Virus record (IMG/VR): IMGVR_UViG_3300021256_000003 | Coordinates: 1-64,000 of that record | DNA length: 64,000 nucleotides | Origin: a virus | Lineage: Duplodnaviria; Heunggongvirae; Uroviricota; Caudoviricetes | Direction: 5' to 3' (one strand) | In this document: positions 1 through 64,000 of the stretch, in pieces | How positions within the stretch are numbered: the stretch's first letter is position 1 | Layout of the letters: each line of letters starts with the position of its first letter | The notes under the pieces: generated by a model | Seen by the model: the letters and a program-made list of their open reading frames with translations, nothing else | What the model was told of the DNA's origin: nothing | Database searches by the model: none | Position numbers and translations under genes: made by a program

Positions 1-1
1 G

Positions 2-220
2 GGGGGGCATAAGGAAGATTTTGCCTCTCGATTAAACAAAGTCAAATCTGTCTTTCTACAGGCGTTTAATGAAGCCCAACAGCTTTCATCAGAATTGAAA
101 GATAGTATATCTCAGAAAGAGAAAACTATCCAAGCAATTCAACTGGAGAAAGAATCTCTCAATAAAATGCTTGTCGATAATGACAGATTCATTTCAAATT
201 TAAAACAATTTGTTGAATGA
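2..220 (+). CDS. 3' fragment of a gene starting upstream of the window (coiled-coil-like, ...LEKESLNKMLVDNDRFISNLKQFVE*)
   Basis: Frame 2 is open from the window edge to TGA at 218-220. No Met, so it is absent from the ORF track. Its stop overlaps the next ATG (ATGA). Confidence 0.4.
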   Translation, partial: GGHKEDFASRLNKVKSVFLQAFNEAQQLSSELKDSISQKEKTIQAIQLEKESLNKMLVDNDRFISNLKQFVE

Positions 221-426
221 ACAGTAAAAAATTCTTATTGTTTGCTGTCTGGGTTGTTATAACGTTTTTAGTTTTAGCAGCTTGTAACAGCGGCTTAAAT
301 GCACCTAGTACAATTACAGCTATACTAGGATTCCTAGGTATAGCAGTATGGATTGTAATTTCTATCAAAACACAGTTCTTTACGAATTGGACAAATATTA
401 AAATATTTAAAAACAAGAAAAAATGA
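217..426 (+). CDS. small membrane protein (two predicted TM helices)
   Basis: 69 aa ORF with a hydrophobic core, overlapping its neighbours in operon style. Confidence 0.35.
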   Translation: MNSKKFLLFAVWVVITFLVLAACNSGLNAPSTITAILGFLGIAVWIVISIKTQFFTNWTNIKIFKNKKK

Positions 427-1208
427 AAAGATTCTTTAAATTGTTTAGCCTTGTGGCTATGATTGGTCTTCTGATGACCTCGTGTGTAACCAAAGTTGAC
501 CCTGCTGCCGAGGGTATTAAAGTTAAGCTTGTCGGAAGTGAGCGTGGTGTTGACGATGTCACTCTCGTTTCTGGATGGGTATGGTATAATCCATTTACAA
601 CTCAAATCTACGAGTATCCCAATTACGTACAGACAGTAGACTATGAGCCATTTGAACTAAACTCGAAGGATGGTTCTCGTTTTACCGTTGATCCTACTAT
701 CTTGATTCAATTGGATAAAGGTGAAGGTCCTATTGTATTTAAAAAGTATCGTAAGGAACTCGAAGACGTTCTTGCTAGTACAATATTTACTTATGTTAAG
801 GACGCATATCGAATTGAGCTTAATAAATATACAGCCGACGAGCTGATTAGTAATCGTAATCAATTTGAATCGGATGTGCAGGCTCATCTTGATACTATTC
901 TTGAACGTGAACATTTCCATTTAAGTCAAGTTACTTCAGGTCTTGCCTATCCCGAAAGTCTTGTTCAGTCAATTGATATGAAGAATAAGGTTGTTCAGGA
1001 TAAATTAAGAGCTGATAACGAAGTTGAACTTGCTAAAGCGGAAGCAGAGAAACTTATTGTAAAGGCTAAGGCAGAGGCTGAAGCTAATAGACTTCGTACT
1101 CAAGCATTGACACCTCAAGTCTTGGAGAAAGCTTGGATTGATAAGTGGGATGGTAAACTTCCTGTTTATGGAACTGTTCCCACAATGTTTAAAGACATTT
1201 CTAAATAA
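423..1208 (+). CDS. lipoprotein with SPFH/band-7 (prohibitin-like) domain
   Basis: Signal peptide plus lipobox (LLMTSC). The C-terminal EAEKLIVKAKAEAEANRLRTQA coiled coil and the region ahead of it resemble SPFH-domain proteins. Confidence 0.45.
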   Translation: MKRFFKLFSLVAMIGLLMTSCVTKVDPAAEGIKVKLVGSERGVDDVTLVSGWVWYNPFTTQIYEYPNYVQTVDYEPFELNSKDGSRFTVDPTILIQLDKGEGPIVFKKYRKELEDVLASTIFTYVKDAYRIELNKYTADELISNRNQFESDVQAHLDTILEREHFHLSQVTSGLAYPESLVQSIDMKNKVVQDKLRADNEVELAKAEAEKLIVKAKAEAEANRLRTQALTPQVLEKAWIDKWDGKLPVYGTVPTMFKDISK

Positions 1209-1217
1209 GACATAAAA

Positions 1218-1484
1218 ATGTTTTGGATCATCTGTATTATAATAGCAATCATATTTGTTGTTTCTACTGTTCGTAATATGTACGAAATTTCCTATAATGG
1301 AAATGAGGAAAAAATTACTCTATCAAGAGGAATGTGGTTGCTTATTATTATGGCTTGTTTCATTCCAATTATAAATTTAGCAGGTACCATTACATTTTGT
1401 ATACTTCTTATATGTTTAAGAGAAGATTATAAAGTTAAAGGCCCTATAGGTAAATTTATAAATTGGTTAACAACTAAAGTTTAA
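1218..1484 (+). CDS. small membrane protein, possible holin
   Basis: 88 aa with 2-3 TM segments, immediately upstream of a muramidase-type gene. Confidence 0.35.
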   Translation: MFWIICIIIAIIFVVSTVRNMYEISYNGNEEKITLSRGMWLLIIMACFIPIINLAGTITFCILLICLREDYKVKGPIGKFINWLTTKV

Positions 1485-1512
1485 TTAATTAAAATTCTTC
1501 CCTCCTCTCATT

Positions 1513-2034
1513 ATGATAAAAAATTCAGACGACAACTTTTTATTATTTCCTATTATTTTTGTAATAGGAAGTATATTTCTAGCTGTATCCATTTTAACAT
1601 TCATAGATCACAATGATCGTTTGGATGTTCTTGAACAAAGTAGAGAAACTAGTTCAATAGAAGTTCGTCTGGAGAATCCAGAATTTCTACTTTGTGGACC
1701 TAAGGATGGATTAATGGATGCTTTACTCTATTATAATATTCCTAATCCGGATATAGTATGGTGTCAGGCTTTTCTAGAAACAGGGAATTTCCTCTCTGAA
1801 AGATGTATAATTGACAATAATTTGTTTGGCCTCTATAATACTAAATTAAAACGATATATGCAATTTGACCATTGGTCAACTAGTATTAAAGCTTATAAAA
1901 CATTCTTTTCAGACAAATGGAACCCTGATGAAAACTACTATGAATATTTAGAACGAATAAAGTATGCTAAAAATGATCCTAATTATATCTCAAAGTTAAA
2001 AGAAATTCACAAACAGTTCTTTGAAATAAAATAA
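1513..2034 (+). CDS. endolysin, GH73 N-acetylglucosaminidase family, with N-terminal signal-anchor (SAR-like)
   Basis: WCQAFLETGNFLSERCIIDNNLFGL matches the GH73 Q-A-x-LE-T-G...NNLFGIK signature. An N-terminal TM helix precedes it. Confidence 0.65.
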   Translation: MIKNSDDNFLLFPIIFVIGSIFLAVSILTFIDHNDRLDVLEQSRETSSIEVRLENPEFLLCGPKDGLMDALLYYNIPNPDIVWCQAFLETGNFLSERCIIDNNLFGLYNTKLKRYMQFDHWSTSIKAYKTFFSDKWNPDENYYEYLERIKYAKNDPNYISKLKEIHKQFFEIK

Positions 2035-2068
2035 ATACATGTGGCAATCTTAATTGGTTGCCACTTAT

Positions 2069-2143
2069 GGGAACTTAGCTCAGCTGGTTCAGAGCATCTG
2101 ATTTACATTCAGAAGGTCATCCGTTCAAATCGGATAGTTCCCA
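2069..2143 (+). tRNA. tRNA-Val (anticodon TAC)
   Basis: Cloverleaf folded by hand: acceptor GGGAACT/AGTTCCC, D arm GCTC..GAGC, anticodon stem TCTGA/TCAGA with loop TTTACAT, T arm ATCCG-TTCAAAT-CGGAT. Confidence 0.8.
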
Positions 2144-2259
2144 CAAAATTTAAATAAATTAACATGGAAATACAATTTGATATTGAACCTACATGTTCTG
2201 CTGAATTAATGGATCAAATTTCATTTATTTCTGGAGAATAATAAAAAAATTAATTAGAT

Positions 2260-2505
2260 ATGAGAACACTTCCCAGCATTTTAAATATTAAAGGAAAAGA
2301 GTATATTTTGGAAGAATGCCATATTCCCGAATCAGACAAATTCATTCCTAATTGGTGGTCATTTTCTTATAGAAAACTAAATAGTGGTCTTCCTCCAAAA
2401 GTTTCTAATGGAAAATATTTCTATTTTCTATGCTCGTGTGAAGAAACAAAAGAAGCTGCTTATAATGACTTATTAGACCGTGTAAATTCAATGGTAAATG
2501 GTTGA
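2260..2505 (+). CDS. hypothetical protein
   Basis: 81 aa ORF overlapping the next ORF by 8 nt. Confidence 0.4.
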   Translation: MRTLPSILNIKGKEYILEECHIPESDKFIPNWWSFSYRKLNSGLPPKVSNGKYFYFLCSCEETKEAAYNDLLDRVNSMVNG

Positions 2506-3106
2506 TAATTTTATTCAAATTAATTCTTTAATTAACAACTCTTTTAGTAAAGTACCAGATAAATCTGATGCTTACTATCATTTACAAATTCTACAACGAA
2601 AGAAAGAAAATCCCAATTCAGGATCAAATTCTAAATTAATTAAAGCTTATTTGATTGATGAAAATCATTCAATAGACTATTATAAAGATCGTATTATAAG
2701 ATATTGTAATGAATTTAATGCAAGAGCTTATATTAACCCTTCTCCAAAGTCTAAGCGAGCAACTGCTATTCAAATGTTAAATGAAATAGCTGATTGTTTT
2801 CGAAAGAATGATTTTAATTATCTTCAGAGATTATGGGATTCATCTGCTGGAAAAGTAGGAGCTATCGATAAATATTGGGTAATTGATTGTGATTATTCCG
2901 ATACTTTTAATGATAGAACTATTAACGATGTTGTTAATTTTATAGATCGAGAATGTATGCCTGAAGGTAGTAAATTTGTTGCGTGTATTCCAACTAAAAA
3001 TGGAAAACATATTATAACAAAACCTTTTGATTTGCAACATTTTAAAACTGTGTATCCTGATATTGAAGTACATAAGAATAATCCTACTGTACTTTATATT
3101 CCTTAA
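2498..3106 (+). CDS. hypothetical protein
   Basis: 202 aa ORF with no recognised motif. Confidence 0.45.
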   Translation: MVDNFIQINSLINNSFSKVPDKSDAYYHLQILQRKKENPNSGSNSKLIKAYLIDENHSIDYYKDRIIRYCNEFNARAYINPSPKSKRATAIQMLNEIADCFRKNDFNYLQRLWDSSAGKVGAIDKYWVIDCDYSDTFNDRTINDVVNFIDRECMPEGSKFVACIPTKNGKHIITKPFDLQHFKTVYPDIEVHKNNPTVLYIP

Positions 3107-3370
3107 TAAACTAAATATGTCTGATACTCTTGTTATTAATTCTAAGGACCAACTGGAGAAATATTTAAAGAAATATAATTGTAAAACAGTTGATGAATTA
3201 GATGAACTTCTTTGGTATAACTATGGAGTTACTCTACAAGTTAATATTAAAAAATATAAATATGGGTCTTGAATAGAGACGGTTGTTCTTTGTTCATAGT
3301 TTTATAGTACTGGTTGTGTAGGACCTATAGTATTATAAAATCCCTAGTATAGCTACACCTATACTTTTAT

Positions 3371-3442
3371 GGCCTCATCGTCTAGTTGGTCAGGACGTAA
3401 GATTTTCATTCTTAAAACGGGAGATCGTGCCTCCCTGAGGCT
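3371..3442 (+). tRNA. tRNA-Glu (anticodon TTC), atypical T-loop
   Basis: Acceptor GGCCTCA/TGAGGCT (G1-T72 wobble), D arm GTCT..GGAC, anticodon stem TAAGA/TCTTA with loop TTTTCAT. The T-loop ATCGTGC is non-canonical. Confidence 0.65.
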
Positions 3443-3575
3443 ACTAAAATATAAACTAATATGCAGACAACTTATTATTTATTGCAATCTTTGTTTCTTT
3501 CTGATAAAGAATATAAAGAAATAAAGAAATTAATTGAACAAGCTAATAAACTTTCACAAGAAATAGATAAATTAT

Positions 3576-3989
3576 ATGAAGACGTACATCACACAACGGA
3601 AACCACAGTTTCGGAGTATTAGAAACTCTAATGGAACTACTACAATTGAATGTTTGATTGTAGCACAATTAAATGTAGCTAAACTACAAAAACATTTTCC
3701 TTATCTCAATATAAAGGCGTTATGTCATAGTGTAATGCCTCGTTATCATGTATTTTCTGTACATAGAGGTTATGCAACTTGTTCATTGAATGATAAGTTT
3801 GATGAATCAAAGGGAAAACATCTTGCTGAATCAAGAGCAAAAACAAAGATGTATTCTCACTATACAGAAATGTTTAAGCACATACAGACAAAATTAAAGA
3901 AAAACTGGCTTGGAATAACATCTATTAGAACCAAAATCTTATCTTGTTTTGCCCACGAAATAAATCATGTTTCTGAATTGGTAAAATAA
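3576..3989 (+). CDS. hypothetical protein
   Basis: 137 aa ORF. An alternative 56 aa ORF (3461-3631) overlaps its start in another frame. Confidence 0.4.
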   Translation: MKTYITQRKPQFRSIRNSNGTTTIECLIVAQLNVAKLQKHFPYLNIKALCHSVMPRYHVFSVHRGYATCSLNDKFDESKGKHLAESRAKTKMYSHYTEMFKHIQTKLKKNWLGITSIRTKILSCFAHEINHVSELVK

Positions 3990-3995
3990 CATTAA

Positions 3996-4026
3996 GGCGT
4001 TGCTTAATAAGTGACGCCTTTTATTA
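3996..4026 (+). terminator. rho-independent terminator hairpin
   Basis: AAGGCGT-loop-ACGCCTT followed by TTTTATT. Confidence 0.55.
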
Positions 4027-4031
4027 TATTT

Positions 4032-4430
4032 GGGGATGACGTGGTTTTGACAGTAATTACAGAAGTATATAAGCATGTAGACCTCAATACTAAGCAAGTC
4101 TTAAAACTACTGGTAAATAAATTTAATTGGCAATAGCCATCGTAACATCATCAGCCTCTATAACGAGAGAAAAGCTGCCTGACCTGAAGAACAGTAAGGA
4201 TCAAGGACCTAATTTTATTAAGAATAGTTATCGCTTAATATATTATTAGGTTTGATAAGGTTAAAGGATAATTTGCAATTGTAATCTATCCGAATTATAA
4301 TTAAAGATTAGGATGTAGTATAAATGAATTTTGTTAATTTGCTAGTTTATACGAAACACTAAAATTAACTAAACATGTAGAAAGTATATCATGAATTATT
4401 TGGACTCGGGTTCGACTCCCGACATCTCCA
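4032..4430 (+). ncRNA. ssrA: tmRNA (ssrA), phage-encoded
   Basis: 5' end GGGGATGACGTGGTTTTGACAG compared with E. coli GGGGCTGATTCTGGATTCGACGGG. 3' tRNA-like domain GGACTCGGGTTCGACTCCCGACATCTCCA compared with E. coli GGACGCGGGTTCAACTCCCGCCAGCTCCACCA. Acceptor GGGGATG/CATCTCC includes a G3:U70 wobble, which is the alanine identity element. An internal tag-like frame ...NIISLYNERKAA ends at TGA 4180-4182. Confidence 0.8.
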
Positions 4431-4451
4431 CTAATAAAAAAAATAAAAAAA

Positions 4452-4685
4452 ATGATCACAATCAGTAAAATTGGAAACAATCCTAAAGAAGTTGGTGTAT
4501 GCCACACTGTTGAGGAAGCTAATACTTTATTAGATTCTCAACCAGAAATAAAGAATTCATTATATCAGCGAATAATGGAAGCTGAAGATGGTCTTATGAT
4601 AGATTATGGTAGCCATAATACTTTCTTTTTAATAAAAGGAGTTAATTATAAAGAATTTATACAAAAATTTAAGGGTAATGGGTAA
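4452..4685 (+). CDS. hypothetical protein
   Basis: 77 aa ORF. Confidence 0.4.
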   Translation: MITISKIGNNPKEVGVCHTVEEANTLLDSQPEIKNSLYQRIMEAEDGLMIDYGSHNTFFLIKGVNYKEFIQKFKGNG

Positions 4686-5202
4686 TATATTCTTTACATC
4701 AGACCCACACTTTGGACATATTAATTTACAAAAGAGTCTTCGTGGATTTGAATCTGATGAACTAATTATAGAAAATTGGAATAAAGTAGTACGTAGTAAA
4801 AAGGATAGAGTTTATGTTCTTGGCGATTTTTGTATGCAAAAACCATCTGTTATTCGAGCAATTTTGCCAAAATTAAAAGGCGAAATTATTTTAATAGGCG
4901 GAAATCATGATAATTTACCTTGTAGTCGAGAATTTATGAGACAAGGTATTCCTATTATAGGATCACTAAATCTTCATGACCTTATATTTACGCATATTCC
5001 AATTCATCCTACTCAACTTGAATTTGGATTAAAAGGAAATGTTCATGGACATATTCACGTTGAAGGAAATATAGAAGGAAGAAAATATGCCCCACAAACT
5101 ATCACTGATCCTCGATATTTTAATGTAAATCTTGAATTTCATAACTATCAATTAGTTTCAATTGATACTATTGATAAATATTATCAACAATTAAATAAAT
5201 AA
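4678..5202 (+). CDS. calcineurin-like metallophosphoesterase
   Basis: Motifs SDPHFGH, VLGDFC and GGNHDN correspond to GDxHG / GDxxDRG / GNHE. Confidence 0.7.
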   Translation: MGNIFFTSDPHFGHINLQKSLRGFESDELIIENWNKVVRSKKDRVYVLGDFCMQKPSVIRAILPKLKGEIILIGGNHDNLPCSREFMRQGIPIIGSLNLHDLIFTHIPIHPTQLEFGLKGNVHGHIHVEGNIEGRKYAPQTITDPRYFNVNLEFHNYQLVSIDTIDKYYQQLNK

Positions 5203-5204
5203 CT

Positions 5205-5702
5205 ATGCTCGGTTTACTTTTTATCTTCATAGGAGTTACAATAACTAATGTAATCACCTATACGTTAAAATCTATTATTACTATTAAGGGTAATAAGTTA
5301 TCTGCTGCATTTATAAATGCAATTAACTCTGCAGTATATATGTTACTTATTATTTATACTGTAAGTGACTTACCTATGTGGATAAAAGTTGTAACAACTA
5401 TGATATGTAATTTTGTTGGAGTTTATATAATTAAGTTGTTAGAAGAAAAAACACAAAAAGATAAATTGTGGAAAGTAGAAGCAACAATTAAATTATATGA
5501 TAAAGATAAAATTATTAATTCTCTACGCGTACACAATCTTCCATGTAGTTATTTTCCTATTACCAACCCTAATGCAAAGATGGGAGACCGAATGGAAATA
5601 AACATATATTGTAGAACCCAACAAGAATCTAAACTAGCTAAAGAAGTTTTAGATGCTTATGATACTAACTATTTTGTAGCTGAAAGTAAAACGTTAATCT
5701 GA
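5205..5702 (+). CDS. membrane protein
   Basis: 165 aa with three N-terminal TM helices. Confidence 0.4.
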   Translation: MLGLLFIFIGVTITNVITYTLKSIITIKGNKLSAAFINAINSAVYMLLIIYTVSDLPMWIKVVTTMICNFVGVYIIKLLEEKTQKDKLWKVEATIKLYDKDKIINSLRVHNLPCSYFPITNPNAKMGDRMEINIYCRTQQESKLAKEVLDAYDTNYFVAESKTLI

Positions 5703-6139
5703 TGGATAATCTTGACTGGATTACTAGATTGAATGGGTTATGTAAATCTCTTGATCAGGTTTACCGAATTAACAGTGGTGGTTGTGCAAAAGTAGCTTAT
5801 TATATAGCAAAGGAATTACATAAGCAACATATACCCTATGCTATAAAGGTTTATTTTGGAAACGATTTAACAAAAAAAGATAAACGTAAATTATCTAAAA
5901 CAGGACCTTTTAATAGTACAATTGATAAATATTATTGGACACATTTAGCTATTGTAGTTCAAAATAAGACAATTAATAGCTATTTTAGTAATTCTTATGT
6001 TGTCATAAATACTCCACATGATCTTCGATGGTTAAAGGCTTTTATAGATAATCATGAGTTTAATCCAATTTATGGAACTTCTAATAATCATATTGTTAAA
6101 TCTTACATTAAAGAATTTTTTAAAAATAATATAATATGA
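5702..6139 (+). CDS. hypothetical protein
   Basis: 145 aa ORF. Confidence 0.4.
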   Translation: MDNLDWITRLNGLCKSLDQVYRINSGGCAKVAYYIAKELHKQHIPYAIKVYFGNDLTKKDKRKLSKTGPFNSTIDKYYWTHLAIVVQNKTINSYFSNSYVVINTPHDLRWLKAFIDNHEFNPIYGTSNNHIVKSYIKEFFKNNII

Positions 6140-6957
6140 GTAGCGGTAAAGTAAAAGGAGTACAATATTACTCCAAAATTAATACTTGCTTCAAACGCGA
6201 TATGGATCACTCATCTAAGTTTTATAATTGTATCCAGCCAAACGAAACTTTATCAACTCCAGAATTGGATTATTTTAGAAAGGTTGGATTAAAATTTGAA
6301 GCAACAGAAAAAATTGATGGTGAATGCACATCAATTCATCTGATTCCTCATGTAAACTGTCAAGGACAAACTTGGAAGGATATTGCAGGTAATGAACATT
6401 GGGTTATTGATCATTATACCGTAGAAGTTCATGGTAAGACTAGTGCTGCTTCTATGAGAACGGAAGAAGTAGAACTTCTCCAAAAGATAGGAGATCTTGG
6501 TACTCTTCTTAGTATTTTCTCACAAAAGAAAACAATAACTAACGGTGAACAAACTCAAGATGTGGTATTACCTCCGGAGTCTGAAATTATCATCTTCGGA
6601 GAAACTTATGGTAAGAGAATGCAGAAAGTTGGAAATCGATATGATTCTCAAAAATTAAATTTTATCTGTTTTGATATAAAAATAGGTAATATTTGGTTAA
6701 TGAGGGATTCAATTGAAGATATTTGTAATAAACTAAATATTCAAGCAGTTCCGTTTATAGGAATGTTTACTATTGATGAAGCTATTGAATATGTAAGAAA
6801 AGGTTTTAAATCTACAATTAGCGAAGATTCAACTCTTGAAGCTGAAGGTTTGGTGCTAAAAGCTCCACTTGGTATTCTTACTCGTCTTGGAGGACGTATT
6901 ATTACTAAGATAAAAACTAAAGATTTTCAGGATTTGGAACGTGCTACTAACAGTTAA
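6136..6957 (+). CDS. ATP-dependent RNA ligase (nucleotidyltransferase superfamily)
   Basis: Motif I KIDG (ATEKIDGECTSIH), motif IV EGLVLK and motif V ITKIKTK. Its 273 aa length and the presence of a separate DNA ligase favour an RNA ligase. Confidence 0.55.
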   Translation: MSSGKVKGVQYYSKINTCFKRDMDHSSKFYNCIQPNETLSTPELDYFRKVGLKFEATEKIDGECTSIHLIPHVNCQGQTWKDIAGNEHWVIDHYTVEVHGKTSAASMRTEEVELLQKIGDLGTLLSIFSQKKTITNGEQTQDVVLPPESEIIIFGETYGKRMQKVGNRYDSQKLNFICFDIKIGNIWLMRDSIEDICNKLNIQAVPFIGMFTIDEAIEYVRKGFKSTISEDSTLEAEGLVLKAPLGILTRLGGRIITKIKTKDFQDLERATNS

Positions 6958-6960
6958 TTT

Positions 6961-7656
6961 ATGGAAAAGAAAACTTCAATAACAGTTAGTGCGTTTTCTG
7001 ATTTGCATGGAAATCTCATTAACATCCCTGAATGCGATTTAGCTTTTATGTGTGGAGATTTCTCTCCAGTACAATATGATCGTAATTTAATAGCAGTCGC
7101 AATGTGGATACAGAATTTTATGATTCCTTGGCTTAAAGAGCAAAAGAAAAATTACGATAAATTTATCTTTATTGCAGGGAATCATGATTTCATTTGTGAA
7201 TCTGAAGAATGGAAAGACTGGTTTCAAAATCAGTTAAAAGAAAATGGTCTTGGAGACTCTGTAATTTATTTAGAGGATTCAACTTATAACTATAAAGGAA
7301 TTGACATTTATGGATGTCCTCATTCAGAGATATATGGTTGGGCTTTCTACAGTGGAGATTATAAGGATTACATTCCATCTCCCCAAGCTGACATTATGTT
7401 AGTTCATGCCGCACCAAATATTGGAGGATTAGGAGATACAATACTAGGAGGTTATCCTAGATCATTTGGATCTAATTGTCTTGTAAATGGAATCACTACT
7501 CCTTGTTTAAATCTTCAATATCTATTTTGTGGACACATTCATGGAGGAAGTCATAGACCTTACAAACATGAGAATATCACTATGTATAATGTTTCTATCC
7601 TTGATGAACAATATCAAGTACATTATGAACCTTTAACTACGTCATTATGCTTTTAG
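6961..7656 (+). CDS. calcineurin-like metallophosphoesterase
   Basis: Motifs SDLHGN, CGDFS, IAGNHDF and GHIHGG. Confidence 0.65.
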   Translation: MEKKTSITVSAFSDLHGNLINIPECDLAFMCGDFSPVQYDRNLIAVAMWIQNFMIPWLKEQKKNYDKFIFIAGNHDFICESEEWKDWFQNQLKENGLGDSVIYLEDSTYNYKGIDIYGCPHSEIYGWAFYSGDYKDYIPSPQADIMLVHAAPNIGGLGDTILGGYPRSFGSNCLVNGITTPCLNLQYLFCGHIHGGSHRPYKHENITMYNVSILDEQYQVHYEPLTTSLCF

Positions 7657-7762
7657 CTGGTATAATTATAGCAATATTTGTTGTTTCTTTGGCTTTGATA
7701 TTTAAATCTTGGTTCGAAGAAACTGAAGACGCAATTGAAGACCCAGATCATTTTATTTCGCC

Positions 7763-8140
7763 ATGAAGAAGATTTTATTATTGTTTGTTTTGTTTTTTAG
7801 TTTTGTAGCTAATGCTCAACTAATTAACCCAACTTACTATGTTGTTAATAACCTTGGATACGATACATGTACTGTAGTTTATAATATAGATAGTATTAAA
7901 GAGATTACAGTAAGTGTTAATAATCAATTATTTTTGAGTTCTGATAAATGTTCAACTTGCTTTTATGTGTGGAATAGTGGAAATGATTTTACAGGTATAA
8001 CTATGGGATATGGATTTTATCAATATCTCGTAACTTATAATAAACCTGGTAATTATATATTAGAACTTACAAAATATCCAAGTGTTTCTGAAATGAAAGT
8101 ATTACACGATAAGATAAATATTATTGTAACTTCTCCATAA
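7763..8140 (+). CDS. secreted protein with signal peptide
   Basis: MKKILLLFVLFFSFVANAQ is a type I signal peptide. Confidence 0.45.
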   Translation: MKKILLLFVLFFSFVANAQLINPTYYVVNNLGYDTCTVVYNIDSIKEITVSVNNQLFLSSDKCSTCFYVWNSGNDFTGITMGYGFYQYLVTYNKPGNYILELTKYPSVSEMKVLHDKINIIVTSP

Positions 8141-8146
8141 ATTTAT

Positions 8147-8506
8147 ATGGGATTAGACATTTACTTTGAAAAGCGTAAAATTGGAAGTAATGAAAAACCC
8201 GTCGAGGTTGCATATTTCCGAAAAGTCAATTTCTTAGTTAGATACTTTGACTATGAAGATAATTGTAGTTATAAAGTTATATCTAAATCAGAAATTGTCG
8301 AATTATTAGATCGTTGTAAAGAAGTTTTAGATAATCACGAGTTGGCACAAGAACTACTACCGGTACAAGAAGGATTTTTCTTTGGAAGTTATGACTATGA
8401 TGAATACTATTTTGACGATGTAAAAAAAGTACAAGAAACATTTACACAATTAGTTGAAGAAATAGATTTTAACAAAGAGGAACTTCTAATGTATTGTTGG
8501 TGGTAG
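8147..8506 (+). CDS. hypothetical protein
   Basis: 119 aa ORF. Confidence 0.4.
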   Translation: MGLDIYFEKRKIGSNEKPVEVAYFRKVNFLVRYFDYEDNCSYKVISKSEIVELLDRCKEVLDNHELAQELLPVQEGFFFGSYDYDEYYFDDVKKVQETFTQLVEEIDFNKEELLMYCWW

Positions 8507-8507
8507 A

Positions 8508-8756
8508 ATGGATCAAGAAGTAATACAACAACTAACATCCATTTATCGAATAAAGGTAAAGTGGTGGAATGATAATTCAAATTCATCAGTATATTTAGAA
8601 TTTTATGATGTACAGATTGAAAATGATAGAACAAAAGTTATTTTGTTAATTACCTTTCCTTACTTTTTATCTGATTTAATGGATGTTTGTGTATATTTTC
8701 ATACAGAAGCAGAAAATTGCATAATTGAAAAAGATAAAGTTACTCTTATTATATGA
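8508..8756 (+). CDS. hypothetical protein
   Basis: 82 aa ORF. Confidence 0.35.
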   Translation: MDQEVIQQLTSIYRIKVKWWNDNSNSSVYLEFYDVQIENDRTKVILLITFPYFLSDLMDVCVYFHTEAENCIIEKDKVTLII

Positions 8757-8968
8757 CTAGAGAACATTTTGTAACTGCATATCATTATGATATTATGGAT
8801 ATAAATTATCCATTAACCTGTCGTAATTGTGTACATTCGGATGGAAATTCATTATGCAAATTAATGATTAAATGGAATTGTCAAGATACATTGGTAGATC
8901 CACAAGGAAAATGTTTTAATCATGAGTTAAAACATAATAAGCCACATGAACAATTAACTTTATTTTAA
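8753..8968 (+). CDS. hypothetical Cys-rich protein
   Basis: 71 aa with CxxC-like pairs. Confidence 0.35.
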   Translation: MTREHFVTAYHYDIMDINYPLTCRNCVHSDGNSLCKLMIKWNCQDTLVDPQGKCFNHELKHNKPHEQLTLF

Positions 8969-8969
8969 T

Positions 8970-9638
8970 ATGAAACTTTTAATAGTTCCTGATGTTCACG
9001 GACGTGATTTCTGGATAAAACCTTGTAGAGACATTAAAAAGTATGATAAAATCATATTTCTTGGTGATTATCACGATCCGTATCCTTTTCAAGTAAGTGA
9101 ACATACATCTCGTCAACGTTTAAGAGAAGATTTAGTACCATTTGTTGAAGACAATAAGGACAAAATAATATGTTTAAAGGGTAATCACGATTGTTCTTAT
9201 ACGATAGGGATTATGGCAGATCGTCATGATCGTTATAATCATAATAAAATTAAGAACCTTCTTGAGAGAATGAATTTAAAACTATCTTACAAAATAGACA
9301 ATTTCTTATTTACTCATTCTGGTGTATTACCAGAGTGGTTAGAAAGGAATAATCTTACTTTAGAAGATGTTTTGAATGATAATATTTCTGAGCAAGCATT
9401 GTCTCAAGTATCTCCGAATCGAGGAGGATGGGATGATTGTGGAAGTTGTATTTGGGGAGATGTTAGAGAATATGCTCTTTCTCAAAAAATTTCAGGAATT
9501 TATCAAATTTTTGGACATACTATGTTATATCCAGATTTTAATCCCATTATAACAGAAGAATTTGCATGTCTTGACACAATGAATTGTTATTCGTTGGATA
9601 CTGAAATTGGATATACATCATTAACAAAAATCGATTAA
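8970..9638 (+). CDS. calcineurin-like metallophosphoesterase (Ser/Thr phosphatase-like)
   Basis: Motifs VPDVHGRD, LGDYHD and KGNHD. This is the third paralogous metallophosphoesterase in a 5 kb stretch. Confidence 0.7.
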   Translation: MKLLIVPDVHGRDFWIKPCRDIKKYDKIIFLGDYHDPYPFQVSEHTSRQRLREDLVPFVEDNKDKIICLKGNHDCSYTIGIMADRHDRYNHNKIKNLLERMNLKLSYKIDNFLFTHSGVLPEWLERNNLTLEDVLNDNISEQALSQVSPNRGGWDDCGSCIWGDVREYALSQKISGIYQIFGHTMLYPDFNPIITEEFACLDTMNCYSLDTEIGYTSLTKID

Positions 9639-9736
9639 AATTATTATAGGTTATAGATTAGTTTCTATTTCCTATACAATCCGTAAAAAGCGGTATAAAT
9701 TAATTAATTTATTAAACAACAAAAAATTTTATTAAA

Positions 9737-10480
9737 ATGGAAAAAACTAATGTTAAGAAGGGCATGGCTGCCCAGATGCTGGAAACTATGAAGAATAACT
9801 TTATGCCTAAGATCGATGACGTGGCTAAGCTTACTATCGATGGCACTGTTGTTGTACGTACCAACACTGCTAATGGCAAAGAGTACCTCGGTTTCAAGAA
9901 CGGTAACCTCATGCGCTATCCCGACGCTATGGTCCTCGAAGATGTCCCCGTCTTCACCGTGTGCAAGACCAAGGAGCAGCTCCGCAAGGGTGATATCCTG
10001 AAGGCCACTTCCTCTACCTACAGTATTGTAGACGAGATCCGCGCTGATGGTACCATCCGCAGCGTCTCCTTTGGAGGCAATGTTCGTAAGGTCATGCCTA
10101 TCGCTGACTTCTTCACTAAGCAGGCTACTGTCCGTGTGGTTGTGAACCCCTTCGCTATGGCCGGTGGTGCTATCGATGGCAACATCATGCCTATGCTGCT
10201 CCTGATGGGCAAAGATCAAGACGGTGAAGGTAACAAGCACAGCCTCGTCGAGATGATGATGGTCAGCTCTATGATCGGTGCCCAGGGCGGCAATCCCTTC
10301 AATGGCATCAATCCTATGATGCTTATGATGCTTAACCGCGACGGTAGTGATATGAGCGACATTCTTATGATGTCTATGCTCGGTCAGGGAAACATGAACT
10401 TCTTTGGAGGTTTTGGTGCTCCTGCTCCCGAGCCTGTTGACGTTCGTGAGGAAATGCACGCAGCTGGTAACGCTGAATAA
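9737..10480 (+). CDS. GC-rich, Met/Gly/Asn-rich hypothetical protein with host-like codon usage (likely very highly expressed)
   Basis: Coding GC is about 50% against roughly 30% background. The C-terminus is Met-rich and low-complexity. The antisense 251 aa ORF is an artefact of GC-richness. A strong terminator follows. Confidence 0.6.
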   Translation: MEKTNVKKGMAAQMLETMKNNFMPKIDDVAKLTIDGTVVVRTNTANGKEYLGFKNGNLMRYPDAMVLEDVPVFTVCKTKEQLRKGDILKATSSTYSIVDEIRADGTIRSVSFGGNVRKVMPIADFFTKQATVRVVVNPFAMAGGAIDGNIMPMLLLMGKDQDGEGNKHSLVEMMMVSSMIGAQGGNPFNGINPMMLMMLNRDGSDMSDILMMSMLGQGNMNFFGGFGAPAPEPVDVREEMHAAGNAE

Positions 10481-10500
10481 TTTTATTAACTAAAATGTGA

Positions 10501-10545
10501 AAAGCCCTTCTAAGTTATAATATTTAGAAGGGCTTTATTATTAGA
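10501..10545 (+). terminator. rho-independent terminator
   Basis: AAAGCCCTTCTAA-loop-TTAGAAGGGCTTT followed by ATTATT. Confidence 0.6.
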
Positions 10546-10547
10546 TT

Positions 10548-11294
10548 ATGGCTTGGTATACAGGTGCTAATAAGTGTATTTATTCTTGTTCAGGTGCAAT
10601 TGAACTCCCTTTGAAACAACGTGTATGTTTTGCAGACGCCTTTCGCTGCTTATATACTGATAGAAAAAGCACAGTTGATTATAAAATCTATATAGCTCAA
10701 TTTGATAAAGGTTCAGCTTCTAATTTTTGTACACCTGAAGAAATAAAATACACTTTAAATAAATTAAGAAGAATAGTTCCATTTTCTTTTAAACTTGACT
10801 TTGCTCCTCATACTTTTGATAGACAGCCTTACGGAGTTCTTAATCTTCACATTGAAGGAGATAAATTAACTCACAAAATGATCTTAACGTTTACTCGTTG
10901 TTTCTTTGAATATCCATCTAATGTAGCGGCTAGAGAAGCAATAGATGTATATCCGGAAATTATAAAAAGGTTAAGAGTAGGAAATTCTATTAGTTGGTTT
11001 AATGTTTTCATTACAATTGAATCGTGTTGTGTCGCAAGAGGCGGAGGACATACTTTTACGTGCTCTTATCAACCTGATTCTCCTCTGTTTACTACAGATG
11101 AAATGATTAATCGAATTCATGATAATCCAGGTATTAGTCTTAATAATTTCTTCGGATGTGGAAATGAGCGACTAAAACATGATGATTATGAATTTCCAAA
11201 TACTATGGAAAAACTTACTAACGGAAAACTAATTGAAAAACGAATTCAACATTATGTTGAATTATTAAAAACAAAATTACAATGGCTGAGATAA
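10548..11294 (+). CDS. hypothetical protein
   Basis: 248 aa ORF. Confidence 0.45.
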   Translation: MAWYTGANKCIYSCSGAIELPLKQRVCFADAFRCLYTDRKSTVDYKIYIAQFDKGSASNFCTPEEIKYTLNKLRRIVPFSFKLDFAPHTFDRQPYGVLNLHIEGDKLTHKMILTFTRCFFEYPSNVAAREAIDVYPEIIKRLRVGNSISWFNVFITIESCCVARGGGHTFTCSYQPDSPLFTTDEMINRIHDNPGISLNNFFGCGNERLKHDDYEFPNTMEKLTNGKLIEKRIQHYVELLKTKLQWLR

Positions 11295-11929
11295 AAGTTT
11301 ATGTAGTGGGTTATTCAACTAATTATGCAAATTGGATTAAAGACCACGTATTAGTTGATAAACTAGAAGATGCGAATATAGTTCTTTTTACCGGAGGCGA
11401 AGATGTAGATCCTTCTTTATATGGTCATGAAAATGTACGTTCTTATACAAATAAAGATCGTGATCTTAAAGAGAAAGCTATCTTTGAGCAAATGAGTCAG
11501 TCTCAACTTGCTTTAGGTATTTGTAGAGGATCTCAATTACTATGTTGCCTCAACGGTGGTAAACTATTCCAAGATGTGACCAATCATGCTATAGGTCGTA
11601 CTCATCAAATTACAGATGGTAGTCGTATACTAGAAATAACATCGACTCATCATCAAATGCAGTGTCCTTTTAATCTTCCTTCAAAGACATATCGCATATT
11701 ATGGACTACTCCTGAGCGTTTAAGTAGTCGTTATGCATGGGGAGGTACGGAAGATAGAATAATTCCTCCTTGTGAACCGGAGATTGTTGAGTATCATGTA
11801 AAAGACAAACCAATCAGTCTTGCTATTCAAGGGCATCCAGAGATGATGCGAATGACAAGTCCGACAATCAATGAATTAAATAAATTAGTTAGATCATGCT
11901 TAAAACACATAGAATCACAGAGTTTCTGA
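11282..11929 (+). CDS. class I glutamine amidotransferase-like / gamma-glutamyl hydrolase (peptidase C26) family
   Basis: Catalytic Cys motif LALGICRGSQLL and a C-terminal His-Glu motif IQGHPE. Confidence 0.65.
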   Translation: MAEIKVYVVGYSTNYANWIKDHVLVDKLEDANIVLFTGGEDVDPSLYGHENVRSYTNKDRDLKEKAIFEQMSQSQLALGICRGSQLLCCLNGGKLFQDVTNHAIGRTHQITDGSRILEITSTHHQMQCPFNLPSKTYRILWTTPERLSSRYAWGGTEDRIIPPCEPEIVEYHVKDKPISLAIQGHPEMMRMTSPTINELNKLVRSCLKHIESQSF

Positions 11930-12714
11930 TAGGAACTGATCCTGAATTGTTCCTTGTAAGTCAGAAAACAGGTAAAGTAAAATCAGCAGTACGAGTTATT
12001 CCTGGAACTAAAGAACATCCCCATAAGATTAAAGAATTTGGTGATGGATTTGCTGTACAGACTGATAATATTTTGGCAGAGTTTAATGTTCCGCCAGTTA
12101 ATTCCCAAGAAGCATTCGTTCATAATATTATGAGAATGCAACAACACATTAAAGAAATGGCACAAGCGAAGAATCCTGACTTAGATATTAAGTGTATGGC
12201 TAGTGCGCATGTACCGAAGAGCGAATTACGCAGCAAACAAGCAAAATTGTTTGGCTGTGATCCTGACTACAATATCTATACTGGTGAACAAAATGAAATA
12301 CAGCGTATTCCTGAGAGTGATTTACGTTCAGCTGGATTTCATTTGCATCTAGGATATAACAATAATAATATAGATAATTCAATGAATATATTGTTTTATC
12401 TTGACTTTTATTTAGGAGTTCCTAGTGTACTTATTGATCCCGATACTGAAAGAAGATCACTCTATGGTAAAGCTGGATGTTTCCGACTTACTTCTTATGG
12501 TCTTGAATATCGTAGTCTTTCATCATATATGATGAAAGATGAAAAACATTTAAGATGGATTTGGGATCAAACTATACAAGCAATACAGGCTTATAATCAT
12601 GGTGTAGCACTTCCTGAAGCTAGACATGTTGTTAATTGTATTAATAATAATGATCAAAAGTTAGCTCGAGATCTCTGCAAATATTATAAACTATGTGTGG
12701 ATTGTTTGGAATAG
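11896..12714 (+). CDS. carboxylate-amine ligase, GCS2 (YbdK-like) family
   Basis: N-terminal LIGTDPELFLV (GxExEFxLV-like) and AGFHLHLGY (GxHVHVG-like). Confidence 0.5.
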   Translation: MLKTHRITEFLIGTDPELFLVSQKTGKVKSAVRVIPGTKEHPHKIKEFGDGFAVQTDNILAEFNVPPVNSQEAFVHNIMRMQQHIKEMAQAKNPDLDIKCMASAHVPKSELRSKQAKLFGCDPDYNIYTGEQNEIQRIPESDLRSAGFHLHLGYNNNNIDNSMNILFYLDFYLGVPSVLIDPDTERRSLYGKAGCFRLTSYGLEYRSLSSYMMKDEKHLRWIWDQTIQAIQAYNHGVALPEARHVVNCINNNDQKLARDLCKYYKLCVDCLE

Positions 12715-13949
12715 TAAGTTCTTCTCCAAGAACTTTAGATTTAAGAGCGTTTTGTACGCTCGGTGTTATGAATGATTCTAGAGGAGGTGATTCTTGTGGT
12801 ATCTCTCTCGATGGTAATATTGAATATGGTTTTGGTAAAGAAAGTGCTCTTTTTATCGATTTTATGAGAGTTTCCAAAACATTATTTAAACGGAATCGAA
12901 TCAAAGTAGCATTAGGACATTGTCGTAAAGCTTCTGTCGGAGGAGTTACCCTAGAGAAAGCACAGCCAGTTAAAGTCTTTGATAAAGATGGAAATCTTAG
13001 TATGATCGTTATTCATAATGGAACTATTCATAATTATCAAGACTTAGCCGATAGGTATCTTCCTGGAGAAGATATTTCTGATTTATCTGATTCTCAAGTT
13101 ATGGCTCGGATTTTTCAGAAAGGTCATTATTCGGTGTTGAAAGAATATCGAGGTGGTGGAGCTTTTGTTATTCATGACTTAAAGAAAAATACTGTTTATC
13201 TGTTTAAAGGAGCATCTAAAGCTACTGAATATGCTAAAGAAATTACTGAAGAAAGACCTCTTTTCTGTTGCTATGATAAAGATGCTTTTATTTTTAGTTC
13301 TTTAGCGTATCCATTAGTTGGATTATATCCTAAGAACAAAATCTATCGTATTCCTTGTAATACTCTTTATAAAGTTCATAATGGTAGACTTGTTAAACTT
13401 GAGGTTTTAGATAGGTCTGAATGTTTGCAAAGTAAACCTACAGTTGTAACTGTTAATTCTTATTCTGGCTTCTATCAAGACAGATATATTGATTTTAATG
13501 TTAAAACTGGACGTTATAAGTTAGGAAAGAATTATCTTACCGGAGAACAATTCTTTTCTGACTATGGATATCATTATGATATAAAGAGTCAATGGGCTAA
13601 TTCTTATTGGTTCTGGGGAGGATATATGCTTCCTGGACAGAAATCTTATGAAGCTGTACTTAAATATAGTACAGAGTGCAAGGATCCTCAAAAGGCATTA
13701 CAACTTGCAAAAGCATTAACTTATCTTCCATTTGATGAAAAGGGGTGCTGGATGGAATCCTATGAAGATGGTTCTTTTCATGTTGTAAAAGACAATAAGG
13801 TATCATTTCCTTTGAGTAGGAACGAACTGCATATTAAGAATGGTAGAGCTGTTATGACTTCATATTTGAGTACAATGGATGCTACTGTTTTTAATGATTT
13901 ATCTGATGATATGATTCAAAAAATTGTAAACAATGTATGCCGTAAATGA
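12693..13949 (+). CDS. class II (Ntn) glutamine amidotransferase domain protein
   Basis: N-terminal MCGLFG nucleophile and NDSRGGDSCG, corresponding to HRGPDxxG. Confidence 0.65.
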   Translation: MCGLFGIVSSSPRTLDLRAFCTLGVMNDSRGGDSCGISLDGNIEYGFGKESALFIDFMRVSKTLFKRNRIKVALGHCRKASVGGVTLEKAQPVKVFDKDGNLSMIVIHNGTIHNYQDLADRYLPGEDISDLSDSQVMARIFQKGHYSVLKEYRGGGAFVIHDLKKNTVYLFKGASKATEYAKEITEERPLFCCYDKDAFIFSSLAYPLVGLYPKNKIYRIPCNTLYKVHNGRLVKLEVLDRSECLQSKPTVVTVNSYSGFYQDRYIDFNVKTGRYKLGKNYLTGEQFFSDYGYHYDIKSQWANSYWFWGGYMLPGQKSYEAVLKYSTECKDPQKALQLAKALTYLPFDEKGCWMESYEDGSFHVVKDNKVSFPLSRNELHIKNGRAVMTSYLSTMDATVFNDLSDDMIQKIVNNVCRK

Positions 13950-15141
13950 ACTTACAAGAAGATTTGAAGATTATTCAAGTTTAGTTAGATGTGCTGTGGC
14001 ATATGAGAATGGTATTATAGAATTTGGCTACGTTAATCCGAAAGAGAACTTATGTGTGTATTGCTATGATGATCATGGAAAGTTTTTAGCTAGATATAAT
14101 TCTTTAAAAGACTGTTTGAACTTTAATAGAGAATATGGTATATATACTTTTGATAAGGTTCCTAATGCAAACATTTATGCTGCTGGAAATTTTCCATATA
14201 CTTTTACTAAATACTATAATACTCGATTTTTGAGTGATACTTTTCAGAAATGGCAAGAAAATTACCATAGCATTCAGTTTAAATATGCTGACGAAATGCC
14301 TTATACTTTTGGGTTAGAATTTGAGACTAGTGGAGGATATATTCCAGAGCATGAACTATTTAATTTAGGATTAATTCCTTTAAGAGACGGTTCTATTAGA
14401 GGTCTTGAATATTCTACAATTGTATTAAAGGGGCAACAAGGATTAAACACTCTATACGAAATGACTAAATGTTTGCGTAAATATACAATCTTTGATAAAG
14501 AGTGTTCGTTACACATTCATTTAGGCAATTGGAAACTTGATGAATCTACTATTTTAAAGCTGAATAATTTATTTAGTTCAGCTTCTTTAGGACAATATCT
14601 CCCAAGAGATACTTATAATACTGAACGATATAAAGCAACTGGTAAGAGCTATTGTAAGAAGAATGCTAGCTACAGTACTTTTAATGATTTGTATCGTTCT
14701 TTAGTAGGTAGATCTTATTATGGAGATCTGTATCAACCTCATCCTGATGATACTAATGGAACTAGAAAATGGAATATTCATTCAAGATATAAGGCATTGA
14801 ATCTTATAAATGCTTTATGTTACAATTTTGGTAAAACTGCAGAATTTAGAATATTGAGGCCGACTTATAATTTTGATAAAATTATTTGTTGGTTATATGT
14901 TTTCGCTGCGTTTATCAAATATGCCGAAAATGGATATCGAGTGACTACTTCTGTTGATAAGATTCTTGAAAGAGTTTACTCTCCAGAACTTGCTACTATT
15001 CTTAAACAGTTCTTAAAATTAGAACAAGAGGTAGTAGATAAGCAAACAAATAACGGAGACTATATTGGTGCAGATATTTCATTAGAAGACTCAATTATCA
15101 CTAAAGAGAACTTATCTCCTGATAACAATTTCTTCTATTAA
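13933..15141 (+). CDS. hypothetical protein, co-operonic with the amidotransferase/ligase genes
   Basis: 402 aa ORF whose start overlaps the upstream gene. Confidence 0.5.
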   Translation: MYAVNELTRRFEDYSSLVRCAVAYENGIIEFGYVNPKENLCVYCYDDHGKFLARYNSLKDCLNFNREYGIYTFDKVPNANIYAAGNFPYTFTKYYNTRFLSDTFQKWQENYHSIQFKYADEMPYTFGLEFETSGGYIPEHELFNLGLIPLRDGSIRGLEYSTIVLKGQQGLNTLYEMTKCLRKYTIFDKECSLHIHLGNWKLDESTILKLNNLFSSASLGQYLPRDTYNTERYKATGKSYCKKNASYSTFNDLYRSLVGRSYYGDLYQPHPDDTNGTRKWNIHSRYKALNLINALCYNFGKTAEFRILRPTYNFDKIICWLYVFAAFIKYAENGYRVTTSVDKILERVYSPELATILKQFLKLEQEVVDKQTNNGDYIGADISLEDSIITKENLSPDNNFFY

Positions 15142-15260
15142 TAATATATAGTTAGAAAAAATGTTAAATTTATTTTGATATTTTTTATAAAATAACTATG
15201 TTATTATTAACAACTAAAACCGTTGAAATTGTCGCATGTTACTAGACGATTTAATTGTAA

Positions 15261-15306
15261 AGGAGAACTATAAGTGTATAATTACATAAAGTAGTTCTCC
15301 TTTATA
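15261..15306 (+). terminator. rho-independent terminator
   Basis: AGGAGAACTA-loop-TAGTTCTCCT followed by TTTAT. Confidence 0.5.
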
Positions 15307-15338
15307 TTATTATTTAACCTTCTAATATAAATTATAAT

Positions 15339-15683
15339 ATGAAATCATACATAATTTTCTTAGATGATATAAGAGATCCTGATTCTAATTATGGTATTTC
15401 AACGGTTACAAATAGAAATGAAATTATAGTTATTAGAAATTCTAATGAATTTGAAGCATTTCTTAAAAATGCAATTAATAACCATTTAAAAATAACTCAA
15501 GTTATGTTTGACCATGATTTAGGGTTAAATTCAAAAGATGGTTATGAATGCTTAAAATGGATGCTTAATTATATGAAGGATAATTCATATCCAATACCTT
15601 TAGTTACTTGTCATTCGAGTAATCCAGTAGGACGAGATAATATATTATCCTACTATAATAACTTTAAAAAATATAATACTTAA
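15339..15683 (+). CDS. hypothetical protein (weak receiver-domain-like pattern)
   Basis: 114 aa with an IIFLDD...D..G pattern; weak evidence. Confidence 0.35.
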   Translation: MKSYIIFLDDIRDPDSNYGISTVTNRNEIIVIRNSNEFEAFLKNAINNHLKITQVMFDHDLGLNSKDGYECLKWMLNYMKDNSYPIPLVTCHSSNPVGRDNILSYYNNFKKYNT

Positions 15684-15687
15684 TATT

Positions 15688-16155
15688 ATGCTTAAAGATA
15701 CAATTGATAATGATATACAATCTGCAATCAAATCTAATGCTGAAGAGTATAAAATTAATACTTTGCGTGCTATTAAGACCGAGCTTTTAAATACAGAGAA
15801 AGGTATTGGAGGCAAAAAGCCAACTACAATTACTGATGTTATTGAAGTTAGTGTCCTTAATAAAATGTGCAAGGAGCGTAAAGAAAGTGCTGACCAATAT
15901 CGAAAAGGTGGAAGAGAAGATCTAGCTATTAATGAAGAGAAAGAAATTTCTATTATTAAAACTTATCTTCCAGAAATGCCTTCTGATGTGGAAGTTATAA
16001 GTTATATATCATCGTGTATAGAAAATTTAGCAAAAGAGCATCAAATTTCTTCTCGCGATACTGGTACTATTTTGAAATCTGTTAAAGAAAAGTATCCATT
16101 TATTAATGGAAAATTAGTTTCAGATACTATTGCAGCTTACGTTAAATCTCACTAA
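15688..16155 (+). CDS. GatB/YqeY domain protein
   Basis: ESADQYRKGGREDLAINEEKEISIIKTYLPEMPS...GKLVSD closely matches the YqeY/GatB C-terminal domain consensus. Confidence 0.75.
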   Translation: MLKDTIDNDIQSAIKSNAEEYKINTLRAIKTELLNTEKGIGGKKPTTITDVIEVSVLNKMCKERKESADQYRKGGREDLAINEEKEISIIKTYLPEMPSDVEVISYISSCIENLAKEHQISSRDTGTILKSVKEKYPFINGKLVSDTIAAYVKSH

Positions 16156-16408
16156 TATGTTATATGTTTTATTATATGTAATAGGAGTAATAATTACTCT
16201 ATTCTTATTAAAGAAATATATGCCATATAAAGAAGGAGATTATGAAATTGATGACGTTACACACATTGCTTTTCCGATAGATAAAGAAATGCACAAAACT
16301 AATCAGATAGCTCAAGCATTATTTTGGCCATTTGTTTTAGGATTATTAATTACATTATATCCAATACATTTATTGGATCATTTTTATGATAAGATTCCTA
16401 ATAAATAG
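16130..16408 (+). CDS. small membrane protein
   Basis: 92 aa with two TM helices. Confidence 0.35.
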   Translation: MQLTLNLTNMLYVLLYVIGVIITLFLLKKYMPYKEGDYEIDDVTHIAFPIDKEMHKTNQIAQALFWPFVLGLLITLYPIHLLDHFYDKIPNK

Positions 16409-16439
16409 ATAAATTAAAAATAACTTAAATAAATAAAAT

Positions 16440-16955
16440 ATGTCTATCTTTCTTCTTGTACTTTCAGTTGTTTTATTCTTTTTCTTAGGAATAATCCTAA
16501 TCCGAAATAATTATGTCAATCAATTGCATAAAGATTCAATGAATATTGCATTTGATATTCTTGAAATGATTAGCAGGGATAATGTTGAATTATCTGATGA
16601 AATGCTTGAACTTCAAGCATCTAAACTTGCAGGAATGATTGAGGTTTGTTTACCAACACATCAATGGTTAGGTGAGAAAGAACCTCTTGCAATCTTTGTG
16701 TTAGGTTTTGACTTTGAGGTTGAGCAATTGATTAATGGAAATCCTCTTATTAGAGAACTAAAACATACTATTACTGAAATAGAAGATTCTATGAATTTTG
16801 CAGATGAATCTGATAATTTAGGTGGTATATATGTTTTGGAAATTTCAAGACAACAAGCTGGTTCTTTGTATGATATATTGAAAAAACTTCCTAATCCTTC
16901 AAAAAATATAAAGAAAATTCTTTCAAAACTTAAAACTATTATATATAACAAGTAA
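16440..16955 (+). CDS. membrane-anchored hypothetical protein
   Basis: 171 aa with an N-terminal TM helix. Confidence 0.4.
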   Translation: MSIFLLVLSVVLFFFLGIILIRNNYVNQLHKDSMNIAFDILEMISRDNVELSDEMLELQASKLAGMIEVCLPTHQWLGEKEPLAIFVLGFDFEVEQLINGNPLIRELKHTITEIEDSMNFADESDNLGGIYVLEISRQQAGSLYDILKKLPNPSKNIKKILSKLKTIIYNK

Positions 16956-16966
16956 TCTTGTTATTT

Positions 16967-17048
16967 GCAGGCATGGCGTAATTGGTAGCCGCGCAAGAAT
17001 TAGAATCTTGTTCTGAGAGGAGTGGGGGTTCGAGTCCCCCTGCCTGCA
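16967..17048 (+). tRNA. tRNA-Leu (anticodon TAG), class II
   Basis: Acceptor GCAGGCA/TGCCTGC, anticodon stem CAAGA/TCTTG with loop ATTAGAA, long variable arm, T arm GGGGG-TTCGAGT-CCCCC. Confidence 0.8.
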
Positions 17049-17146
17049 CATTACTATCATGAAGAATGGTTCGTCTGCACAAACAGGGGAGTAGTAAAAT
17101 TCTGCGGTAATGATATCCCTAATTTAACCCATTAGGGATTAATATG

Positions 17147-17229
17147 TCGAGTTGCTAGAGTGGTCGAATAGGGTAGTCTGCAAAACTATCGGTGAATAGC
17201 CCACATTGGTTCGAATCCAATACTCGACT
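17147..17229 (+). tRNA. class II (Ser-like) tRNA with anticodon GCA (Cys codons); isotype uncertain
   Basis: Acceptor GTCGAGT/ACTCGAC, 3-bp D stem with Ser-like D loop AGTGGTCGAA, anticodon stem GTAGT/ACTAT with loop CTGCAAA, 15-nt variable arm, T arm ATTGG-TTCGAAT-CCAAT. Confidence 0.6.
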
Positions 17230-17305
17230 CTCAGTAAGACTGTTGTAGATAATTAATTAGATTAGATTAAATTTAACTTTTAATTAATTAAAAAAAATAA
17301 ATCAA

Positions 17306-17995
17306 ATGAAGAAAATCACAAGTATTTTTATGGTACTGACTGTGGCTATGTGCATGATGTTTACTGCTTGTAATGGTTGTAGCCAGAAAAATGAACCTGT
17401 TAATGAGATTACTTATCCCGTGGCTGGTTTAAATGTGGAACGTGTTACCGCCACTGACTTTGAGTACATGACTGCCAACTATGGTAATGACTATCGTTGG
17501 TACGAATGCTGTATCGATGCTAAAGATTGGATTGATGAAAGCGATACATTCTATGTCAACGGTATTGCCAACGTATTCTATAAGGTGTATTTCAATGAGG
17601 ATAGTACGTCTGGTACTGCAAAGGTATATCTGCTTGCACACGTTGGTGATGTATTTACTATTGACTCGACAGAGGGTATTTGGGTTGGTGATGAGCCTAT
17701 GAACGAATTTAATCCTATGAAGATTAATTTTGCTCAAGCTTATGATGCGATGATGAGAACAAATTGTATTAAACCTCATAGTCGTCACTGTGTCCTTCGT
17801 AAGGAACTTGGCCCTCTAGACGCTGCTCCTCAATATATCTTTGGTAATCAAGAGATTCAAGTATATGTGGATGCCCAGAATGGCAGTGTAAATGTTGACA
17901 ACCCAGTGTTTCCTGTGGATGCTAATGACATTCCCGCTGATCGTTCTGAGAATGACAGCACTCTAAAGAAACTAGGCTACGCATTTAGTTGGTAA
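17306..17995 (+). CDS. lipoprotein (moderately GC-rich)
   Basis: Signal peptide plus lipobox MMFTAC. Elevated GC relative to neighbours. Confidence 0.55.
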   Translation: MKKITSIFMVLTVAMCMMFTACNGCSQKNEPVNEITYPVAGLNVERVTATDFEYMTANYGNDYRWYECCIDAKDWIDESDTFYVNGIANVFYKVYFNEDSTSGTAKVYLLAHVGDVFTIDSTEGIWVGDEPMNEFNPMKINFAQAYDAMMRTNCIKPHSRHCVLRKELGPLDAAPQYIFGNQEIQVYVDAQNGSVNVDNPVFPVDANDIPADRSENDSTLKKLGYAFSW

Positions 17996-18027
17996 TTCTA
18001 TAGCTCAGTTCAAATACTGAGCATCTT

Positions 18028-18104
18028 GTATCCGTAGCTCAGCTGGTATTTAGAGCACAGGATTTTTAATCCTGGAGTCGTGGGTTCGAACCCCACCGGA
18101 TACA
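18028..18104 (+). tRNA. tRNA-Lys (anticodon TTT)
   Basis: Acceptor GTATCCG/CGGATAC, anticodon stem CAGGA/TCCTG with loop TTTTTAA, T arm GTGGG-TTCGAAC-CCCAC. Confidence 0.85.
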
Positions 18105-18113
18105 CTAACTAAT

Positions 18114-18186
18114 ACTGATGTAGCTCAGTGGTTAGAGCAGATGCCTTATAAGCATCAGGTCGCTGGTTCAAGCCCAGCCATCAGTA
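18114..18186 (+). tRNA. tRNA-Ile (anticodon TAT, reads AUA)
   Basis: Acceptor ACTGATG/CATCAGT, anticodon stem GATGC/GCATC with loop CTTATAA, T arm GCTGG-TTCAAGC-CCAGC. Confidence 0.8.
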
Positions 18187-18204
18187 CATTAAAATTTTTA
18201 CACA

Positions 18205-18741
18205 ATGAAATTAAAATATAGAATACAACGAAGTATTGGAAATATCTATAAAAAGATATTTGGTTATAAATTTGTAAATTTTAGTTCATTAAAAGAATAT
18301 CATGATTGGTATAATTCTAAAAAGTTTGAATTCTATTGTAAGATAGGATTATTTAATGGACACTATGATAGTCCAATACAAACAAGTCTTAAATTAACAA
18401 GTCCTGATATGTTTGATTGGAATGAAATTAAACAAGAGCATGGTCCAAATTTAAAACTTATCTGTGAAGAATGTCAAGATAAGTTCGGTAAGCTTTGTGT
18501 TTTTAATTCTAGTTATACAAATAAATCTATAATACTTACAGCTGGTAAGTTTACTGGTATAGAGATAACACATGAAGATTATTACTATATAGTTGAATAT
18601 GGTGATGGTCATACTAGTTATAGCAGTTGTGCAGGAAGAATATTATTTATAGATGAAGATAAATCCACTAAAAAACAAATTGATACTGAATTAGGACCTT
18701 TAACAATATTTGAATATCAAGGAATAAATTATGTAAAATAA
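18205..18741 (+). CDS. hypothetical protein
   Basis: 178 aa ORF. Confidence 0.5.
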   Translation: MKLKYRIQRSIGNIYKKIFGYKFVNFSSLKEYHDWYNSKKFEFYCKIGLFNGHYDSPIQTSLKLTSPDMFDWNEIKQEHGPNLKLICEECQDKFGKLCVFNSSYTNKSIILTAGKFTGIEITHEDYYYIVEYGDGHTSYSSCAGRILFIDEDKSTKKQIDTELGPLTIFEYQGINYVK

Positions 18742-18769
18742 GTCCTTTTTCAATATATATTCTTCTTTT

Positions 18770-19020
18770 TTATTAAAAAATACTTGGAGGTAGGCTTGGA
18801 AGCAGCCATCCTTTAAAGAGTGACATTCAACAGTACCACCCTTTATACAAAAGGGGTATAAAGTGTGTTGGTACACAATGTTGAGTAAACGTAAAACGTG
18901 ACACTAACATATTGTTGAGTAATCCTGTGAGAGTCGACGAGAGCAGGTCAACGCAATATGTAACTTTAAGTTTGCAATGAAAGTGGTCTTTGGTGTAATA
19001 ACACACAAGTATTTTTTTTT
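18770..19020 (+). ncRNA. candidate structured non-coding RNA in the tRNA cluster (unknown family)
   Basis: 250 nt with no ORF and locally elevated GC. Several stems, for example CTTTATA-loop-TATAAAG and GTACCAC...GTGTTGGTAC. Ends in a T9 run just before a tRNA. Confidence 0.3.
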
Positions 19021-19024
19021 CAAT

Positions 19025-19096
19025 GCTTCTGGAGTCTAGTTGGTAAAATGCGGGATTTGTACTCCTGAGTCCACAGTTCGAATCTGTGCAGAAGCT
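19025..19096 (+). tRNA. tRNA-Thr (anticodon TGT), imperfect D stem
   Basis: Acceptor GCTTCTG/CAGAAGC, anticodon stem CGGGA/TCCTG with loop TTTGTAC, T arm CACAG-TTCGAAT-CTGTG. The D stem has 3 of 4 pairs and G at position 8. Confidence 0.5.
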
Positions 19097-19124
19097 CTAT
19101 ATAATATATAAAATATAATTAAAT

Positions 19125-19724
19125 ATGAAAGTTGATTGGAATAATGAAAAGGAAAATTTAGCTCGTATGATTTAGAATAAAGAATCATATGAATCTATAG
19201 GAAGATATTATAGTGTTTCTGGAACAACTATTAAGAAAACTGCTATCAAGCTTGGAATCGAACTAGAACCAAGAAGAACAATAAATAAGGTTGAAACATT
19301 CTAGAAAGGAATAATAAAGACACATCGTTATTGTTTAAATTGTGGTAAAGAATTAGAAGGACAAAAAAAGTCTAAAAATATTTTTTGTGATTGTACATGC
19401 CAACATGAGTATGAATATAAAGAATATATTCGTCGTTGGAAAAATGGTGAAGAAAATGGTTTGAATGGTGAATATGGTATATCAAATCACATTAAACATT
19501 ACCTTTTCGAAAAACATAATTGTAAATGTGAAAAATGTGGTTGGGGTAAAACAAATGAATTCACTGGTACAATACCATTGGAAATACATCATATAGATGG
19601 CAATTATAAAAATAATAAAGAGGAAAATCTTCAATTACTTTGTCCAAATTGTCACTCATTGACAGAAACATATAAATCACATAATAAAAAAGGTAGACAA
19701 GGAAGAAAAAAATATTATAAATAG
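19125..19724 (+). CDS. HNH homing endonuclease (N-terminal HTH + Zn finger + HNH) containing two in-frame TAG codons
   Basis: A single frame runs from ATG 19125 to TAA 19722-19724, interrupted only by TAG at 19173-19175 and 19302-19304. It contains IGRYYSVSGTTIKKTAIKLGI (HTH), CLNCG...CDCTC (Zn finger) and HHIDGNYKNNKEENLQLLCPNCH (HNH). The ORF track shows only the last 87 aa. Confidence 0.6.
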
Positions 19725-19795
19725 CCGTTACCCTAATTGGTTAAGAGATTAATTTAATCAGCCTGTCGTGGGTTCAAGTCCCTCCGGCGGCTCAA
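19723..19795 (+). pseudogene. tRNA-like remnant (good T arm/acceptor, no foldable anticodon arm)
   Basis: GTGGG-TTCAAGT-CCCTC T arm and partial acceptor pairing GCCGTTA/..CGGCGGC. The central region folds only as GATTA-ATT-TAATC. It directly abuts the HNH gene stop. Confidence 0.3.
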
Positions 19796-19800
19796 CTTAT

Positions 19801-19874
19801 AGTTCCGTAGTTCAGTTTGGTTAGAATACATGCCTGTCACGCATGGGGTCGCGGGTTCGAGTCCCGTCGGAACT
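19801..19874 (+). tRNA. tRNA-Asp (anticodon GTC)
   Basis: Acceptor AGTTCCG/CGGAACT, anticodon stem CATGC/GCATG with loop CTGTCAC, T arm GCGGG-TTCGAGT-CCCGT. Confidence 0.85.
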
Positions 19875-19883
19875 GCTTATTTT

Positions 19884-19956
19884 GGACAGATAGCTCAGCT
19901 GGTAGAGCGCGGGCCTGAAGAGCCCGGCGTCGTTGGTTCAAATCCAACTCTGTCCA
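19884..19956 (+). tRNA. tRNA-Phe (anticodon GAA)
   Basis: Acceptor GGACAGA/TCTGTCC, D arm GCTC..GAGC, anticodon stem CGGGC/GCCCG with loop CTGAAGA, T arm GTTGG-TTCAAAT-CCAAC. Confidence 0.85.
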
Positions 19957-20070
19957 CAAGTAATATTTAACGAAAAATAAGTCTAGAAAATAGTAGTTCA
20001 CGCCTACACCACTGGCACCAGTTACCCTGACCAGGATAGACTAAGAGTGTAAGTCGTCTAGACTTTATAC

Positions 20071-20141
20071 TGGAGTGTAGTTTAGAGGTAAAATGTCGCT
20101 CTCCAAAAGCGAAGTCGGGGGTTCGATTCCCTCCACTCCTG
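20071..20141 (+). tRNA. tRNA-Trp (anticodon CCA)
   Basis: Acceptor (T)GGAGTG/CACTCCT, anticodon stem TCGCT/AGCGA with loop CTCCAAA, T arm GGGGG-TTCGATT-CCCTC. Confidence 0.7.
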
Positions 20142-20155
20142 CTAAATTTTAGGAA

Positions 20156-20446
20156 ATGGAAACAGAATATCGTATAAAAACTAAATTCAAACCAGGAGAT
20201 ACTGTGTTTGCACTTAATAAGTATCCTGCTGGAGGTCGTATATTTAATACAATAATACACGATATTTGTATATGTATAGATAAAGCTGGAATACACATTA
20301 AGTATCAAATTCCTGAACGTTTAAAAATGCCTATGCCAGAATCTTCTTTATTTGAAACTATGGAAGAAGCTGAACAAGCTAAACAAGAATGGTTAAATAA
20401 ACCAGAGGTAAAAGAGCGTTCAGATAGATTAAAAAACTTAAAGTAA
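20156..20446 (+). CDS. hypothetical protein
   Basis: 96 aa ORF. Confidence 0.45.
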   Translation: METEYRIKTKFKPGDTVFALNKYPAGGRIFNTIIHDICICIDKAGIHIKYQIPERLKMPMPESSLFETMEEAEQAKQEWLNKPEVKERSDRLKNLK

Positions 20447-20826
20447 TGGAAAAGAATGTTACTGAATTAAAATTCAATATAGGTGATATTATTGAATATA
20501 TTGGTCCTAGAAAAGAGTTAGTTTCTGAACGATATGTAATTAGGAATATTAACAATGATTGCTATATTACAAACAAAAATAATATTCCGATCAAATTCCA
20601 AGAGCATTATAGGCTAGTGTCTGAAAATAATGAAGTTGATATAACTAAATTAAACGCTTTAGCTTATCTTGAACAGCTTGGATATGTTTGTTTACCTCCA
20701 GATTATAAAACTTATATAGCAACATGTATTGGACCTGGAGAAAATACGGCTTTATATACTTTTAAAACTACAGATATTCCAAGTCCTTTCGGTAAGAAAC
20801 TTGATATTATAATTGTTAAAAAATGA
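20446..20826 (+). CDS. hypothetical protein
   Basis: 126 aa ORF. Confidence 0.45.
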   Translation: MEKNVTELKFNIGDIIEYIGPRKELVSERYVIRNINNDCYITNKNNIPIKFQEHYRLVSENNEVDITKLNALAYLEQLGYVCLPPDYKTYIATCIGPGENTALYTFKTTDIPSPFGKKLDIIIVKK

Positions 20827-21190
20827 GTTATATAATATGAAGAATTATGTAAGTTTTGAAACATCAAAACTTTTAAAAGAGAAAGGATTTGATGAGCCTA
20901 CTAATTGTTTTTATTTTATAAATGGAACATTTAGTAATAATAATTTTTATACAAAGAATTCATATACAAGACATTATGCAGCTCCTACCCTCCAAATAAC
21001 AATGGAGTGGTTAAGAAAAACACATTTTCTTTTTATAGATATTAACCCATTAACAGGTTATAAATGGTCATGGTCAATTTGGCTTATGAATGATCCAAAT
21101 CAAAAAGTGGGCGAATCGGTAGAAGTTTTTTCTACCGATAAAGAAGCGATAGAAGCAGCAATTAAATATGGTCTTGAAAATTTAATTTAA
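20813..21190 (+). CDS. hypothetical protein
   Basis: 125 aa ORF. Confidence 0.45.
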   Translation: MLKNELYNMKNYVSFETSKLLKEKGFDEPTNCFYFINGTFSNNNFYTKNSYTRHYAAPTLQITMEWLRKTHFLFIDINPLTGYKWSWSIWLMNDPNQKVGESVEVFSTDKEAIEAAIKYGLENLI

Positions 21191-21192
21191 CT

Positions 21193-22800
21193 ATGGAAAA
21201 CTATAAAAAGAAATACGAAGATTCTCTTGAAAGATGCAAGAAAGAGTTTAATTTTGATAATCTTGCATATTCTCACGAGGAGATAAAACAAAGACTTGAA
21301 CGTGTCTTCCCCGAACTTAAAGAGAGTGAGGATGAGAGGATAAGGAGAGGTTTAATAGCAAAATTATCTCAAGATAAAGAGTTGCACCACAAAGAAATTG
21401 CTTGGCTTGAAAAACAAAGTAAACAAGAACAATTATATATTCGCTTTGGTGAAATTCCAGCTGATGAAAAATCTAAGATTTACCAAGGAGAAATAGAAGT
21501 TGGTACTGAAAATGGAGTATCTGTTTATCCTGCCTTTAAAACAGATGAAGGAAATATTGTTTTAGGGTTAAATTTACCTATAACAAAGACTACTTTATAT
21601 ACTCAACAACATTTGCTTGAATATGACAACAGACCATGTTATCTTGTAAAAGGTAATTATGTCGGTAAGGATTTTGACGGACAGCCTTTGATTAACAATA
21701 TTAGTATTATTGAAAAGATTGATGGCTATAGAATCAAAGAAAAAAATCAAGGCAATCAAGCAAATCCATACAGCGGAATATCATTTGAATACAATGGCCA
21801 CACTTGGGGAATGTGTGCAAGAGATAATGGAGTAGAAATTTTAATAGATAGTAATCTTAAAGCTTTTATTTCATTAGAAAAATCTTTTATCTATCCTGTT
21901 TATCCTCAGCCAGTTCTTGCACCAAAATCAGCACTTGAAGCAAGTAAAGAAGAAAAGATTAATAATCAGAATTGTGTTAAACCTGCTGATAAGATCGAGC
22001 CAAAGTTTAAGGTTGGTGATTGGATTACTGATGGTACAAGTACGTTTCAGATTGTAAAAATAGAAGATGAATGGTACATTGCAGATGATGGAGACAAAGT
22101 CTGTTTCTATGTAGTTCATCAATATTATCACCTTTGGACAATTCAAGATGCAGAAGATGGCGATGTACTTGCAAGTGATAATGGATGTCCTTTTATTTAT
22201 AAAGAATCTAATGATACAAAGGCACAATTTTACTGTTGTGTAGGCATTACTAATAGGTTCTGCATTGGCGATGATACAATTTATTGTGGATATAAAGAAT
22301 CATCTAAACCAGCTACAAATAAACAGTATGATCTCTTATTTCAAAAGATGAAAGAGGCAGGTTATGAATGGGATGCTGAGAAAAAAGAGTTAAAGAAAAT
22401 TGAATCGAAATCTGCTAAGTGTATTCAATGGACAGGCAAGAATCTAAAAGAGGTTATAGACTTTACAGGTAAAAGTGCAAGATTTGACGAATGGTTCAAG
22501 TCTTGGGATGAATATGAAGCTTATGTTCATTCTCACGGAGATATTTTTAAACTGTTCTGTGTAGACGGAAGTCACTATGAAGTTCCAGTAGGTGCATGGA
22601 TAGTTAAGACTCCGGATGGTTATAACATTCCTTCTAGTTTTAGATTCGTTCCGAAACTTGCCGAATGGAATGAAGAAGATGAAGACATGTTCAATAATGT
22701 TATCATGTGTTTAGACGGTAATTTTAAGTCTGATAAAAGTATGATAAATTGGATTAAATCTATCAAAAATAGATACACTCGAAAGTCTGACAAGGAGTAA
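21193..22800 (+). CDS. hypothetical protein (535 aa)
   Basis: Long ORF with no recognised motif. Confidence 0.5.
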   Translation: MENYKKKYEDSLERCKKEFNFDNLAYSHEEIKQRLERVFPELKESEDERIRRGLIAKLSQDKELHHKEIAWLEKQSKQEQLYIRFGEIPADEKSKIYQGEIEVGTENGVSVYPAFKTDEGNIVLGLNLPITKTTLYTQQHLLEYDNRPCYLVKGNYVGKDFDGQPLINNISIIEKIDGYRIKEKNQGNQANPYSGISFEYNGHTWGMCARDNGVEILIDSNLKAFISLEKSFIYPVYPQPVLAPKSALEASKEEKINNQNCVKPADKIEPKFKVGDWITDGTSTFQIVKIEDEWYIADDGDKVCFYVVHQYYHLWTIQDAEDGDVLASDNGCPFIYKESNDTKAQFYCCVGITNRFCIGDDTIYCGYKESSKPATNKQYDLLFQKMKEAGYEWDAEKKELKKIESKSAKCIQWTGKNLKEVIDFTGKSARFDEWFKSWDEYEAYVHSHGDIFKLFCVDGSHYEVPVGAWIVKTPDGYNIPSSFRFVPKLAEWNEEDEDMFNNVIMCLDGNFKSDKSMINWIKSIKNRYTRKSDKE

Positions 22801-22899
22801 CTATTATAGTTAAGATGTGCTATAAGCGGATGTTTCTATAATATAGAACCATTTGTATTATTAGAAGACAACTTAAATAACCCTAAATGGAGGTAGACT

Positions 22900-23073
22900 A
22901 TGAGTAGAGCAAAGGCGAAACTAGCAATAGTCCATGATTTACAAAGTAAGCAATCTGATATAATCTTAACAAAGAAAGATTGTGATATGATTGCAGCTGC
23001 GTTATTGGAAAAGTATGAATATTCAGAAGTTAAGGAAATGTATTTATTTTTTAAAAGATTAGGATACATATGA
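22900..23073 (+). CDS. small hypothetical protein (57 aa), below the ORF-track cut-off
   Basis: ATG preceded by AAATGGAGGTAGACT. Its stop overlaps the next ATG (ATGA). The listed minus ORF 22836-23069 is likely spurious. Confidence 0.35.
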   Translation: MSRAKAKLAIVHDLQSKQSDIILTKKDCDMIAAALLEKYEYSEVKEMYLFFKRLGYI

Positions 23074-23375
23074 AATTAGTAGACAAAGACACTATAGTTG
23101 CTGAAATAGAAAAAAGATTAAATGCTAATGGATCGTTTGACGAATTTGGTGACGAAACGTGGTTTGAAGAAAATTGTTGGCTTGCAGCTTATAAGTCTAT
23201 TCTCTCATTCATAAATACCCTTGAAACGAAAGAAGTGGATTTGGACAGAGAAATCAGACGTTATAGAATGAGGAATCCCATTATACAACATAGAGAAGAA
23301 TCACTATATGACTACATGGCAAATGTTGCTAAACACTTCTTTAAACTAGGTCTTAATGCAAAAAAGAAGGAATAG
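23070..23375 (+). CDS. hypothetical protein, paralog of 24211-24534
   Basis: Shared N-terminal pattern VAEIEKR...NGSF..W.DEN....L..I.SFI.TLE. Confidence 0.45.
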   Translation: MKLVDKDTIVAEIEKRLNANGSFDEFGDETWFEENCWLAAYKSILSFINTLETKEVDLDREIRRYRMRNPIIQHREESLYDYMANVAKHFFKLGLNAKKKE

Positions 23376-23377
23376 AT

Positions 23378-23626
23378 ATGCTGACAGTAATAGTGTTCAC
23401 AATTCTAATCTTCTTGCTAATATATGACGATTACCTTTATAAAAGAGGAAGATATAAGTACCGCGTTATTGTGGGTATTAAAGGTGAGAGTATTGACTCA
23501 TGGGAAGAGTATAATGTATATGCTAACCTATATCATATAGCAGAAGGTAAGGCAAAATATCTGTATGTAAAGGATAATATAGTGCCTTATGAAGAGTTAG
23601 AATGTATAACAGAAAAGATAGATTGA
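23378..23626 (+). CDS. small membrane-anchored protein
   Basis: 82 aa with an N-terminal TM helix. Confidence 0.35.
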   Translation: MLTVIVFTILIFLLIYDDYLYKRGRYKYRVIVGIKGESIDSWEEYNVYANLYHIAEGKAKYLYVKDNIVPYEELECITEKID

Positions 23627-23821
23627 ATCACATAGAAAGAAGAGTAATATGACACAAGAAGAATTAATTGAATTTCTTTCAAAAAATTTGACTATTGAAG
23701 TATCACATCCGGAACACGATGTCGGATATTATAGTACTTATATGGAACCAGACGAACATAATATTACAGTTGCAGTCAAATTATGTGGAAAACTAATCTG
23801 TAAAGGTACTTCTTATTAATT

Positions 23822-24205
23822 ATGACACAAGAAGAAAAAGAACTATTGATGAAGGATATTTCTGCAAGGTTGCAGTATAAAGTTCATTGCCGTGTCTTTA
23901 AATTAAATGAAGATATAAAAGAAAACGATGATATTTTATACGGTGTTATTGGTGATAATATTATAACATTAAAATCTAATGAAGATGAATGTTTAATGTA
24001 TTACCAAATAAAGCCCTATCTCCGTCCAATGTCTAGTATGACTAAGGAGGAAAAGGTTGAGTATGATTCTTTTAATGCTCCAACTGCTCACAGAAAAGTG
24101 TGGATTAATAAAATCGATTGGCTATTATCTAAACATTTTGACCTACGTGGTCTTATTCCGATGGGACTTGCATTGGAGATGCCTGAAGGAATGTATAATA
24201 ATTAA
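23822..24205 (+). CDS. hypothetical protein, paralog of 25246-25596
   Basis: Shared PFLRPMSSMT..EE..YESF and DYRGLIPM.LALE.P.EMY. A further truncated copy of the N-terminus lies at 23649-23822 (MTQEE...). Confidence 0.45.
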   Translation: MTQEEKELLMKDISARLQYKVHCRVFKLNEDIKENDDILYGVIGDNIITLKSNEDECLMYYQIKPYLRPMSSMTKEEKVEYDSFNAPTAHRKVWINKIDWLLSKHFDLRGLIPMGLALEMPEGMYNN

Positions 24206-24210
24206 AGATT

Positions 24211-24534
24211 ATGACACAATATATTGACAAAAACGCTGTTGTAGCGGAGATAGAGAGAAGACAAAAAGAAGAAGTGTCTTATTGTGAAAACGGCTCATTT
24301 GCCTCATGGGCTGACGAAAATCATTATTTTACTTTAGAGACTATTAAAAGTTTTATTGATACCCTTGAAGTGGAAGAGATGGACGAAAAATCTACCAAAC
24401 ATTTTCCTCACTGGAAGCCTACGAAAGAACAAATGTCTGATTTGTATCATGCCGCAACTATGAACTCTATATCTTGCCCTTCACTTAAATTACTGTACAA
24501 CGACCTAAAAGTAATAGCACAGAAAGGAGAATAA
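24211..24534 (+). CDS. hypothetical protein, paralog of 23070-23375
   Basis: See the paralog entry at 23070-23375. Confidence 0.45.
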   Translation: MTQYIDKNAVVAEIERRQKEEVSYCENGSFASWADENHYFTLETIKSFIDTLEVEEMDEKSTKHFPHWKPTKEQMSDLYHAATMNSISCPSLKLLYNDLKVIAQKGE

Positions 24535-24537
24535 TGA

Positions 24538-24834
24538 ATGATATTCTATCATGGTACATCAGAAGAAAATTGGGAAACTATTCAGAAAGAAGGTATTCTC
24601 TATGGTAGAAGATTTGTAACTGATAATGATGGTAATATTGTTAAAGAAGTAGATAGATGTACTTATCTTGCTACTGACATTGAAGAGGCTAAATATTATG
24701 GTAATGTTGTTTTACAAGTAGAATATAACCCATTCTTATCAAGACATAATAACTATAAAGAAAACTGTTGGCAAGTAAGAGTATATGAACCTATTCCTAT
24801 TTCTAAGATTAAAGTAGTAAAGAAAGGAGAATAA
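24538..24834 (+). CDS. hypothetical protein
   Basis: 98 aa ORF. Confidence 0.4.
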   Translation: MIFYHGTSEENWETIQKEGILYGRRFVTDNDGNIVKEVDRCTYLATDIEEAKYYGNVVLQVEYNPFLSRHNNYKENCWQVRVYEPIPISKIKVVKKGE

Positions 24835-24835
24835 A

Positions 24836-25249
24836 ATGCAACATTACACAACAATAGAACAAAGTAAGAAATTAGTAGAATTAGGATTGAATCCTGATAC
24901 TGCCGACATGAGTTATTCCTATGATTTTGATGATTCAAGATATATAATAACAATGACTCCAGCTAAAAGTTGGATAGTTCCCAAATATGCAGAATGTATA
25001 GAAAATCCACAAGTACTGCCTTGTTGGTCTCTTGGTGCATTGTTGAAATTATTAAGAGAGTATAATGACTGCAATAAACTTGATATCTTTTCAAATAGAA
25101 GCCAAAAGTGGCAGATTACAATATCCTACTATGATGTTGTATGGAAAGAGCATGAAGAAGTAAGTATAAACTTGCTTGAAGCATCCTACTCCATGATAGT
25201 ATGGCTGCTAGAAAATGAATATATCAAAACTGAAAAGGAAATATCATGA
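24836..25249 (+). CDS. hypothetical protein
   Basis: 137 aa ORF. Confidence 0.4.
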   Translation: MQHYTTIEQSKKLVELGLNPDTADMSYSYDFDDSRYIITMTPAKSWIVPKYAECIENPQVLPCWSLGALLKLLREYNDCNKLDIFSNRSQKWQITISYYDVVWKEHEEVSINLLEASYSMIVWLLENEYIKTEKEIS

Positions 25250-25596
25250 ATGTAAATGACTATTCTGTTCTAATAAAAGAGTTTAGCGAAAGACTTCCGC
25301 ACGATTTGTATTTTTCCCATTGCGGTAAAGTACATAAATTGAAATCAGTTGAACTTGACAGTAAAAATGTCCTCAACAACAAATATCCTATTGAAATATG
25401 TTATCCATTTCTTCGCCCGATGTCAAGTATGACAAATGATGAAGAAGAAACTTATGAATCATTTATTATTGGTATTGCAACGGATGAAGTTGGTGCTTGG
25501 GAATTAACTGATTGGCTCAACAAAAATAAATTTGACTATCGTGGTCTAATTCCTATGAGTCTTGCACTTGAAGCACCCAAAGAAATGTATGCCTAA
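25246..25596 (+). CDS. hypothetical protein, paralog of 23822-24205
   Basis: See the paralog entry at 23822-24205. Confidence 0.45.
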   Translation: MNVNDYSVLIKEFSERLPHDLYFSHCGKVHKLKSVELDSKNVLNNKYPIEICYPFLRPMSSMTNDEEETYESFIIGIATDEVGAWELTDWLNKNKFDYRGLIPMSLALEAPKEMYA

Positions 25597-25752
25597 AAGT
25601 TTAATAATAAGTATTATTAGTTTTATTATTTATTTTCTATCGATTAAATTTGAAAATAAATATCATTGTGATTGGTTTAATTGGACTGTTCAATACGTTG
25701 TGTTAATTATTGGGACAATTAATTTAATAATATATTTTGATATTTATATCTT

Positions 25753-26163
25753 ATGAATAATAAATTAACAATCGTTCATCATAAAAATAAATGGGATTGG
25801 GGTGAAAGTATTATATGTATTACGAATGATGGATATGGAAGTGCAACATTAAGTTTTACTGCTGAACCTATTTATGATGGAGAATCCGATAAAGTACAAT
25901 ACATAAAACAAGCAACTATCTCCGGTGTGTCAGTATATACTACTGAGAGACAGAAAGGTTATGGTAATCTTCTTTTAGAAGATTGTGAGAATTTAGCTAA
26001 AGAAGCTGGATATAAAGAAGTCTACTTATGGTCAGAATTAAATTCTGAGCCGTATAAATGGTATAAGCGTCATGGTTATATAGATACTAATGAATTAAGT
26101 TATATTCCATCAGAAGATAATACCTCTAATCCTGTTGTTAAACTAATGAAAATGTTAACATGA
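25753..26163 (+). CDS. GNAT-family N-acetyltransferase
   Basis: Motif A-like RQKGYGNLLL and overall GNAT fold pattern. Confidence 0.55.
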   Translation: MNNKLTIVHHKNKWDWGESIICITNDGYGSATLSFTAEPIYDGESDKVQYIKQATISGVSVYTTERQKGYGNLLLEDCENLAKEAGYKEVYLWSELNSEPYKWYKRHGYIDTNELSYIPSEDNTSNPVVKLMKMLT

Positions 26164-26432
26164 GAAATAATAAGTATATAACTGATTTTTATGTTGGTAT
26201 GAAGATTAAAATTGCTTTACCAACTTCTTGGTGTCAAGTAAAATCTAACTCACCTATACAATGGCTTAAAGGTAAAATTACATCAATACCAATTGATAAA
26301 CGAACTGGAGAACCAAGTAAAGATGCTATTATCGTTTCAGTTTGGTCTAAAAAGGTAGGAAGAATTGATAATATGCTGTGTTTTAGAGATAAAGAAACTG
26401 GTACATTTGACCATATAATTCAACAAAAATAA
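26160..26432 (+). CDS. hypothetical protein
   Basis: 90 aa ORF. Confidence 0.4.
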   Translation: MRNNKYITDFYVGMKIKIALPTSWCQVKSNSPIQWLKGKITSIPIDKRTGEPSKDAIIVSVWSKKVGRIDNMLCFRDKETGTFDHIIQQK

Positions 26433-26593
26433 TGGATCAAAATCTTAGAGAATATATAATTAGAGAACTAAAATATACTTCTCACCCAAAGTACTATAAA
26501 TATATTGAAGAATATGTTGATAATCTAGATGATTATCATCTAATGTATTGGAAAGCTTGGAGTGAGGGAAAAATGAGTATATATTCGTAAATT

Positions 26594-26884
26594 ATGAGAA
26601 ACGATAGAATTATTAACATTGATTTTCAAGGTTGGCCAGTATATGCTTTAACTTTAAGAGAAATATTATGTCATCTTGGAGCAGTTGAAAAAGATGGGGT
26701 TTTAGGATTTAACATTGATGATAAAAAATTAGATATTGTTCCTAATGTTTATGATGATGATGGAATGGCTTATGGAGTAAATAAACGCTATATATCAGAA
26801 GCTGGTTCTTATAGTGATGATGGTGATTATATAAATATCTTTACTGATATTGAAGATAATAGAATTAATGAAAAATTATCTTAA
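26594..26884 (+). CDS. hypothetical protein
   Basis: 96 aa ORF. Confidence 0.4.
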   Translation: MRNDRIINIDFQGWPVYALTLREILCHLGAVEKDGVLGFNIDDKKLDIVPNVYDDDGMAYGVNKRYISEAGSYSDDGDYINIFTDIEDNRINEKLS

Positions 26885-27068
26885 TCATGTGTTTATTTAA
26901 AAAGAATTCAAAACATAAATGTGAACATAAATATAAAACTATAAAAGTATATGAATGTAAACACACAAGTATGCTTTGTAATGAATATATAACAATACAT
27001 TATATTCAAGAATGTGAGTTATGTCATGATATGAGACATTATAGTTTTGATATTGATTAACTTTCTAA

Positions 27069-27141
27069 GCCCTCTTAGTTCAACGGATTAGAACGTAGGT
27101 CTACGGAACCTAAAATAAAGGTTCGAATCCTTTAGAGGGTA
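27069..27141 (+). tRNA. tRNA-Arg (anticodon ACG)
   Basis: Acceptor GCCCTCT/AGAGGGT, D arm GTTC..GAAC, anticodon stem TAGGT/ACCTA with loop CTACGGA, T arm AAAGG-TTCGAAT-CCTTT. Confidence 0.85.
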
Positions 27142-27145
27142 CTAT

Positions 27146-27176
27146 AAGGAGACTGGATAACCTAGTCTCCTTTTTT
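27146..27176 (+). terminator. rho-independent terminator
   Basis: AGGAGACT-loop-AGTCTCCT followed by TTTTTTATT. Confidence 0.6.
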
Positions 27177-27196
27177 ATTAATTAAAAATTTAAATT

Positions 27197-27625
27197 ATGA
27201 GTCAGTATTTAAGTTTTTACTTGAAAAGACGAGATACTTCGGGTATTAGAATCGAATTAGGATATTGGTGTACTACTCCTGCCAGAACATTAAGTGGAGA
27301 AGGTATTTTTAGATATACTAATGAAGAAACTAAAGTAACCCCAGAATTATATGAATATAATATGCATGAATTTAATGCCTATATTAAATCTATGCAAGAT
27401 TATATTCAAGATGAAAAAGATAAAAATTATAAGGAGCTTTTTCAGGGATGTAAATCTGAAGAATCTGCCAGAATTGCATATGAACACATGCAAGATTCTG
27501 AAGCTTGTATTAAAGAATGGACAGAAGAATTAGAAATATATACTGATATAAGAGATACAATTAAAACTTATTGGAATATTGCTCAAGAAAATGATCAATA
27601 TGACCTATACTATACAAACTGGTAA
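27197..27625 (+). CDS. hypothetical protein
   Basis: 142 aa ORF. Confidence 0.45.
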   Translation: MSQYLSFYLKRRDTSGIRIELGYWCTTPARTLSGEGIFRYTNEETKVTPELYEYNMHEFNAYIKSMQDYIQDEKDKNYKELFQGCKSEESARIAYEHMQDSEACIKEWTEELEIYTDIRDTIKTYWNIAQENDQYDLYYTNW

Positions 27626-27954
27626 TGTATATAGATACTGATAAAGGGCTAGTATATGCTCGTGGATGTGTATATAAAAGATTTTTGATTGATGGTGATG
27701 AGGATCCATGTAGTAAATGTGAACTAGATTGTAAAGTATGCCCAGAATATTTTTTTTCAGATTCTAGTGACGGATATTATAAACTTACTGAAGAATTTCC
27801 TGAAGGGTTTAAAGCTAAAGCAGAAGAAGAAATAAATTCAGTAAAAGATTTAAATCAATCTCGAACTATTAGTTTACAGGAAGCATTGTCGTCAGCTGCT
27901 ATTAAACCTTTTGTTAAATCAAATAATTTTCAAAAAAATATTGAATTATTATGA
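27625..27954 (+). CDS. hypothetical Cys-rich protein
   Basis: 109 aa with a CxxC...CxxC pattern. Confidence 0.4.
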   Translation: MYIDTDKGLVYARGCVYKRFLIDGDEDPCSKCELDCKVCPEYFFSDSSDGYYKLTEEFPEGFKAKAEEEINSVKDLNQSRTISLQEALSSAAIKPFVKSNNFQKNIELL

Positions 27955-28211
27955 AAGTTACAGTTGACATTGATTCAAAAATTATCAAAATAGATAATGA
28001 TATTTATTTTGGACAAACTCAAGAATCTCATATAGATGATGATGATTGTCAGATATGTGCATTAAACAATTACTGTGAGCATTTAGATAGTTCACCTCTT
28101 TGTGAACCATTCAACGTTTGTTTCTTTAGTAATGGCCCGATAGTGGTAATAGATGCAGAAAGTGTTTCTAATATCACTAAAATTCCTCAAGAAAATATTG
28201 TATTTTGTTAA
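27951..28211 (+). CDS. hypothetical Cys-rich protein
   Basis: 86 aa ORF. Confidence 0.35.
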   Translation: MKVTVDIDSKIIKIDNDIYFGQTQESHIDDDDCQICALNNYCEHLDSSPLCEPFNVCFFSNGPIVVIDAESVSNITKIPQENIVFC

Positions 28212-28258
28212 ATCTTTTAGATTAACTATTTTTAATAAAAAATTAAATTTTTTAAATT

Positions 28259-28639
28259 ATGTTTACAAAAGAATTTGTTTCTAAACAATTTTGTGAAGGT
28301 GGCATTGATGCTATCATGAGTTTAATTCATGCTTTAGAGGTAAAGCCGATGATTGATGATGTCATTCGTCAGTTTGACTTTGAGAAGGTTGCTACCATTA
28401 TTTGTAACACGACAGATAATAAGATTTGCCCTGCTGAACTTAAAGCCGTGGCCACTAAGATGTTGGTTAAAGCTGTTGAAGGATATGAATCTGGCGAGTC
28501 AAATACTGTTGAGCAAAATGGTTTAATTGCGGAATATTTAGCTCCTGGTGACGGTATTGAAAGTGAGAACGGTGAACTTCATCTGAGATATGTTGCTGAA
28601 GCTACTAGTGTAGAGCAGACTGACTTAAATCAACTCTAA
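28259..28639 (+). CDS. hypothetical acidic protein (moderately GC-rich)
   Basis: 126 aa ORF. Confidence 0.45.
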   Translation: MFTKEFVSKQFCEGGIDAIMSLIHALEVKPMIDDVIRQFDFEKVATIICNTTDNKICPAELKAVATKMLVKAVEGYESGESNTVEQNGLIAEYLAPGDGIESENGELHLRYVAEATSVEQTDLNQL

Positions 28640-29037
28640 TGAAACTTCATGTAATAAATAAATATTTTGCAACTATAAATCAAGATACAGAAGTTATCTT
28701 AGTTTGCAAAATAATCTTTAAAAACTTTACTCTTTCTGGGCCAGAAATAGATAGACTTTTAAAGAAGTATGATATAGATCCACTTTCTTTAACATTTAAA
28801 GTAAAAGCTACTGCTCATTTAAAACCTGAAGATACTTTTGACGCAGAGATCGGCAGGAGAGTTGCTGAATCGAAAGCGATGCGTAAAGTATTTCATAAGC
28901 TCAGTGCTTTAAATCTTGATTTTCAAATCGTTGTAGCAAATGAAATTATTGAAGATACCGATAAGTATATGTGGGCTTTAGCTAATGAAAATCTTCATTT
29001 TAATAACCTAAGTAATGGACAGACAACAAATTCTTGA
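28639..29037 (+). CDS. hypothetical protein
   Basis: 132 aa ORF. Confidence 0.4.
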   Translation: MKLHVINKYFATINQDTEVILVCKIIFKNFTLSGPEIDRLLKKYDIDPLSLTFKVKATAHLKPEDTFDAEIGRRVAESKAMRKVFHKLSALNLDFQIVVANEIIEDTDKYMWALANENLHFNNLSNGQTTNS

Positions 29038-29239
29038 TTGTCTTAATTCTGGAAATATAAGTCCTGAATTTATAGCAGATTGGGTATCTGATAAAGTTCC
29101 TTCCGATAAAGTAGGACAAGTTGTTAGTGCAATTATCCAATATGGGATGACTCCGCCTAATATGATACCTGAAATGCTTGTTAAGTATAAAATAAATCAA
29201 GTGTTGTCTCGAACAGGTGAACATATTATGTGGTATTGA
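29015..29239 (+). CDS. hypothetical protein
   Basis: 74 aa ORF. Confidence 0.35.
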   Translation: MDRQQILDCLNSGNISPEFIADWVSDKVPSDKVGQVVSAIIQYGMTPPNMIPEMLVKYKINQVLSRTGEHIMWY

Positions 29240-29456
29240 TATGAATGCTACAATTGATGATATAAGACAAGAAATTTGGTTAAGGATGAGAAATTCTGGG
29301 GATTTAGTTTGGAAAAGTAAAGACCGAGAAATTCCTATTAAAGACATGGAATTATCTCATCTTCTTAATACATATCAATTATTATTAAGAAAAACTAAAT
29401 CAGACTCAACTGATATAGATTCAAGTATATTACAACTTAATGTTAATAAATGTTAA
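29217..29456 (+). CDS. hypothetical protein
   Basis: 79 aa ORF. Confidence 0.35.
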   Translation: MNILCGIDMNATIDDIRQEIWLRMRNSGDLVWKSKDREIPIKDMELSHLLNTYQLLLRKTKSDSTDIDSSILQLNVNKC

Positions 29457-29499
29457 AGTACTTGGATTTTTTAGTAATAATGTGTATTATAAATTAAAT

Positions 29500-29640
29500 G
29501 TGCTTCCGGTTTCTAACTTACCGATAAAGTTAGTGACTATTGCTGGCCTTCTCAACAAGATGAAGGCGGAGTTGGTATAACTATAAAATACGCTAACCTA
29601 GCCTTAGTAAGACCGAAGCACCTTACAACAAGGCTAGGTT
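29500..29640 (+). ncRNA. candidate structured RNA / complex terminator
   Basis: Long-range pairing GTGCTTCCGGT...ACCGAAGCAC encloses stems GCCTTC-loop-GAAGGC and CCTAGCCTT-loop-AAGGCTAGG, followed by TTTTATTATTT. No ORF. Confidence 0.35.
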
Positions 29641-29669
29641 TTATTATTTAATTACTAATAATTTAAACA

Positions 29670-30089
29670 TTGGGAGATTTAATTGTTTATACAGACGGAG
29701 CTTATTCACCTTTGAGAGATCAAGGAGGGATAGGAATAGTATTTGTAAAAGACGGCAAAAAAATTGCCCAATATTCTAATATGTATCCTCATACTAGTAA
29801 TAATCAAATGGAAATTGGCGCAGTAATTGTTGCATTAAAGTCAATTAAACCTCAACAATTTTCTCGGATTATTATTAGAACAGACAGTCAATATGTAATT
29901 GGCTGTGCATCTTTAAATTGGAAAAGAAAAAGAAATCCAAAGTTATGGGAACAGTTTGATTTAATCTTTGGTCAAATTAAAAATTCTGGAGTAGAAGTTT
30001 TATTTGAATGGGTAAAAGGTCATGATGGGGATATGTATAATGAATTAGCAGATGATTTAGCTAGAGATGCTAGTCAAATTATGGTATGA
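29670..30089 (+). CDS. rnhA: ribonuclease HI
   Basis: YTDGAYS, NNQMEIGAVIVAL, TDSQYV and W..VKGHDG..YNELADDLARDA together form the full RNase H signature. The start is apparently TTG. Confidence 0.85.
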   Translation: MGDLIVYTDGAYSPLRDQGGIGIVFVKDGKKIAQYSNMYPHTSNNQMEIGAVIVALKSIKPQQFSRIIIRTDSQYVIGCASLNWKRKRNPKLWEQFDLIFGQIKNSGVEVLFEWVKGHDGDMYNELADDLARDASQIMV

Positions 30090-30379
30090 GAATTGAAGAA
30101 GCTGATTTTATTTTAGAACCTTCTTTGACAGATTATGATGGAATATTTGATTTATATCTTCCTCAACAAGTAAATAGTAAAACTAATCCTAGAATTGAAT
30201 TTAGATCTGCAGGATATGGAATGTCTTTAGCAAGTTGTGTTAAACGGATATGTAGATATCGTGCTATATCTAAACTAAATAAGGAGACTATTACACTTAT
30301 GGAATATATGAAAGCTCTATTAGAATCTGAAGAGGAATTAAAACAGATGTTCAATGAACTTAATATACGTAAAAGATAA
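30086..30379 (+). CDS. hypothetical protein
   Basis: 97 aa ORF. Confidence 0.4.
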   Translation: MRIEEADFILEPSLTDYDGIFDLYLPQQVNSKTNPRIEFRSAGYGMSLASCVKRICRYRAISKLNKETITLMEYMKALLESEEELKQMFNELNIRKR

Positions 30380-30659
30380 TAATGTTGTAGGAGTAAGTAA
30401 GAGGTATGTTTATTTAGAGGAAATCTTTGAATATACACCTAATTCCTGTCGTTTAGCAGATTCTAGATATATCTCGTGTGCTAAGCCTTTAAATCTTAAT
30501 AAATCTCAGTCTTATAAGAGATTTCCCAAAGAAAAACGTTCTTTAAGACGTACTTTAACCTTATTATATGCTCCAGAGCATTATCTTATAGAACAAGAAT
30601 ATATACAAGTAAAAGGTTCCGAACTATTAAAATATGCTAAACAAGTGGGAAAAGGTTAA
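30354..30659 (+). CDS. hypothetical protein
   Basis: 101 aa ORF. Confidence 0.35.
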   Translation: MNLIYVKDNNVVGVSKRYVYLEEIFEYTPNSCRLADSRYISCAKPLNLNKSQSYKRFPKEKRSLRRTLTLLYAPEHYLIEQEYIQVKGSELLKYAKQVGKG

Positions 30660-30984
30660 AATTATAGGAATCATACTACTTATTTTGATTATTTTAGTAT
30701 TTTCATGTATATGGATATACAATAGAACTGTTAAATCTTTGCCTGATACTGAACGAATTATAGATTCTTTATCTAATAAGATTGATAGTATTAAAGTTGA
30801 AAATATTACTTTAATTCAAAAGAATGATAGTATTCAAATTAAAATTGTAGAAGTAGAAAGAAATCATGAAGAGAATACTAACACTATTCTTACTAATAAC
30901 GTGTCTGACGACTACCTCTTTTTCACAGACTACATTGCTAGATACAATGATAGCAATTACGCCAGGACAGTTAAAGACAGCTAA
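30634..30984 (+). CDS. membrane-anchored protein
   Basis: N-terminal TM helix. Confidence 0.4.
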   Translation: MLNKWEKVKIIGIILLILIILVFSCIWIYNRTVKSLPDTERIIDSLSNKIDSIKVENITLIQKNDSIQIKIVEVERNHEENTNTILTNNVSDDYLFFTDYIARYNDSNYARTVKDS

Positions 30985-31249
30985 TTTAATATTTGTGGAC
31001 CATTCTTATCTACAAGAAAAAGTCAATTTATTACAACAGCAGATATCTAATGATAGTATTATTCTTAATAATACATACACAATAGATTCTCTTAGAAATG
31101 AACAACTTTCTCAGTATAAAGTTCAAATAAATGCATTGAATGAGCAAAAAGATTTTTTAAAGAAATCATTAACTTGTTCTAATTTTGTTGCTGGAGGAAG
31201 TGTTATAACTACAGTTATTCTAGCTGTTGTATTATGGGCAACTCGATAA
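30866..31249 (+). CDS. secreted/membrane protein with signal peptide and C-terminal TM
   Basis: MKRILTLFLLITCLTTTSFSQ signal peptide. Overlaps the previous ORF in another frame, so one of the two may be spurious. Confidence 0.35.
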   Translation: MKRILTLFLLITCLTTTSFSQTTLLDTMIAITPGQLKTANLIFVDHSYLQEKVNLLQQQISNDSIILNNTYTIDSLRNEQLSQYKVQINALNEQKDFLKKSLTCSNFVAGGSVITTVILAVVLWATR

Positions 31250-31449
31250 ATATATTTAAAGATGAGGATGGATTTACTTATAGATATCCTGAACGTAGCT
31301 GTAAGAGCTGTTTAAAATATCCGTGTATCCCTGATATGAATACACTATTAAGTGATTTTGCTAAATATGGTTGTTTTGACTATTATGATTTTAATATGCA
31401 CATTGCAGATTTAGAAAAAAAGAAACATAAAAATCATAATGGAAATTAA
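31234..31449 (+). CDS. hypothetical Cys-containing protein
   Basis: 71 aa ORF. Confidence 0.35.
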   Translation: MGNSINIFKDEDGFTYRYPERSCKSCLKYPCIPDMNTLLSDFAKYGCFDYYDFNMHIADLEKKKHKNHNGN

Positions 31450-31759
31450 CGAAATAACTATACACGCTAAACTTCTAGCTTCTGTACAAGAAGGTATGGG
31501 TTATATTACTTATGTATTTGAAAATTTAGAGTTTACTGACGATGATTTTCAATATATAATGTGTGTCCGTTTTCCAAATTGGGAAGGAGTTCTACCTAAA
31601 AATGGGGATGAAGGATATGTATCTTTAAGATATATCCAAGCGGGAGTTGATAAATGGTTTGATGGGAAAGAATTTGTTCCTTATAACTATACTAATGTGC
31701 AGTTTTTAAAATTTGTCCCTATACAAACTAAACAGACAACTACATTGATATTAGATTAA
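31439..31759 (+). CDS. hypothetical protein
   Basis: 106 aa ORF. Confidence 0.4.
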   Translation: MEINEITIHAKLLASVQEGMGYITYVFENLEFTDDDFQYIMCVRFPNWEGVLPKNGDEGYVSLRYIQAGVDKWFDGKEFVPYNYTNVQFLKFVPIQTKQTTTLILD

Positions 31760-31812
31760 ATATTTTTTAATAGATAAATTATGACTACAAGTTAAAAGTA
31801 AATTTTAATAAT

Positions 31813-32691
31813 ATGGCAACAGAATTTGGAGATGCACTCCAGACAGCATTAAGCAAAGCTGACAATACTAGTAATTACATTTGGAAAGGCCCAAAAATTA
31901 ATGGAACTCAAAAAGAAGTAAAATTAATTGATTGTAGTGAAGAAGAGTTGAAACATTTTCTTGATCATTGTAATCAAATGCTTTATAATAAGAATGATAA
32001 GAATCCAGGACGTCTTGTGCTTCTTGATATTGTCAATGAGCAAATTATGAGATGTCGTGCTGAATTGTTAATTCGTTGGCTTCGTTCCGAAAAGAATTTT
32101 ACATATACTCAATGTTTTGAAGCTGTTCGTGCTATTATAAGTAAGAATAAAGCAGAAATTCCTAATATTGAACAATATGCTATAGGACAGGTTATGGATG
32201 GTATTCCTACTGAATATACTCGTATTCCAATAACTCTTGTTCAAAGCGCTTGTCTTGACGGCCTCGGACTATTTAATAATAGTCATCTTACTTTGAATTT
32301 TATTCTTCGCTTAGGAATTTGGTTGACTCAAAAGGAAATGCAAACACCTTACCCCGAGGGTCTATATATTAAAGATCCTGTAACAGGTAAGGCTCAAAAT
32401 AGACTTGAACTTATTAAGAAAGAGCTTCATTTGAATCCTAATATCAATCTTAAAATTATTGATACAGGATTGTCTTATGCTGAATTTAGATCTATGTGCA
32501 GACTCCGTAGAGATAAATATGCAAACTTAACTTCGGATCAACTGAAACTTTTAAGTAATAAGGTATTATATCGTTTCCAAGAACAATGTGAAGCTCAGGC
32601 TAAACAGTGGCTGGATAAGAAAGCTGAAATACTCGAAGTAGCTAAAGTAAAGAATTATAATATTGTTGATCCAGAAGAAAAAGTTAAGTAG
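31813..32691 (+). CDS. hypothetical protein
   Basis: 292 aa ORF upstream of the helicase. Confidence 0.5.
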   Translation: MATEFGDALQTALSKADNTSNYIWKGPKINGTQKEVKLIDCSEEELKHFLDHCNQMLYNKNDKNPGRLVLLDIVNEQIMRCRAELLIRWLRSEKNFTYTQCFEAVRAIISKNKAEIPNIEQYAIGQVMDGIPTEYTRIPITLVQSACLDGLGLFNNSHLTLNFILRLGIWLTQKEMQTPYPEGLYIKDPVTGKAQNRLELIKKELHLNPNINLKIIDTGLSYAEFRSMCRLRRDKYANLTSDQLKLLSNKVLYRFQEQCEAQAKQWLDKKAEILEVAKVKNYNIVDPEEKVK

Positions 32692-32710
32692 ACTTTAACT
32701 TATTCTAAAC

Positions 32711-33979
32711 ATGGATCTATTTACTCCCGTTTCACGTGATGTTAGACAAAATGAAGCAGTAAATAAATGGATAAAAGCTAAAGGTAAAGGTACTATAGTA
32801 GCCTGTACAAGTTTTGGTAAAACCTTTTTAGCGATGAAATCCATTAAACTACTAAGAACTAAATACCCAGACTTATCTGTATTGATTTTAGTTCCTACTA
32901 CTGCATTAAAACAACAATGGATAAATGTTTTAACAGATAATGATCTCATTTTTAATATTGATGTTCAAGTGATGATGGGAGCAAGTCAAAGAGAAACTTC
33001 TTGTGATTTACTAATTTTAGATGAAGTACATCGATGTGCTGCTACAAAACTTTTGAATGTTTTCAAAGTAGTTAAATACAAGTTAATTCTTGGATTAACC
33101 GCAACATTTGAAAGATTAGATGGAAGAGATGTACTTCTAGCTGAACATGCTCCTGTGGTAGATACAATAACTTTACAAGAAGCAGCTCTTAATGGATGGA
33201 TTGCTAAATATACTGATTATGTTGTAATTGTCGAACCAGATGATTTAAGTATCTATAAAGAATATAATAAGGAATTTATACAACATTTTGAGTATTTTGG
33301 ATTTGATTTTAACTTAGCAATGAAAATGACTGGACCTAAAGGATTTGAAAATCGTAAGGAATATACTAGTGCGATTTGTAAAAATCCTGATGAGTGGAGT
33401 AATATCCTTAAAGAAGTCACTTATCATGCAATGGGTTTAAATCGAACTTTAGCTAAACGAAAAGCTTATATAGCAAACCACCCAGCAAAATTACGTGTAG
33501 CACAAGCTATCATTAACGCAAGACCTGATAGTAAAATTATTACGTTTTCTTCTAATGTAAAAACTGCTGAATCCTTTAAAAATGGATATGTGTTTACAGG
33601 AAAACAAGGAAAACAAAAGAATCGCATGACTTTAGAAGAATTTGCAGCAAAACCTACCGGAATATTACACACAGTAAAGCTTGCAGAAGAGGGAATCTCA
33701 ATACCCTCAGTAGATGTAGGTATTATGTTAGGTGTGAATTCAAGTAAAACTAAAGCTGTTCAAACTCTTGGAAGATGTCTTCGACTTAACGGAGAAAATA
33801 AACATGCAGAATTCTTTACAATAATTCTCGCAGGAACTGTTGAAACTGAATGGATGCAAAAATCAAGAAGTAATGATAACTTTATTACATTAGATGAAGA
33901 AAATTTAATGTTAATGCTACAAGGTAAACCATACGAAACATATAAAAGAAAATTACAACAACTCAATTTTCGATTTTAA
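32711..33979 (+). CDS. superfamily II DNA/RNA helicase (DEVH box)
   Basis: Walker A ACTSFGKTF, motif II LILDEVHR and motif III GLTATF, plus a C-terminal helicase domain. Confidence 0.75.
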   Translation: MDLFTPVSRDVRQNEAVNKWIKAKGKGTIVACTSFGKTFLAMKSIKLLRTKYPDLSVLILVPTTALKQQWINVLTDNDLIFNIDVQVMMGASQRETSCDLLILDEVHRCAATKLLNVFKVVKYKLILGLTATFERLDGRDVLLAEHAPVVDTITLQEAALNGWIAKYTDYVVIVEPDDLSIYKEYNKEFIQHFEYFGFDFNLAMKMTGPKGFENRKEYTSAICKNPDEWSNILKEVTYHAMGLNRTLAKRKAYIANHPAKLRVAQAIINARPDSKIITFSSNVKTAESFKNGYVFTGKQGKQKNRMTLEEFAAKPTGILHTVKLAEEGISIPSVDVGIMLGVNSSKTKAVQTLGRCLRLNGENKHAEFFTIILAGTVETEWMQKSRSNDNFITLDEENLMLMLQGKPYETYKRKLQQLNFRF

Positions 33980-34229
33980 AAATGACTGAATTTTATACCA
34001 GAGCTGAATATAATAAGCTCGCTATGAAGTTAAAGAGTCGAGAACTCACGATTGAACGTCTTAAAAAGGAAATTGAAAGTCTTAAGGCTAAACTTAAGAA
34101 AGAAGTTCAACTTCCTGAAGGCACTTAAATCGAAACTCCTGCAGGCTCTATTAACCTATTTCATAATAATTTAGTGATATGTAACTAAATTACCAACAGA
34201 TTAAGTATATGATTACTTAATTTGTATAA

Positions 34230-34841
34230 ATGAAACATGTTAATTTGATGCTTGATGAAGAGTTCGTTATTTTTGAGAAATATAAAATTTCTCCGAATGA
34301 ACTATTCTTTTTACAGATTCTTCTTTTAAGCAAAGAAGAAGATGAACAAGAAACTATACATCGCTATTTTAACTTGCCTGAAGAAGCAAGAGGTTCTATT
34401 ATAGATTTATTAAAAAGTTTAAAGGAAAAAGGAATTATCCTTTCATCATATACTATTCCTAAAAAAGGAAAAACATTTAATCCACTTGACGTACCATTAA
34501 ATCAAAATTTCCAGAAAGCTTATTTTAAAGCTTCGTTTGACATGTTCCAAGAGTTGTATGAACACTATCCTGTTAGTACAATTGTAAATGGAATTGAATA
34601 CAAGTTAAAACGTATTTCAAAAAAATTTGATTCTTTAGAGGACGCTGGTAGATTTTATGGCAAAGCAATTAGGTTTAATCCAGAAAGACACCGACGTATT
34701 ATAGAATTAGTAGATCTTGGTAAAGAAAATAACTATCAATTTACTACATTAGATTCATTTCTAGTAGATAATGATTGGTTAAATTTGGAAGAAATGCAAG
34801 ATCAAGGTTTACTTAACCATTCTATGATGCGACAAATATGA
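34230..34841 (+). CDS. hypothetical protein (possible replication initiator/helicase loader by position)
   Basis: 203 aa ORF directly upstream of and overlapping the DnaB-like gene. Confidence 0.4.
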   Translation: MKHVNLMLDEEFVIFEKYKISPNELFFLQILLLSKEEDEQETIHRYFNLPEEARGSIIDLLKSLKEKGIILSSYTIPKKGKTFNPLDVPLNQNFQKAYFKASFDMFQELYEHYPVSTIVNGIEYKLKRISKKFDSLEDAGRFYGKAIRFNPERHRRIIELVDLGKENNYQFTTLDSFLVDNDWLNLEEMQDQGLLNHSMMRQI

Positions 34842-35932
34842 TTCACGAATCTCTACTAAGACAAATTGATCGAGGACGAGAGAAAAAGAATCAAGGTATT
34901 TCTACTGGATTACCAAAAGTCGATTCAATCACTGATGGAGTAATGCAAGGCACTAATACATTAGTGTTTTCTAATTCTGGAAGTGGTAAAACTTCATATG
35001 CTATCTTTTCTTATATTTACATGCCATTAGTTAAACATCTTGATGATGATAAGTTTAAAGTGATTTACTTTTCACTTGAAATGACCGCAGAAATGTTAAT
35101 GGCGAAACTTTTAGCTATACATCTGTATTATGAATATAATATAGAAGTGTCAGTTAAAGAACTATTATCTCGAAAGAAAGGTTATATATTATCTGATGAT
35201 ATATATGACTTAGTAAAACAGAGTGAAGAATGGATGAAAAAAGTGGAAAAACATTTATTCATCTATGATAAAAATGTAAATGCCGATACGATTTATGCAA
35301 TTACTATGCAGCAGTTAGAGAAATATGGAAAATTCTCTGAAACTGAAAATAAACATGTCTATACTCCATATGATCCTGATAGAATAGTTTTAGGTGTAGT
35401 AGATCATGTTAGTCTTGAAACTCCAGCTAAGGGACGTACATTAAAAGAAGAAATTGATTTAACTTCTAAGTATGGTGTTAGCTTGAGAAATAGAACTAAT
35501 ATGAGTTGGCTCTATATTCAACAAACTAATAGGGACCAAGGTAATATAGAACGTTTTAAAGCTAATAAATCAGCATTTACATTGAATGATACTAAGGATA
35601 GTGGGAATATCGTGCAAGATTGTGAAGTTGTAATAGCAATTTACAATCCTTTTAGGGATGGTCTTAAACGATATAATAAATATGATGTTGAACAACTTAA
35701 TAATTGTTTTAGAAGTTTACTAATCTTAAAGAATAGATATGGTGAATCTGAAGTAGAAATTCCTGTAGTATTTTTTGGAAAGAATAATATTTGGTATGAA
35801 TTACCTCGAAGCGAAGAAATCTATGATTATGGATATTATTCAAGTTCCTTAAATTTATTACAATCTGAAGAAATTAGATCTGAAGAGAAATCTAAGATGA
35901 ATAATACTTCTAACTTAAACTTTACTATATAA
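34838..35932 (+). CDS. DnaB-like replicative helicase (RecA-fold C-terminal domain)
   Basis: GLPKVDSITDGVMQGTNTLVFSNSGSGKTSYAIFS resembles the DnaB G..LD....G....DL.I.A.RP.MGKT pattern. Confidence 0.6.
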   Translation: MIHESLLRQIDRGREKKNQGISTGLPKVDSITDGVMQGTNTLVFSNSGSGKTSYAIFSYIYMPLVKHLDDDKFKVIYFSLEMTAEMLMAKLLAIHLYYEYNIEVSVKELLSRKKGYILSDDIYDLVKQSEEWMKKVEKHLFIYDKNVNADTIYAITMQQLEKYGKFSETENKHVYTPYDPDRIVLGVVDHVSLETPAKGRTLKEEIDLTSKYGVSLRNRTNMSWLYIQQTNRDQGNIERFKANKSAFTLNDTKDSGNIVQDCEVVIAIYNPFRDGLKRYNKYDVEQLNNCFRSLLILKNRYGESEVEIPVVFFGKNNIWYELPRSEEIYDYGYYSSSLNLLQSEEIRSEEKSKMNNTSNLNFTI

Positions 35933-35933
35933 T

Positions 35934-36410
35934 ATGGCTGAAATGCTTGCTATAGTTGGCGAGAGTGGATCCGGTAAGTCAACTAGTATTCGTAATTTGG
36001 ATCCTCAATCTACTTTCATCATCTCCACTACTGGTAAACGTCCTGGTATTAAAGGAGCAGTGAAGAAATATCCTGCTTTCGTTAAAACTAAGGATGGATA
36101 TACTGGTAACTTCTATACTACAGCTAATGTAGATAATATAGAAACTGTCTTAAAATATATCAATTCAAAGCGACCTGATATTAAAGTTGTAATTATTGAT
36201 GATTATCAATATGTAATGGCTTTTGAGGCGATGGACAAAGCCGATCAGAAAGGGTATGATAAATTTACACTTATGGCTCAACACGCTTATCAAGTATTAA
36301 AGAGTGCTATGAGTATGAGAGACGATTTATACGTTGTTATTATGACTCATAGTGAGAATACTGGTGATAGAATCAATCCTTACTACAAAATTAAAACTCT
36401 TGGTAAATAA
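35934..36410 (+). CDS. P-loop ATPase (AAA_24/Sak4-like size), probable exon 1 of an intron-split gene
   Basis: Walker A GESGSGKST and Walker B VVIIDDY. Ends immediately before a structured GC-rich region and the GIY-YIG ORF. Confidence 0.55.
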   Translation: MAEMLAIVGESGSGKSTSIRNLDPQSTFIISTTGKRPGIKGAVKKYPAFVKTKDGYTGNFYTTANVDNIETVLKYINSKRPDIKVVIIDDYQYVMAFEAMDKADQKGYDKFTLMAQHAYQVLKSAMSMRDDLYVVIMTHSENTGDRINPYYKIKTLGK

Positions 36411-37550
36411 TATTTGCCTGTATAACCCCTAATTCGGCGAAACCTAAAACAGTTATGTCATGGCAATGCCGAGCCAAGCAGTTATTAAGTTTAATATTTA
36501 ATAACGGGCGCGTGTAACGACTAGTTCCGGATCGGGAACGTAGGAATTAAATTTATTATTTAATTTCGAAATGGGGATGTAAATTCTTTATAAAATATTT
36601 TGGATGTAAATTTTATATACATATAATTAGATGTCTTAAAAATTTAATTATATGAAAATTATTATTTACTCATTAAGTTCTACTAGAAATCCTAATAATA
36701 TTAGGTATGTAGGAAAATCTAAACAACAATTAAACAGAAGATTAAATCAACACTTAAGTGCGGCTAGAAGAGCTAAAAAGTCTAATTATAAGTATAACTA
36801 TAATTATAATTGGATTAATAAAGAGCTCGATGAAGGATATGAAATTCTGATTGAAGAACTCGATTCTCTTGAATTTGGTGAATACGATGACTGGAAATGG
36901 TTTGAACAGTTTTGGATTTGCCAAATGAAAGTATGGGGATTTCGATTAACTAATCTTACTGATGGTGGAGATGGTAATCAGAATCAACATTTTTCCAAAG
37001 AATCCTTAGAAAGGAAAGCAGCAAAATTAAGAGGACGACCTAGAGATGAAATTACTAAACAAAAAATTTCAGAAAGTCATAAAGGAAAAGTTTTATCTGA
37101 TGATACTAAGCAAAAAGTTTCAGAGGCTATTAAACTTATTCAAGGAAGAAAAATAAAACAATTTGACTTAGAAGGTAATTTCATTCGTGAATGGGACTCA
37201 ATTGTTGATGCAGCACAAGCTTTAAATATTGACAAAGCAAATATAGGGCACTGCTGTAGACATACTATAAATCATAACAGTGCAGGAGGTTATATTTGGA
37301 GATATAAAGACGATATTACTCCAATTATAAAATTTACTTCTAATAGTATTTGTGTTTTAAACTTAAATAAGGAGTTAGTTAAAATATTTAAAACTGCTAA
37401 AGAAGCTTCTGTAGAGTTAAATGTTAGTACTACAAGTATATCTAATTGTTGTAACCACAAAATAGAAAATGTAAAAGGATACATTTTCATTAAATATAAA
37501 GAATTTATGAATACATAGTCTACACCTATATGAAAATATAGGATTATGTG
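36402..37550 (+). mobile_element. probable group I intron carrying a GIY-YIG homing endonuclease ORF
   Basis: R-like element GTAACGACTAG (36513-36523) is complementary to S-like CATAGTC (37514-37520), which forms P7. A GC-rich hairpin GTTCCGGATCGGGAAC follows R. A P9-like CCTATAT-GAAA-ATATAGG GNRA hairpin (37525-37542) precedes G 37541 or G 37550 as candidate omega-G. The 5' exon can end after T 36401 or T 36404. Confidence 0.5.
36652..37518 (+). CDS. GIY-YIG homing endonuclease with NUMOD/IENR-type DNA-binding repeats
   Basis: IIYSL...IRYVGKS...RRLNQH is the GIY-YIG motif. Two C-terminal repeats of the ...A..L.......I..CC.H...GYI..YK type are present. Confidence 0.8.
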   Translation: MKIIIYSLSSTRNPNNIRYVGKSKQQLNRRLNQHLSAARRAKKSNYKYNYNYNWINKELDEGYEILIEELDSLEFGEYDDWKWFEQFWICQMKVWGFRLTNLTDGGDGNQNQHFSKESLERKAAKLRGRPRDEITKQKISESHKGKVLSDDTKQKVSEAIKLIQGRKIKQFDLEGNFIREWDSIVDAAQALNIDKANIGHCCRHTINHNSAGGYIWRYKDDITPIIKFTSNSICVLNLNKELVKIFKTAKEASVELNVSTTSISNCCNHKIENVKGYIFIKYKEFMNT

Positions 37551-37772
37551 AAAATGATTGATTCAACAATCACGTTGGAAGGCTTATTTACTTATGTATT
37601 GTTCACGGCTATACTCCGTGACGATGATGGTAATCCATCCTATAAGTTTATGACCAACAGTGATGGCACAAATACCGGTAAGAGTCCTATGGGACTTTTT
37701 AACGAGCTTTATATTGATAATGATTTGAAGATGGTAATAGATAGAATAAATGAATATAATAGCGAAGACTAA
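37548..37772 (+). CDS. probable exon 2 (C-terminal 74 aa) of the split P-loop ATPase
   Basis: The ORF track starts it at GTG and there is no independent ATG or Shine-Dalgarno context. It is in frame with exon 1 when the intron is removed. Confidence 0.45.
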   Translation: MKMIDSTITLEGLFTYVLFTAILRDDDGNPSYKFMTNSDGTNTGKSPMGLFNELYIDNDLKMVIDRINEYNSED

Positions 37773-38347
37773 TGAAACTTGACATCTTGTTCCATTATGA
37801 TGTAAATCCCACAACTGGTGAAATTACATTCATAGGTAAAGAAGAGATTACTGTAGATACTAGTAAGAAGACTAGTACAACTAAAGCATCGACTAGTACT
37901 GCAAAAGAAGTTTTGGGAGGAGATACTCCCAAACTAGTTCTTGAAGATAGTAAGTATCTGATTAATCCTGCTGCTGCATCTGCATTAGGTGTTGAAGCAG
38001 GTGATACTATTCATATTCATTACCGCAAACACGGTGATACTATGGTACCTTCAATTGGTAAATCTGAGCGACTTGGAGTTAAAAGTGGTAATAAACTTAC
38101 TAAAACTTTGACTGTCTCTTATAGAGGTGCAGCTAATACTAAGTTATCTGAATATGGCACAGAATTTACCTTTGAACCTACAGATAAAGATGGAATTTTC
38201 TATCTTGTAGGAGATCGTTCTATAATACCTAGTGTAGAAGATCTGGATGCTGTAGAAATTAACGATGATATTGAATTAGATTCCTTAGAAGATTTAGATC
38301 TTGATAATAGTTCCACCGATATTAACGGTTTGGACTTAACATTCTAA
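37772..38347 (+). CDS. hypothetical protein with acidic C-terminal tail
   Basis: Ends ...LEDLDLDNSSTDINGLDLTF. Possible ssDNA-binding or recombination mediator, but weak. Confidence 0.4.
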   Translation: MKLDILFHYDVNPTTGEITFIGKEEITVDTSKKTSTTKASTSTAKEVLGGDTPKLVLEDSKYLINPAAASALGVEAGDTIHIHYRKHGDTMVPSIGKSERLGVKSGNKLTKTLTVSYRGAANTKLSEYGTEFTFEPTDKDGIFYLVGDRSIIPSVEDLDAVEINDDIELDSLEDLDLDNSSTDINGLDLTF

Positions 38348-38358
38348 TTTAAATTAAT

Positions 38359-39027
38359 ATGGAATTAAGTTTTTCTTTATCTGATCAATCTGCTGTAAGA
38401 ACCACACGTCAATTTACTCCTTTTGAAATTCACACTGTAAAGTTTGCAGGAGCTGAAATTAAAGAGGTTGGTAAAGAAACTAAATATAAAATTCTTTCTA
38501 TAAACTTTGAGAATGAGACTGGTATCGCTAACATGTCTATTTTCTGGCCAACTGAAGCCGATACTGTTCGTCCTGTAGCTACTGCAAAGGATGGCCATGA
38601 GTATGAACGTGCTTCTAGATGGGAAAATACTAAGGCTGTTATTGCTCAGACTCTTCAAGTTTTAAATCCTGAAGGTTATCTAAAATTCCAAGCCGTAAGT
38701 AGCAAATTTAAGAATTTTGACGATATGGCTAACGCCTTTGTTAAAGTTGTTAATGTTGCAAAAGGTAAGGAAACTAACGTTAAGTTTACTGGATATGTAA
38801 ACAAACAAGGTTATACTCAGTTATCTTTTCCAACAATCGTAGGTATTAATAGACAAGGCGAAAGTTTCATTTCCGATAACTATATTGGAGATGTAGTCCT
38901 TTCTACCTATGAAATGCAGAAAGCTAAAGAATTTGGCGCTCCTAAGCCAACTCCTATGGAAGGTGATGAGAAACAAGATACTCCTCAAGATGAGAGTTCA
39001 TTCGATTTGGAAGATCTTGGACTTTAA
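38359..39027 (+). CDS. hypothetical protein with acidic C-terminal tail (possible SSB-like)
   Basis: Ends ...DTPQDESSFDLEDLGL, resembling SSB acidic tails. Lies in the replication module. Confidence 0.4.
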   Translation: MELSFSLSDQSAVRTTRQFTPFEIHTVKFAGAEIKEVGKETKYKILSINFENETGIANMSIFWPTEADTVRPVATAKDGHEYERASRWENTKAVIAQTLQVLNPEGYLKFQAVSSKFKNFDDMANAFVKVVNVAKGKETNVKFTGYVNKQGYTQLSFPTIVGINRQGESFISDNYIGDVVLSTYEMQKAKEFGAPKPTPMEGDEKQDTPQDESSFDLEDLGL

Positions 39028-39089
39028 TGAATAAATAGACTCGGCTAAAAATTATCTGAAACAAGAGGTTTTTAGCTATATAAAGAGAC

Positions 39090-40088
39090 ATGGATTTTAC
39101 TATAACTCAAGATATAACTAAAGAACTCTTGTTTCAGTCTCTTACAGAAGAACAAATTTTTTGTAATTATCTTCACTTAAGTCAAATACCAAGGAAATTA
39201 ATTCTTTCTCCAATAAGAGAAGATAGAAGTCCAACTTGTGGGTTTTATCGTAATTCAAATGGCGTTTTAATTTTACATGATTTTGCAACTGGCGAATATA
39301 TGAATTGCTTTAATTTAGTTATGAAAATGTATAACTGTAGTTATCATCAAGCACTTAAAATTATAGCAAATGATTTTCATATTCAAGCGTCTGCAAAATC
39401 TGCAATTGCTCCAAAAAGACAGACTCCTGTCTTTATACAGCAAGAAAAAAATACTCAAATACAAGTTGAATTGGATAATTTTTCTGATAAAGAATTGGAT
39501 TGGTGGAAGCAGTTTGGAGTAAGTCAATCTACTTTACAAAAATATAAGGTTTTTTCGGTAAAAACTGTCTTTTTAAATGGAAATATCTTTTGTAGAAAAG
39601 CACAGCATAATCCGATTTATGGTTATTATTTTGGAAAAAAGGGAGGCTTAGAGCAATGGAAGATCTATATGCCACAATCTAAATTGCGATTTATTGGTAA
39701 TATTAGTCAAAAAACCATTCAAGGTTATAAACAATTACCTAAGAGTGGAAAGTTATTAATTATTAATAAATCTATGAAAGATGTGTGTGCTTTAGCGGAA
39801 TATAATATTCCTGCTATTGCACCACAATCTGAAACCACATTTATTCAACCACATATTTTGGATGATTTACGAGAAAGATTTAAACATATAGTTGTTTGGT
39901 TTGATACTGATATACCAGGTATTAATGCAATGAGAAAATTAAAAAAATTATATCCCGATTTGCATTATTTCTTTATTCCTAGAAGATATAATGCTAAAGA
40001 TTTTTCTGATTTTATTAAACTACATGGTAGAGCTGAAGGTAAACAACTTTTGTGGAGTATAATAGACCGTGTTAAAGAAACTATCTAA
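39090..40088 (+). CDS. DnaG-like DNA primase (degenerate zinc-binding domain + TOPRIM)
   Basis: REDRSPTCGFY...LHDFATGEYMNCFNLVMK resembles the DnaG CPFH.E.TPSF...YHCFGCG zinc-binding domain. The TOPRIM motif is VVWFDTDIPG. Confidence 0.6.
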   Translation: MDFTITQDITKELLFQSLTEEQIFCNYLHLSQIPRKLILSPIREDRSPTCGFYRNSNGVLILHDFATGEYMNCFNLVMKMYNCSYHQALKIIANDFHIQASAKSAIAPKRQTPVFIQQEKNTQIQVELDNFSDKELDWWKQFGVSQSTLQKYKVFSVKTVFLNGNIFCRKAQHNPIYGYYFGKKGGLEQWKIYMPQSKLRFIGNISQKTIQGYKQLPKSGKLLIINKSMKDVCALAEYNIPAIAPQSETTFIQPHILDDLRERFKHIVVWFDTDIPGINAMRKLKKLYPDLHYFFIPRRYNAKDFSDFIKLHGRAEGKQLLWSIIDRVKETI

Positions 40089-40090
40089 TT

Positions 40091-40630
40091 GTGAAATAGA
40101 AAATTTATAACACAGCCTGTATTTGTACTGATAAAAACGGTACTGAAACAGAGTATCATTCACTGGAAGAAGCTTCTGAAGCTACTGGACTATCAGTGAG
40201 AACAATTAAAGGAAGATGTGTAAACTATGGAAAAACTGGACGCGATGGTAACATTTTTCGATGGGTTGATGAAACTACTAAAAAAGCTTTTAAAGCAAAA
40301 CAATCTAGAACAAAAGGAAACGCTTTTGAATTAAAGATTGTAAATGATTTAAAAGACATTGGTTACGATGTATGTAGTTCTAGATCTGAATCTAAGAATT
40401 TAGATGATAAGAAAATAGATATTTTTGATAGAAGAGGTGATTTACCTGTATATATTCAATCAAAACATACAGCTTCTCAACCTAATTATTATAAAATTGA
40501 AGAAGAATGCCCGTTAAAAGATAAACCGTTTATTATTTGCTGGAAAAAATCATTTAACGATGGGACTCCTAGTCCAGAACCAGTAGTAATACTTCCTTAT
40601 ACGTATTTTCTAAATTTAATTAAGAAGTGA
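40091..40630 (+). CDS. NUMOD/IENR-motif DNA-binding protein (homing-endonuclease-like), possibly with an in-frame TAG at 40097-40099
   Basis: The ORF track begins at GTG 40196, but the same frame upstream encodes KIYNTACICTDKNGTETEYHSLEEASEATGLSVRTIKGRCVNYGKTGRDGNIFRW. This is the same repeat seen in the GIY-YIG protein. It is preceded by GTG AAA TAG. Confidence 0.4.
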
Positions 40631-40842
40631 ATATTTATTTAATTCCTATATGTGATCAGTCAGATAACTACATCGAAAAAGTTATCGCTAATAGCTTAGA
40701 ACAAGCAAAAGAACGTTTATATAATGAGCTTTTCGATCGATTTGATTGGACTGAGTCCGACAATTTTGATGATCTTTGCACTGAGCTTGCTGAAGATGGA
40801 ATTTTCGTAGGAGACTTCTATGATATTGAAGATTTTCAATAA
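40627..40842 (+). CDS. hypothetical acidic protein
   Basis: 71 aa ORF. Confidence 0.35.
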   Translation: MNIYLIPICDQSDNYIEKVIANSLEQAKERLYNELFDRFDWTESDNFDDLCTELAEDGIFVGDFYDIEDFQ

Positions 40843-41347
40843 TAAAGCCCTTAGAATTGCATTAGACATTGATGATACAATAGTATCATTTAGTGAACAA
40901 TTTTTTAATCAATTCCCATTTGTAAATCCAAATGATAGTTTTGCTATTACTAGACAAGTATGGGCATTACGTCATTCAGGAAATTTTTGGGAAAATTTAA
41001 ATTTGTTAGAACGTCCTGTTGGTTTTGAACCAACAATTTATGCTACCAAAAGAGTTAATAGTAAACAATTTACTAGAATTAATTTAGCAAAATTAGGGCT
41101 TCCAATTAAACCTATTTATCAGACTTATACTCAATCTGGGAATAAAGCTGATAAAATAAAGGGACACTGTGACTTACTTATAGATGATTCTGTATATAAT
41201 GTGAGGCAAGCATTGACAGTAGGATTTCCTGCTATTTGCATTAGTCGTCCTCACAATTTACATGATACAAGTGTGCCTAGAATAGATAGATTACACATTG
41301 ATGATATTATTGACGTTTATAATAAAATTATTATAAGTTTATTGTGA
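40820..41347 (+). CDS. HAD-superfamily phosphatase (5'(3')-deoxyribonucleotidase-like)
   Basis: N-terminal motif I ALDIDDTIVS (DxDxT). Confidence 0.5.
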   Translation: MILKIFNNKALRIALDIDDTIVSFSEQFFNQFPFVNPNDSFAITRQVWALRHSGNFWENLNLLERPVGFEPTIYATKRVNSKQFTRINLAKLGLPIKPIYQTYTQSGNKADKIKGHCDLLIDDSVYNVRQALTVGFPAICISRPHNLHDTSVPRIDRLHIDDIIDVYNKIIISLL

Positions 41348-42369
41348 TTAACGATATCAAATTCAAGGCACTTACAGAAACATTAAAAGTAGGTAAGGTT
41401 GACGATGCGACTTATTTCTCAAAAGAGTATTCGCATTATGTCAGCAATTCTAGATTAGGTAATATAAATCCTGACCAAGGAGGAACTCCTGATAAGTTCT
41501 TCGGTAAAATGCCTCCTATATACTCTGATAGTATATTACTTGGCAGTGCAGTTCATAGTATCTATTTACAACCTGACTATTTTGAATTAGTTAATTGTAG
41601 TAGACCAACTGCAAAGTTAGGATTTGTATGTGACTACATATATGATCATGCACCGAATCACGAAATTAAGAATCGTGATATTATTCTTGAAGCTTCAGAT
41701 AAAATTGAATACTTTAAAGGTAAAATGACTGATGCTAAGATAGCAGCGGTTAGAGAAGCGTATGAGCCCTATAAAGCAGAAAGAATGGCTTTTGTTGGTA
41801 CTGAAGGTAAGGAACCTATGTTTTTATCCGCTAGTATTTACGATAAAGCCATGAAATGTATTGAAGCTTGTAATAAGAATGAAGCATTCTCAAAAATTCT
41901 ACATCCGAATGCTATTACTGACCCAGTAACAGAAAATGAGTTGTGTTTTACAATGGATATAGAATGTGATTTTCCAGATAGATTACCAATAATATTACAT
42001 TTTAAAGCTAAGCTTGATAACTTCACTATAGACTTTGATAATAATACTATTGTTGTTAATGATCTTAAAACTATAGGATCTATTCTTAGTAATTTCGACT
42101 GGAAGAATAATGGTAATATGCGTCGATTCCATTATAATAGAGAACTGGCAATTTATCTTTATTTGCTTAAGCTATATGTAGAACAAAAGTATAATATGGT
42201 TAATCCAACTATGCAGGTTAATTGTTTAGTAGTAAGTACAATTCCTGAATATTATACTAAAGTATATAAAGTAACAAATGCTGAGGTGCAAGCTGGTTTT
42301 AAAGAATTTAAAAACTTACTACATCTAGTAGCATACTATAAAGGCTATCAAGGATATGACTTTGGCTGA
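41344..42369 (+). CDS. hypothetical protein (possible nuclease)
   Basis: 341 aa ORF with weak D..E.K patterns only. Confidence 0.45.
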   Translation: MINDIKFKALTETLKVGKVDDATYFSKEYSHYVSNSRLGNINPDQGGTPDKFFGKMPPIYSDSILLGSAVHSIYLQPDYFELVNCSRPTAKLGFVCDYIYDHAPNHEIKNRDIILEASDKIEYFKGKMTDAKIAAVREAYEPYKAERMAFVGTEGKEPMFLSASIYDKAMKCIEACNKNEAFSKILHPNAITDPVTENELCFTMDIECDFPDRLPIILHFKAKLDNFTIDFDNNTIVVNDLKTIGSILSNFDWKNNGNMRRFHYNRELAIYLYLLKLYVEQKYNMVNPTMQVNCLVVSTIPEYYTKVYKVTNAEVQAGFKEFKNLLHLVAYYKGYQGYDFG

Positions 42370-42712
42370 TAAATCTTTTTCTGAAGTTTGTAAACTTCAA
42401 AGTGAAGTTTTTTCAATGGAATTTTTAACTTGTGATTTCAAGGAAAAAATTGCGTTAGTGTCTATGGTTTGTTATTTAACTAATGAACTTAATAAAAAAC
42501 GAGATAAAGAACATAAAATTACTTGTTATGATGTTCTTTTAAAGATAGATACTTCAGCTAGTCAAAATTATCGTGAGGATTTTCTAAAAGGTCTTGCGGC
42601 ATTATGTCAAGATTTTATGAAAGGATGCACGAACTTCGAGACATTTGGAATTTCACCAAAAGAAATGCCCAATATGATAAGAAAGATTTTAGATTCATTT
42701 TTACCATTTTAA
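42356..42712 (+). CDS. hypothetical protein
   Basis: 118 aa ORF. Confidence 0.4.
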   Translation: MTLADKSFSEVCKLQSEVFSMEFLTCDFKEKIALVSMVCYLTNELNKKRDKEHKITCYDVLLKIDTSASQNYREDFLKGLAALCQDFMKGCTNFETFGISPKEMPNMIRKILDSFLPF

Positions 42713-42858
42713 CACTTTTTAACAAATTTTTACTTGGAAAAAAGTTATAAATGTGTATTATTGAAATACATCAGTAATGATGATAATCATTAGATTCTTT
42801 ATTGATTAGATAATATGCTAAATGAAAAATGTTAAATTTAAAAAAATTTGTTATTATG

Positions 42859-43413
42859 AGTACACAATTTGTTAATTTCCAGAAACTTGAAGTTGTTGCT
42901 GACACTCGCAACGAAGCTATTGAACAAATCGAAGCCGATCATTTTGGTATCCTTGGTGATGCTACCCAGGCTTATAAGAATGCCCGTAAAGCCTGCACCA
43001 CAGGTTGGACTGAGAAAGAGGAAAAGCAGTTCTGCTATGATTATCTGCAGAAGAAAACCAAGCTAAAGGCTGGTGTTGGTTTCACTGTGACCATTGAGCC
43101 CGCTGTTGCTGATACTCGTGAGCGTCCTTATAAGTTTGAGAATGTGAAGAATAACGGCAAGCGTGATTGGGAACGTGTATTTGTTGCTTATCCCGAGAAT
43201 GGTGAGCCTTTCGTTCTTGAAGGTGCTAATACCAAGAGTGAAGCTCAGAATATTCTGAAAGACCTTTATAAGTCTGGTGAACTTCGTGAGAACGTTGATG
43301 TCGCTGTAGAGAAGAAAGCTAAAGACAACAAGAGCGTTGTATTTAAGTCCTTCTATACTCCTTCAAAGAATACTCGTAAGGGTGTTTATATGGCTTTCGG
43401 TATTAAGGCTTGA
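42859..43413 (+). CDS. GC-rich, Lys-rich hypothetical protein with host-like codon usage (likely very highly expressed)
   Basis: Likely starts at MSTQFVNF. Coding GC is far above background. A strong terminator follows. Confidence 0.55.
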   Translation, partial: STQFVNFQKLEVVADTRNEAIEQIEADHFGILGDATQAYKNARKACTTGWTEKEEKQFCYDYLQKKTKLKAGVGFTVTIEPAVADTRERPYKFENVKNNGKRDWERVFVAYPENGEPFVLEGANTKSEAQNILKDLYKSGELRENVDVAVEKKAKDNKSVVFKSFYTPSKNTRKGVYMAFGIKA

Positions 43414-43440
43414 GCTTTATATAATTGACAATTAATAATG

Positions 43441-43478
43441 AGCAGGGTTATTCGAGAGAGTAATCCTGCTTATTTTTT
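43441..43478 (+). terminator. rho-independent terminator
   Basis: AGCAGGGTTA-loop-TAATCCTGCT followed by TATTTTTT. Confidence 0.6.
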
Positions 43479-43523
43479 GCCATCTCGTAATATACATAGT
43501 GACGAAAGTCTTTAACTATCTAT

Positions 43524-44135
43524 ATGTCTTTTAAACTCAAATCCTGTAAACTTCGACGTGAACAGTTTTACGATTATTCGGGAACTCTTCATTTAGAAGA
43601 AGTGATTGAAGATATTATTAAAGTGTCTTATACTCTTGTAAATAGACATATTATTGCTCTTAAAGAAATACATTCTGATGGAATTATTAGATTTTATGAG
43701 AACGGAGGAGTAAAATTAATAGGTATTCAAGAGATTAAACGTAATATCACAGGAGATAATGCTTTACTTAGACAGCTTATACAATGTTTAGCATATTATG
43801 TTGAATGGACAACACAATATCCTAAATTAACTGATAAGACGAAATTTTTAATTTTACCAACAGATACTAGAGTTTCTGTATTTTTAATTCCTGATAATTT
43901 TAGAGAAACACATTTCTTTAAAATGTTTGAACATTTATATTATTCATATAAGGGAACTATAATTAAAGGTGTAAAAATTTCTCCATGTAATTTGTATCGA
44001 GCTCCATTAATTGATGACTTAGTATTAGATTATAAAGCAAATCTTCTAAAAGATATTGAGACCTTTAATATTGATGAGAAAAATGGATTAGATTTTAAAT
44101 TAGTTGTAAAATATATTTTAGACAACTGTCTTTAG
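43524..44135 (+). CDS. hypothetical protein
   Basis: 203 aa ORF. Confidence 0.45.
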   Translation: MSFKLKSCKLRREQFYDYSGTLHLEEVIEDIIKVSYTLVNRHIIALKEIHSDGIIRFYENGGVKLIGIQEIKRNITGDNALLRQLIQCLAYYVEWTTQYPKLTDKTKFLILPTDTRVSVFLIPDNFRETHFFKMFEHLYYSYKGTIIKGVKISPCNLYRAPLIDDLVLDYKANLLKDIETFNIDEKNGLDFKLVVKYILDNCL

Positions 44136-44163
44136 ATAATGTTAATACTTACAATTACTTTGT

Positions 44164-44949
44164 ATGAATTTAATTGACTTAAATCTAGAGGACATTTATA
44201 AAGGTAAAGCAACCTTAATAAAGGATAATAAATACTTTTCTACACAGCAATATATTGAACCATTTGTTGATAGAACAGATAAACTTTGTCAAGGTAATTA
44301 TCTTATAAAAGCTGTCCCAGCTAATCAAATTTCAATTACTCCAGATGGAGAATTGGATACTGAAGATTTAGTATTTAATCGTATTAATATTGAGGCTGTG
44401 ATTCCTGGAGAATATGAATTTGAAGGGTATCAAAAAGCTATCGGTATGATTTATGGTTTAGATACTAGAAAACCTGTTGTAAAATTTTATACTGGAGCTT
44501 TACGCTCTGCTTGTACAAACTTATGTGTATTTTCTCCAAACGCATTAAATGTACAAGAACTTCAACCTGAAACTGCTATTAACTATAAATTTGTAGAAGA
44601 AGCAGTGAATATGAAACTTGTTATTGGTGAAATTCTAAAACAAATTTCTCATCAACGTTATACTAAAGAACAGTGTTATAATCACTTAGGTGAGTGGATT
44701 GATAATTGTATAAACTTTAAATTTCACACGGAATTTGGAGCAATTAAGCTTTCTGAAACAACTCCCATTACTGCTTATAAAAATCTTTTTTACAACGAAA
44801 AATCTGATTACTTTGCACAAGACGGAGAAATTACCGGATTTGATCTTTACAACTCATTAACTGACACTATTTGTAATGGACGCTCTAATGATATTTGTAA
44901 TCGATTTGAAAAAGTATTTCTTGCTGGTCGTATAATGAATCTCTGTTAA
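44164..44949 (+). CDS. hypothetical protein
   Basis: 261 aa ORF. Confidence 0.45.
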   Translation: MNLIDLNLEDIYKGKATLIKDNKYFSTQQYIEPFVDRTDKLCQGNYLIKAVPANQISITPDGELDTEDLVFNRINIEAVIPGEYEFEGYQKAIGMIYGLDTRKPVVKFYTGALRSACTNLCVFSPNALNVQELQPETAINYKFVEEAVNMKLVIGEILKQISHQRYTKEQCYNHLGEWIDNCINFKFHTEFGAIKLSETTPITAYKNLFYNEKSDYFAQDGEITGFDLYNSLTDTICNGRSNDICNRFEKVFLAGRIMNLC

Positions 44950-45141
44950 TATGAAGTATATTATTAGATTTATATCATCTGAGAACAGTATCCTGTCAGA
45001 ATGGGTTGATGCTAATTCGGAAACAGAAGCAATAGATATTATACGTGCAGAAAATACAGATGTTAAACAAGTCTTATCAATAATAGAAGTATAACTATTA
45101 TGATTAAATAGATTTAGTATTTTGACAGTAATAAACATCGA

Positions 45142-47340
45142 ATGACTAATTACATTAAAGTACGAAAACGTAATGGGATTTTAGAACCTTTTAATGGTTC
45201 TAAAATTACAAAGGCTATAACAGCTGCGTTCAAAACAACGAAAGAGCCTTATGATGAGGAAAAGTTAGCAATGTTCGTAGACTCTACGATAGCAACAATT
45301 CAGTCCTCCGAAAACAGTGAAATTGATATAGAAGTTATTCAGAACATGGTAGAAAATTGGCTAATGCAAAATAAGTATTATAAAACTGCTAAAGCCTATA
45401 TTTTATACCGCGCCGATCATAAAAGACTTAGAGATTTCGCTCAAAAGAAGATTGATTTTATAACAAATTACATTCAATCAGATAATACAGCAAACGCTAC
45501 AATCGATGATAATTCTAATGTCAGTAATCATAATATTGCGGTGTTAAATTCAGAAATTCATAAATCTGAGAATCAGAGTATAAATTTTCGTATTTTGGAG
45601 AATCAACTTAGAAAATTATATCCTGATTTTAACTACAAGCAGTTACTGATAGATTTAAATACTATAGGCTATTTGCACGATTCTTCTAGTCAAATAGGTA
45701 TGCCCTATTGTGTAGCTATTAGTATGTATCCGTTCTTAACTCGCGGTTTAAAAGATTTAGGAGGACTAAGTGCTAAACCTGAAAGTATTGACAGTTTCTG
45801 TGGAATATTTTGTAACTTAATATTTCTTATTTCTAGTCAATATAAAGGAGCAATAGCCGTTCCTGGCCTACTTTTGTGCATGGATTATTTCTTAAGAAAA
45901 GCTTGGGGTGACGACTATTATCTAAAACTTCAAGAAAATATTAATTCTAGTATATGCACAAAACCTAATACTGTAGAACACCAAATTCATCAGTATTTTC
46001 AGCAAATTTGTTATACACTGATGCAACCTAGCGGCGGAAGAGGAAATCAATCCGTATTTTGGAATATATCAATCTTTGATAAGCCTTTCTATGATACAAT
46101 GTACGGAGACTTTTTATTTCCAGATATGACTAAGCCACAATGGGAATCTTTCAACTGGTTGCAAAAAGACTTTTTACATTGGCTAAATCAGGAAAGGTTG
46201 AAAACCATACTCACCTTTCCAGTCGTATCTTTATGTCTCATCTACCAAGATGGAAAGTTTTTGGATGAAGAATTGTATGAATTTGCTTGCCAAGAATATG
46301 CCGAGGGTAATAGTTTCTTTACTTATATAAGTGACAGTGCTGATAGTCTAAGTAGTTGTTGTAGACTTTCTTCTAAAATAGAAAAGCCCCAGTTTAATTT
46401 CACAAATGGTCAATTAAGCGAAATGACTGGTTCTAAAAATGTTATAACACTTGATTTTAACAGAATTGTCCAAGATTGGTTTAAAACCATTCCTGATTAT
46501 CACGACCATTTAAATACTGAAGGAAGATGTCAAGCTCCTAAAGAATATGTGATAGACTGGTTAAAAACTAGTTTTAAACCTTACTTAATTAGCATTTTAG
46601 ATAGAATATATAAATACCAAACTGCGTATAATAGCTGTTTAGAAGAACTTCAAAAATCTGGAATGCTACCTACTTATGACGCCGGATTCATTAATATGAA
46701 GAAGCAATATCTTACAATAGGTATAAATGGTTTAAATCAAATGGCAGAATTTCTAGGATTTGAATGTAATAAAAACCCTTATTACGAGCAACTTTGTAAT
46801 CTGGTCTTTACTACTATTAAAGAACAGAACCAATTACATAAAACTAAGGATCTTATGTTCAACACAGAATTCACACCATGCGAGTCAGCAGCAATTAAAC
46901 TCTATAATCGGGATAAACAAGATGGTTATTGGGTCCCTACTGATACAAATCTTTATGCTAGTTATATTTATAAACCTAACGATCCAAATATAAGCATTTT
47001 TGATAAAATTTATCTACACGGAAGAAATTTCTGTGGTGATAATCTCGACGGTGGAAGTTCAGCGCATTTAAATTTAGCTGAGCATCTTTCTAAAGAACAG
47101 TATAGGAAAATTCTTACTTATGCTGCAGAGGTCGGATGTAAGTATTTCACTTTCAATGTACCTAATAGTGAGTGTGATAACTGTGGATTTATTACTAAAG
47201 TGCCGATAACTAAATGCCCTAAGTGTGGTAGTTTTGAAATTAGTTATTATGATCGCGTAATAGGATATTTAACACGAATAAAAAATTGGTCAGCAGGTAG
47301 ACGTATTGAACAAAAAACTAGAATTTATGGAACTGTATGA
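45142..47340 (+). CDS. nrdD: anaerobic ribonucleoside-triphosphate reductase (class III)
   Basis: C-terminal glycyl-radical motif RVIGYLTRIKNWSAGRRIEQKTR and Zn ribbon CDNCG...CPKCG. 732 aa, with an ATP-cone-like N-terminus. Confidence 0.85.
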   Translation: MTNYIKVRKRNGILEPFNGSKITKAITAAFKTTKEPYDEEKLAMFVDSTIATIQSSENSEIDIEVIQNMVENWLMQNKYYKTAKAYILYRADHKRLRDFAQKKIDFITNYIQSDNTANATIDDNSNVSNHNIAVLNSEIHKSENQSINFRILENQLRKLYPDFNYKQLLIDLNTIGYLHDSSSQIGMPYCVAISMYPFLTRGLKDLGGLSAKPESIDSFCGIFCNLIFLISSQYKGAIAVPGLLLCMDYFLRKAWGDDYYLKLQENINSSICTKPNTVEHQIHQYFQQICYTLMQPSGGRGNQSVFWNISIFDKPFYDTMYGDFLFPDMTKPQWESFNWLQKDFLHWLNQERLKTILTFPVVSLCLIYQDGKFLDEELYEFACQEYAEGNSFFTYISDSADSLSSCCRLSSKIEKPQFNFTNGQLSEMTGSKNVITLDFNRIVQDWFKTIPDYHDHLNTEGRCQAPKEYVIDWLKTSFKPYLISILDRIYKYQTAYNSCLEELQKSGMLPTYDAGFINMKKQYLTIGINGLNQMAEFLGFECNKNPYYEQLCNLVFTTIKEQNQLHKTKDLMFNTEFTPCESAAIKLYNRDKQDGYWVPTDTNLYASYIYKPNDPNISIFDKIYLHGRNFCGDNLDGGSSAHLNLAEHLSKEQYRKILTYAAEVGCKYFTFNVPNSECDNCGFITKVPITKCPKCGSFEISYYDRVIGYLTRIKNWSAGRRIEQKTRIYGTV

Positions 47341-47593
47341 TTTTTATGCAGATTGGTGTGGAATGTGCCGTACTATGATGCCAATAGTAGATGATTTCCA
47401 AAAACAGCATCCTGAAGTAAATCTTATTAAAATTAATGTTGACGATGAGCCTGAATTAGCTGAGAAATATAATGTAAGCCATCTTCCAACATTTGTATTC
47501 AGCGATGGAACAAAAGTACTGTATAAGTGTAATAGAATGCTTAGTTCTGAGGATTTGGAGGAAATTTATCAAAAATCTTTAAAGAAGTGCTAA
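47306..47593 (+). CDS. thioredoxin/glutaredoxin-like redox protein
   Basis: WCGMC active site within an approximately 95 aa thioredoxin fold. Confidence 0.65.
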   Translation: MNKKLEFMELYDFYADWCGMCRTMMPIVDDFQKQHPEVNLIKINVDDEPELAEKYNVSHLPTFVFSDGTKVLYKCNRMLSSEDLEEIYQKSLKKC

Positions 47594-48054
47594 AGTTTCT
47601 TAATACAGAAATTGTTTTTAGAGAGATCCCTGATGAGATTTCTTTAGCAATTAATCTGACAAACTGTCCTCTCCGTTGCCAAGGCTGTCATTCTCCATGG
47701 CTTAGAGAAGACATAGGAAAAGAATTGACTGATGAAATATTATTAGAGTTAATTAAACAGTCGTCAGGAATTACTTGTGTTCTTTTTTTAGGAGGAGATA
47801 GTTCCTATGAAGATATTAGAAGATTTGCTAAAATAATAAAAAATACAGGGCTTAAAGTAGCTTGGTATTCGGGACAAACTATAATTCATACTTCTGATTT
47901 AGAATTTTTTGACTATATAAAGATTGGTCCTTATGAAAAAAAACTTGGAGGCTTGGATAAAATTACTACTAATCAACGGTTGTTTAAAGTAATTAACTCT
48001 AAGTACGATTTACAAGATATTACATTTAAATTCCAACAACACTTATATCAGTGA
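47587..48054 (+). CDS. nrdG: anaerobic RNR activating protein (radical SAM)
   Basis: CPLRCQGCHSPW is a CxxxCxxC radical SAM motif. Immediately follows the nrdD candidate. Confidence 0.8.
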   Translation: MLKFLNTEIVFREIPDEISLAINLTNCPLRCQGCHSPWLREDIGKELTDEILLELIKQSSGITCVLFLGGDSSYEDIRRFAKIIKNTGLKVAWYSGQTIIHTSDLEFFDYIKIGPYEKKLGGLDKITTNQRLFKVINSKYDLQDITFKFQQHLYQ

Positions 48055-48131
48055 TAAATTTATAATAATCATGATAGTAGTGATAATAGTTGATGAATGA
48101 TATTTGTAATATTTATTAATATATTATACTT

Positions 48132-48353
48132 ATGAAACAATATTGTCATATATTGAGAAAAGATATTGAAGCTATACTTGCTGAACAATCTAATTGTTTA
48201 GTTATTTTTACAAAATCTGGTCATAAGATTGTAATTAATGACAGTAATGTTAATGCTACCTTAAGGATCAGAGGAATAAAGAATATTCCTAATTTAATTC
48301 AACAAATAATGTCTTCGAGTAACGAAGAGGAAATTATTTTTAGTTCATTTTAA
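48132..48353 (+). CDS. hypothetical protein
   Basis: 73 aa ORF. Confidence 0.35.
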   Translation: MKQYCHILRKDIEAILAEQSNCLVIFTKSGHKIVINDSNVNATLRIRGIKNIPNLIQQIMSSSNEEEIIFSSF

Positions 48354-48667
48354 TGAAATTATATTTAGCACACAATGATGTAGCTTTTGAAAACGAATTA
48401 AGACGTTTTATCGAAGCAGAAATGGAAGATGTAAAATTCTACGCCTACGATGAAAGCTATACAGATGATAGACAACGTGCTAATCGGCTTAAAGGGGGAT
48501 TTTCAGCACGAAAGTCCCCTTTTGCTGTTTTAAAAACGAATGAGGATAAATTTCTTAAGGCGTTTTATAGTGAAGTAGATGAATGTACTGTAAAAAATAT
48601 TATTCATAATTTACTCTATTACAATGGATATAAAAGTAGTAAACAAATCAAGCAATCCGCTTCCTGA
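48353..48667 (+). CDS. hypothetical protein
   Basis: 104 aa ORF. Confidence 0.4.
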   Translation: MKLYLAHNDVAFENELRRFIEAEMEDVKFYAYDESYTDDRQRANRLKGGFSARKSPFAVLKTNEDKFLKAFYSEVDECTVKNIIHNLLYYNGYKSSKQIKQSAS

Positions 48668-49103
48668 ATATGCTCATCCTACTGATGCTGGCTTAGATTT
48701 ACGCGCAGATTTAACTGCTGTAAATACAGAGTTTCTATTTAATACAACCATATCTCCAGATGGCTCATTAGCTATTTATCCAGGTGGTCGTGCACTTATT
48801 CCAACTAATTTATTTACTGCTATTCCTGAAGGTTACGAGGCGCAAATTAGACCACGTAGTGGATTAGCTCTAAAACAAGGTTTAACCGTACTTAATTCTC
48901 CAGGAACTATTGATGCTAATTACCGTAACGGTTGGGGCGTCATTTTAATCAATCTTGGAGATAATACTGCTATAATTAAACAAGGAGATAGAATAGCTCA
49001 AGCAGTATTAAATAAAGTAGAACATATCAATTGGATTGAAGTTGATACTTTAGATGAAACTGATCGTAATTTAGGAGGATTTGGTTCCAGTGGAAAATCT
49101 TAA
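48624..49103 (+). CDS. dut: dUTP diphosphatase
   Basis: AGLDLRA, RSGLALK and PGTIDANYRNGWGVILINLG are dUTPase motifs. Confidence 0.85.
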   Translation: MDIKVVNKSSNPLPEYAHPTDAGLDLRADLTAVNTEFLFNTTISPDGSLAIYPGGRALIPTNLFTAIPEGYEAQIRPRSGLALKQGLTVLNSPGTIDANYRNGWGVILINLGDNTAIIKQGDRIAQAVLNKVEHINWIEVDTLDETDRNLGGFGSSGKS

Positions 49104-49440
49104 AAAAGTTTTTACTGAATATATTCAACATAGAATAAAAGGTAGAGATGCGCTTGATGAAGCATGTGAAATAAAAATTATCGATATAGATTTTATTTTT
49201 GGTTTATCACAACATCAAGAGCAATCAGCAGATCTTTTATTTGAATATATATTTGGTACTGATGCTTTAGATTGGGTTAATTGGTGGTTGTATGAAAAGA
49301 ATGGGCCAATATCTCATTCTCCTTTAGAAGCCTATGATAAAGATGGAAATATTATTCCTACAGATACAATTGATGATTTATGGAATTTAATAGAAGAATG
49401 TTATGTGGATAAGCAGAAAAAATTGGGAAACACTGAATAA
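49081..49440 (+). CDS. hypothetical protein
   Basis: 119 aa ORF. Confidence 0.4.
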   Translation: MVPVENLKKVFTEYIQHRIKGRDALDEACEIKIIDIDFIFGLSQHQEQSADLLFEYIFGTDALDWVNWWLYEKNGPISHSPLEAYDKDGNIIPTDTIDDLWNLIEECYVDKQKKLGNTE

Positions 49441-49609
49441 TCACATTCTTGATCTATCTTTAAGAATTGATGAATTAAAACGAATAATTACTCCTTATAA
49501 AGGAATTTCTGGGCAAATTGAAAATCTTAAGAAATATATACTTCAGATGGAATCTAAATGTAAAGATAAACCATGTCCTGAATGTCCAGAAAAACCAGAT
49601 AATAAATGA
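49403..49609 (+). CDS. hypothetical protein
   Basis: 68 aa with a coiled-coil segment and a CPECP motif. Confidence 0.35.
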   Translation: MWISRKNWETLNNHILDLSLRIDELKRIITPYKGISGQIENLKKYILQMESKCKDKPCPECPEKPDNK

Positions 49610-50820
49610 TTGACTATTTAATCAGTAAAGACTCCCGAAATAAAATCAGAGTAGTATATTTATATTGTTCTGAAAATTGGGATGATGAATTAGAAGGATA
49701 TGTAATTACTAGAACTACAGGTATGTTAGGTGGTAAATTAACCAATCAACCTAATATAGTTATTTCTCACGGAAAAGCTAAACGTACTTGTAAAGAACAG
49801 TTAGAACTTCAATATAATTCTGAAAAGAAGAAATATCTCGATAAAGGATATAAAGAATGTCCAGTTGATCCAACTACTGTAACAACAGAGGTTTTAGATA
49901 AAATTCTTGGAGAAGTTAAGACTGGCTCTAACGGTGAAATTAAGCCAATGTTAGCAAAGTCTTATAAAGATATTAAAACAAAAAATATTTTTGATAAAAC
50001 TTATTATGAAAGTACTAAAATCAACGGTGTACGTTGTTTAATGTACTGGAATAAAGGTGAAATACATACTGCATCAAGAGGCTCTGTTAATTATGATTTG
50101 GCAACATTTCATATTATTAACCATCCTAAACTAATAGCTTTCTTTAAAGAAAATCCTAATATTATTTTAGACGGAGAATTATATACCGCTGGAGAAACAC
50201 TTAATCGAATATCAGGAGTTTGTAGGGCTCAAAAAACAGTAGCTGAGTCTGAATTTATCAACTATTATATTTATGATATTGTTGATACACAAAAATCTTT
50301 TAAAGAGCGTCTTGAAATTTTAAAGTCAATTCAACAATCTTTGAACATTCCAATAAGCGATTGGCAAAATCCTTATATTAATTGGAAAGAAGATGACTTA
50401 AAATGTATTATGGTTCCTCATCATAAAATTACTGGTTGGGAAGCTATTAAAAAATGTCATGATGAATATGTAAGTAAAGGTTGGGAAGGCTTAGTATTAA
50501 GAGAAGAAAACTCTCCATATCAACCAGGTATGCGAAATAATAACTGGATTAAGGTTAAAGAATATATTGATGCGGAATATCCAATAGTTGGCATAGAAGA
50601 AGGTCTTCGTGATGAAGATATGTGTTTTATTTGTAAAACACCTAATGGATATACATTTAAAGTAAAACCAATGGGTCCAAGAGAATTAAAATATGAATAT
50701 CTTCAAAATCAAGATAAATTAATCGGTAAAATGCTAACTATTAAATATTTTGAAATGTCTGGCTCTGGTACAGATGTTCCACAACAGCCTATTGGAATAG
50801 CAATTCGCGACTATGAATGA
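49606..50820 (+). CDS. ATP-dependent DNA ligase
   Basis: Motif I KINGVR, motif IV WEGLVLR and motif V WIKVK. Confidence 0.7.
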   Translation: MIDYLISKDSRNKIRVVYLYCSENWDDELEGYVITRTTGMLGGKLTNQPNIVISHGKAKRTCKEQLELQYNSEKKKYLDKGYKECPVDPTTVTTEVLDKILGEVKTGSNGEIKPMLAKSYKDIKTKNIFDKTYYESTKINGVRCLMYWNKGEIHTASRGSVNYDLATFHIINHPKLIAFFKENPNIILDGELYTAGETLNRISGVCRAQKTVAESEFINYYIYDIVDTQKSFKERLEILKSIQQSLNIPISDWQNPYINWKEDDLKCIMVPHHKITGWEAIKKCHDEYVSKGWEGLVLREENSPYQPGMRNNNWIKVKEYIDAEYPIVGIEEGLRDEDMCFICKTPNGYTFKVKPMGPRELKYEYLQNQDKLIGKMLTIKYFEMSGSGTDVPQQPIGIAIRDYE

Positions 50821-51917
50821 TAAATAATAATCTATTTAGCATCAAAGTACATTTAGTAAAAAAAATAATACTTATGACAAGTTTTGATATACAACAAAAA
50901 TTTATAAAAATCATTCAGAAATTTAACGCGGATGAAACTAATCTTTCTGCAGATATGCAGAATCTTAGAGAAACCTATGTAGAATTATTTGGTCGTTGGC
51001 CTCTACATTATTATATTTCTGATGACATTAATGTTGATAAAACTACTGAAAACTTTAAAGAAAAGTTTGATGTGTTTATCATGGATCATACTACTAACTA
51101 TGATATAAAGTCTAATAAAATTGAAACTATATATGGTAGTTATATTATTTTTGACGGAACAATAGTATTACTCACTACAAACATTTCTGAAATCTTTACT
51201 GACCTGCCTATAGAACAATTAATTCCTCTTTATGAACAAAATAAAGAAGAATCGCCCAGTTCTGTTTATTGGGTAACTAGAGGCCAATTAGGATTTAATT
51301 CAACAAAATTATCTCTTAAACCCGCAAAATTTAATATTAAAACTCATTATAATGATGATTTTGATTACAATAAAGTAAATAATTTCATTAATGGTGAGAG
51401 TTCTGGATTAGTTATTCTACATGGAACTTATGGTACTGCTAAATCTTATCTATTAAGACACTTAGCTCAAGAAAATCCTGATAAAGAATTTTATTTCTTT
51501 GACCGTTCTACTTTTGAATATATAGGAGATTCTGATTTTGTAGATTTTCTACAAGATATAGAAAATTCTGTTATTATCTTAGAAGATTGCGAATCTTTGC
51601 TACAAGATAGAAATCAAGGAAATGCTTTCTTAAGTACTATTCTTAATTTAGCTGACGGCTTACTAGGAGACGGATTAAAACTAAAATTTCTTTGTACTTT
51701 TAATGCTAATATTAATTCAATTGATAAAGCAGTTTTACGCAAAGGAAGACTAAAATATCAGTATGAATTTAAAGCATTAACTCCAGAGAAAACTCAAGAA
51801 CTTGCAAAAGAACTTGATAAAAATATTCCTATAGGAAAATCTTTAACAGTTGGTGAGATCTACAATTATAATGAAGAAAATAACGCACCTGTTCAAGGTA
51901 AACGAATAGGTTTCTAA
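50817..51917 (+). CDS. P-loop ATPase (AAA-like)
   Basis: Walker A GTYGTAKS and Walker B-like VIILEDCE. Confidence 0.5.
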   Translation: MINNNLFSIKVHLVKKIILMTSFDIQQKFIKIIQKFNADETNLSADMQNLRETYVELFGRWPLHYYISDDINVDKTTENFKEKFDVFIMDHTTNYDIKSNKIETIYGSYIIFDGTIVLLTTNISEIFTDLPIEQLIPLYEQNKEESPSSVYWVTRGQLGFNSTKLSLKPAKFNIKTHYNDDFDYNKVNNFINGESSGLVILHGTYGTAKSYLLRHLAQENPDKEFYFFDRSTFEYIGDSDFVDFLQDIENSVIILEDCESLLQDRNQGNAFLSTILNLADGLLGDGLKLKFLCTFNANINSIDKAVLRKGRLKYQYEFKALTPEKTQELAKELDKNIPIGKSLTVGEIYNYNEENNAPVQGKRIGF

Positions 51918-51928
51918 TTTTATAAAAT

Positions 51929-52180
51929 ATGGGTACTGATACATTTCAACGCATGATTGATGAGCTTAAAGCTCTTCACGAGAAATTAGAGAAACTTCGT
52001 TCATTCATTGACGATAAAGAAAAGTTTGAGAAACTTGATTTTCTCAATAGAGATCTTTTAATTACTCAGTTTAAGGCTATGGAGACTTATTTAAGTGTTC
52101 TATCGATTAGAATCGGATTAAATGCTCCTAAACAAGATAAGCCCGTTGAAGAGTCAGCTGAAAATACTTCTAACGATTGA
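51929..52180 (+). CDS. hypothetical coiled-coil protein
   Basis: 83 aa ORF. Confidence 0.4.
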   Translation: MGTDTFQRMIDELKALHEKLEKLRSFIDDKEKFEKLDFLNRDLLITQFKAMETYLSVLSIRIGLNAPKQDKPVEESAENTSND

Positions 52181-53022
52181 AAAAATCTGAAGAATCCGAA
52201 CAAGACAATTCAGTATTTTCGTTATATATAAAGGATATTAAAAAATATCCTATATTATCAGCGGATGAAATATCTAAATTGATTGTCAAAGCGCAAGCTG
52301 GAGATTTACAAGCTAGAAACAGAGTAATTGAATCTAACTTGCGCTTTGTTATTTCTATTGCTAAAAAGTTTCAGGGAAGAGGACTTCCTCTTATGGACTT
52401 AATTAGTGAAGGTAATTTAGGTGTAGCTTATGCAATAAATAAGTATAAACCTGAGTTAGGTATTCCATTTATTGCCTATGCTTCGTGGTGGATTAGACAA
52501 TATATTAATCAAGCGATATATTGGACAGGACGTGAAATTCGATTGCCTGTATCTCAACATTTAAAAATTATTACTATTCTTAAATGTCGTAAAACTTATC
52601 TACAACAGAATGGACAATGGCCTACTACTACTGAAGTGTCTATGCTAACAGATATACCAGAAGATCAGATTGATTTTTTAATGATGCATCTTTCTAAATC
52701 AATTTCTGTCGACTCTTATGTTGGAGATGATGAAGAAAATAGTCAAGTATGTGATATTATCCCTGATGAAAATGCACGTCCTTTGGAAGAATTAGTAGAC
52801 GACACTATTAAACGTAAAGAAATTCTTGAATCTTTTGATTTATTACCAATAAGAGAACGAGATGTTTTATCTATGCTATATGGTATAGGTAGAACTCAAA
52901 TTGATAATAAACAAATTGCAAGGATGTATGGAGTTGGTATAGAAAGAGTTAGACAAATTAAAGAAGCAGCTATTGAAAAGTTAAAGATTATTGCATCTAA
53001 TAAATTATCTAAATTATTATGA
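52177..53022 (+). CDS. RNA polymerase sigma-70 family factor (regions 2-4)
   Basis: NLRFVISIAKKF...DLISEGNLGV...YASWWIRQYINQAI (region 2), IRLPVSQH (region 3) and IARMYGVGIERVRQIKEAAIEKLK (region 4). Confidence 0.85.
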   Translation: MKKSEESEQDNSVFSLYIKDIKKYPILSADEISKLIVKAQAGDLQARNRVIESNLRFVISIAKKFQGRGLPLMDLISEGNLGVAYAINKYKPELGIPFIAYASWWIRQYINQAIYWTGREIRLPVSQHLKIITILKCRKTYLQQNGQWPTTTEVSMLTDIPEDQIDFLMMHLSKSISVDSYVGDDEENSQVCDIIPDENARPLEELVDDTIKRKEILESFDLLPIRERDVLSMLYGIGRTQIDNKQIARMYGVGIERVRQIKEAAIEKLKIIASNKLSKLL

Positions 53023-54953
53023 AAAATATTGATGTATATGATTTAGAGTCTTTAGCTAATCTTTTCACTTATACTGGTTATGATTATAAAAATGATAAGT
53101 GGTATCAGTTTGTAATCGCACCTTGGAAAAATCAAACTGCTGAATTAGTTGAACATGTTAAGAATTTAAATTTGATGATTGGTTTTAATAATGAAGCATA
53201 TGACTATCCATTATTGCATCATATTCTAAATCATCAAAAAGAATATATAAATAATCCTAACGCCGGAGAACTTATTTATCAGAAGTCTCAACAACTAATT
53301 GATATGGAATTTTCTGCTATAGCAGATAGAAATAAATTAATTCCTCAGTTAGATTTGTATTTAATATGGCATTATAATAACAAAACTAGACATCAAAATT
53401 TGAAGGGACTAGAAATTCAAATGAAAATGGAAAATATTGAAGAAATGCCCCTTCATCATACGCATATTTGTACTCCAGAAGATGAGAAATTAATTCTAGA
53501 TTATAATAAAAATGATGTTTTAGCAACATTTCTATTCTTTAAAGTTACTTTAGGAAAGACTGATTATCCTTTATATAAAGGTAAAAATAAGATAGAATTA
53601 CGTCTTAATTTAAATAAACAATTTGGAGTAAACGTCTTAAACAAAGGAGACGTTCCGATGGGTGAAGAGTTAATTCTTAATCTTTATGCAAGAGCTGCTG
53701 GAATTAGTCCTTATCAATTAAAGAAGCAAGGAGGAACTCCACGACCTAATGGAATTAACTTAAAAGATTGTATCCCATATTGGTGTAAACTAGAATCGCC
53801 TGAATTTCTTACTTTATTACATCAAATAGAAAATACTACAATTAAAGGAGAAAAAGGAGAATTCTCATTTTCTGTTATATTTCACAATTATCAGTTTGAT
53901 TTTGGACAAGGTGGAGCTCACGGCTCCGCAAATCCAAAAGTATGGAATTCTAATGAAGATTGGGTAATTGCAGACTATGATGTCGGATCGCTATATCCAA
54001 GTTTAGCTAAATCTTTAGGTCTTTATCCAGAGCATTTAGGTAAATTGTTTTTGAATCAGTATGTTGGATTTATTGACGATCGATTAATTGAAAAACATAA
54101 ACCTAAAGACATAAGAAATAATACTTTAATTGAAGGATATAAACTTATTCTTAATGGTGCGTATGGAAAAAGTAAAGAAGAGAAGTCTTTCCTATATGAT
54201 CCATTATATACTTTTAAAACAACTATAGCTGGTCAGTTATTTATATGTATGTGGGCTGAAAGATGGGTAAAAGCTGTTCCAGAACTTAAATTCATTCAAA
54301 CGAACACTGACGGACAGACCATATACGTTCCTCGTAATAAAATTCATCTAATTCGTGAGGTTAATGAACAACTAACTAAGGAAACTGGCTTAACTATTGA
54401 AGAAGTTTTCTATAGTAAAATGTTCGTAAGAGATGTTAATAACTACGGCGGAGTATATGAAGACTCTACGATGGAACAAGAACACATTAAATTAAAAGGA
54501 GACTACGAAATTGATAAAGAATTTCATAAAGACCCTTCTATGCGTATCGTTCCATATGCTGTAAAACAATATTTCGTTTATGGTATTCCTGTTGAAGAAA
54601 CAATAAGAAACCATACTGATATATTCGATTTTTGTTTACAATTAAGATGTAACTCTAACTCTGTCGGAGAACATTTAGCTATTGATCGAAATGGAAAAAC
54701 TGTATTAACTCGATTAAATAGAATGACACGATACTATATAAGTAATGGAATTGGTTCTGGAATACTTCAAAAACATTTTAATGACGGACGTATTGTTGGA
54801 GTTAATACAGGTTATTCAGCTATAATATTTAATAAGTATATTAAAAAACCAATTAAAGATTATGATATAAACTATCAATTTTATATTTCTGAAGCATATA
54901 AACTAATTCATGCAATTGATAATAAACAATTGAGTTTATTTGATGATTTCTAA
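53019..54953 (+). CDS. family B DNA polymerase (phi29-like size)
   Basis: Exo I YDLES, motif A DYDVGSLYPS, motif B KLILNGAYGKS and motif C TNTDGQ. Confidence 0.85.
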   Translation: MKNIDVYDLESLANLFTYTGYDYKNDKWYQFVIAPWKNQTAELVEHVKNLNLMIGFNNEAYDYPLLHHILNHQKEYINNPNAGELIYQKSQQLIDMEFSAIADRNKLIPQLDLYLIWHYNNKTRHQNLKGLEIQMKMENIEEMPLHHTHICTPEDEKLILDYNKNDVLATFLFFKVTLGKTDYPLYKGKNKIELRLNLNKQFGVNVLNKGDVPMGEELILNLYARAAGISPYQLKKQGGTPRPNGINLKDCIPYWCKLESPEFLTLLHQIENTTIKGEKGEFSFSVIFHNYQFDFGQGGAHGSANPKVWNSNEDWVIADYDVGSLYPSLAKSLGLYPEHLGKLFLNQYVGFIDDRLIEKHKPKDIRNNTLIEGYKLILNGAYGKSKEEKSFLYDPLYTFKTTIAGQLFICMWAERWVKAVPELKFIQTNTDGQTIYVPRNKIHLIREVNEQLTKETGLTIEEVFYSKMFVRDVNNYGGVYEDSTMEQEHIKLKGDYEIDKEFHKDPSMRIVPYAVKQYFVYGIPVEETIRNHTDIFDFCLQLRCNSNSVGEHLAIDRNGKTVLTRLNRMTRYYISNGIGSGILQKHFNDGRIVGVNTGYSAIIFNKYIKKPIKDYDINYQFYISEAYKLIHAIDNKQLSLFDDF

Positions 54954-54986
54954 GATAATTTACAAATATTTTTTAATGATTATTAT

Positions 54987-55328
54987 ATGAATAGTAGACA
55001 AAAACGTAAATTGCGCTGGGATAAAACTCATGAAGCACCTATTAAATCTTATTGGACAAAAACTTCTGAATTTGGAACAATCCCACATTATAAAGATGGA
55101 AATATCAAAGGACTCTTATCTGAACTCAGAACTTACGGATTGATTAGTAAGCATTCAGGAAGTCAAAAGACATCTAAAATTAAAGCTGCCTTAAATCGAT
55201 ACAGACCTATTTGGTCAGAATATAAACGCACAATGGAAGCTTTAAATGCTTCTAGAAAAGAATCTGAGAAAATAGAAGATGCTGAGATTATTTCTGAACC
55301 TATAAATATTGAAAATGCAACTAATTAA
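54987..55328 (+). CDS. hypothetical basic protein
   Basis: 113 aa ORF. Confidence 0.4.
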   Translation: MNSRQKRKLRWDKTHEAPIKSYWTKTSEFGTIPHYKDGNIKGLLSELRTYGLISKHSGSQKTSKIKAALNRYRPIWSEYKRTMEALNASRKESEKIEDAEIISEPINIENATN

Positions 55329-56112
55329 ACAATCTGCAATATTACTCCCTCAAGACTCAAATCTAGAGGGAGTTTTTAAACAGATTGAATTAGCTGCAAG
55401 AACATGCTATAAATCCGAAGATAAAATTACTATTGATTCAGCTAAACGAATGGTTGATACTTTGATTAAAAGCAATCATACTGCAATGCTAGAACACGGT
55501 ACAATTTATCTTAAGATGCCAAATGGAGTATCAGGTATAAGGTATTCTAGAAATCCATATTCTGTATATTATAATGATGGTATTAATGAATATATTACTA
55601 CTAATTACAGAGTAATAGTAGAAAATAATTGGTATGATGATTTAAAGTATATTGTTTCCGAACTTGAAGAAAATCATGAAAAACGTTATACTATTAGGGT
55701 TATTACTAATATGCAGGTAAGTCATGAACTAGTTAGACATCGTCAATTTAGCTATGCTATGGAATCTTCTCGATACTGTAACTATGGTAAGGATAAATTT
55801 AATAATGAACTTACATTTATTTATCCTAATTGGTTGAAGAATAGTAATTTTCAAACTCAAATGATTTGGCTAAGACAAATGGAAAGGGTAGAGTATGATT
55901 ACTTAGCATTACTAAAAGAAGGATGGAAACCAGAACAAGCTGCACAAGTACTTCCAAAAGCTACAAAAACAGAACTTGTCATTACAGGTACAGAAACTCA
56001 ATGGAAACATTGGCTTAATCTTCGTTTTTATGAAAAAACTGGAAAAGTTCATCCTCAAATGAAGGAACTTGCTACTTTAGTAGCGGACATTTTACCAATT
56101 CAAATTGCCTAA
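55309..56112 (+). CDS. thyX: FAD-dependent thymidylate synthase
   Basis: RHRQFSYAMESSRY is the ThyX RHR..S....S.RY signature. Confidence 0.9.
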   Translation: MKMQLIKQSAILLPQDSNLEGVFKQIELAARTCYKSEDKITIDSAKRMVDTLIKSNHTAMLEHGTIYLKMPNGVSGIRYSRNPYSVYYNDGINEYITTNYRVIVENNWYDDLKYIVSELEENHEKRYTIRVITNMQVSHELVRHRQFSYAMESSRYCNYGKDKFNNELTFIYPNWLKNSNFQTQMIWLRQMERVEYDYLALLKEGWKPEQAAQVLPKATKTELVITGTETQWKHWLNLRFYEKTGKVHPQMKELATLVADILPIQIA

Positions 56113-56219
56113 ATTTATAGGATTTTAGCCCTTCTGAGAGCTTTAAAAATCCTGTATGATGATTTATACTACTATCAAATTTTAAGCTCTTAAAAAGGAT
56201 ATTTCTAAAAAATAATTCT

Positions 56220-56441
56220 ATGATTACTATTGAAGAGTCTGTTTTAAGAAATCTTTTATTGAAAGAAAAAGAACTTGACTGGGTAAAAGAATATGCTATT
56301 TATAATGGTAATATTTGGAATCTAGACAAGAAGGTATCAGATTATATTCTTAAGCAATCTAAGAAATTTCCGAGTAAAATTACTCCTGAAGATTATGCTG
56401 AACAAGAACTTAAAAAGTTTATGGATGGAACTCAAGAATAA
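56220..56441 (+). CDS. hypothetical protein
   Basis: 73 aa ORF. Confidence 0.35.
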   Translation: MITIEESVLRNLLLKEKELDWVKEYAIYNGNIWNLDKKVSDYILKQSKKFPSKITPEDYAEQELKKFMDGTQE

Positions 56442-56745
56442 TCATCTTGATATTACAGACTCTGAAGTTATGTATCTAAAATATTTAGGAATTATTCATG
56501 ATGATACTGATGTTAGAGAACATAATGTTGGAGAAAGTAATTATTCTAAAAATGTTATACAACCTTGGAGTATATGGTTAGATTATCCTGAATTAACTCC
56601 TTTTGATTGTGATATTATAAAACGAGTATTACGCACTAAAGAAATTCCAGGAAAATCTAAAATAGAAAGTCGAAAAGAAGACTATGAAAAAGTAATCCAT
56701 ATCTGCCAAGAACGTTTAAGACAATTAAACTATACTAAAGAATAA
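56395..56745 (+). CDS. hypothetical protein
   Basis: 116 aa, the last gene of the plus-strand block. Confidence 0.4.
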   Translation: MLNKNLKSLWMELKNNHLDITDSEVMYLKYLGIIHDDTDVREHNVGESNYSKNVIQPWSIWLDYPELTPFDCDIIKRVLRTKEIPGKSKIESRKEDYEKVIHICQERLRQLNYTKE

Positions 56746-56752
56746 AATACAA

Positions 56753-56810
56753 TAAGCCCCTTGTAAGAAGCCTTAATGGTTTCCTGCAAGGGGCTTATTT
56801 TTTTATTTAT
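56753..56810. terminator. bidirectional terminator at the convergence of the plus and minus transcription blocks
   Basis: AAGCCCCTT...AAGGGGCTT 9-bp stem flanked by A/T runs on both sides, between the TAA of 56395-56745 (+) and the TAA at 56816 (-). Confidence 0.6.
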
Positions 56811-56815
56811 TATCG

Positions 56816-59800
56816 TTAATTTTCTCTCATTGATTGTAAGATGGGTTTAACTGTTCTGACCGCAGCCATATTTTCAGAAGTTGCATTTAATAATGTTTTC
56901 TCTCCTGTAAATACATCAAATCCATCTTCAATAACATTTCTAAGAGCACCAAAAGAATATGGTCTCCATTCAATTAATGGCTCACCAATAGAATTTATAA
57001 AATTAAAGTCTTGGAATGAACGTGTAATAGTTTGATTAATAAAATGAGAAGATACATAACTAATTGCATTACCCATATCTCCTTTATCTTTATTAAATTC
57101 CTTCTTTTCATCATCATCCCATTTTCCTAATAACAATGCTACTAAATGTCCAACAACTAACCACATAAACATATCTATTGCTAAATGCTTTAAGTTAGAA
57201 CGATAACAGGTTCGTAGATTATCGTTAGGATTATTCCATAATTCTTGCCAAGCTTCTTGATATCCATTTTCTTTAACAGAATCATAGAAGTGAGCTAGAG
57301 TTAATAAAATACCTTCTTGATGCTGTCCTTCCCAACGCCGTACTTTAACGCCACTACAATTAGGGTCATCAATAGTTACAAATCCTTTACTTAAATCAAT
57401 TTCTCCATTTTCATCTTTGGTATAATATAACTACTAACCATTCTCCTAATAATCCACAAATCTTCCTAATAATTTAGAACCACCAGGAGCAAGATATTGA
57501 TTCTTTTTAGCTGACCAATATGTTTTCATCTACATGTATAATCCGCCTAAAAACATATAATGTACAAGTGATTTATCTTCTTTATTATAATAACCATATA
57601 CATTATCGGCAATAGACTTCATACTTTGAGATTCTCTATTAGAATATGCTCTAGGTAAATCATCTCCAAGTTTAAATAAACTACCATCAGGATTTACTAC
57701 ACCTTCGTTAATAAACTCTTTTGCAGCAGCAAAATAACGAGCATAAGATTCACGTTCCTGCTCATTAAATTGACTTAAAGATTTGCCTTGCTTTTTGGCT
57801 TGGACATAATCTTTATAACGAGCATCTTTAGAGAAATCGTATATTAACTCACCATTATCATTTAAAGTATGAGCTTCAAAGGAACCATCACGTCTCATCT
57901 ATGCTTCAAAGATAGTCATTCGATTATAGTAATCAGGACGGGATGTAAAACGAAATGCTAAGTCATATACATGAGTAAACCATCCTTTGTCTGACGATAG
58001 TCTGTTTGCATACTAATCGGCGTCCATATCATTAATACCATATAACTCATTAATTCTTGACAATACAGTAGGAGTTAAATGACTGTGGAAAAGTTCAGTT
58101 TCAACATGTTTAGCAGAATCCCACATATGTTTAGATGTAAATGCATCAGTTCCATCTGGTTTCTTAATAATAAGACCTAAATTTTTCCAAATACCATCAA
58201 CTCTCTAATATGTCCATTGAACAGGGCTAAATCCTAATGCCAGCAAAGAGGCTACTGATCTGGCTCTACCAGTCAATCGCATTAATTTAGATATTTTATC
58301 ATCAGATAAGTTTTGATTGTGTACTTGTACTTTAACAATATTATCAAGATAATCAAGAGTATCTTTAAAGTTCTCTTTATCAGTAGGATTTATAAAGTTA
58401 CCTTGGTGAGCAATTGCAATTGCACACGCTTTCATTTTAATCAATTCAGAATCAAAAGCATTCTTTCTAGCATACTAATAAGAATGATTTAAGAGTAATG
58501 TTTCAAGATTATGCTCATAAGCATTAGCTCCATATTTACGAAGCATTCTCATTCGAGTAGTTTCATCGTTTCCAGCATCAAATACTACAGATGCTTTATA
58601 AATATCATTATTAGTTTGTTGTGTTTCTGCATCTGTAGATGCTATAAAATCCATAGTATTAGATAGGGCATTTTTAGGAGCTAAATTCTAAACTAATGTT
58701 TTTAATGAACCTAAAAGATTGTCAGTCTTTAATTTAGAACCAGTCGATGCAGCTAGTAAAGGAACTCGATAATATCTTCTATCACCAGAATTTTTCCACA
58801 TTTCTAAGTTAGCAGCATCCTTTGGCCATCTATCTCTGTTTATAGTATCAAGAACATACTCTAAGAACTTCTTTTTAACTCCTGTTAAAGTATTAGGATT
58901 AACAAAAACAAAATCTCCATCAGGAGTTACTTCTGTCATATCCATATATAAACTAGTTTGATTACTTAAGTACTCCTATACAGTATTAAACCCAACAGAT
59001 TCTTTTAATTCTTTTACATATTTATTTACTGTATAACTTTGTTTTAGAATAATATCTCTTACTTTCTAGTTTACATTTTTAACACTCACAGATACAGTAT
59101 TAAGCAGCTATGAACTAAAGTTACCAGGATTTTCAAGATTTAAACCTTCAGCACCTTCACGAAGAATTCTTCTAAACGTCTATAACCATTTGTCAGAATC
59201 TTTAGTTTGTTGTCTCATAATAACTCCATTAATGTCATTATAGGCAACAGCTGCTTGATTATATAATTGGATAATAGGATCAGCTAAAGAATTACTATCA
59301 CGAGCTACATTAATAGTTCTATTTGGGTAGAGTCTATTAATTGTCTACATTATATCCTCTAACTCACTTTTTATTTTTAAAGGATTTGTTTCTCCAGCCC
59401 AATCAAATCCTGCGCTTGTTAATTCTTTTTTAATTAAATTATATTCAGGAGCACCACTATTCATAATTTCATTTATTTTTAAACGAAAATAATCAAGTTG
59501 ACTTAATAACTTAATTTTACCAGAATTAAATTTATCTTCTTCAAGAAGACTATGTTTAATTAGAGCATTCCAGTTATATAAATATTCTGAATTATAAATA
59601 GGCATTAGTCTTTGAGTAGAAGGATTTAAAACATTAATACTTTCAAATTGAGGTGTTCCTGCCCAATCTAAATTATTAAGAACAAGCATAGCCTCCATTC
59701 CTTCAATATTGCCTCTATTGGCTTTTAAGATTAAAGAGTTAGCATTAGAAGACTCCTCAATATCTTTAGCAAATGATCCATTTATATTAGTTCTACCTTC

Positions 59801-61618
59801 AGAAAATTTATAATTGTAATGTAAATCTCCGTTTACAATTTTAAATGCGACACAAGCTTTAGTTTGAATATTTTGTAAAACAACTATTCCGAAGTTTTTT
59901 GCAGTAGGCAGATCAATCACTTCGTAATTACCTTTACAATAAGGCTTCATTAGGTTTTCTAGATTTGCTTTATCAAATCCAGAATCTTTAAATGAAGCAT
60001 ATCGATATTCAAATGGTTGCCCTGACTTTACTGCTTCGTTAAAACTATCAATAAACGCATCAACTCTTTGGACATTTCTATCATTTATAGAACGTAACTA
60101 TTCCTAGACCTTTTGTACTAACTAAACTTTAGCAAAGTCTAAATTATTATTTATCGGAATAACAATTGGATCGTCGCTATAAGGTGTTTTATATTCTAAA
60201 GTTCCTAAAGCAGTGGGCTCAAAAGCTTTTTCTTCTTTTAATTTTTCACTAACCTACTCTTCTGACATATTTCTATCAGTTAAATGGTTAGGAAACCAAA
60301 TAGCCATTTGTTTAGTGACTTTTTCAATTAAATTAGAAGAAGTAGCAGAAACTTTATTTTCTGCGGGTATAAATTTATCAAGAGTATCATTAATATTTTC
60401 AGAATTAACTTCTGTTAATACCTATTGGATAACAGGGCTATCTTCAGATAAATCATTCTGTTTATAAGATAGACCGTCATAAGTATAACTTAATTTTTCT
60501 GGATCAGTTTCACCAGTATCGTTTAAATGAAATCCCTTTAATGTAATAGGCACAATAATACATTGTCCACCTTGAGTATTAACTCCAAATTTTCTTAGAA
60601 TACGTTGATAAGTACCAAGCTATAAAGTAAATGCACGTTTCTTTGCAGAGTTATATTGGTCGTAGCTTTTTGGTGAAGTTTTATAGTCGACAATGTGTAC
60701 ATATCCATTTTCATCAACAACTAATAAGTCAATTACACCGTGTAAAGTATGACATCCTTTATACTCATTAATATCGCCAGCAATATCTAGTTCAGGAAAG
60801 AATCTAGCTTTCGCTCCGAATTTCTGCTGTAGATTTACACGAAAATCCTACAACATTTTAACCATTTCTAAAAACTAGGATTCACTAATAAGATCCCCTT
60901 TCTTTATAGAATGGTCATAAATACTTAAAGGATCAGATTTCCAACGTTCATATTGAAGTCTAGCATAATCTGGATTAGCAGATTCCTCTTCAAAAACATA
61001 TTTATCTCCATTTTTAGAAAATAACCATTCAGATACAGAGTGTAAGGCTGTACCTATCTAACCTTGTTGTTTCCATTTTCTTTCAATTACATCTTTCCAT
61101 TTATTGTATGTCTCATCAGAATATGTTTGTTCTGGATTTAGAGTAGTTCCAGGATCGCTTATAGCTAGATATTCATTAATAATTTGAATTTCGTCTTCAG
61201 TAAATGTTCCGGGATTAATTGTACCAGAGACTGTACGAGGTTTCCAAGCATCAAGTCTTCTATTCCAATATTCTTCACCTCTAAATTCAGGAGTAATTAC
61301 ACTACCATCTTCAGTACGGAATGCAGCGATAAATGCATTAACACCCATCACAGGAGGTTTCTCTTCAATATTCATAGTACCGTCATCAGCATATTCGACA
61401 GTGCGATTTTCATAATATTGTCTACTTTCTTCTTTAGCTCTTTTACCAGCTTCAGTAACAGCGCCTTGAATTAAAGATACATTAGTTGCTCCTGTAGCAT
61501 TCATTTCAAAAACTACATCGCCTATCTATTCCATTAAAGGAAGCTTTTCACAGATAAAATCTGCTAATTGAACTTCGTTTCCTATTAAATTTCCTTTATA
61601 AGTATATGTACATTTCAT
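56816..61618 (-). CDS. very large late (virion/structural?) protein, about 1600 codons, translated with TAG as a sense codon
   Basis: Six track fragments (56816-57172, 57530-57898, 58205-58444, 58688-58945, 59345-59950, 61058-61504) all share one frame. Each checked break is TAG: 57530, 57899, 58013, 58205, 58688, 59345, 61058 and 61526. It terminates with TAA at 56816-56818. The upstream limit is TGA at 61646-61648, giving a candidate start at ATG 61618 or 61534. Confidence 0.55.
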
Positions 61619-62673
61619 ATGCAATCTTCTCTTAATTCTCCGCGTTCAATTAATCTTTCTTTAGCATTTGCAATAATTCTATGTAATGCGGCATCGTCTA
61701 CATAAGATTGAAACTTATTTTGCATAGTTGAAGAATTAACCATTTGTCCTAAATTATATAAAGACTATTCACTCCAGATTTCTTTAGGCATGGCTCTTAC
61801 ACTATTATCACCCATTAGGATAGTATCTAAAGTTCTAGATACTTCATAATTTAGTTGATAAAGTGTTTCCTAGTCTAGATTATTTAAATAGCTTGGTAAT
61901 CCACTTAGATATTTAGAATATTCTTCTACGAATAATTCTTCAAGAACATCCATCTAGGATCTATTTGGATATAATTTAGCTCTTTCAGTTAACTGCTCGT
62001 TATTTTGGAGGGTCTACACTAAATTATAATAAGTATTTGGCTATTGAAATTTTATAGATCCAAGGAAAATATGTAAAAGCTCGTGAGTCGGAGAATGTAT
62101 ATCAGCTATATCAGTATTTACATAAATTTGTCCATTATATATAAAAGCACTAGCCCAATTAACTTGAGGGATATTGCCTAGAATTTCCTTTGCTTCATTA
62201 GTAGTAATTGAAGTAGTTTGAATGCCATAACATTTAGCTAACTTCTATAACTATTGTTCTATAAAAATTCTAGAATCCTCTGTAATAGTTTTAAGGTCAG
62301 TTTGCTTAAAATCCAGTGGATTAGGTCTATTATTTATAGATAACACCACCTAGTCATCTACAATAGAGTAATCTATTAATAAGTCTCGATATATATTATT
62401 TAATTGTTGTATAGCCTCTGCAACAGTTGAAGTATTAGTTAATTCAAGTAAGTTAGAAGCAGGTATAGAATCTAATTTAGAGAGGTGTAAGTTCTATCTT
62501 AATCCTTCTGATGAATCTATACCTCCCATCTCATCTAATTGAGGCCAACGTCCGTTATGCTCTTTTAGATATTGTATAACTTTATAACGTAAATTGGACT
62601 AGGAAAGTCCAGGGACCTTGTTTTGAAGATCCCTGAACTTATCTAATCCGGGTAATTCACAATATGTATTCAT
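61585..62673 (-). CDS. late protein (about 362 codons) with about 11 in-frame TAG codons
   Basis: ATG at 62671-62673 in the minus frame runs to TAA at 61585-61587. In-frame TAGs lie at 62602, 62494, 62350, 62245, 62251, 62041, 62014, 61954, 61870, 61765, 61582 and 61564. The translation is protein-like (for example NGRWPQLDEMGG). Confidence 0.5.
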
Positions 62674-62676
62674 TTA

Positions 62677-64000
62677 TTAACAGCCTTTACTTTCATTTTC
62701 AACTGTAGAGCGAACCACATCTCTTAACACTCTAACATCTAAAACTAACGATGCTCGTTTAGTAGGATTGCTATAATCAAATGCAGGACGAAGATATGAT
62801 GGAGAATCATTAATAAGTTTATTAATAACTTTTTGTCGAATTTCCTCTGTTGCTCCTAAAGATTCACCATTAATCGATGTAATCTTACCTGTACTTAAAT
62901 CAACAGTGGCAATCCATCTTTCATCGCCTTCTCCTGTAACTTGAGTAGTAACGTTTTCTCCTCTATAACCAGGATATATTAAATACTGATAATTCCAAGT
63001 CTGATGTTCTCTGTCTAATGACATTGTAACTGGAGAAAATTCTCTCCAATATTCATCATACGGTGTTATTGTTTCATCCTCTTCACCAATAATATCAGCA
63101 ATATCTTCATAGGATTCTTCTCCTATATCCATATCAGATGAAGCTTGTTTTCTTCTAGCCTCTTGTTCTTTAGCAATACTTTCTTCAGAGCGTTTTAATG
63201 TTGGACCTAGTCTATTTCTATCCTAAATCCATGCATATTCGCCTAATGTAGAATAACGACTGCGCTTCATAGCACACCAAGAAATAATTTCTGAATCAGA
63301 AAGATATACATCTCCAGTAGCATCCTTTTGTGCAATAAACGTATTATATTTATTCTGAAGATTACTATCAACGTAATCAAACATTGCCATTAAAGATTGA
63401 TGTCCTTTTGCTCCACCATAAACATACATTGAATATAAATAGAAGGCATCAGCAAAATTAGCTAAAGAATTACTAGTATTTGGAAGTTTAATTCCTCTTA
63501 ATAAATTAAACGCAGCAGCAATTTCTAATAGTCTAGATTCCTCTAAAGAGCCGTGTTTAGGCATTAAATCTACATCTAAACTAAATACTGAAGAAGCAGC
63601 TTTAGAAGGTAAGTTATTCATATCAACCATTCTTAAGTGCTTTACAAATTCATTGTCTGAATAGAATTTCTTTAAGAATGGAATTGCTACTACTTCCATA
63701 TAACGTTTAAATGAAGCTAACCCAGCTTCAGTTCCTAATGGTAAAACCATATTTTCATTAGAAGAAACTACTTTGATGTTCTATCTAAAACCAGGAGTTC
63801 CATTATATGTAAAATATTCAAATTGAGCAGGAATACCAAAAGTAATATTATCAGTAGATAACCACTCTAGTAAATATTTCATATTAATAGCTCTATTAAG
63901 ATTTCTGATGTAATTTTCTCTATCAGTATTATTTTGTAGTCCTAGTTTTCTGGACCACTCTTGAGTATTATAACGTTCAATGGCTCTAGCTCTAGAAGAG
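62677..64000 (-). CDS. late protein, 5' part beyond the window, TAG-containing
   Basis: Fragments 62677-63132 and 63223-63750 share a frame and are joined by TAG at 63223-63225. A further in-frame TAG lies at 63781-63783. Ends with TAA at 62677-62679. Confidence 0.5.

Follow-up and report, generated by a model that had tools for sequence, protein, structure and literature searches.

The stretch of DNA analysed here (the window) comprises positions 1 to 64,000 of IMG/VR record IMGVR_UViG_3300021256_000003, a member of the Caudoviricetes, and contains a complete, one-piece tmRNA gene at 4032–4430 on the plus strand (399 nt up to the discriminator A). A first-pass annotation had proposed a tmRNA in this segment of about 400 nt, and two detectors concur. 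ARAGORN called a tmRNA at 4032–4431 with the tag GNSHRNIISLYNERKAA*, the only tmRNA that it found in the window, and the Rfam model RF00023, for which the curated gathering score is 47 bits, matched 4032–4433 over the whole model (1–374) with 96.5 bits (E = 2.1e-36). The covariance-model and ARAGORN checks suggested at the outset were thus both positive, with a significant match rather than the absence of one. The window's own gene has no intron, as judged from the sequence and from the full-length RF00023 match, and a divergent allele of the gene on another contig (L028) scored 83 bits against the same model.

The 5′ end of the gene, GGGGATGACGTGGTTTTGAC, begins at 4032, and its 3′ part consists of the T arm and the 3′ acceptor strand (GGACTCGGGTTCGACTCCCGA-CATCTCC-A), with the discriminator A as the last base (4430). 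The terminal CCA is un-encoded, the bases after 4430 being CTA. In the tRNA-like domain, the 5′ strand of the 7-bp acceptor stem (GGGGATG, 4032–4038) pairs with CATCTCC (4423–4429) and holds G3 of the G3:U70 alanine identity pair; the 5′ end, 3′ tRNA-like domain and acceptor stem with its G3:U70 pair were therefore located where the annotation had described them. The T arm (4406–4422; stem TCGGG/CCCGA, loop TTCGACT) has a T-loop of the GGTTCGAnTCC type, and a long helix 2, formed by 4051–4078 and 4373–4402, connects the tRNA-like domain with the pseudoknot ring; there is no anticodon arm. Pseudoknot 1 (PK1; AGAC/GUCU and UACUA/UGGUA, 4079–4115) lies directly 5′ of the resume codon. The tag reading frame called by ARAGORN (4129–4182) runs from a GGC resume codon through GNSHRNIISLYNERKAA to a TGA stop, which falls inside the helix 5 hairpin (H5) at 4178–4206, taken from the minimum free energy fold (8 pairs, 7 of them invariant). 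Pseudoknots 2 to 4 close the ring with seven stems: PK2 (4208–4258) has three, PK3 (4266–4302) consists of GGAUA/UAUCC and AAUUGUAAU/AUUAUAAUU, and PK4 (4318–4369) of GUAUAAAU/GUUUAUAC and GUUAAUUU/AAAUUAAC. All of these elements lie on the plus strand, as does a terminator-like hairpin at 3994–4020 that marks the end of an upstream 137-aa open reading frame (ORF). On the evidence of the sequence, reading the gene as an ssrA-like tmRNA that the phage encodes, with a tag that is atypical, has full support.

To describe the fold, we wrote a structure of 100 pairs in 14 helices by hand on the window sequence and counted pairing on an alignment of four distinct alleles (the window, the spliced L014 allele, L162 and L028). 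Over 100 pairs in four alleles, 98.0% of the cells were paired, a percentage that is inflated by building the structure with L028 in view; this affects the count of double changes far less. Thirteen pairs showed compensatory double changes, all supplied by the one divergent allele, L028. They are spread over the acceptor stem (2), helix 2 (1), PK2 (2), the two stems of PK3 (1 and 3), PK4 (1) and the T stem (3). Controls in which the 3′ partners were slid by 1–3 columns gave 0–2 such pairs and 30–43% pairing, and none of 500 shuffles reached 13 or more.

In the acceptor stem, all seven pairs are intact in the four alleles, with pairs 5 and 7 doubly changed, while G3:U70 is invariant. The T stem reads GAGAG/CTCTC in L028, so that three of its five pairs are compensatory changes. 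Helix 2 comprises 23 pairs that are 97–100% paired and contains one U-A to C-G compensatory change, with two cells broken in L028. Besides its two double changes, PK2 shows two wobble changes; PK4 has three wobble changes and an invariant second stem. In PK3, the three double changes of the second stem stand beside a first stem that is just 85% paired, for which L028 may use a shifted register. The PK1 segment is identical between the window and L028 and both of its stems can form; PK1 and several other stems never vary and are therefore uninformative by covariation. The pseudoknot architecture that the annotation had left to be folded is thus backed by compensatory changes for PK2 to PK4, with the resume codon placed at GGC; the PK1 segment is strongly conserved, and its covariation speaks neither for nor against the pairing.

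Divergence between the window and L028 is distributed unevenly along the gene. It amounts to 0% in PK1, 4% in the part of the stop-codon hairpin H5 that follows the stop and 5.6% in the tag ORF, and rises to 27% in PK4, 32–35% in the tRNA-like domain, where every stem change is compensated, and 43% in PK3. As read from these alleles, the pattern is that of an RNA under selection for both its fold and its encoded peptide.

The tag frame has 17 codons (GGC...GCT GCC TGA), and the internal short frame ending in AA-TGA noted by the annotation is the one that ARAGORN reported. Across the alleles, the differences within these 54 nt are three synonymous changes (AAC>AAT twice and TAT>TAC), one stop-to-stop change (TGA>TAA) and one replacement (N12T); the TGA>TAA change, found in L014, breaks one helix 5 pair. 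The tag stop is TGA or TAA in the phage alleles, never TAG. The resume context, aaatttaatt|GGC, resembles that of Bacteroidota hosts, and this context together with the mostly silent changes rules out a chance ORF as the source of the tag. The peptide GNSHRNIISLYNERKAA bears out the view that the tag is atypical and lacks the canonical YALAA: tagged proteins are predicted to end in ...AGNSHRNIISLYNERKAA, so that the phage C-terminus is KAA where host tags have LAA or MAA, and the tag spans 17 codons compared with 9–10 in hosts. E. coli ClpX recognises LAA-COOH. The C-terminal divergence (…ERKAA instead of …YALAA) is a strong departure from the host degradation tag and, since the phage tag ends in KAA rather than LAA, we speculate that proteins carrying it may meet a fate unlike that of host-tagged ones.

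The gene resides in the ~175-kb genome of a gut-type phage. GC content is 31% in the window and 32% in the tmRNA. The window encodes a DNA polymerase (phrog_1252), an ATP-dependent DNA ligase, RNA ligases and several metallophosphoesterases, in addition to NrdD, Thy1, dUTPase, RNase H, a DnaB-like helicase, a sigma-70-family protein and a protein with a crAss001_48 domain (Pfam). ARAGORN found 11 tRNA genes in the window, none of which encodes CCA, and the tmRNA lies among them on the plus strand, in a block that is rich in tRNA genes and reads well under the standard code. Its surroundings include more than 11 tRNAs, two RNA ligases, three metallophosphoesterases, a cREC_REC protein that processes cyclic phosphates and a YqeY-like protein, and are suggestive of a module for the upkeep of the translation machinery. 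No promoter was recognised upstream of the tmRNA, where a scan for sigma-70-type sites gave no more matches than in shuffled sequence; the terminator-like hairpin ends 11 nt upstream of the gene. A match to TAnnTTTG, which we take to be the Bacteroides-type −7 promoter motif, at 4025–4032 overlaps the mature 5′ end and was judged a chance occurrence in AT-rich DNA.

Relatives of this phage were sought at several levels. No deposited phage has a DNA polymerase that exceeds 34% identity to that of this phage, neither blastn of the tmRNA nor megablast of 25 kb retrieved anything relevant from INPHARED, and the three large late proteins received no PHROGs classification; the sole hint at the phage family is one crAss001_48 Pfam domain. 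By exact-protein look-up, the gene adjoining the tmRNA is present on L012, a contig of 174,954 nt (ERZ12302812 NODE_95), and on two shorter ones. The samples that yielded the tmRNA gene are ERZ12302812, SRR873596, ERR12543426 and SRR16020804. In total, the tmRNA occurs at this site in six independent assemblies and four variants: L012 and L013 carry identical tmRNAs, L162 differs by 8 substitutions, L014 is interrupted by an intron, and L028 and L029 (172,406-nt contig) hold a tmRNA of 83% nucleotide identity beside a flanking protein that is likewise 83% identical. Two further independent assemblies (L160 and L161) are syntenic, with flanks ~74% identical to the window, and have no tmRNA. Both keep the 137-aa ORF with the terminator-like hairpin at its end, after which 54 nt lead directly to the downstream 77-aa ORF. 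The tmRNA therefore occupies a cassette of ~410 nt, bounded by the hairpin at 3994–4020, its left edge, and the ATG at 4452. As far as genome comparison can tell, its clean absence from L160 and L161 shows the tmRNA to be a dispensable accessory cassette, and any benefit that it brings should therefore be conditional.

Beyond these loci, no tmRNA was found near more distant homologues of the phosphoesterase (46–71% identity; L030, L031, L032, L034 and L035), and the phosphoesterase next to the tmRNA retrieved no related loci when used as a query against IMG/VR. The exact 5′ 20-mer of the tmRNA is absent from IMG/VR, and its exact 3′ 29-mer matches only unrelated tmRNAs in unrelated viral contigs, because the T arm is too conserved for this end to be specific. 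A 17-mer from PK1 matched L033 by chance, as that locus has no tmRNA. Conserved 22- and 25-mers had no match among JGI metagenome contigs in two scans.

The affinities of the RNA became apparent when the motif pair GGTTTTGACAG...AAGCATGYAG was scanned in one genome per species across 185,579 species. The scan returned at least 120 loci; among the matches listed, all but two were titled Bacteroidota, the exceptions being one Clostridium and one uncultured bacterium. The host tmRNAs among the matches listed measure 366–413 nt and encode the tags GENNYALAA or GNTQYAMAA, which in nearly all cases begin with Gly, like the phage tag. The phage gene shares with the chromosomal ssrA of Bacteroidota (especially Bacteroidales and Flavobacteriales) a one-piece layout of about 395–400 nt with four pseudoknots, the 5′ motifs GGGGnTGAC..GGTTTTGACAG and AAGCATGTAG, a GGC (Gly) resume codon in the context TAAnT|GGC, a tag whose last residues are AA and whose stop is TGA or TAA, and a 3′ end in ...CTCCAC that lacks an encoded CCA. 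In the L028 allele, the 5′ motif has diverged (GGTATTTGACAG). The phage gene differs from its host counterparts in its sequence, which matches none of 100 sampled Bacteroidota host tmRNAs at more than 63% identity, in its GC content (32% compared with 40–59% in these 100), in its 17-codon tag with a KAA end, and in its location in a phage genome, where it is dispensable. Its predicted architecture is of the Bacteroidota type (a length of ~400 nt, GGC as the resume codon and an un-encoded CCA), and the relatedness to Bacteroidales ssrA that the annotation had asked about is supported by the comparison with hosts through the 5′ motifs, the Gly resume codon and the 3′ end. An identity of no more than 63% argues against recent capture. 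Host contamination or a chimeric assembly is ruled out by the same phage flanks in six assemblies and by the phage-like composition of the gene, whose GC content lies below that of all sampled hosts.

In one of the sister alleles, that of L014, an insertion of 864 nt (L014 2537–3400) separates T-loop nucleotides 2 and 3 of the tmRNA. A segment made up of the final 9 nt of the 5′ exon and the first 236 nt of the insertion (L014 2528–2772) matches the group I intron model RF00028 with 96.7 bits; a U.G pair is present at the 5′ splice site and the intron terminates in G. An ORF of 191 aa follows P9 on the opposite strand; its best Pfam match (E 0.009) falls below the family cut-off and is not significant. 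Introns at T-loop 'position 3' of tmRNA genes have been reported only from the class Bacteroidia, and no tmRNA intron at any position was found to exceed 700 bp (PMC11915505). The L014 intron is of the same group I type and at the same position, and differs in its length of 864 nt and its residence in a phage gene. L026, also a viral contig, seems to contain a second tmRNA interrupted by an intron, at a different T-loop subsite; the Rfam score there is below threshold.

The first-pass annotation had envisaged a private trans-translation system, a view that the present data contradict, as no SmpB turned up in the regions searched and the CCA end is un-encoded, so that host partners would be needed. 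A tblastn search of the window with an E. coli SmpB query gave nothing below E 0.9, SmpB is not among the 25 listed of the 55 Pfam families matched by 103 window ORFs, and the flanks on L012 and L158 contain no precomputed Pfam hit to it; these searches together cover ~80 kb of the ~175-kb genome. The phage tmRNA thus probably relies on host factors, namely SmpB, AlaRS, EF-Tu and the CCA-adding enzyme.

We consider it highly probable that the gene specifies a functional tmRNA of the standard one-piece form, of Bacteroidota ancestry and located on a dispensable cassette of ~410 nt, and that extra rescue capacity is its likeliest contribution. The RNA would be transcribed together with the neighbouring tRNA and early genes, host RNase P would cut its 5′ end, its 3′ end would be trimmed, and a host enzyme would add CCA. 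Host AlaRS would then charge it with alanine by way of the conserved G3:U70 pair, and host SmpB and EF-Tu would bring it to ribosomes that have stalled on mRNAs that are broken or lack a stop codon. Translation is expected to resume at GGC, adding A-GNSHRNIISLYNERKAA, and to stop at UGA or, in the sister allele, at UAA. The likeliest benefit would be an added capacity for ribosome rescue during infection, when mRNAs and tRNAs are cut.

A more specific role was considered because the annotation had placed the gene in a genome that changes the meaning of a stop codon, and this part of its account holds. In the late-gene block at 56816–63999 on the minus strand, three consecutive ORFs contain 24, 10 and 2 in-frame TAGs, the first of them (56816–61645) having its 24 within 1610 codons and the second (61615–62673) its 10. 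In the 18-kb locus L158, which overlaps and adjoins the window, reading TAG as sense raises ORF coverage from 0.50 under the standard code to 0.986 and extends the longest ORF from 265 aa to 3441 aa. Judged from these ORFs, TAG is clearly a sense codon in the late genes. No suppressor tRNA was found in the window or its flanks (5 kb upstream on L012, 10 kb downstream on L158), and no release-factor gene was seen in the ~80 kb examined.

The tmRNA could accordingly be imagined as part of a recoding toolkit, serving ribosomes that pause at late-gene UAG codons when the suppressor tRNA is limiting or RF1 is compromised, competing with host tmRNA and adding a tag that is not a degron of the host. 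There is precedent for tmRNA action at unassigned UAG in RF1-less recoded E. coli, where tagging and degradation block UAG-containing viruses (PMC6207430), and the use of TAG as sense in the late genes, the KAA instead of the host LAA end and a tag stop that is never TAG would all fit. However, host tags also stop at TGA or TAA, so the phage's choice of stop codon does not reflect adaptation; with any tag, a late protein from rescue at UAG is truncated; and the syntenic relatives L160 and L161 do without a tmRNA. The missing suppressor tRNA and release-factor gene in the ~80 kb also count against this role, as do other IMG/VR phage tmRNAs with odd tags that show no clear local sign of recoding in the short pieces available. 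The functional tie between tmRNA and recoding is circumstantial, and we regard such a role as unlikely. Equally doubtful is its more elaborate form, a code-switch accessory whose divergent tag escapes host degradation of the ClpXP/SspB type while the phage RNA outcompetes host tmRNA at in-frame UAG or on mRNAs cleaved by nucleases of host defence. If this were true, ribosomes would be recycled without the host tagging and degradation response that blocks UAG-containing viruses in RF1-deficient cells.

Less probable still, and in our estimate very improbable, is a decoy that titrates host SmpB or AlaRS or otherwise blocks host trans-translation without productive tagging. Such a case is described for mycobacteriophage DS6A, whose tmRNA without a coding sequence reportedly inhibits the endogenous tmRNA (cited in PMC11915505), and the lack of a phage SmpB in the regions searched would suit it. 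The RNA studied here nevertheless keeps the full mRNA-like domain that DS6A does not have, and its invariant PK1, conserved tag ORF with mostly silent changes, host-like resume context and stop-codon hairpin point to selection for translation of the tag. That the gene is a passenger without function, be it a fragment of host ssrA in decay, a remnant of an attachment site or a host-phage chimeric assembly, can practically be dismissed: phages and genomic islands frequently use ssrA as an integration site and take parts of it along (PMC11915505), and the exact 29-nt 3′ end does recur in unrelated viral contigs, but an attP or ssrA fragment is ruled out by a gene that is full-length instead of a 3′ piece and at most 63% identical to host genes, the flanks agree in six independent assemblies with phage-like composition, the 13 compensatory changes and the conserved tag frame speak for function, and neither the listed Pfam hits of the window ORFs nor those on record for the flanking genes include an integrase family.

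Further phage tmRNAs with long non-canonical tags are present on the IMG/VR contigs L016, L020, L022 and L025. ARAGORN calls of tmRNAs by Pharokka are routine in phage annotation. To our knowledge, these genes are annotated as a matter of course and hardly ever examined. In huge phages, tmRNAs have been reported, in some cases together with SmpB (Al-Shayeb et al. 2020, PMC7162821), tmRNA is rare in gut viruses (7 of 788 viral genomes; PMC12291355), and a curated tmRNA database takes in RefSeq viruses (PMC11915505). Like the tmRNAs of huge and other phages, the present one is surrounded by many tRNA and translation-related genes and is of rare occurrence; it differs from the former in that some huge phages encode SmpB, which was not found here in the regions searched, and from other phage tmRNAs in that this phage recodes TAG in its late genes and has no nucleotide match in INPHARED. 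With the DS6A mini-tmRNA it shares the nature of a phage-encoded tmRNA derivative that depends on host partners, whereas DS6A has no tag frame and the RNA studied here keeps a conserved tag frame and four pseudoknots (PMC11915505).

Since phage tmRNAs are already documented, the gene is a further example and not a new kind of system. What is new here is a well-supported phage tmRNA with an unusual tag in an uncharacterised TAG-recoding lineage. As a full-length phage tmRNA whose structure and tag frame are demonstrably under selection, it offers a clean example, for which relatives with and without the tmRNA and an intron-bearing allele provide natural comparison material. It is therefore a candidate model for asking whether rescue capacity is all that phage tmRNAs contribute or whether they also change what becomes of tagged proteins. 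The ancestry of the tmRNA, finally, supports a Bacteroidota host for a phage lineage without cultured or deposited relatives.

A sister phage of the window phage carries an intron-split allele of the window tmRNA gene at L014 2156-3421 (Logan SRR24639052_69150). An insertion of 864 nt (2537-3400) splits the T-loop of this tmRNA between GGGTT and CGACT. The Rfam group I intron model RF00028 matched at 2528-2772 with 96.7 bits, a match that comprises the 5′ part of the insertion together with the final 9 nt of the 5′ exon. The insertion has a U·G pair at its 5′ splice site, ends with G, and contains an antisense ORF of 191 aa (2753-3325), for which no significant match was obtained in Pfam. The split gene was not called by ARAGORN. 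Its insertion site corresponds to "position 3" of the tmRNA introns described in PMC11915505, where this position is reported for Bacteroidia only. No tmRNA intron in that work is longer than 700 bp, so the L014 insertion exceeds all of them.

A second phage-type tmRNA, unrelated to that of the window, lies on the minus strand of the IMG/VR viral contig L026 (IMGVR_UViG_3300002220_000359, ~970-1982) and encodes a tag of approximately DNTIIVRMNSELRMSA. This gene also seems to be split, here by an insertion of ~703 nt after T-loop nucleotide 7. The base preceding the insertion is U and its last base is G, part of it shares 69% identity with the L014 intron, and it too appears to contain an antisense ORF. 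This tmRNA was missed by ARAGORN and did not reach the gathering threshold in Rfam. Separately, RF00028 matched an additional group I intron with 71.5 bits in a further sister phage (L028 13974-14254), within a Peptidase_C26 gene region and followed by ORFs with faint LAGLIDADG matches; the window counterpart of this region contains no intron.

The tmRNA gene is cleanly missing from the syntenic relatives L160 and L161 when these are aligned to window 3990-4452; in both relatives, 54 nt separate the upstream hairpin from the next ORF. The cassette of ~410 nt is a natural presence/absence polymorphism among relatives. Directly 3′ of the tmRNA, the window contains a run of RNA-end-processing genes on the plus strand (4678-9635), namely a phosphoesterase (4678-5199; phrog_547), an RNA ligase (6136-6954) and two metallophosphoesterases (6961-7653 and 8970-9635). 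A Pfam scan additionally revealed a cREC_REC (cyclic-phosphate processing) domain encoded within the window, and together these genes look like a tRNA/RNA repair module. Further along the plus strand (11282-15138) is a cluster of Peptidase_C26, phiEco32-like COOH-NH2 ligase, glutamine amidotransferase and Amidoligase_2 genes, a type of phage gene set for which the literature predicts a role in synthesising or adding small modifications of peptide or amide nature.

Eleven tRNA genes were located in the window (at 2069, 3371, 16967, 17146, 18028, 18114, 19025, 19801, 19884, 20071 and 27069), tRNA-Ile(UAU) and tRNA-Leu(UAG) among them. CCA is encoded by none of these genes, nor by the tmRNA; in all of them the discriminator is succeeded by CT or CA.

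TAG is a sense codon in the late-gene block, which covers window 56816-63999 on the minus strand and positions 1-18209 of L158, an adjoining locus. Three successive ORFs in the window part contain 24, 10 and 2 in-frame TAGs, and reading TAG as sense raises the ORF coverage of L158 from 0.50 to 0.986, with a 3441-aa ORF emerging. As no suppressor tRNA(CUA) was found in the window, 5 kb upstream or 10 kb downstream, the TAG-decoding agent was not located. About 800 nt upstream of a tRNA cluster, the window encodes a YqeY-like protein (15688-16152, plus strand; PF09424, E 6e-27). Its domain is related to the tRNA-binding tail of GatB, and the protein may be linked to suppressor-tRNA charging in this TAG-recoding phage.

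Besides the window phage, five tRNA-rich IMG/VR viral contigs (L016, L020, L021, L022 and L025) carry tmRNAs, that of L021 in permuted form (RF04321, 49 bits). Long non-canonical tags, AEDIMSIPTSLTRGKSVFARNTELAFAAS and DNTIVVRMNQELRLSA, are encoded by the tmRNAs of L016, L020, L022 and L025, and atypical tags may be a general property of phage tmRNAs.

What the first reader, a model, noticed from the sequence alone, without database searches (positions are those of the whole stretch)
11282..15141. Amidoligase-type metabolite/peptide modification cluster (GATase-I-like, GCS2 carboxylate-amine ligase, Ntn GATase-II, unknown 402-aa protein)
Four overlapping co-directional genes form a cluster. 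The first is a gamma-glutamyl-hydrolase/class I amidotransferase-like protein (GICRGSQ ... GHPE). The second is a YbdK/GCS2-like ATP-dependent carboxylate-amine ligase (TDPELFLV, GFHLHLG). The third is a class II Ntn amidotransferase (MCGLFG, RGGDSCG). The fourth is a 402-aa protein of unknown function. Phage-borne amidoligase systems of this kind have been proposed to glutamylate or otherwise amidate proteins or make small metabolites, but are essentially uncharacterised. The cluster sits just downstream of an extremely GC-rich, Met-rich gene (9737-10480) that could be a substrate or co-expressed product.
Basis: inference. Interest (0 to 1): 0.7.

Follow-up and report, generated by a model that had tools for sequence, protein, structure and literature searches.

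The report
Phage amidoligase cluster with candidate substrate
A gut phage carries a widespread but never-tested set of amide-bond-forming enzymes, and here it is always linked to a heavily expressed methionine-rich protein ending in glutamate, which gives the first testable candidate substrate.

Summary
Four overlapping co-directional genes at 11282-15141 encode:
- a Peptidase_C26/class-I GATase-like Cys-His-Glu hydrolase;
- a phiEco32-type COOH-NH2 ligase (PF14395, not PF04107);
- an Ntn class-II glutamine amidotransferase;
- a second ligase, Amidoligase_2 (PF12224).

This is the phage amidoligase module predicted by Iyer et al. 2009. The ligase alone has relatives in 316 sequenced phages. 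I found no experimental study and no solved structure.

What is new is the extent of the unit. In every related contig with enough sequence, the order is Met-rich protein, terminator-like hairpin, a 248-aa protein of a new family, then the four enzymes, while the flanking genes differ. The Met-rich gene (9737-10480) has GC3 of 0.60 against a median of 0.18. It is 94% identical in a relative whose neighbouring genes are 59-86% identical. In 104 of 120 homologs it ends in Glu, although the tail is otherwise variable.

My best reading (about 0.4) is that the ligases act on that C-terminal glutamate. The main rival (about 0.35) is a small-molecule or cell-envelope target shared with other phages that lack the Met-rich protein. 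I rate it a new variant of a known, uncharacterised kind.

The parts
9737..10480 (+). Met-rich protein (247 aa): N-terminal beta-barrel domain, Met-rich helices, and a variable Ala/Pro/Val/Glu tail that ends in Glu. Candidate substrate or partner.
10500..10540 (+). GC-rich stem-loop followed by a T-rich tract (terminator or attenuator-like), 8 nt before the next start codon.
   Evidence: Sequence read. Fold energy -23.8 kcal/mol, z = -5.8. An equivalent hairpin with a different sequence is present at the same place in 6 other loci (5 distinct sequences, L009 and L011 being identical), z -4.4 to -7.0. The consensus terminator scan missed it because of its loop and T-run rules.
10548..11294 (+). 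'h248' protein (248 aa) of an undescribed family; overlaps the next gene by 13 nt.
11282..11929 (+). Peptidase_C26 / class-I glutamine-amidotransferase-like Cys-His-Glu hydrolase (215 aa).
   Evidence: PF07722, 58 bits; phrog_7218, E 1.4e-31. The GICRGSQ nucleophile motif and the IQGHPE motif are conserved in the lineage and in cr108_1. Weak similarity to gamma-glutamyl-GABA hydrolase and gamma-glutamyl-CDP-amidate hydrolase and to PDB entry 3fij.
11896..12714 (+). phiEco32-type COOH-NH2 (carboxylate-amine) ligase, type 2 (272 aa).
   Evidence: PF14395, E 7.8e-12; phrog_3815, E 3.9e-76. tblastn finds relatives in 316 phage records. Residues invariant across phage lineages include E62, H149, H151 and the E204-Y205-R206 motif. 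No relative in the PDB.
12693..13949 (+). Class-II (Ntn) glutamine amidotransferase domain (about residues 1-230) plus an unassigned C-terminal domain (418 aa in total).
   Evidence: GATase_6 and GATase_7. The motifs Met-Cys-Gly at the start, RGGDSCG, GHCRKAS, HNGT, SDSQ and EERP are conserved. The closest solved and curated relatives are PurF, AsnB and GlmS, through the N-terminal domain only.
13933..15141 (+). Amidoligase_2 (glutamine-synthetase-like carboxylate-amine ligase), 402 aa.
   Evidence: PF12224, 31.2 bits against a cut-off of 22; phrog_2443, E 9e-18. Invariant residues are G127, E129, E131, S154, G157, E159, C191, S192, H194, H196, E304 and R306. Relatives occur in cr108_1 and in Cellulophaga phage phi14:2, where it is annotated 'amidoligase enzyme'. 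No relative in the PDB.
15260..15315 (+). Stem-loop (GGAGAACTA...TAGTTCTCC) followed by a T-rich tract; the likely end of the transcription unit.
   Evidence: Sequence read. It appears as a long helix in the fold of the intergenic region 15142-15338.

Best explanation
The functional unit spans 9737-15141 and contains six genes.

Shown:
- It holds two different ATP-dependent carboxylate-amine ligases of the glutamine-synthetase/GCS type (PF14395 and PF12224).
- It holds an Ntn glutamine amidotransferase whose glutamine-binding and catalytic motifs are intact but which has no synthetase domain of its own.
- It holds a C26-type Cys-His-Glu gamma-glutamyl hydrolase or glutaminase.
- It holds a conserved protein of unknown fold (h248).
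- All of these lie downstream of a very highly codon-optimised, slowly evolving Met-rich protein, whose variable tail almost always ends in a free glutamate.
- A conserved terminator-like hairpin separates the Met-rich gene from the enzyme genes.

Inferred:
- The Met-rich protein is made in large amounts, and the enzymes in small amounts by read-through of the hairpin.
- One or both ligases phosphorylate a carboxylate of the terminal Glu. They then join it to an amine. The amine could be ammonia channelled from the amidotransferase, which would amidate and neutralise the terminus. It could also be an amino acid or a lysine.
- The C26 enzyme either supplies more ammonia or removes the gamma-glutamyl-type linkage.

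In general terms, this would be a phage protein C-terminal modification or tagging system built from the amidoligase module of Iyer et al. 2009.
For: - Enzyme assignments and conserved catalytic motifs.
- Linkage: every locus that carries a Met-rich homolog (about 47-57% identity) and has at least about 1 kb downstream shows h248, GAT1, lig2, GAT2 and amidoligase in that order, while the flanking genes differ.
- Hairpin: a hairpin with a T-tract sits in the 51-71 nt spacer at all 7 loci folded (6 distinct sequences, L009 and L011 being identical), leaving no room for a promoter before h248.
- Expression signature: GC3 is 0.60 against a median of 0.18, with C-ending and CGY codons in place of the phage's A-ending codons. 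The protein is 94% identical where neighbours are 59-86% identical.
- C-terminal residue: Glu in 104 of 120 homologs and Asp in 9 of 120. Among 76 distinct tails, 61 end in Glu, against 11.5% Glu in the rest of the tail.
- Contrast case: the one distant homolog in a phage with no amidoligase genes (cr85_1) ends in KEEK.
- The amidotransferase has no ATP-binding acceptor domain, so it must work with separate ligases.
Against: - The same core (lig2, GATase-II, Amidoligase_2) occurs in hundreds of phages with no detectable Met-rich protein. These include Kuravirus, Bruynoghevirus, Vibrio phage Vp_R1, and the crAss-like phages cr108_1 and phi14:2. A common substrate would therefore have to be something else.
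- All Met-rich-linked loci come from one phage lineage, so synteny may partly reflect shared descent.
- No physical or biochemical link is shown.
- The terminal Glu could instead be a protein-interaction tip.
- The Met-rich region of the model has low confidence.
Confidence: 0.4

Rival explanations
1. The enzymes are the same, but the target is a small molecule or a cell-envelope precursor shared by all phages that carry the module. Examples would be a gamma-glutamyl amide or peptide metabolite, a polyamine conjugate, or peptidoglycan-stem amidation that blocks superinfection, as attributed to Iyer et al. 2009. On this view the Met-rich protein is only a co-transcribed, highly expressed early gene.
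For: The core triad is conserved in very different phages that lack the Met-rich protein. In those phages the accessory genes are RimK-like ATP-grasp ligases and gamma-glutamyl cyclotransferase, which points to gamma-glutamyl small-molecule or peptide chemistry. The cell-wall idea is the one quoted in the literature. The GATase-II retains residues that bind free glutamine.
Against: It does not explain the invariant adjacency of the Met-rich gene, the conserved attenuator hairpin, or the selected C-terminal Glu in this lineage. No transporter, lipid-carrier or cell-wall gene lies in the block.
Confidence: 0.35
2. The cluster modifies nucleic acid or nucleotides, for example amino-acid or amide hypermodification of DNA bases, or tRNA-linked Glu-to-Gln type amidation.
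For: In the crAss-like phages cr108_1 and phi14:2 the cluster sits between primase and uracil-DNA glycosylase in the replication module. In Bruynoghevirus it lies next to the primase/helicase gene. In the window it is surrounded by RNA ligase, phosphoesterases, cREC, YqeY, tRNAs and a tmRNA.
Against: No base-modifying partner (hydroxymethylase, DNA kinase, glycosylase-like transferase, DpdA/Tgt) was found in the block. The flanks are not conserved among relatives. ThyX, not a hydroxymethylase homolog, is the only thymidylate-synthase-type gene seen.
Confidence: 0.1
3. The cluster is an auxiliary metabolic module that simply redirects host nitrogen, through glutamine/glutamate interconversion, to fuel phage replication.
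For: There are two glutamine-hydrolysing domains and two glutamine-synthetase-like ligases. Several genome papers list these genes as auxiliary metabolic genes.
Against: Neither ligase resembles true glutamine synthetase or GshA closely enough to hit any solved structure or NCBIfam model. Four or five translationally coupled genes plus lineage-specific partners is more machinery than bulk nitrogen metabolism needs.
Confidence: 0.07

Closest known systems
Phage amidoligase gene neighbourhood of the phiEco32/LUZ24 type (Iyer, Abhiman, Burroughs & Aravind 2009, Mol Biosyst 5:1636; source of Pfam PF14395 and PF12224)
   Same: The same three core families (PF14395 ligase, PF12224 Amidoligase_2, class-II GATase) are co-directional and adjacent. 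In both cases the function is predicted only.
   Different: The gene order is GAT1-lig2-GAT2-amidoligase, rather than lig2-X-amidoligase-GAT2. A C26 hydrolase is present in place of the gamma-glutamyl cyclotransferase. No RimK-like ATP-grasp was found among the ORFs I scanned between 8970 and 16155. Two extra conserved partners, the Met-rich protein and h248, are present. The about 200-aa protein between lig2 and amidoligase in Kuravirus, TL and Vp_R1 is not a GAT1 homolog.
crAss-like phage cr108_1 (MT774385) cluster gp_22626-22632
   Same: It is the closest annotated relative: GAT1 43%, lig2 46%, GAT2 40% and amidoligase 34% identity, in the same order, preceded by two h248-family paralogs.
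   Different: It has an ATP-grasp gene and two h248 copies. No Met-rich homolog was detected in the record. It lies between primase and UDG.
Pupylation (Pup, with PafA ligase and Dop deamidase/depupylase)
   Same: A carboxylate-amine ligase of the GS/GCS kind acts on the side-chain carboxylate of a C-terminal Glu at the end of a flexible tail, and a partner enzyme deamidates or removes it (established knowledge). Here there are two such ligases, amide hydrolases, and a protein with a variable tail ending in Glu.
   Different: The Met-rich protein is 247 aa with a folded N-terminal domain and has no GGQ/GGE motif. There is no sequence similarity between PafA/Dop and either ligase. No proteasome link is seen. 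This is an analogy only.
LysW/ArgW amino-group carrier proteins with LysX, and RimK with ribosomal protein S6
   Same: A ligase forms an amide at a C-terminal Glu of a protein (established knowledge). RimK-like ATP-grasp genes accompany the module in other phages.
   Different: Those ligases are ATP-grasp enzymes and the carrier is a small zinc-ribbon protein. The window block has no ATP-grasp gene, and the Met-rich protein is unrelated in sequence and fold.
Split glutamine amidotransferases such as MurT/GatD and GatCAB
   Same: A glutaminase subunit delivers ammonia to a separate ATP-dependent enzyme that activates a Glu carboxylate (established knowledge). The window's GATase-II has no synthetase domain, and the ligases are separate genes.
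   Different: The ligase folds differ: Mur-ligase or GatB there, GS-like here. No homology was detected.

Membership tests
Phage amidoligase module (Iyer et al. 2009 type) | A PF14395 phiEco32-like COOH-NH2 ligase type 2 | tested here: met
   PF14395, 45.4 bits against a cut-off of 25; phrog_3815, E 3.9e-76.
Phage amidoligase module (Iyer et al. 2009 type) | A PF12224 Amidoligase_2 enzyme in the same gene array | tested here: met
   PF12224, 31.2 bits against a cut-off of 22; phrog_2443, E 9e-18. The E-x-E, H-x-H and E-F-R motifs are invariant.
Phage amidoligase module (Iyer et al. 2009 type) | A class-II (Ntn) glutamine amidotransferase in the array | tested here: met
   GATase_6 and GATase_7 above their cut-offs; catalytic motifs conserved.
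Phage amidoligase module (Iyer et al. 2009 type) | The array is conserved across unrelated phages | tested here: met
   Kuravirus, Bruynoghevirus, Vp_R1, cr108_1, phi14:2 and eight or more metagenomic relatives.
Phage amidoligase module (Iyer et al. 2009 type) | Accessory RimK-like ATP-grasp ligase and/or gamma-glutamyl cyclotransferase next to the core (seen in TL, UFV-P2, Vp_R1 and phi14:2) | tested here: not met
   No ATP-grasp or GGCT/AIG2 hit among the ORFs I scanned between 8970 and 16155. A C26 hydrolase occupies the 'bond-breaking' role instead.
GCS2 / YbdK carboxylate-amine ligase (PF04107) | A significant match to the PF04107 profile | tested here: not met
   PF04107 is not among the Pfam hits at E <= 0.1. 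Only PF14395 matched, and there was no NCBIfam hit. Any relationship is at superfamily level only.
Peptidase C26 / class-I glutamine amidotransferase | Profile match plus the Cys-His-Glu catalytic triad | tested here: met
   PF07722, 58 bits against a cut-off of 20.5. The Cys of G-I-C-R-G and the His and Glu of G-H-P-E are conserved in six orthologs.
Peptidase C26 / class-I glutamine amidotransferase | Whether it acts as a glutaminase or as a gamma-glutamyl-X hydrolase | not testable with these tools
   It scores higher for C26 (58 bits) than for GATase (21.5 bits, below that model's cut-off). Sequence alone cannot decide the substrate.
Class-II (Ntn) glutamine amidotransferase | An N-terminal Cys nucleophile directly after Met, plus glutamine-binding Arg, Asn-Gly and Asp motifs | tested here: met
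   The M-C-G start, RGGDSCG, GHCRKAS, HNGT and SDSQ are conserved in the lineage, in cr108_1 and in phi14:2.
Class-II (Ntn) glutamine amidotransferase | A fused acceptor or synthetase domain (as in PurF, AsnB, GlmS) | tested here: not met
   All profile and PDB matches cover only about residues 1-230. By eye the C-terminal ~190 aa have no PP-loop motif, and they hit nothing.
Pup-like protein modifier system | A small, intrinsically disordered modifier ending in GGQ or GGE | tested here: not met
   The Met-rich protein is 247 aa with a folded beta domain. Its tail ends in E but not in GGE.
Pup-like protein modifier system | A ligase homologous to PafA/Dop | tested here: not met
Substrate/enzyme operon with attenuator (as in RiPP precursor operons) | A stoichiometric substrate gene followed by a read-through hairpin and then the enzyme genes | tested here: met
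   The hairpin is conserved in structure but not in sequence (6 distinct sequences at the 7 loci folded). The codon-bias contrast is GC3 0.60 against 0.16-0.21. That the protein is the substrate remains untested.

The most novel reading that the evidence does not exclude
The Met-rich protein is a phage-made protein whose C-terminal glutamate is activated by glutamine-synthetase-like ligases. It would then be amidated, extended or conjugated to other proteins. That would be a previously unknown phage-encoded C-terminal protein-modification or tagging system, analogous to Pup/PafA or LysW/LysX. It would also give the first substrate for the amidoligase module found in hundreds of phages.
Probability: 0.25. 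Interest if true: 0.85.

Novelty: new variant of a known kind. Interest (0 to 1): 0.55.

Why it matters
The PF14395/PF12224/GATase-II module was predicted in 2009. It is present in therapeutic-candidate phages (LUZ24-like, phiEco32-like), in marine phages and in crAss-like gut phages, yet I found no experiment or structure for it.

This lineage supplies what the others lack, namely a concrete candidate substrate. The candidate is abundant and conserved, ends in the chemical group these ligases act on, and is physically and transcriptionally linked to them. That turns an open annotation problem into a simple co-expression and mass-spectrometry experiment.

If the protein is the target, it would add a new type of protein C-terminal modification to phage biology.

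Tried and rejected
- Near-identical DNA in the phage collection: none found.
- Iyer et al. 2009 could not be read because it is not held. Its proposal is known here only through citing papers.
- Literature searches for any experimental work on the cluster, on PF14395/PF12224, or on Met-rich crAss-like proteins found only genome descriptions.
- Are the ~300-aa unknown proteins upstream of lig2 in Kuravirus, TL and Vp_R1 homologs of h248? By eye they share a Cys-Phe/Tyr-Gly motif near the N-terminus. However, BLAST, HMM search, hhalign against single sequences (no better than controls) and profile-profile comparison with a Kuravirus gp092 alignment all failed. BFVD fold search found only crAss-like proteins. 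I treat this as unsupported.
- I first assumed that the small gene between lig2 and amidoligase in Kuravirus, TL and Vp_R1 was a GAT1 homolog. The alignment shows it is not.
- Small ORFs upstream of the RimK-like genes in other phages, considered as Glu-terminated carriers: only TL gp19 ends in Glu, and the others end in K or S. Rejected.
- The Met-rich family was absent from IMG/VR by pattern scan.
- A shared promoter motif upstream of the Met-rich gene is not enriched in the window.
- The ~1 kb insertions that split GAT1 and lig2 in relatives gave no Rfam intron hit.
- PADLOC gave no defence-system hits.


Full report
**Observation.** They overlap by 34, 22 and 17 nt, and the quoted motifs are present. 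The preceding 248-aa ORF (10548-11294) overlaps the first gene by 13 nt, so five genes are translationally coupled.

**Enzyme assignments.** Profile searches give:

| ORF | Length | Assignment | Support |
|---|---|---|---|
| 1 | 215 aa | Peptidase_C26 / class-I GATase-like | PF07722, 58 bits; phrog_7218, E 1.4e-31 |
| 2 | 272 aa | 'Phage phiEco32-like COOH.NH2 ligase type 2' | PF14395, E 7.8e-12; phrog_3815, E 3.9e-76 |
| 3 | 418 aa | Class-II glutamine amidotransferase, N-terminal ~230 aa only | GATase_6 and GATase_7 |
| 4 | 402 aa | Amidoligase_2, a second carboxylate-amine ligase | PF12224, 31.2 bits against cut-off 22; phrog_2443, E 9e-18 |

ORF4 is therefore not an unknown protein.

Catalytic motifs are conserved across lineages:
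- C26 enzyme: the Cys of GICRG and the His/Glu of GHPE.
- GATase-II: Met-Cys-Gly at the start, RGGDSCG, GHCRKAS, HNGT and SDSQ.
- PF14395 ligase: E62, H149, H151 and E204-Y205-R206.
- Amidoligase_2: E129, E131, E159, H194, H196, E304 and R306.

NCBIfam gives only far sub-threshold, superfamily-level similarities. For the C26 enzyme these are PuuD and gamma-glutamyl-CDP-amidate hydrolase. For the GATase domain they are AsnB, PurF and GlmS. Neither ligase has any detectable relative among solved structures, by single sequence or by profile.

**What kind of genome this is.** The window is about 31% GC. It carries phage early and replication genes: RNA ligase, two metallophosphoesterases, cREC, YqeY, an SF2 helicase, DnaB, primase, a Sak4-like protein, a PD-(D/E)XK nuclease, NrdD, DNA ligase, a sigma-70-family factor and ThyX. 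It also has 11 tRNAs and a tmRNA. The primase's relatives are crAss-like, Bacteroides and Flavobacterium phages and human-faecal phage contigs. Relatives of the locus lie on contigs of 98-189 kb. The host is therefore probably a gut member of the Bacteroidota; this is an inference.

**Relation to what is known.** tblastn with the PF14395 ligase finds 316 phage records, from Pseudomonas, Escherichia, Vibrio, Aeromonas, Proteus and other hosts. The best is the crAss-like phage cr108_1, at 46% identity.

Annotated neighbourhoods show the same core in very different phages:
- Kuravirus: two unknown proteins, lig2, an unknown ~200-aa protein, amidoligase, GATase-II, then a RimK-like gene.
- Bruynoghevirus TL and UFV-P2: the same arrangement plus an ATP-grasp gene and a gamma-glutamyl cyclotransferase.
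- Vibrio phage Vp_R1: the same core, with a RimK-like gene downstream.
- cr108_1: ATP-grasp, two unknown proteins, GAT1, lig2, GAT2, amidoligase, UDG.
- Cellulophaga phage phi14:2: primase, GGCT, RimK-like, lig2, GAT2, amidoligase, UDG.

This is the neighbourhood defined computationally by Iyer et al. 2009. I could not read that paper. Citing papers say it proposed peptide or metabolite synthesis, or cell-wall modification that prevents superinfection. I found no experimental study. The finding as stated is thus a correct identification of a known but uncharacterised kind of system.

**What is new: the unit is larger here.**

*The Met-rich gene.* The gene at 9737-10480 is a striking outlier:
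- GC is 50% against 31% for the window.
- GC3 is 0.60 against a median of 0.18 over 52 ORFs. It uses ATC, AAC, TTC, CTC, CGY and AAG where the rest of the phage uses A-ending codons.
- The phage's own tRNAs read mostly A-ending codons. The Met-rich gene therefore looks tuned to host tRNAs and very high expression; this is an inference.
- In a relative (L009) it is 94% identical in protein sequence while its neighbours are 59-86% identical.
- It has 258 or more homologs at about 50% identity.

*Linkage.* Every locus with at least about 1 kb of sequence downstream of a homolog shows the same order: Met-rich, h248, GAT1, lig2, GAT2, amidoligase. These loci include L009-L016, L019, L025-L027, L030, L031, L033 and L036-L041. 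The genes on either side of the block differ between loci.

*Hairpin.* In all seven loci examined (six distinct sequences, L009 and L011 being identical), the 51-71 nt spacer after the Met-rich gene holds a strong GC-rich hairpin followed by a T-tract. The sequence differs from one distinct version to the next (z -4.4 to -7.0). In the window it lies at 10500-10540, 8 nt before the h248 start codon. With no room for a promoter, the enzyme genes must be transcribed by read-through. That arrangement gives much product of the first gene and little of the rest. A second hairpin with a T-tract follows the last enzyme gene, at 15260-15315.

**The Met-rich protein itself.** It has three parts:
- conserved Met-rich helices, modelled with low confidence;
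- a tail rich in Ala, Pro, Val and Glu that varies in length and sequence.

Despite that variability, the last residue is Glu in 104 of 120 homologs and Asp in 9. Among 76 distinct tails, 61 end in Glu, whereas Glu makes up 11.5% of the rest of the tail. The only homolog in the phage reference collection is in the crAss-like phage cr85_1. It is 33% identical over the N-terminal domain and also Met-rich, but it ends in KEEK. That genome has none of the four enzyme genes.

**Mechanism.** Established knowledge of the families says three things:
- GS/GCS-type ligases phosphorylate a carboxylate with ATP and join it to an amine.
- Ntn amidotransferases release ammonia from glutamine for a partner synthetase.
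- C26 enzymes hydrolyse gamma-glutamyl amide bonds.

Here the GATase-II has no synthetase domain of its own. It should therefore serve one of the separate ligases, as in other split amidotransferases.

A free C-terminal Glu, which has two carboxylates, on an abundant protein encoded just upstream is a plausible substrate. My preferred model is that the ligases amidate, extend or conjugate that terminus. The C26 enzyme would act as a second ammonia source or as the removing enzyme, and h248 as an adaptor or further enzyme. The steps from 'plausible substrate' onwards are inference.

I put this model at about 0.4. The main reason for caution is that the same core enzymes work in hundreds of phages with no Met-rich protein. 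The chief rival, at about 0.35, is a small-molecule or cell-envelope target common to all carriers, with the Met-rich gene merely co-transcribed. Nucleic-acid modification (about 0.1) is suggested only by genomic position. Bulk nitrogen metabolism (about 0.07) fits the enzymology poorly.

**Comparison and verdict.**
- *Membership in the Iyer-type phage amidoligase module:* the three core families and their conserved adjacency are met. The ATP-grasp and GGCT accessories are absent from the block, and a C26 hydrolase is present instead.
- *GCS2/YbdK (PF04107):* it is not a member.
- *Pup/PafA-Dop, LysW/LysX and RimK/S6:* these are analogies for how it might work. Their defining features were tested where possible and not met.

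I classify it as a new variant of a known, uncharacterised kind. Interest is moderate (0.55). The enzymes themselves are no surprise to a specialist, but the conserved, Glu-terminated, highly expressed partner makes a question that has been open since 2009 directly testable.

Noticed in passing
window 4032-4433 (+); tRNAs at 2069, 3371, 16967, 17146, 18028, 18114, 19025, 19801, 19884, 20071, 27069: The phage encodes a tmRNA (Rfam RF00023, 96.5 bits; ARAGORN tag peptide GNSHRNIISLYNERKAA) and 11 tRNAs. Many of the tRNAs read A-ending codons: Val-TAC, Glu-TTC, Leu-TAG, Lys-TTT, Ile-TAT and Thr-TGT.
   Followed up: partly
window 6136-6957, 6961-7656, 8970-9638, 15339-15683, 15688-16155: A set of RNA-repair-like genes surrounds the cluster: RNA ligase, two calcineurin-like phosphoesterases, a cREC (cyclic-phosphate processing receiver) domain protein and a YqeY/GatB-like protein. 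The downstream pair is not conserved next to the cluster in relatives.
   Followed up: partly
L015 5881-7052; L025 9798-10783 and 11591-12747; L031 9817-10812; L038/L039 9807-10801 and 11750-12773: In several relatives the GAT1 and/or PF14395 ligase genes are interrupted by insertions of about 1 kb. These carry ORFs that include a faint LAGLIDADG hit and a reverse-strand 249-aa ORF. No Rfam intron family matched at gathering score, so their nature (intron, split gene or homing-endonuclease insertion) is open.
   Followed up: partly
L025 7136-7211; L031 6832-6912: RAGATH-1 hammerhead ribozymes (57-58 bits, just above the gathering score) lie about 0.8-1.1 kb upstream of the Met-rich gene in two relatives.
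   Followed up: no
window 9704-10459 (-): A 251-aa His-rich antisense ORF lies entirely within the Met-rich gene. It is most likely a by-product of the GC-rich, stop-poor sequence and not a gene.
   Followed up: no
L044 (cr85_1) 28201-33627, compared with L001 (cr108_1) and L045 (phi14:2): In cr108_1 and phi14:2 the amidoligase genes fill the slot between primase and uracil-DNA glycosylase. In cr85_1 the same slot holds a ThiF (E1-like) protein and a protein annotated as containing a metalloprotease domain. Two different conjugation-type enzyme sets may therefore occupy one locus.
   Followed up: no
window 42829-43413 and 17306-17995: These two ORFs have the next-highest GC3 in the window (0.36 and 0.35, against a median of 0.18). 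The second begins with a lipoprotein-like signal, MKKITSIFMVLTVAMCMMFTAC. Neither has a family hit.
   Followed up: no
window 52177-53022 and 36652-37518: A phage-encoded sigma-70-family factor (regions 2, 3 and 4) and a GIY-YIG/NUMOD homing endonuclease are present.
   Followed up: no

Follow-up and report, generated by a model that had tools for sequence, protein, structure and literature searches.

A probable phage tRNA-Cys on a class-II-shaped body and its long-armed relatives in other phages

A long variable arm is, by the textbook, confined to tRNA-Leu, tRNA-Ser, bacterial tRNA-Tyr and tRNA-Sec. Bacterial tRNA-Tyr, which belongs to class II, carries its identity in the anticodon and the discriminator and not in the arm, TyrRS being dependent on A73 and U35. 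The known exceptions to this set (allo-tRNAs, nev-tRNAs and selC* tRNAs) are rare, and most of them are mischarged or specialised (PMC5389517, PMC3333845). Allo-tRNAs have an 8/4 or 9/3 branch and keep a Ser identity (G73 or U73 together with the variable arm) whatever their anticodon; many of them lack activity or are associated with toxin-antitoxin loci, and some are found in phages (PMC5389517). Among the nev-tRNAs of nematodes, all 115 keep A73 whatever their anticodon, and these tRNAs are leucylated (PMC3333845). Among the closest described molecules is the selC* tRNA-Cys, which has a long variable arm, U73 and the anticodon GCA; CysRS charges it with cysteine and it takes part in translation (PMC5389517).

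We analysed a stretch of 64,000 nucleotides of phage DNA (hereafter the window), which belongs to a 174,954-bp metagenomic contig from a rumen-type metagenome (ENA ERZ28612970 scaffold_112). The phage has a GC content of 31%, and its genes include those for NrdD, DNA polymerase, ligase and helicase. No close cultured relative was found when a neighbouring lipoprotein-like ORF and the DNA polymerase were compared, the best identity being at most 35%. ARAGORN detected 11 tRNAs and one tmRNA in the window. One of these tRNAs, encoded at 17146-17229 on the plus strand (nucleotides 1-73 in standard numbering), had been singled out in an earlier note as an unusual Ser-like molecule of class II with a Cys anticodon. 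The other class II tRNA of the array is a tRNA-Leu(UAG) located 96 nt upstream (16967-17049, plus strand; ARAGORN and Rfam).

The combination of a Cys anticodon with a class-II-shaped body was borne out by the sequence and by two programs. ARAGORN, one of the checks that the note had proposed, called a tRNA-Cys (gca) at 17146-17230, and Rfam RF00005 aligned to 17146-17229 over model positions 1-71 of 71 with a score of 52.8 bits (cut-off 29, E = 1.3e-9). A covariance model (R1) built from the family of long-armed tRNA-Cys described below gave 87.6 bits. The gene, of which an independent assembly has an identical copy (L389, see below), extends over 84 nt with nucleotide 1 at G17146, one base before the start initially given (17147). 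By textbook rules, the molecule is indeed unusual.

All parts of the cloverleaf lie on the plus strand and the branch is of the 7/5 type (acceptor/T). The 5' strand of the acceptor stem, GUCGAGU (17146-17152), forms seven Watson-Crick pairs with the 3' strand, ACUCGAC (17222-17228), and all seven covary in the family; the top pairs are G1:C72, U2:A71 and C3:G70, and U8 and G9 follow the stem. The D arm (17155-17171), which the sequence and the Rfam alignment both identify as class II type, reads CUA-GAGUGGUCGAA-UAG. Its stem comprises 3 bp (C10-G25, U11-A24 and A12-U23), leaving G13 and A22 unpaired, and its 11-nt loop contains A14, G15, G18G19, C20a and G20b. After G26 comes the anticodon arm (17173-17189), in which GUAGU and ACUAU enclose the loop C32 U33 G34 C35 A36 A37 A38. 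The anticodon GCA (17180-17182), reading UGC and UGU, sits in a 7-nt loop with U33, in agreement with ARAGORN. Exact copies of the 19-nt anticodon arm were found in ordinary 73-nt phage tRNA-Cys genes. The T arm (17205-17221; sequence and Rfam) is AUUGG-UUCGAAU-CCAAU, with a 5-bp stem, and the discriminator (17229) is U73, i.e. neither the G73 of tRNA-Ser nor the A73 of tRNA-Leu and tRNA-Tyr. CCA is not encoded, CTC following directly after 17229. The invariant bases (U8, A14, G18G19, U33, G53, U54U55C56, A58 and C61) are complete. The 3-bp D stem, the D loop, the 15-nt variable arm and the loop CTGCAAA had all been read correctly in the earlier note; the discriminator was not mentioned there.

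The variable region, CGGUGAAUAGCCCAC (17190-17204, 15 nt; delimited by sequence, folding and comparison of geometries), starts with an unpaired C44. This is followed by a 3-bp stem (G17191-C17201, G17192-C17200 and U17193.G17199) closing the loop GAAUA, and by three unpaired bases (CAC) on the 3' side, the last of which is C48, the partner of G15. With a variable region of at least 10 nt that forms a stem-loop, a 3-bp D stem and a D loop with positions 20a and 20b, the molecule has the architecture of class II, and its variable region is well outside the 4-5 nt of a class I tRNA-Cys. The 3-bp stem is not significant alone, since an equally good hairpin was obtained in 60% of shuffles of the same 15 nt. 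Furthermore, ViennaRNA favoured a non-cloverleaf structure (-23.9 kcal/mol vs -16.3 kcal/mol for the cloverleaf), in which the AU-rich halves of the D and anticodon arms mispair; the cloverleaf is nonetheless the structure backed by the covariance models and by covariation in the family. An alternative class I fold, proposed earlier as what would refute the class II description, was rejected because 84 nt is too long for class I and because the long-arm cloverleaf was obtained with ARAGORN, with Rfam and with the family covariance model. Nor can the molecule fold as 8/4, as there is no base with which U8 could form an eighth pair.

An independent assembly (L389; Logan SRR28623929) contained the 85 bases of the tRNA with 100% identity, while the neighbouring protein was only 92% identical to that of the window and the flanks differed by 2 substitutions and 1 indel. 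Since this diverged assembly carries the same tRNA, GCA is not a sequencing error, and the possibility raised earlier that a standard tRNA-Ser(GCU) had been misread by base calling was rejected on this ground. The conservation of GCA in related phages was followed in L389, where the anticodon is identical, and in the distant members of the family; the other sampled relatives carry other tRNAs. The sole relative that we found in IMG/VR (L001), whose neighbouring protein is 86% identical, has Phe and long-armed Asp tRNAs there, and the contigs on which the neighbouring protein has homologues of 75-76% identity also have different tRNAs at the corresponding site. The tRNA arrays in this group of phages turn over quickly.

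The suggestion that the gene is decaying has to be considered in this light. According to this scenario, a former tRNA-Ser(GCU) or tRNA-Tyr(GUA) would have undergone a mutation in its anticodon and would now be drifting without function. The GCA loop is one substitution away from the Ser GCU loop, as stated in the earlier note and confirmed by comparison with tRNA-Ser(GCU), and also from the Tyr GUA loop; the fast turnover of the arrays, the weak variable stem and the thermodynamically unfavourable cloverleaf would fit as well. Against this stand the perfect helices and complete invariant bases, the identical copy in a diverged relative, and the existence of a large and old family with compensatory changes and a conserved U73, no member of which closely resembles the Ser or Tyr genes found with it in the same genome (identity at most 0.71). 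Decay is therefore highly improbable.

To delineate this family, we used the pattern CTGCAAA-N23-32-GGTTCRAWTCC on IMG/VR, which matched at least 120 loci. Among the 120 matches listed, 68 loci contained a 7/5 tRNA(GCA) with a variable region of 15-22 nt, and these provided at least 57 distinct sequences (that of the window included), all with intact stems. Covariation was assessed on an alignment of 19 family sequences in which we specified the cloverleaf pairing: 96% of the cells were paired, all five helices covaried, and the covariation score was 0.913, compared with 0.229 after shuffling and at most 0.16 with slid partners. In this same alignment, double-sided changes were found at all 4 pairs of the variable stem. 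The variable-arm hairpins of the family had on average 3.98 bp, as against 3.09 +/- 0.10 in shuffles. The closest distinct homologue among the matches listed was found on a 178-kb phage contig (L099); its variable stem has a compensatory A-U where the window tRNA has its first G-C. It is part of a tandem block, Tyr(GUA)-Ser(UGA)-Ser(GCU)-Cys(GCA), in which both Ser genes have G1 G2 A3 and G73 while the Cys gene has G1 U2 A3 and U73. As judged from these alignments, the long arm, the 3-bp D stem and the 11-nt D loop are together a conserved structure of a large family of phage tRNA-Cys.

A scan that admitted both short and long variable regions, and whose matches came in the same order, yielded about 101 phage tRNA-Cys, of which about 86 belonged to class I and about 15 had a variable region of at least 11 nt. 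Long-armed genes thus made up about 15% (roughly 1/7) of the phage tRNA-Cys genes sampled, and the lengths of the variable region were continuous from 4 to 24 nt. In the published Prevotella megaphage Lak-A1, the tRNA-Cys is 81 nt long and combines the same D arm with a variable region of 11 nt. In two complete 20-isotype arrays (L049, with 29 tRNAs, and L138, with 36 tRNAs), no tRNA-Cys other than the long-armed copy is present, and normal Ser, Leu and Tyr tRNAs accompany it. The long-armed copy is not always the sole supplier, since 17 of the 68 listed long-armed loci also have a class I tRNA-Cys.

Scanning GTDB with the same long-arm pattern gave a different picture, 99 of the 120 matches listed being chance matches that were not tRNAs. 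The tRNA matches were mostly selC*-like with an 8/4 branch (Desulfacinum, Desulfomonile, Syntrophobacteraceae), allo-tRNA-like, or from Acidobacteria; those of the selC* type had acceptors starting with GGGGGCA and T stems of 4 bp. Clean 7/5 cases numbered 2 among the 120 GTDB matches listed, and one of them was identical to a phage family member. We found no description of a 7/5 long-armed phage tRNA-Cys in the full-text literature, a scope that takes in few subscription journals. The window gene is an ordinary member of a widespread and apparently undescribed family of long-armed phage tRNA-Cys.

Comparison with the known systems indicates where this family stands. Like the selC* tRNA-Cys, the window tRNA combines a long arm with U73 and GCA. 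However, selC* tRNAs have an 8/4 branch, often with an A51a bulge, their D arm resembles that of tRNA-Sec and their anticodon stem is longer, whereas the window tRNA is a plain 7/5 molecule with perfect pairing and a D arm of the Ser/Tyr type; selC* tRNAs are also found in anaerobic bacteria, and some of them have UCA and dedicated SelB*/CysRS* partners, while the window tRNA is encoded by a phage (PMC5389517). With allo-tRNAs, the family shares a class-II-like body and, among long-armed phage tRNAs generally, many non-Ser anticodons, but it differs by its 7/5 branch and by a discriminator that tracks the anticodon, so that the window tRNA does not qualify as one of them. The nev-tRNAs similarly put foreign (Gly or Ile) anticodons on a class II body and are the textbook case of mischarging of the kind that the earlier note envisaged; they retain the Leu discriminator A73, in contrast to the window tRNA and its family, which carry the Cys discriminator U73. 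Bacterial tRNA-Tyr has the same variable-arm geometry as the window tRNA (1 unpaired base, 3 bp, 3 unpaired bases in the 40 phage tRNA-Tyr compared) and its GUA is one base from GCA. The resemblance to tRNA-Tyr is limited to this geometry, since the window tRNA has U73 and C35 instead of A73 and U35, and the Tyr profile gave only 10 bits (see below).

We then considered the amino-acid identity of the molecule, taking as references the tRNA-Ser (n=63), tRNA-Tyr (n=40) and tRNA-Leu (n=55) from phage loci among the IMG/VR matches listed, and 77 class I phage tRNA-Cys with a variable region of 4-6 nt. The major determinants for CysRS are U73 and G34C35A36, U73 alone being sufficient in minihelices (PMC9976931). 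The window tRNA has U73, GCA and also G1:C72, three features that it shares with class I tRNA-Cys, from which it departs by its 15-nt variable region. It has G15:C48 and not the G15:G48 Levitt pair; this does not disqualify it as a Cys tRNA, since G15:G48 serves as a determinant in only a few species, of the type of E. coli and H. influenzae (PMC9976931). The class I phage tRNA-Cys had U73 in 76 of 77 cases and variable pairs at 2:71 and 3:70, and the acceptor statistics of the long-armed family match theirs. About half of these class I copies (38/77) also had the same 17-nt D-arm format with a 3-bp stem. In the long-armed family, 55 of the 57 distinct sequences listed had U73 and none had G73, as expected from selection for recognition by CysRS and not by SerRS.

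The earlier note expected, on the contrary, that SerRS or LeuRS would recognise the long variable arm, so that Ser or Leu would be inserted at UGU/UGC, whether as sabotage or as recoding; in the same vein, these codons could be read as Ser or Leu in part, or a dual Cys/Ser identity could make their decoding ambiguous. There are grounds for such a reading. SerRS reads the shape of its tRNA and ignores the anticodon, bacterial tRNA-Ser mostly keeps G1:C72 and G2:C71, and G73 contributes but is only moderately important in E. coli (PMC9976931). Allo-tRNAs and nev-tRNAs show that a class II tRNA with a foreign anticodon can be mischarged (PMC5389517, PMC3333845), and U73 alone is compatible with serylation, as it was found in 10 of the 63 phage tRNA-Ser of the sampled loci. 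The resemblance to tRNA-Ser is also real as far as the body is concerned. tRNA-Ser(GCU) has the same D-arm sequence and size and the same G15:C48, and the D-arm string GCTAGAGTGGYCGAATAGG was found in 106 metagenomic tRNAs, namely 100 tRNA-Ser and 6 long-armed tRNA(GCA). With profile HMMs on the whole molecule, the Ser profile came second (37 bits), after that of long-armed Cys (48 bits) and before class I Cys (28 bits), Tyr (10 bits) and Leu (4-9 bits). The Ser-type D arm with G20b, the missing G15:G48, the weak 3-bp stem and the unfavourable folding are further points that speak against a Cys tRNA.

The term Ser-like did not extend, however, to the elements that SerRS uses. G73, G2:C71, A3:U70 and C11:G24 are all missing from the window tRNA, which has U73, U2:A71, C3:G70 and U11:A24 at these places. 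In the sampled loci, phage tRNA-Ser had G2:C71 in 62/63, A3:U70 in 54/63 and G73 in 52/63 cases; among long-armed tRNA(GCA), G2:C71 was present in 13/57 (p = 7e-20 compared with tRNA-Ser). The variable stems of phage tRNA-Ser, that of tRNA-Ser(GCU) included, are longer (mostly 5-7 bp, with 1-2 unpaired bases on the 3' side) than the 3-bp stem with 3 unpaired bases of the window tRNA, and the stem was followed on its 3' side by at least three unpaired bases in only 2/63 tRNA-Ser vs 40/57 long-armed tRNA(GCA) (p = 7e-16). Leu insertion fared no better: LeuRS requires A73, which is crucial, and A15:U48, and in the sampled loci A73 and U48 were each present in 55/55 phage tRNA-Leu. The window tRNA has U73 and G15:C48 and thus departs from the bacterial Leu set of A73, A15:U48 and a Leu-type D loop. 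The family-wide maintenance of U73, the arrays in which the long-armed copy is the sole tRNA-Cys, and the way in which the discriminators of other long-armed tRNAs track their anticodons (see below) weigh against charging with Ser or Leu as well. Finally, insertion of Ser would be detrimental to the phage's own proteins, because the CxxC...CxxC zinc site and other cysteines that its NrdD needs are all UGY-encoded; the phage genes of the window contain 285 Cys codons, 82% of them UGU, and other Cys-dependent enzymes of the phage would suffer too. We thus regard charging with Ser or Leu, and with it a sabotage or recoding device, as quite unlikely, and keep it as a minority reading. The long arm, a conserved structure of the family, is not a remnant of a serine identity.

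Taken together, the identity elements indicate that the window tRNA is probably a functional phage tRNA-Cys on a class-II-shaped body. It would be co-transcribed with its neighbours in the tRNA array, the host would process the transcript, and CCA would be added post-transcriptionally; a scan for promoters and terminators around the gene gave nothing above background. Host CysRS would charge it with cysteine through U73 and G34-C35-A36, and it would then decode the UGU and UGC codons of phage genes, with A37 lying in an A36-A37-A38 context. CysRS would be expected to tolerate the long variable arm because its identity set does not rest on the variable region, and the cysteinylated and functional selC* tRNA-Cys provides a precedent.

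Long variable arms were not restricted to tRNA-Cys. In the same phage loci, the arm was also present on tRNAs whose anticodons are those of Asn, Asp, Thr, Val, Ile, Lys, Met, Pro, Arg, Glu, Gly and Trp. The discriminator was that typical of the isotype of the anticodon in 100 of 106 long-armed tRNAs with class I anticodons from the loci listed, Cys included: G for Asn, Asp and Trp, U for Thr, Gly and Cys, and A for Val, Ile, Lys and Pro. The annotated tRNA-Asn of phiKZ is such a long-armed molecule (87 nt, with G73), Rhodobacter phage RcXuper has a long-armed tRNA-Lys(CUU), and both tRNA-Asp and tRNA-Lys are long-armed in L001, to which the window phage is most closely related. GenBank already contains such genes, labelled simply 'tRNA-Asn' or 'tRNA-Lys'. 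For long-armed phage tRNAs of class I identity in general, the same full-text literature also yielded no description. The identity elements of these tRNAs argue that they would be correctly charged.

This raises the question of whether the shape itself could be adaptive in a tRNA of Cys identity, by allowing escape from a nuclease or from host-tRNA depletion, by offering a handle for a phage factor, or by making the molecule a decoy instead of a supplier of Cys-tRNA. The 7/5 form is nearly confined to viruses (68/120 viral vs 2/120 GTDB matches listed), and the same shape recurs in many other isotypes, phiKZ tRNA-Asn included. Among the other products of the window phage are an RNA ligase, three metallophosphoesterases, a cREC domain and YqeY, which, together with the tmRNA, form a set of RNA-repair and translation-rescue genes; this suggests that tRNA damage matters to this phage, while a link between these functions and the variable arm is a conjecture. 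Furthermore, tRNA-cutting defence systems are documented, some of which cleave the variable loop. All of this support is purely circumstantial, and the 4-24-nt length continuum would be equally well accounted for by neutral expansion. The known phage tRNA escape variants, moreover, act through the anticodon loop. We therefore consider an adaptive role of the shape in the window tRNA unlikely. A broader proposal concerns amino acids for which cells use class I tRNAs throughout, Cys in the first place but also Asn, Asp, Thr, Val, Ile, Lys, Met and Pro: phages would systematically keep class-II-shaped tRNAs of normal identity for them, and the arm would mark or protect these tRNAs, possibly from the nucleases with which host defences cleave tRNAs or from the destruction of host tRNAs by the phage itself. 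We put it forward very tentatively, as it seems to us rather doubtful; if the arm were protective, it would represent a new move in the conflict between phages and hosts over tRNAs.

Whatever the role of the arm, a class II shape on non-textbook isotypes is common in phages, being found in about 1/7 of the sampled tRNA-Cys and in at least 12 other isotypes, with phiKZ among the carriers. Class I or II shape and amino-acid identity would thus be separable far more freely than has been assumed, which calls for caution where a pipeline takes a class II body with an odd anticodon as a sign of recoding or mistranslation. The long-armed phage tRNAs also constitute a natural test set for the tolerance of an extra arm by CysRS, AsnRS, ThrRS and other synthetases, and may be useful in the design of orthogonal tRNAs.

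As to its origin, the window tRNA would derive either from a tRNA-Cys lineage in which the variable loop expanded or from a remoulded tRNA-Ser(GCU) or tRNA-Tyr(GUA). The first possibility fits with the length continuum and with the shared acceptor-stem statistics; the second fits with the D arm, the geometry of the variable arm and the Tyr-Ser-Ser-Cys cluster of L099. When the variable arm was left out of the profile HMMs and an unbiased set of class I tRNA-Cys was used, the Ser and class I Cys profiles scored about equally. The idea that a Ser, Tyr or other long-armed tRNA from the phage's own genome had recently been remoulded found no support, within-locus identities being at most 0.71, with a mean of about 0.60 for all three groups.

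The tRNA genes lying 5' of a conserved lipoprotein-like ORF (window 17306-17995) were compared between the window (16967-17230), its closest IMG/VR relative L001 (5769-5936) and the loci L385 (2747-3362) and L388 (82-328). They were wholly different in the four regions: Leu and Cys in the window, Phe and Asp in L001, His, Ser and Gly in L385, and Gly and Thr in L388. The turnover of the tRNA array upstream of this ORF is very rapid. In L001, the site of the window tRNA-Cys is occupied by a tRNA-Asp(GUC) (5850-5936) that is itself long-armed, i.e. it carries a class-II-type variable region (17 nt) despite its class I anticodon, with G73 as discriminator. The same relative encodes a long-armed tRNA-Lys(UUU) (6909-6995; variable stem of 5 bp, A73). 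It also contains a tRNA-like gene (4209-4297), called tRNA-??? (gctg) by ARAGORN, in which the acceptor, D and T arms are normal and the anticodon arm forms a single long unbroken hairpin (CUGGCCCU...AGGGCCGG around CUGUA-GAUUA-UACAG) without a 7-nt loop.

Long-armed tRNAs were also found in published phage genomes, where their annotation is plain or absent. These were an 87-nt tRNA-Asn(GUU) of phiKZ (L392:1191-1277, NC_004629 269557-269645), with a variable region of 15 nt and G73, an 88-nt tRNA-Lys(CUU) of Rhodobacter phage RcXuper (L391:1495-1582), and an 81-nt tRNA-Cys of Prevotella megaphage Lak-A1 (L495:2489-2569), which was detected by ARAGORN with a variable region of 11 nt in a record devoid of annotation. 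The 178-kb phage contig L099, which bears the closest distinct homologue of the window tRNA-Cys, contains four class-II-shaped tRNAs in tandem on the minus strand (2304-2679), Tyr(GUA), Ser(UGA), Ser(GCU) and Cys(GCA), and a long-armed tRNA-Arg(UCU) of 88 nt (5594-5681). U73 replaced G73 in 10 of the 63 distinct phage tRNA-Ser of viral loci L025-L144, with retention of G1, G2 and A3, as exemplified by the tRNA-Ser(GCU) of L116.

A perfect 9-bp inverted repeat (window 17115-17139; arms ATCCCTAAT / ATTAGGGAT, loop TTAACCC) lies upstream of the tRNA-Cys, with 6 nt between them, and is a possible signal for processing or termination. Its stem is kept in L389, an independent assembly, with one change in the loop. 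Adjoining the tRNA array is an RNA-repair-like gene set (4678-5202, 6136-6957, 6961-7656, 8970-9638, 15339-15683 and 15688-16155), which includes an RNA ligase (PF09414), three calcineurin-like phosphoesterases, a cyclic-phosphate-processing receiver domain (cREC_REC) and a YqeY-like protein. The window also encodes a tmRNA (4032-4431; tag peptide GNSHRNIISLYNERKAA) and a gene cluster (11282-15141), apparently a module for modifying peptides or metabolites; its members are a peptidase C26/GATase, a phiEco32-like COOH-NH2 ligase, a class II glutamine amidotransferase-like protein and an amidoligase. Of the other window tRNAs, the tRNA-Lys(UUU) (18028-18105) is 78 nt long with an enlarged D loop, and the first acceptor pair of the tRNA-Trp(CCA) (20071-20142), U1 with U72, was marked as non-standard by Rfam.

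Follow-up and report, generated by a model that had tools for sequence, protein, structure and literature searches.

The TAG-bearing locus and its HNH endonuclease gene

The window analysed here (the whole stretch of 64,000 nucleotides, positions 1 to 64,000 of IMG/VR record IMGVR_UViG_3300021256_000003) belongs to a gut phage of about 175 kb that is crAss-like in architecture only, and it is identical over the 600 bases compared to a 174,954-bp ENA contig, on record as ERZ12302812 NODE_95 or ERZ28612970 scaffold_112. Its G+C content is about 30%, and 11 tRNAs plus a tmRNA were found in it using ARAGORN and Rfam. Judged by NrdD, its nearest annotated relatives are crAss-like phages (cr116_1, 53%), to which the unannotated 121.6-kb gut phage MT835492.1 can be added. 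Positions 1-56,745 are almost all plus-strand and encode NrdD, DNA polymerase, ligase, helicase, primase and dUTPase. Two larger features frame our analysis:

16967..20142, plus strand: tRNA gene array hosting the HNH gene, in the order Leu, Cys, Lys, Ile, Thr, [HNH], Asp, Phe, Trp (ARAGORN and Rfam)
56816..63999, minus strand: TAG-rich block, whose ORFs of 1609, 352 and over 440 codons carry 24, 10 and 2 in-frame TAGs, respectively

When TAG was read as sense, the longest ORF grew from 741 to 1610 codons and ORF coverage rose from 79% to 89%, and the three ORFs of the minus-strand block contain 36 TAGs versus 79 CAA/CAG codons. On this sequence evidence, the phage reads TAG as an amino acid in the minus-strand block, most likely Gln. 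The ORFs in this block gave only a weak exonuclease-like match in PHROGs and no structural one; since they could not be annotated as structural, the label 'late' for the block rests on the analogy with crAss-like phages.

The 82 plus-strand ORFs of at least 80 aa terminate at TAA (49), TGA (24) or TAG (9). Exactly two of them, the HNH gene and a gene starting at 40091, harbor an in-gene TAG, and both encode predicted nucleases; the other 80 show no internal TAG among 560 CAA/CAG codons. With two such genes on the plus strand, recoding extends beyond the minus strand, as the first-pass annotation had proposed. Eight other plus-strand ORFs terminate at TAG, so that the codon also works as a terminator in this block, and suppression would lengthen their proteins, which counts against the main reading given below. 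No significant enrichment of backup stops was detected after the TAG-terminated plus-strand genes (median 3 vs 7 codons, p=0.11).

The HNH gene is placed between tRNA-Thr and tRNA-Asp, and it was the only gene returned by a motif scan of the window for further HNH, GIY-YIG and LAGLIDADG genes. Its parts are the following:

19125..19736, plus strand: HNH endonuclease gene with TAG read as sense; 203 aa ending ...KKYYKQPLP, stop TAA at 19734-19736
19125..19274, plus strand: N-terminal three-helix HTH domain, residues 1-50
19173..19175, plus strand: in-frame TAG 1, codon 17, at the end of HTH helix 1
19302..19304, plus strand: in-frame TAG 2, codon 60, in the linker from the HTH to the zinc ribbon
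19332..19400, plus strand: Cys4 zinc-ribbon-like site (C70, C73, C88, C92), invariant in 33 aligned sequences
19461..19724, plus strand: sole standard-code ORF in the HNH frame, 87 aa with a TTG start; a gene-calling artefact
19527..19658, plus strand: HNH nuclease domain (H155, H156, N168, H177), flanked by the CxxC pairs C135/C138 and C173/C176
19722..19724, plus strand: TAG 3, codon 200; a stop in the standard code, Gln in code 15

Translation from ATG 19125 showed that the TAGs at 19173 and 19302 are the only interruptions before 19722, with no frameshift, TAA or TGA inside the frame. This part of the earlier description stands, but the frame had been closed with a TAA at 19724; the codon at 19722-19724 is instead a third TAG, past which four more codons (QPLP) lead to the true end, the TAA at 19734-19736. 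The gene thus has three TAGs in total. The 203-aa product is already on record as P0154, from code-15 gene calls on two 174,954-bp contigs, and the 87-aa fragment as P0155/P0156, from standard-code gene calls.

The complete architecture claimed for this frame (HTH, zinc site and HNH domain) is borne out by full-length homologues. Among 5.8 billion proteins searched, 5712 relatives were found (best E=1.7e-118), nearly all of them of a uniform 193-203 aa and covering 95-100% of the query across both TAGs, so that the code-15 translation aligns to HNH endonucleases over its full length. PF01844 matched residues 135-178 at 26.9 bits against a cut-off of 21.4, and PHROGs returned HNH endonuclease families at E-values up to 1e-18, several of which align from residue 6-8, hence across both TAGs. 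All 33 invariant alignment columns are intact in the window's copy, including C70, C73, C88, C92, W105, C135, C138, H155, H156 and H177; in the alignment of relatives, H155, H156, N168 and H177 are invariant, and C135/C138 and C173/C176 are fully or almost fully conserved across 32-33 sequences. The AF2 model has a mean pLDDT of 84.7, with high confidence both before and after TAG 1. No solved structure was related to the protein by sequence at E<=0.01, and we detected neither a promoter nor a terminator that would serve this gene specifically. From these features, 19125-19736 is an intact, free-standing gene for a predicted HNH homing-type endonuclease, and not a pseudogene.

Around the gene, the locus L001 has only the upstream tRNA-Thr flank in common with the window, and L002 only the downstream tRNA-like element; the order in L004 is tRNA-Thr-like, HNH, tRNA-Asp. 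We found no HNH-less 'empty site' in IMG/VR or the JGI metagenomes, in the sense of an exact match to the tRNA-Thr 3' half or to the context of TAG 1.

A predicted primase-adjacent nuclease with a start-proximal TAG

The second plus-strand gene with an internal TAG is located in the replication module:

40091..40630, plus strand: second TAG-bearing gene, with an I-HmuI/NUMOD1-like DNA-binding domain and a PD-(D/E)XK/Hjc-like nuclease domain, directly downstream of the primase gene
40097..40099, plus strand: start-proximal in-frame TAG, codon 3 of the 40091 nuclease gene

The opening GTG AAA TAG at 40091-40099 is present as described in the first-pass annotation. However, the product is not the NUMOD-repeat protein it was taken for, as it contains one NUMOD-like copy plus a putative PD-(D/E)XK/Hjc-like nuclease domain. 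The single match to Pfam NUMOD1 is sub-threshold (17.4 vs 22.8 bits), and a profile of the protein matched Hjc chains at E ~0.01 and phrog_244 at 7.6e-6. E80, D110, Q123 and K125 are invariant, and their spacing, E80...D110...Q123-x-K125, is Hjc-like.

The TAG near the start is a property of the family. Its relatives start with M-(A/V/S)-K-Q-K..., where the 'Q' is TAG in the DNA (with # standing for TAG, L090 reads MVK#KTYNTA and L091 reads MAK#RAYNTA), and one TAG at codon 3-6 after ATG was seen in 29 of the 32 distinct homologues from IMG/VR and ENA. A start codon after the TAG is absent from these homologues, the conserved domain starting right behind it. Pairwise identities among them are 38-68%, and the start-proximal TAG occurs in all eight clusters formed at 60% identity. 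The residues flanking the TAG vary, as does its distance to the (L/Y)NT motif, and the homologues contain only four other TAGs versus about 190 CAA/CAG codons. This start-proximal, codon-specific conservation therefore argues for selection on the stop rather than on Gln. The nuclease gene of MT835492.1, which is shorter than 200 codons, reads MSKSN#NLNTA.

The gene had also been offered as a second mobile endonuclease, a view at odds with its conserved neighborhood. In all 31 loci fetched via the nuclease, the primase gene lies upstream and orf175/orf341 downstream, and in both loci fetched via the primase at 52% identity the nuclease was found (with 'MKK#LNTSV'), so that the primase adjoins it in all 33 related loci; the gene is conserved in the clade and not sporadic. 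Moreover, the divergence of the nuclease tracks that of the primase. By these comparisons, the 40091 gene, for a predicted nuclease of the replication module, is conserved across the clade and not a freshly mobile element.

Start-proximal TAGs at several other plus-strand positions were considered as candidates and rejected. At 16106/16130, the sole homologue starts at an internal Met; at 49054/49081, homologues of 100-108 aa start where the TTG start lies; and at 45100 (NrdD), 40808, 20078 and 56323, there is either a normal ATG just downstream or an overlap with a tRNA.

Meaning of the in-frame TAGs in the HNH family

We scored in-frame stops within the profile-aligned region of 80 IMG/VR loci encoding HNH relatives. 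Most copies are uninterrupted, and each interrupted copy carries a single stop type, the TAA of L004 being set apart. TAG alone interrupts the copies in the window, L001, L040 (four TAGs), L079 (four TAGs), L043 and L044, and TGA alone those in L019, L081, L036 and L038. The TGAs sit at the invariant Trp columns W5, W105 and W140, and the TAGs of L040 and L079 sit at a column with Q in 28 of the 32 references and at E/Q columns. The family-wide pattern is what recoding would predict, and not what random decay would leave. The suggestion that these endonucleases circulate among recoded phages is supported by this result, the stops matching the local code as TAG-only or TGA-only at each locus. 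A single homing-endonuclease family is adapted to three regimes (standard, TAG=Gln and TGA=Trp), which is relevant to the question of how mobile genes move between genetic codes. In five of these loci (L044, L001, L019, L081 and L038), the HNH gene is recoded and its same-strand neighbors are without recoded stops.

As to whether the TAGs of the window's gene align to Gln, the answer differs among the sites. Opposite TAG 3, L002/L003 have a genuine CAG, their protein ending KKYYKQPLA before a stop, and opposite TAG 1, L004 has CAA (Gln). However, the column of codon 17 varies in the family (K, N, S or Q), most relatives having K, N or S, and that of codon 60 is mostly N. Since most relatives do not have Gln there, the assignment of Gln at codons 17 and 60 is drawn from other members of the family and from published work. 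TAG makes up three of the seven Gln-type codons in the HNH gene, a share similar to that in the minus-strand ORFs (36/115, p=0.68) and far from that in the other plus-strand genes (1/564, Fisher p=4.5e-6). The three TAGs are, in our reading, sense codons, most likely for Gln.

The standard code would stop translation after 16 residues and there is no in-frame ATG after codon 17, and therefore the enzyme should be made only with amber suppression. Our main reading, to which we assign a probability of roughly 0.68, is that the HNH gene is intact, that its TAGs are sense codons (most likely Gln), and that the enzyme would be produced only under amber suppression and thus, according to the published model, later than its TAG-free neighbors. 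The TAGs of this gene may be tolerated rather than selected.

The best surviving alternative, which we nevertheless consider unlikely, is that TAG is simply another, neutral Gln codon, suppression being present whenever the mRNA is translated and the TAGs possibly being relics of recoded regions or phages. It fits with the TAG sites in the HNH family being scattered and unconserved outside the pair of the window and L001, with the TAGs also borne by the neighbors of the HNH genes in L040 and L079, with the mosaic appearance of the 3' third of the gene relative to L001 (dS 0.37 vs 0.13), and with the 'soft' code switch argued by the authors of MgCod (Pfennig; bioRxiv 10.1101/2022.06.29.495998). 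However, it leaves unexplained why internal TAG is avoided altogether in the window's remaining 80 plus-strand ORFs. The same avoidance is seen in MT835492.1, which has the same two-block layout, with up to 128 TAGs in one ORF of 3401 codons in its minus block and a plus block (1-62 kb) that is almost TAG-free. Our survey of internal TAGs in the plus-block ORFs of at least 200 codons in that genome found the exceptions in endonuclease genes, namely one of the LAGLIDADG type (Pfam 5.7e-11) and one of the GIY-YIG type, SegE-like, which lies within the tRNA array and has five TAGs (Pfam 1.4e-9); a third case probably reflects a gene boundary. The primase-adjacent nuclease family, in holding its TAG at codon 3-6 across 38-68% identity, does not behave neutrally either.

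That the HNH gene is instead a decaying homing endonuclease pseudogene with nonsense mutations seems to us improbable. Homing endonuclease genes often degenerate once fixed, a change from CAG to TAG takes a single transition, and the relative L004, which has a TAA at alignment codon 13-15 and for which only a 135-aa fragment is called, probably represents a true truncation. On the other hand, the window's copy retains every invariant residue in a frame free of other lesions. About 21% of the single-base nonsense changes open to the gene would give TAG, so that three TAGs out of three stops have a probability of about 0.01, and throughout the family the single stop type at each locus falls at W or Q columns. 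The comparison with L001 (P0001, from a Logan assembly), the closest relative, points the same way. Although its protein has diverged by 11% (89% identity), it carries TAG at the same codons 17 and 60, being the one independent sequence that shares both, and dN/dS is about 0.3 on either side: 0.30 for the whole gene (Nei-Gojobori, synonymous excess p=2.4e-4) and 0.27 for codons 1-60 (p=0.029, from 13 changes only). Lastly, the 87-aa ORF from TTG 19461 (P0155, P0156), exactly what standard-code callers produce, is very improbable as the real gene and a minimal HNH protein, since it would start without an ATG inside a conserved block, lose the HTH, the first Cys4 site (which is invariant) and W105, fall far from the uniform length of the family, and leave without a role the upstream 112 codons, whose protein sequence is conserved in L001 as well as in thousands of relatives.

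Suppression, timing and comparison with known systems

We found no tRNA with a CUA anticodon among the 11 tRNAs and the tmRNA of the window (ARAGORN and Rfam), in L085 (9.6 kb upstream, with a 100% identical overlap and 10 more tRNAs), in L088 (about 9.7 kb downstream, with no tRNAs) or in the 121.6-kb MT835492.1 (5 tRNAs). Yutin et al. noted that recoding without a detectable suppressor occurs (PMC7886860). A tRNA-like element at 19723-19798 was considered as the suppressor and rejected as the decoder: it was reported by ARAGORN only at a threshold of 80%, labelled 'tRNA-Stop(tta)' and containing two A.C mismatches, it had no Rfam match at E<=1 and a folding z-score of -1.7, and its predicted anticodon would read TAA, not TAG specifically.

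We infer the existence of a suppressor, its timing and the amino acid placed at the TAG sites of the HNH gene. Early in infection, TAG would end translation after 16 codons in the HNH gene or two codons in the 40091 nuclease gene, and once amber suppression is established, the full-length HNH and nuclease enzymes would appear. By analogy with the published systems, both nucleases would be translated only late. For nucleases of the early replication module, we further propose that the recoded stop is a selected translational timer, an 'amber gate', an idea for which we see about even odds; the nuclease would make nothing, not even a truncated DNA-binding fragment, before suppression starts. The occurrence of recoded stops in HNH, GIY-YIG and LAGLIDADG genes within these otherwise TAG-free blocks suggests that such a gate could be a general way to silence DNA-cutting enzymes during early replication.

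These results have practical consequences for annotation. Standard-code callers give an 87-aa stump for the HNH gene (P0155) and a 144-aa stump for the nuclease (P0121), and block-wise code assignment would overlook single recoded genes in a 'dual-coded' early block. They also offer independent, sequence-level support for stop-codon recoding as a timing device, and widen its reach beyond lysis and structural genes to enzymes that cut DNA.

In crAss-like phages, TAG has been shown to be read as Gln by proteomics (Peters 2022, PMC9523058), and recoding is concentrated in late genes (Yutin 2021, PMC7886860; bioRxiv 10.1101/2022.06.29.495998). The window resembles the crAss-like and gut phages of these and related studies (Ivanova 2014; Yutin 2021; Pfennig/MgCod; Peters 2022) in having one TAG-rich strand block, an opposite replication block that fits both codes, and many tRNAs. 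However, those studies describe recoding block by block, whereas the window contains isolated recoded genes inside the 'dual-coded' block.

Several known nucleases resemble the two described here. The HNH enzyme shares 28-30% identity over 94% of its length (E ~5e-9) with T5 hegA/F-TflIV, which is likewise a free-standing HNH gene in a tRNA region and has related T5-like HNH endonucleases. The two enzymes are distantly related, though, and T5 uses the standard code, its hegA being without in-frame stops. The 40091 nuclease has the E...D...QxK motif of archaeal Hjc-type PD-(D/E)XK enzymes with Hjc-like spacing, and its DNA-binding domain can be likened to the NUMOD-type domain of I-HmuI. In contrast to Hjc, its catalytic E is replaced by Q, and neither the NUMOD-like fusion nor the conserved TAG at codon 3-6 is an Hjc feature.

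Delayed synthesis of such enzymes has a precedent in T4 I-TevI, I-TevII, I-TevIII and segB and in Aeh1 mobE, which lie in early or middle transcription units and are translated only late (PMC2988022). The T4 gate is an RNA hairpin that hides the ribosome-binding site on early transcripts, whereas the gate proposed for the window would be a stop codon that only a suppressor can open; the two share the logic of post-transcriptional gating of a potentially harmful nuclease, which is analogy and not homology.

The closest parallel is the TGA-recoded group I intron endonuclease that Borges et al. described in an early gene of the 'Agate' phages and proposed to be off until late (bioRxiv 10.1101/2021.08.26.457843). 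In both systems, an endonuclease in the early, otherwise unrecoded part of the genome has a recoded stop in frame. However, the Agate enzyme is intron-encoded and uses TGA (Trp), whereas the window's HNH gene is free-standing in a tRNA array and uses TAG (Gln), and the evidence for Agate is family-level codon enrichment, compared with positional conservation and dN/dS here. The start-proximal, position-biased TAG of the window's nuclease is not described in that preprint. This work reportedly appeared later in Nat Microbiol (2022). The HNH case is a new example of an idea that Borges et al. had already published, and the conserved start-proximal TAG of the primase-adjacent nuclease is the more novel of the two.

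Endonuclease genes with in-frame stop codons

Neither the HNH endonuclease gene (19125-19736) nor the nuclease gene (40091-40630) of the window has an in-frame ATG 3' of its first TAG, and therefore internal initiation cannot bypass the stop in either of them. A downstream ATG is not lacking throughout the nuclease family, since the copy in MT835492.1, a related 121.6-kb gut phage, has one 44 codons on. The genome of this TAG-recoded phage harbors two further endonuclease genes with in-frame TAGs, both within a plus-strand block that is otherwise TAG-free:

MT835492.1 4925-5935, LAGLIDADG gene, one in-frame TAG
MT835492.1 12551-13201, SegE-like GIY-YIG endonuclease gene, five in-frame TAGs, tRNA genes on both sides

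A corresponding arrangement is found with another codon in four IMG/VR loci (L019, L036, L038 and L081), where the HNH homologues, located near locus position 3000, each have two to four in-frame TGAs, which fall on invariant Trp columns; the adjoining same-strand ORFs contain none. These genes are the TGA=Trp counterpart of the TAG pattern in the window.

One other relative bears a different codon:

L004 1283-1885, HNH copy, 71-74% identical, between a tRNA-Thr-like gene and tRNA-Asp

Its frame is interrupted once, by a TAA near codon 14, and its product is called as 135 aa only, starting at an internal ATG. Unlike the TAG-bearing copies, this gene probably is truly truncated at its N-terminus or has become a pseudogene.

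tRNA genes, tmRNA and a tRNA-like element

The phage encodes at least 21 tRNA genes as well as a tmRNA, and none of these tRNA genes, in the window or in the 9.6 kb upstream of it (L085), has a stop-codon anticodon.

window 2069-27142 and L085 188-6759, tRNA genes, 10 of them directly upstream of the window
window 4032-4431, tmRNA, tag peptide GNSHRNIISLYNERKAA
window 19723-19798, tRNA-like element directly 3' of the code-15 HNH ORF, overlapping it by 12 nt

In the tRNA-like element the acceptor stem and the T arm are well formed, whereas the D and anticodon arms are degenerate; ARAGORN reported it as 'tRNA-Stop(tta)' at a relaxed threshold only, and Rfam gave no call for it. Among the fetched HNH loci (L001-L084), it is present downstream of the HNH gene in L002 and L003, 90% conserved, and in none of the others.

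TAG-terminated genes of the replication module

Eight ORFs of this module terminate in TAG:

ends at 7656, 8506, 12714, 16408, 23375, 32691, 37518 and 44135, plus strand

All eight have an in-frame TAA or TGA 0-21 codons past the TAG. The median distance to the next in-frame stop is 3 codons after TAG (HNH gene counted in) versus 7 after TAA/TGA in window genes, which suggests backup stops against late read-through, although the difference is not significant (p=0.11).

Other genes of the window

Neighbouring genes at 12693-15141 encode class-II glutamine amidotransferase-like and amidoligase-like proteins (PHROG matches 4e-11 and 9e-18). A TAG-rich ORF lies on the other strand:

56816-61645, minus strand, 1600 aa, weak PD-(D/E)XK/exonuclease-like region

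Residues 171-383 are weakly matched by phrog_1218 (4e-6). In crAss-like phages, Yutin et al. (PMC7886860) described a nuclease inside the structural block, of which this exonuclease-like region is reminiscent.
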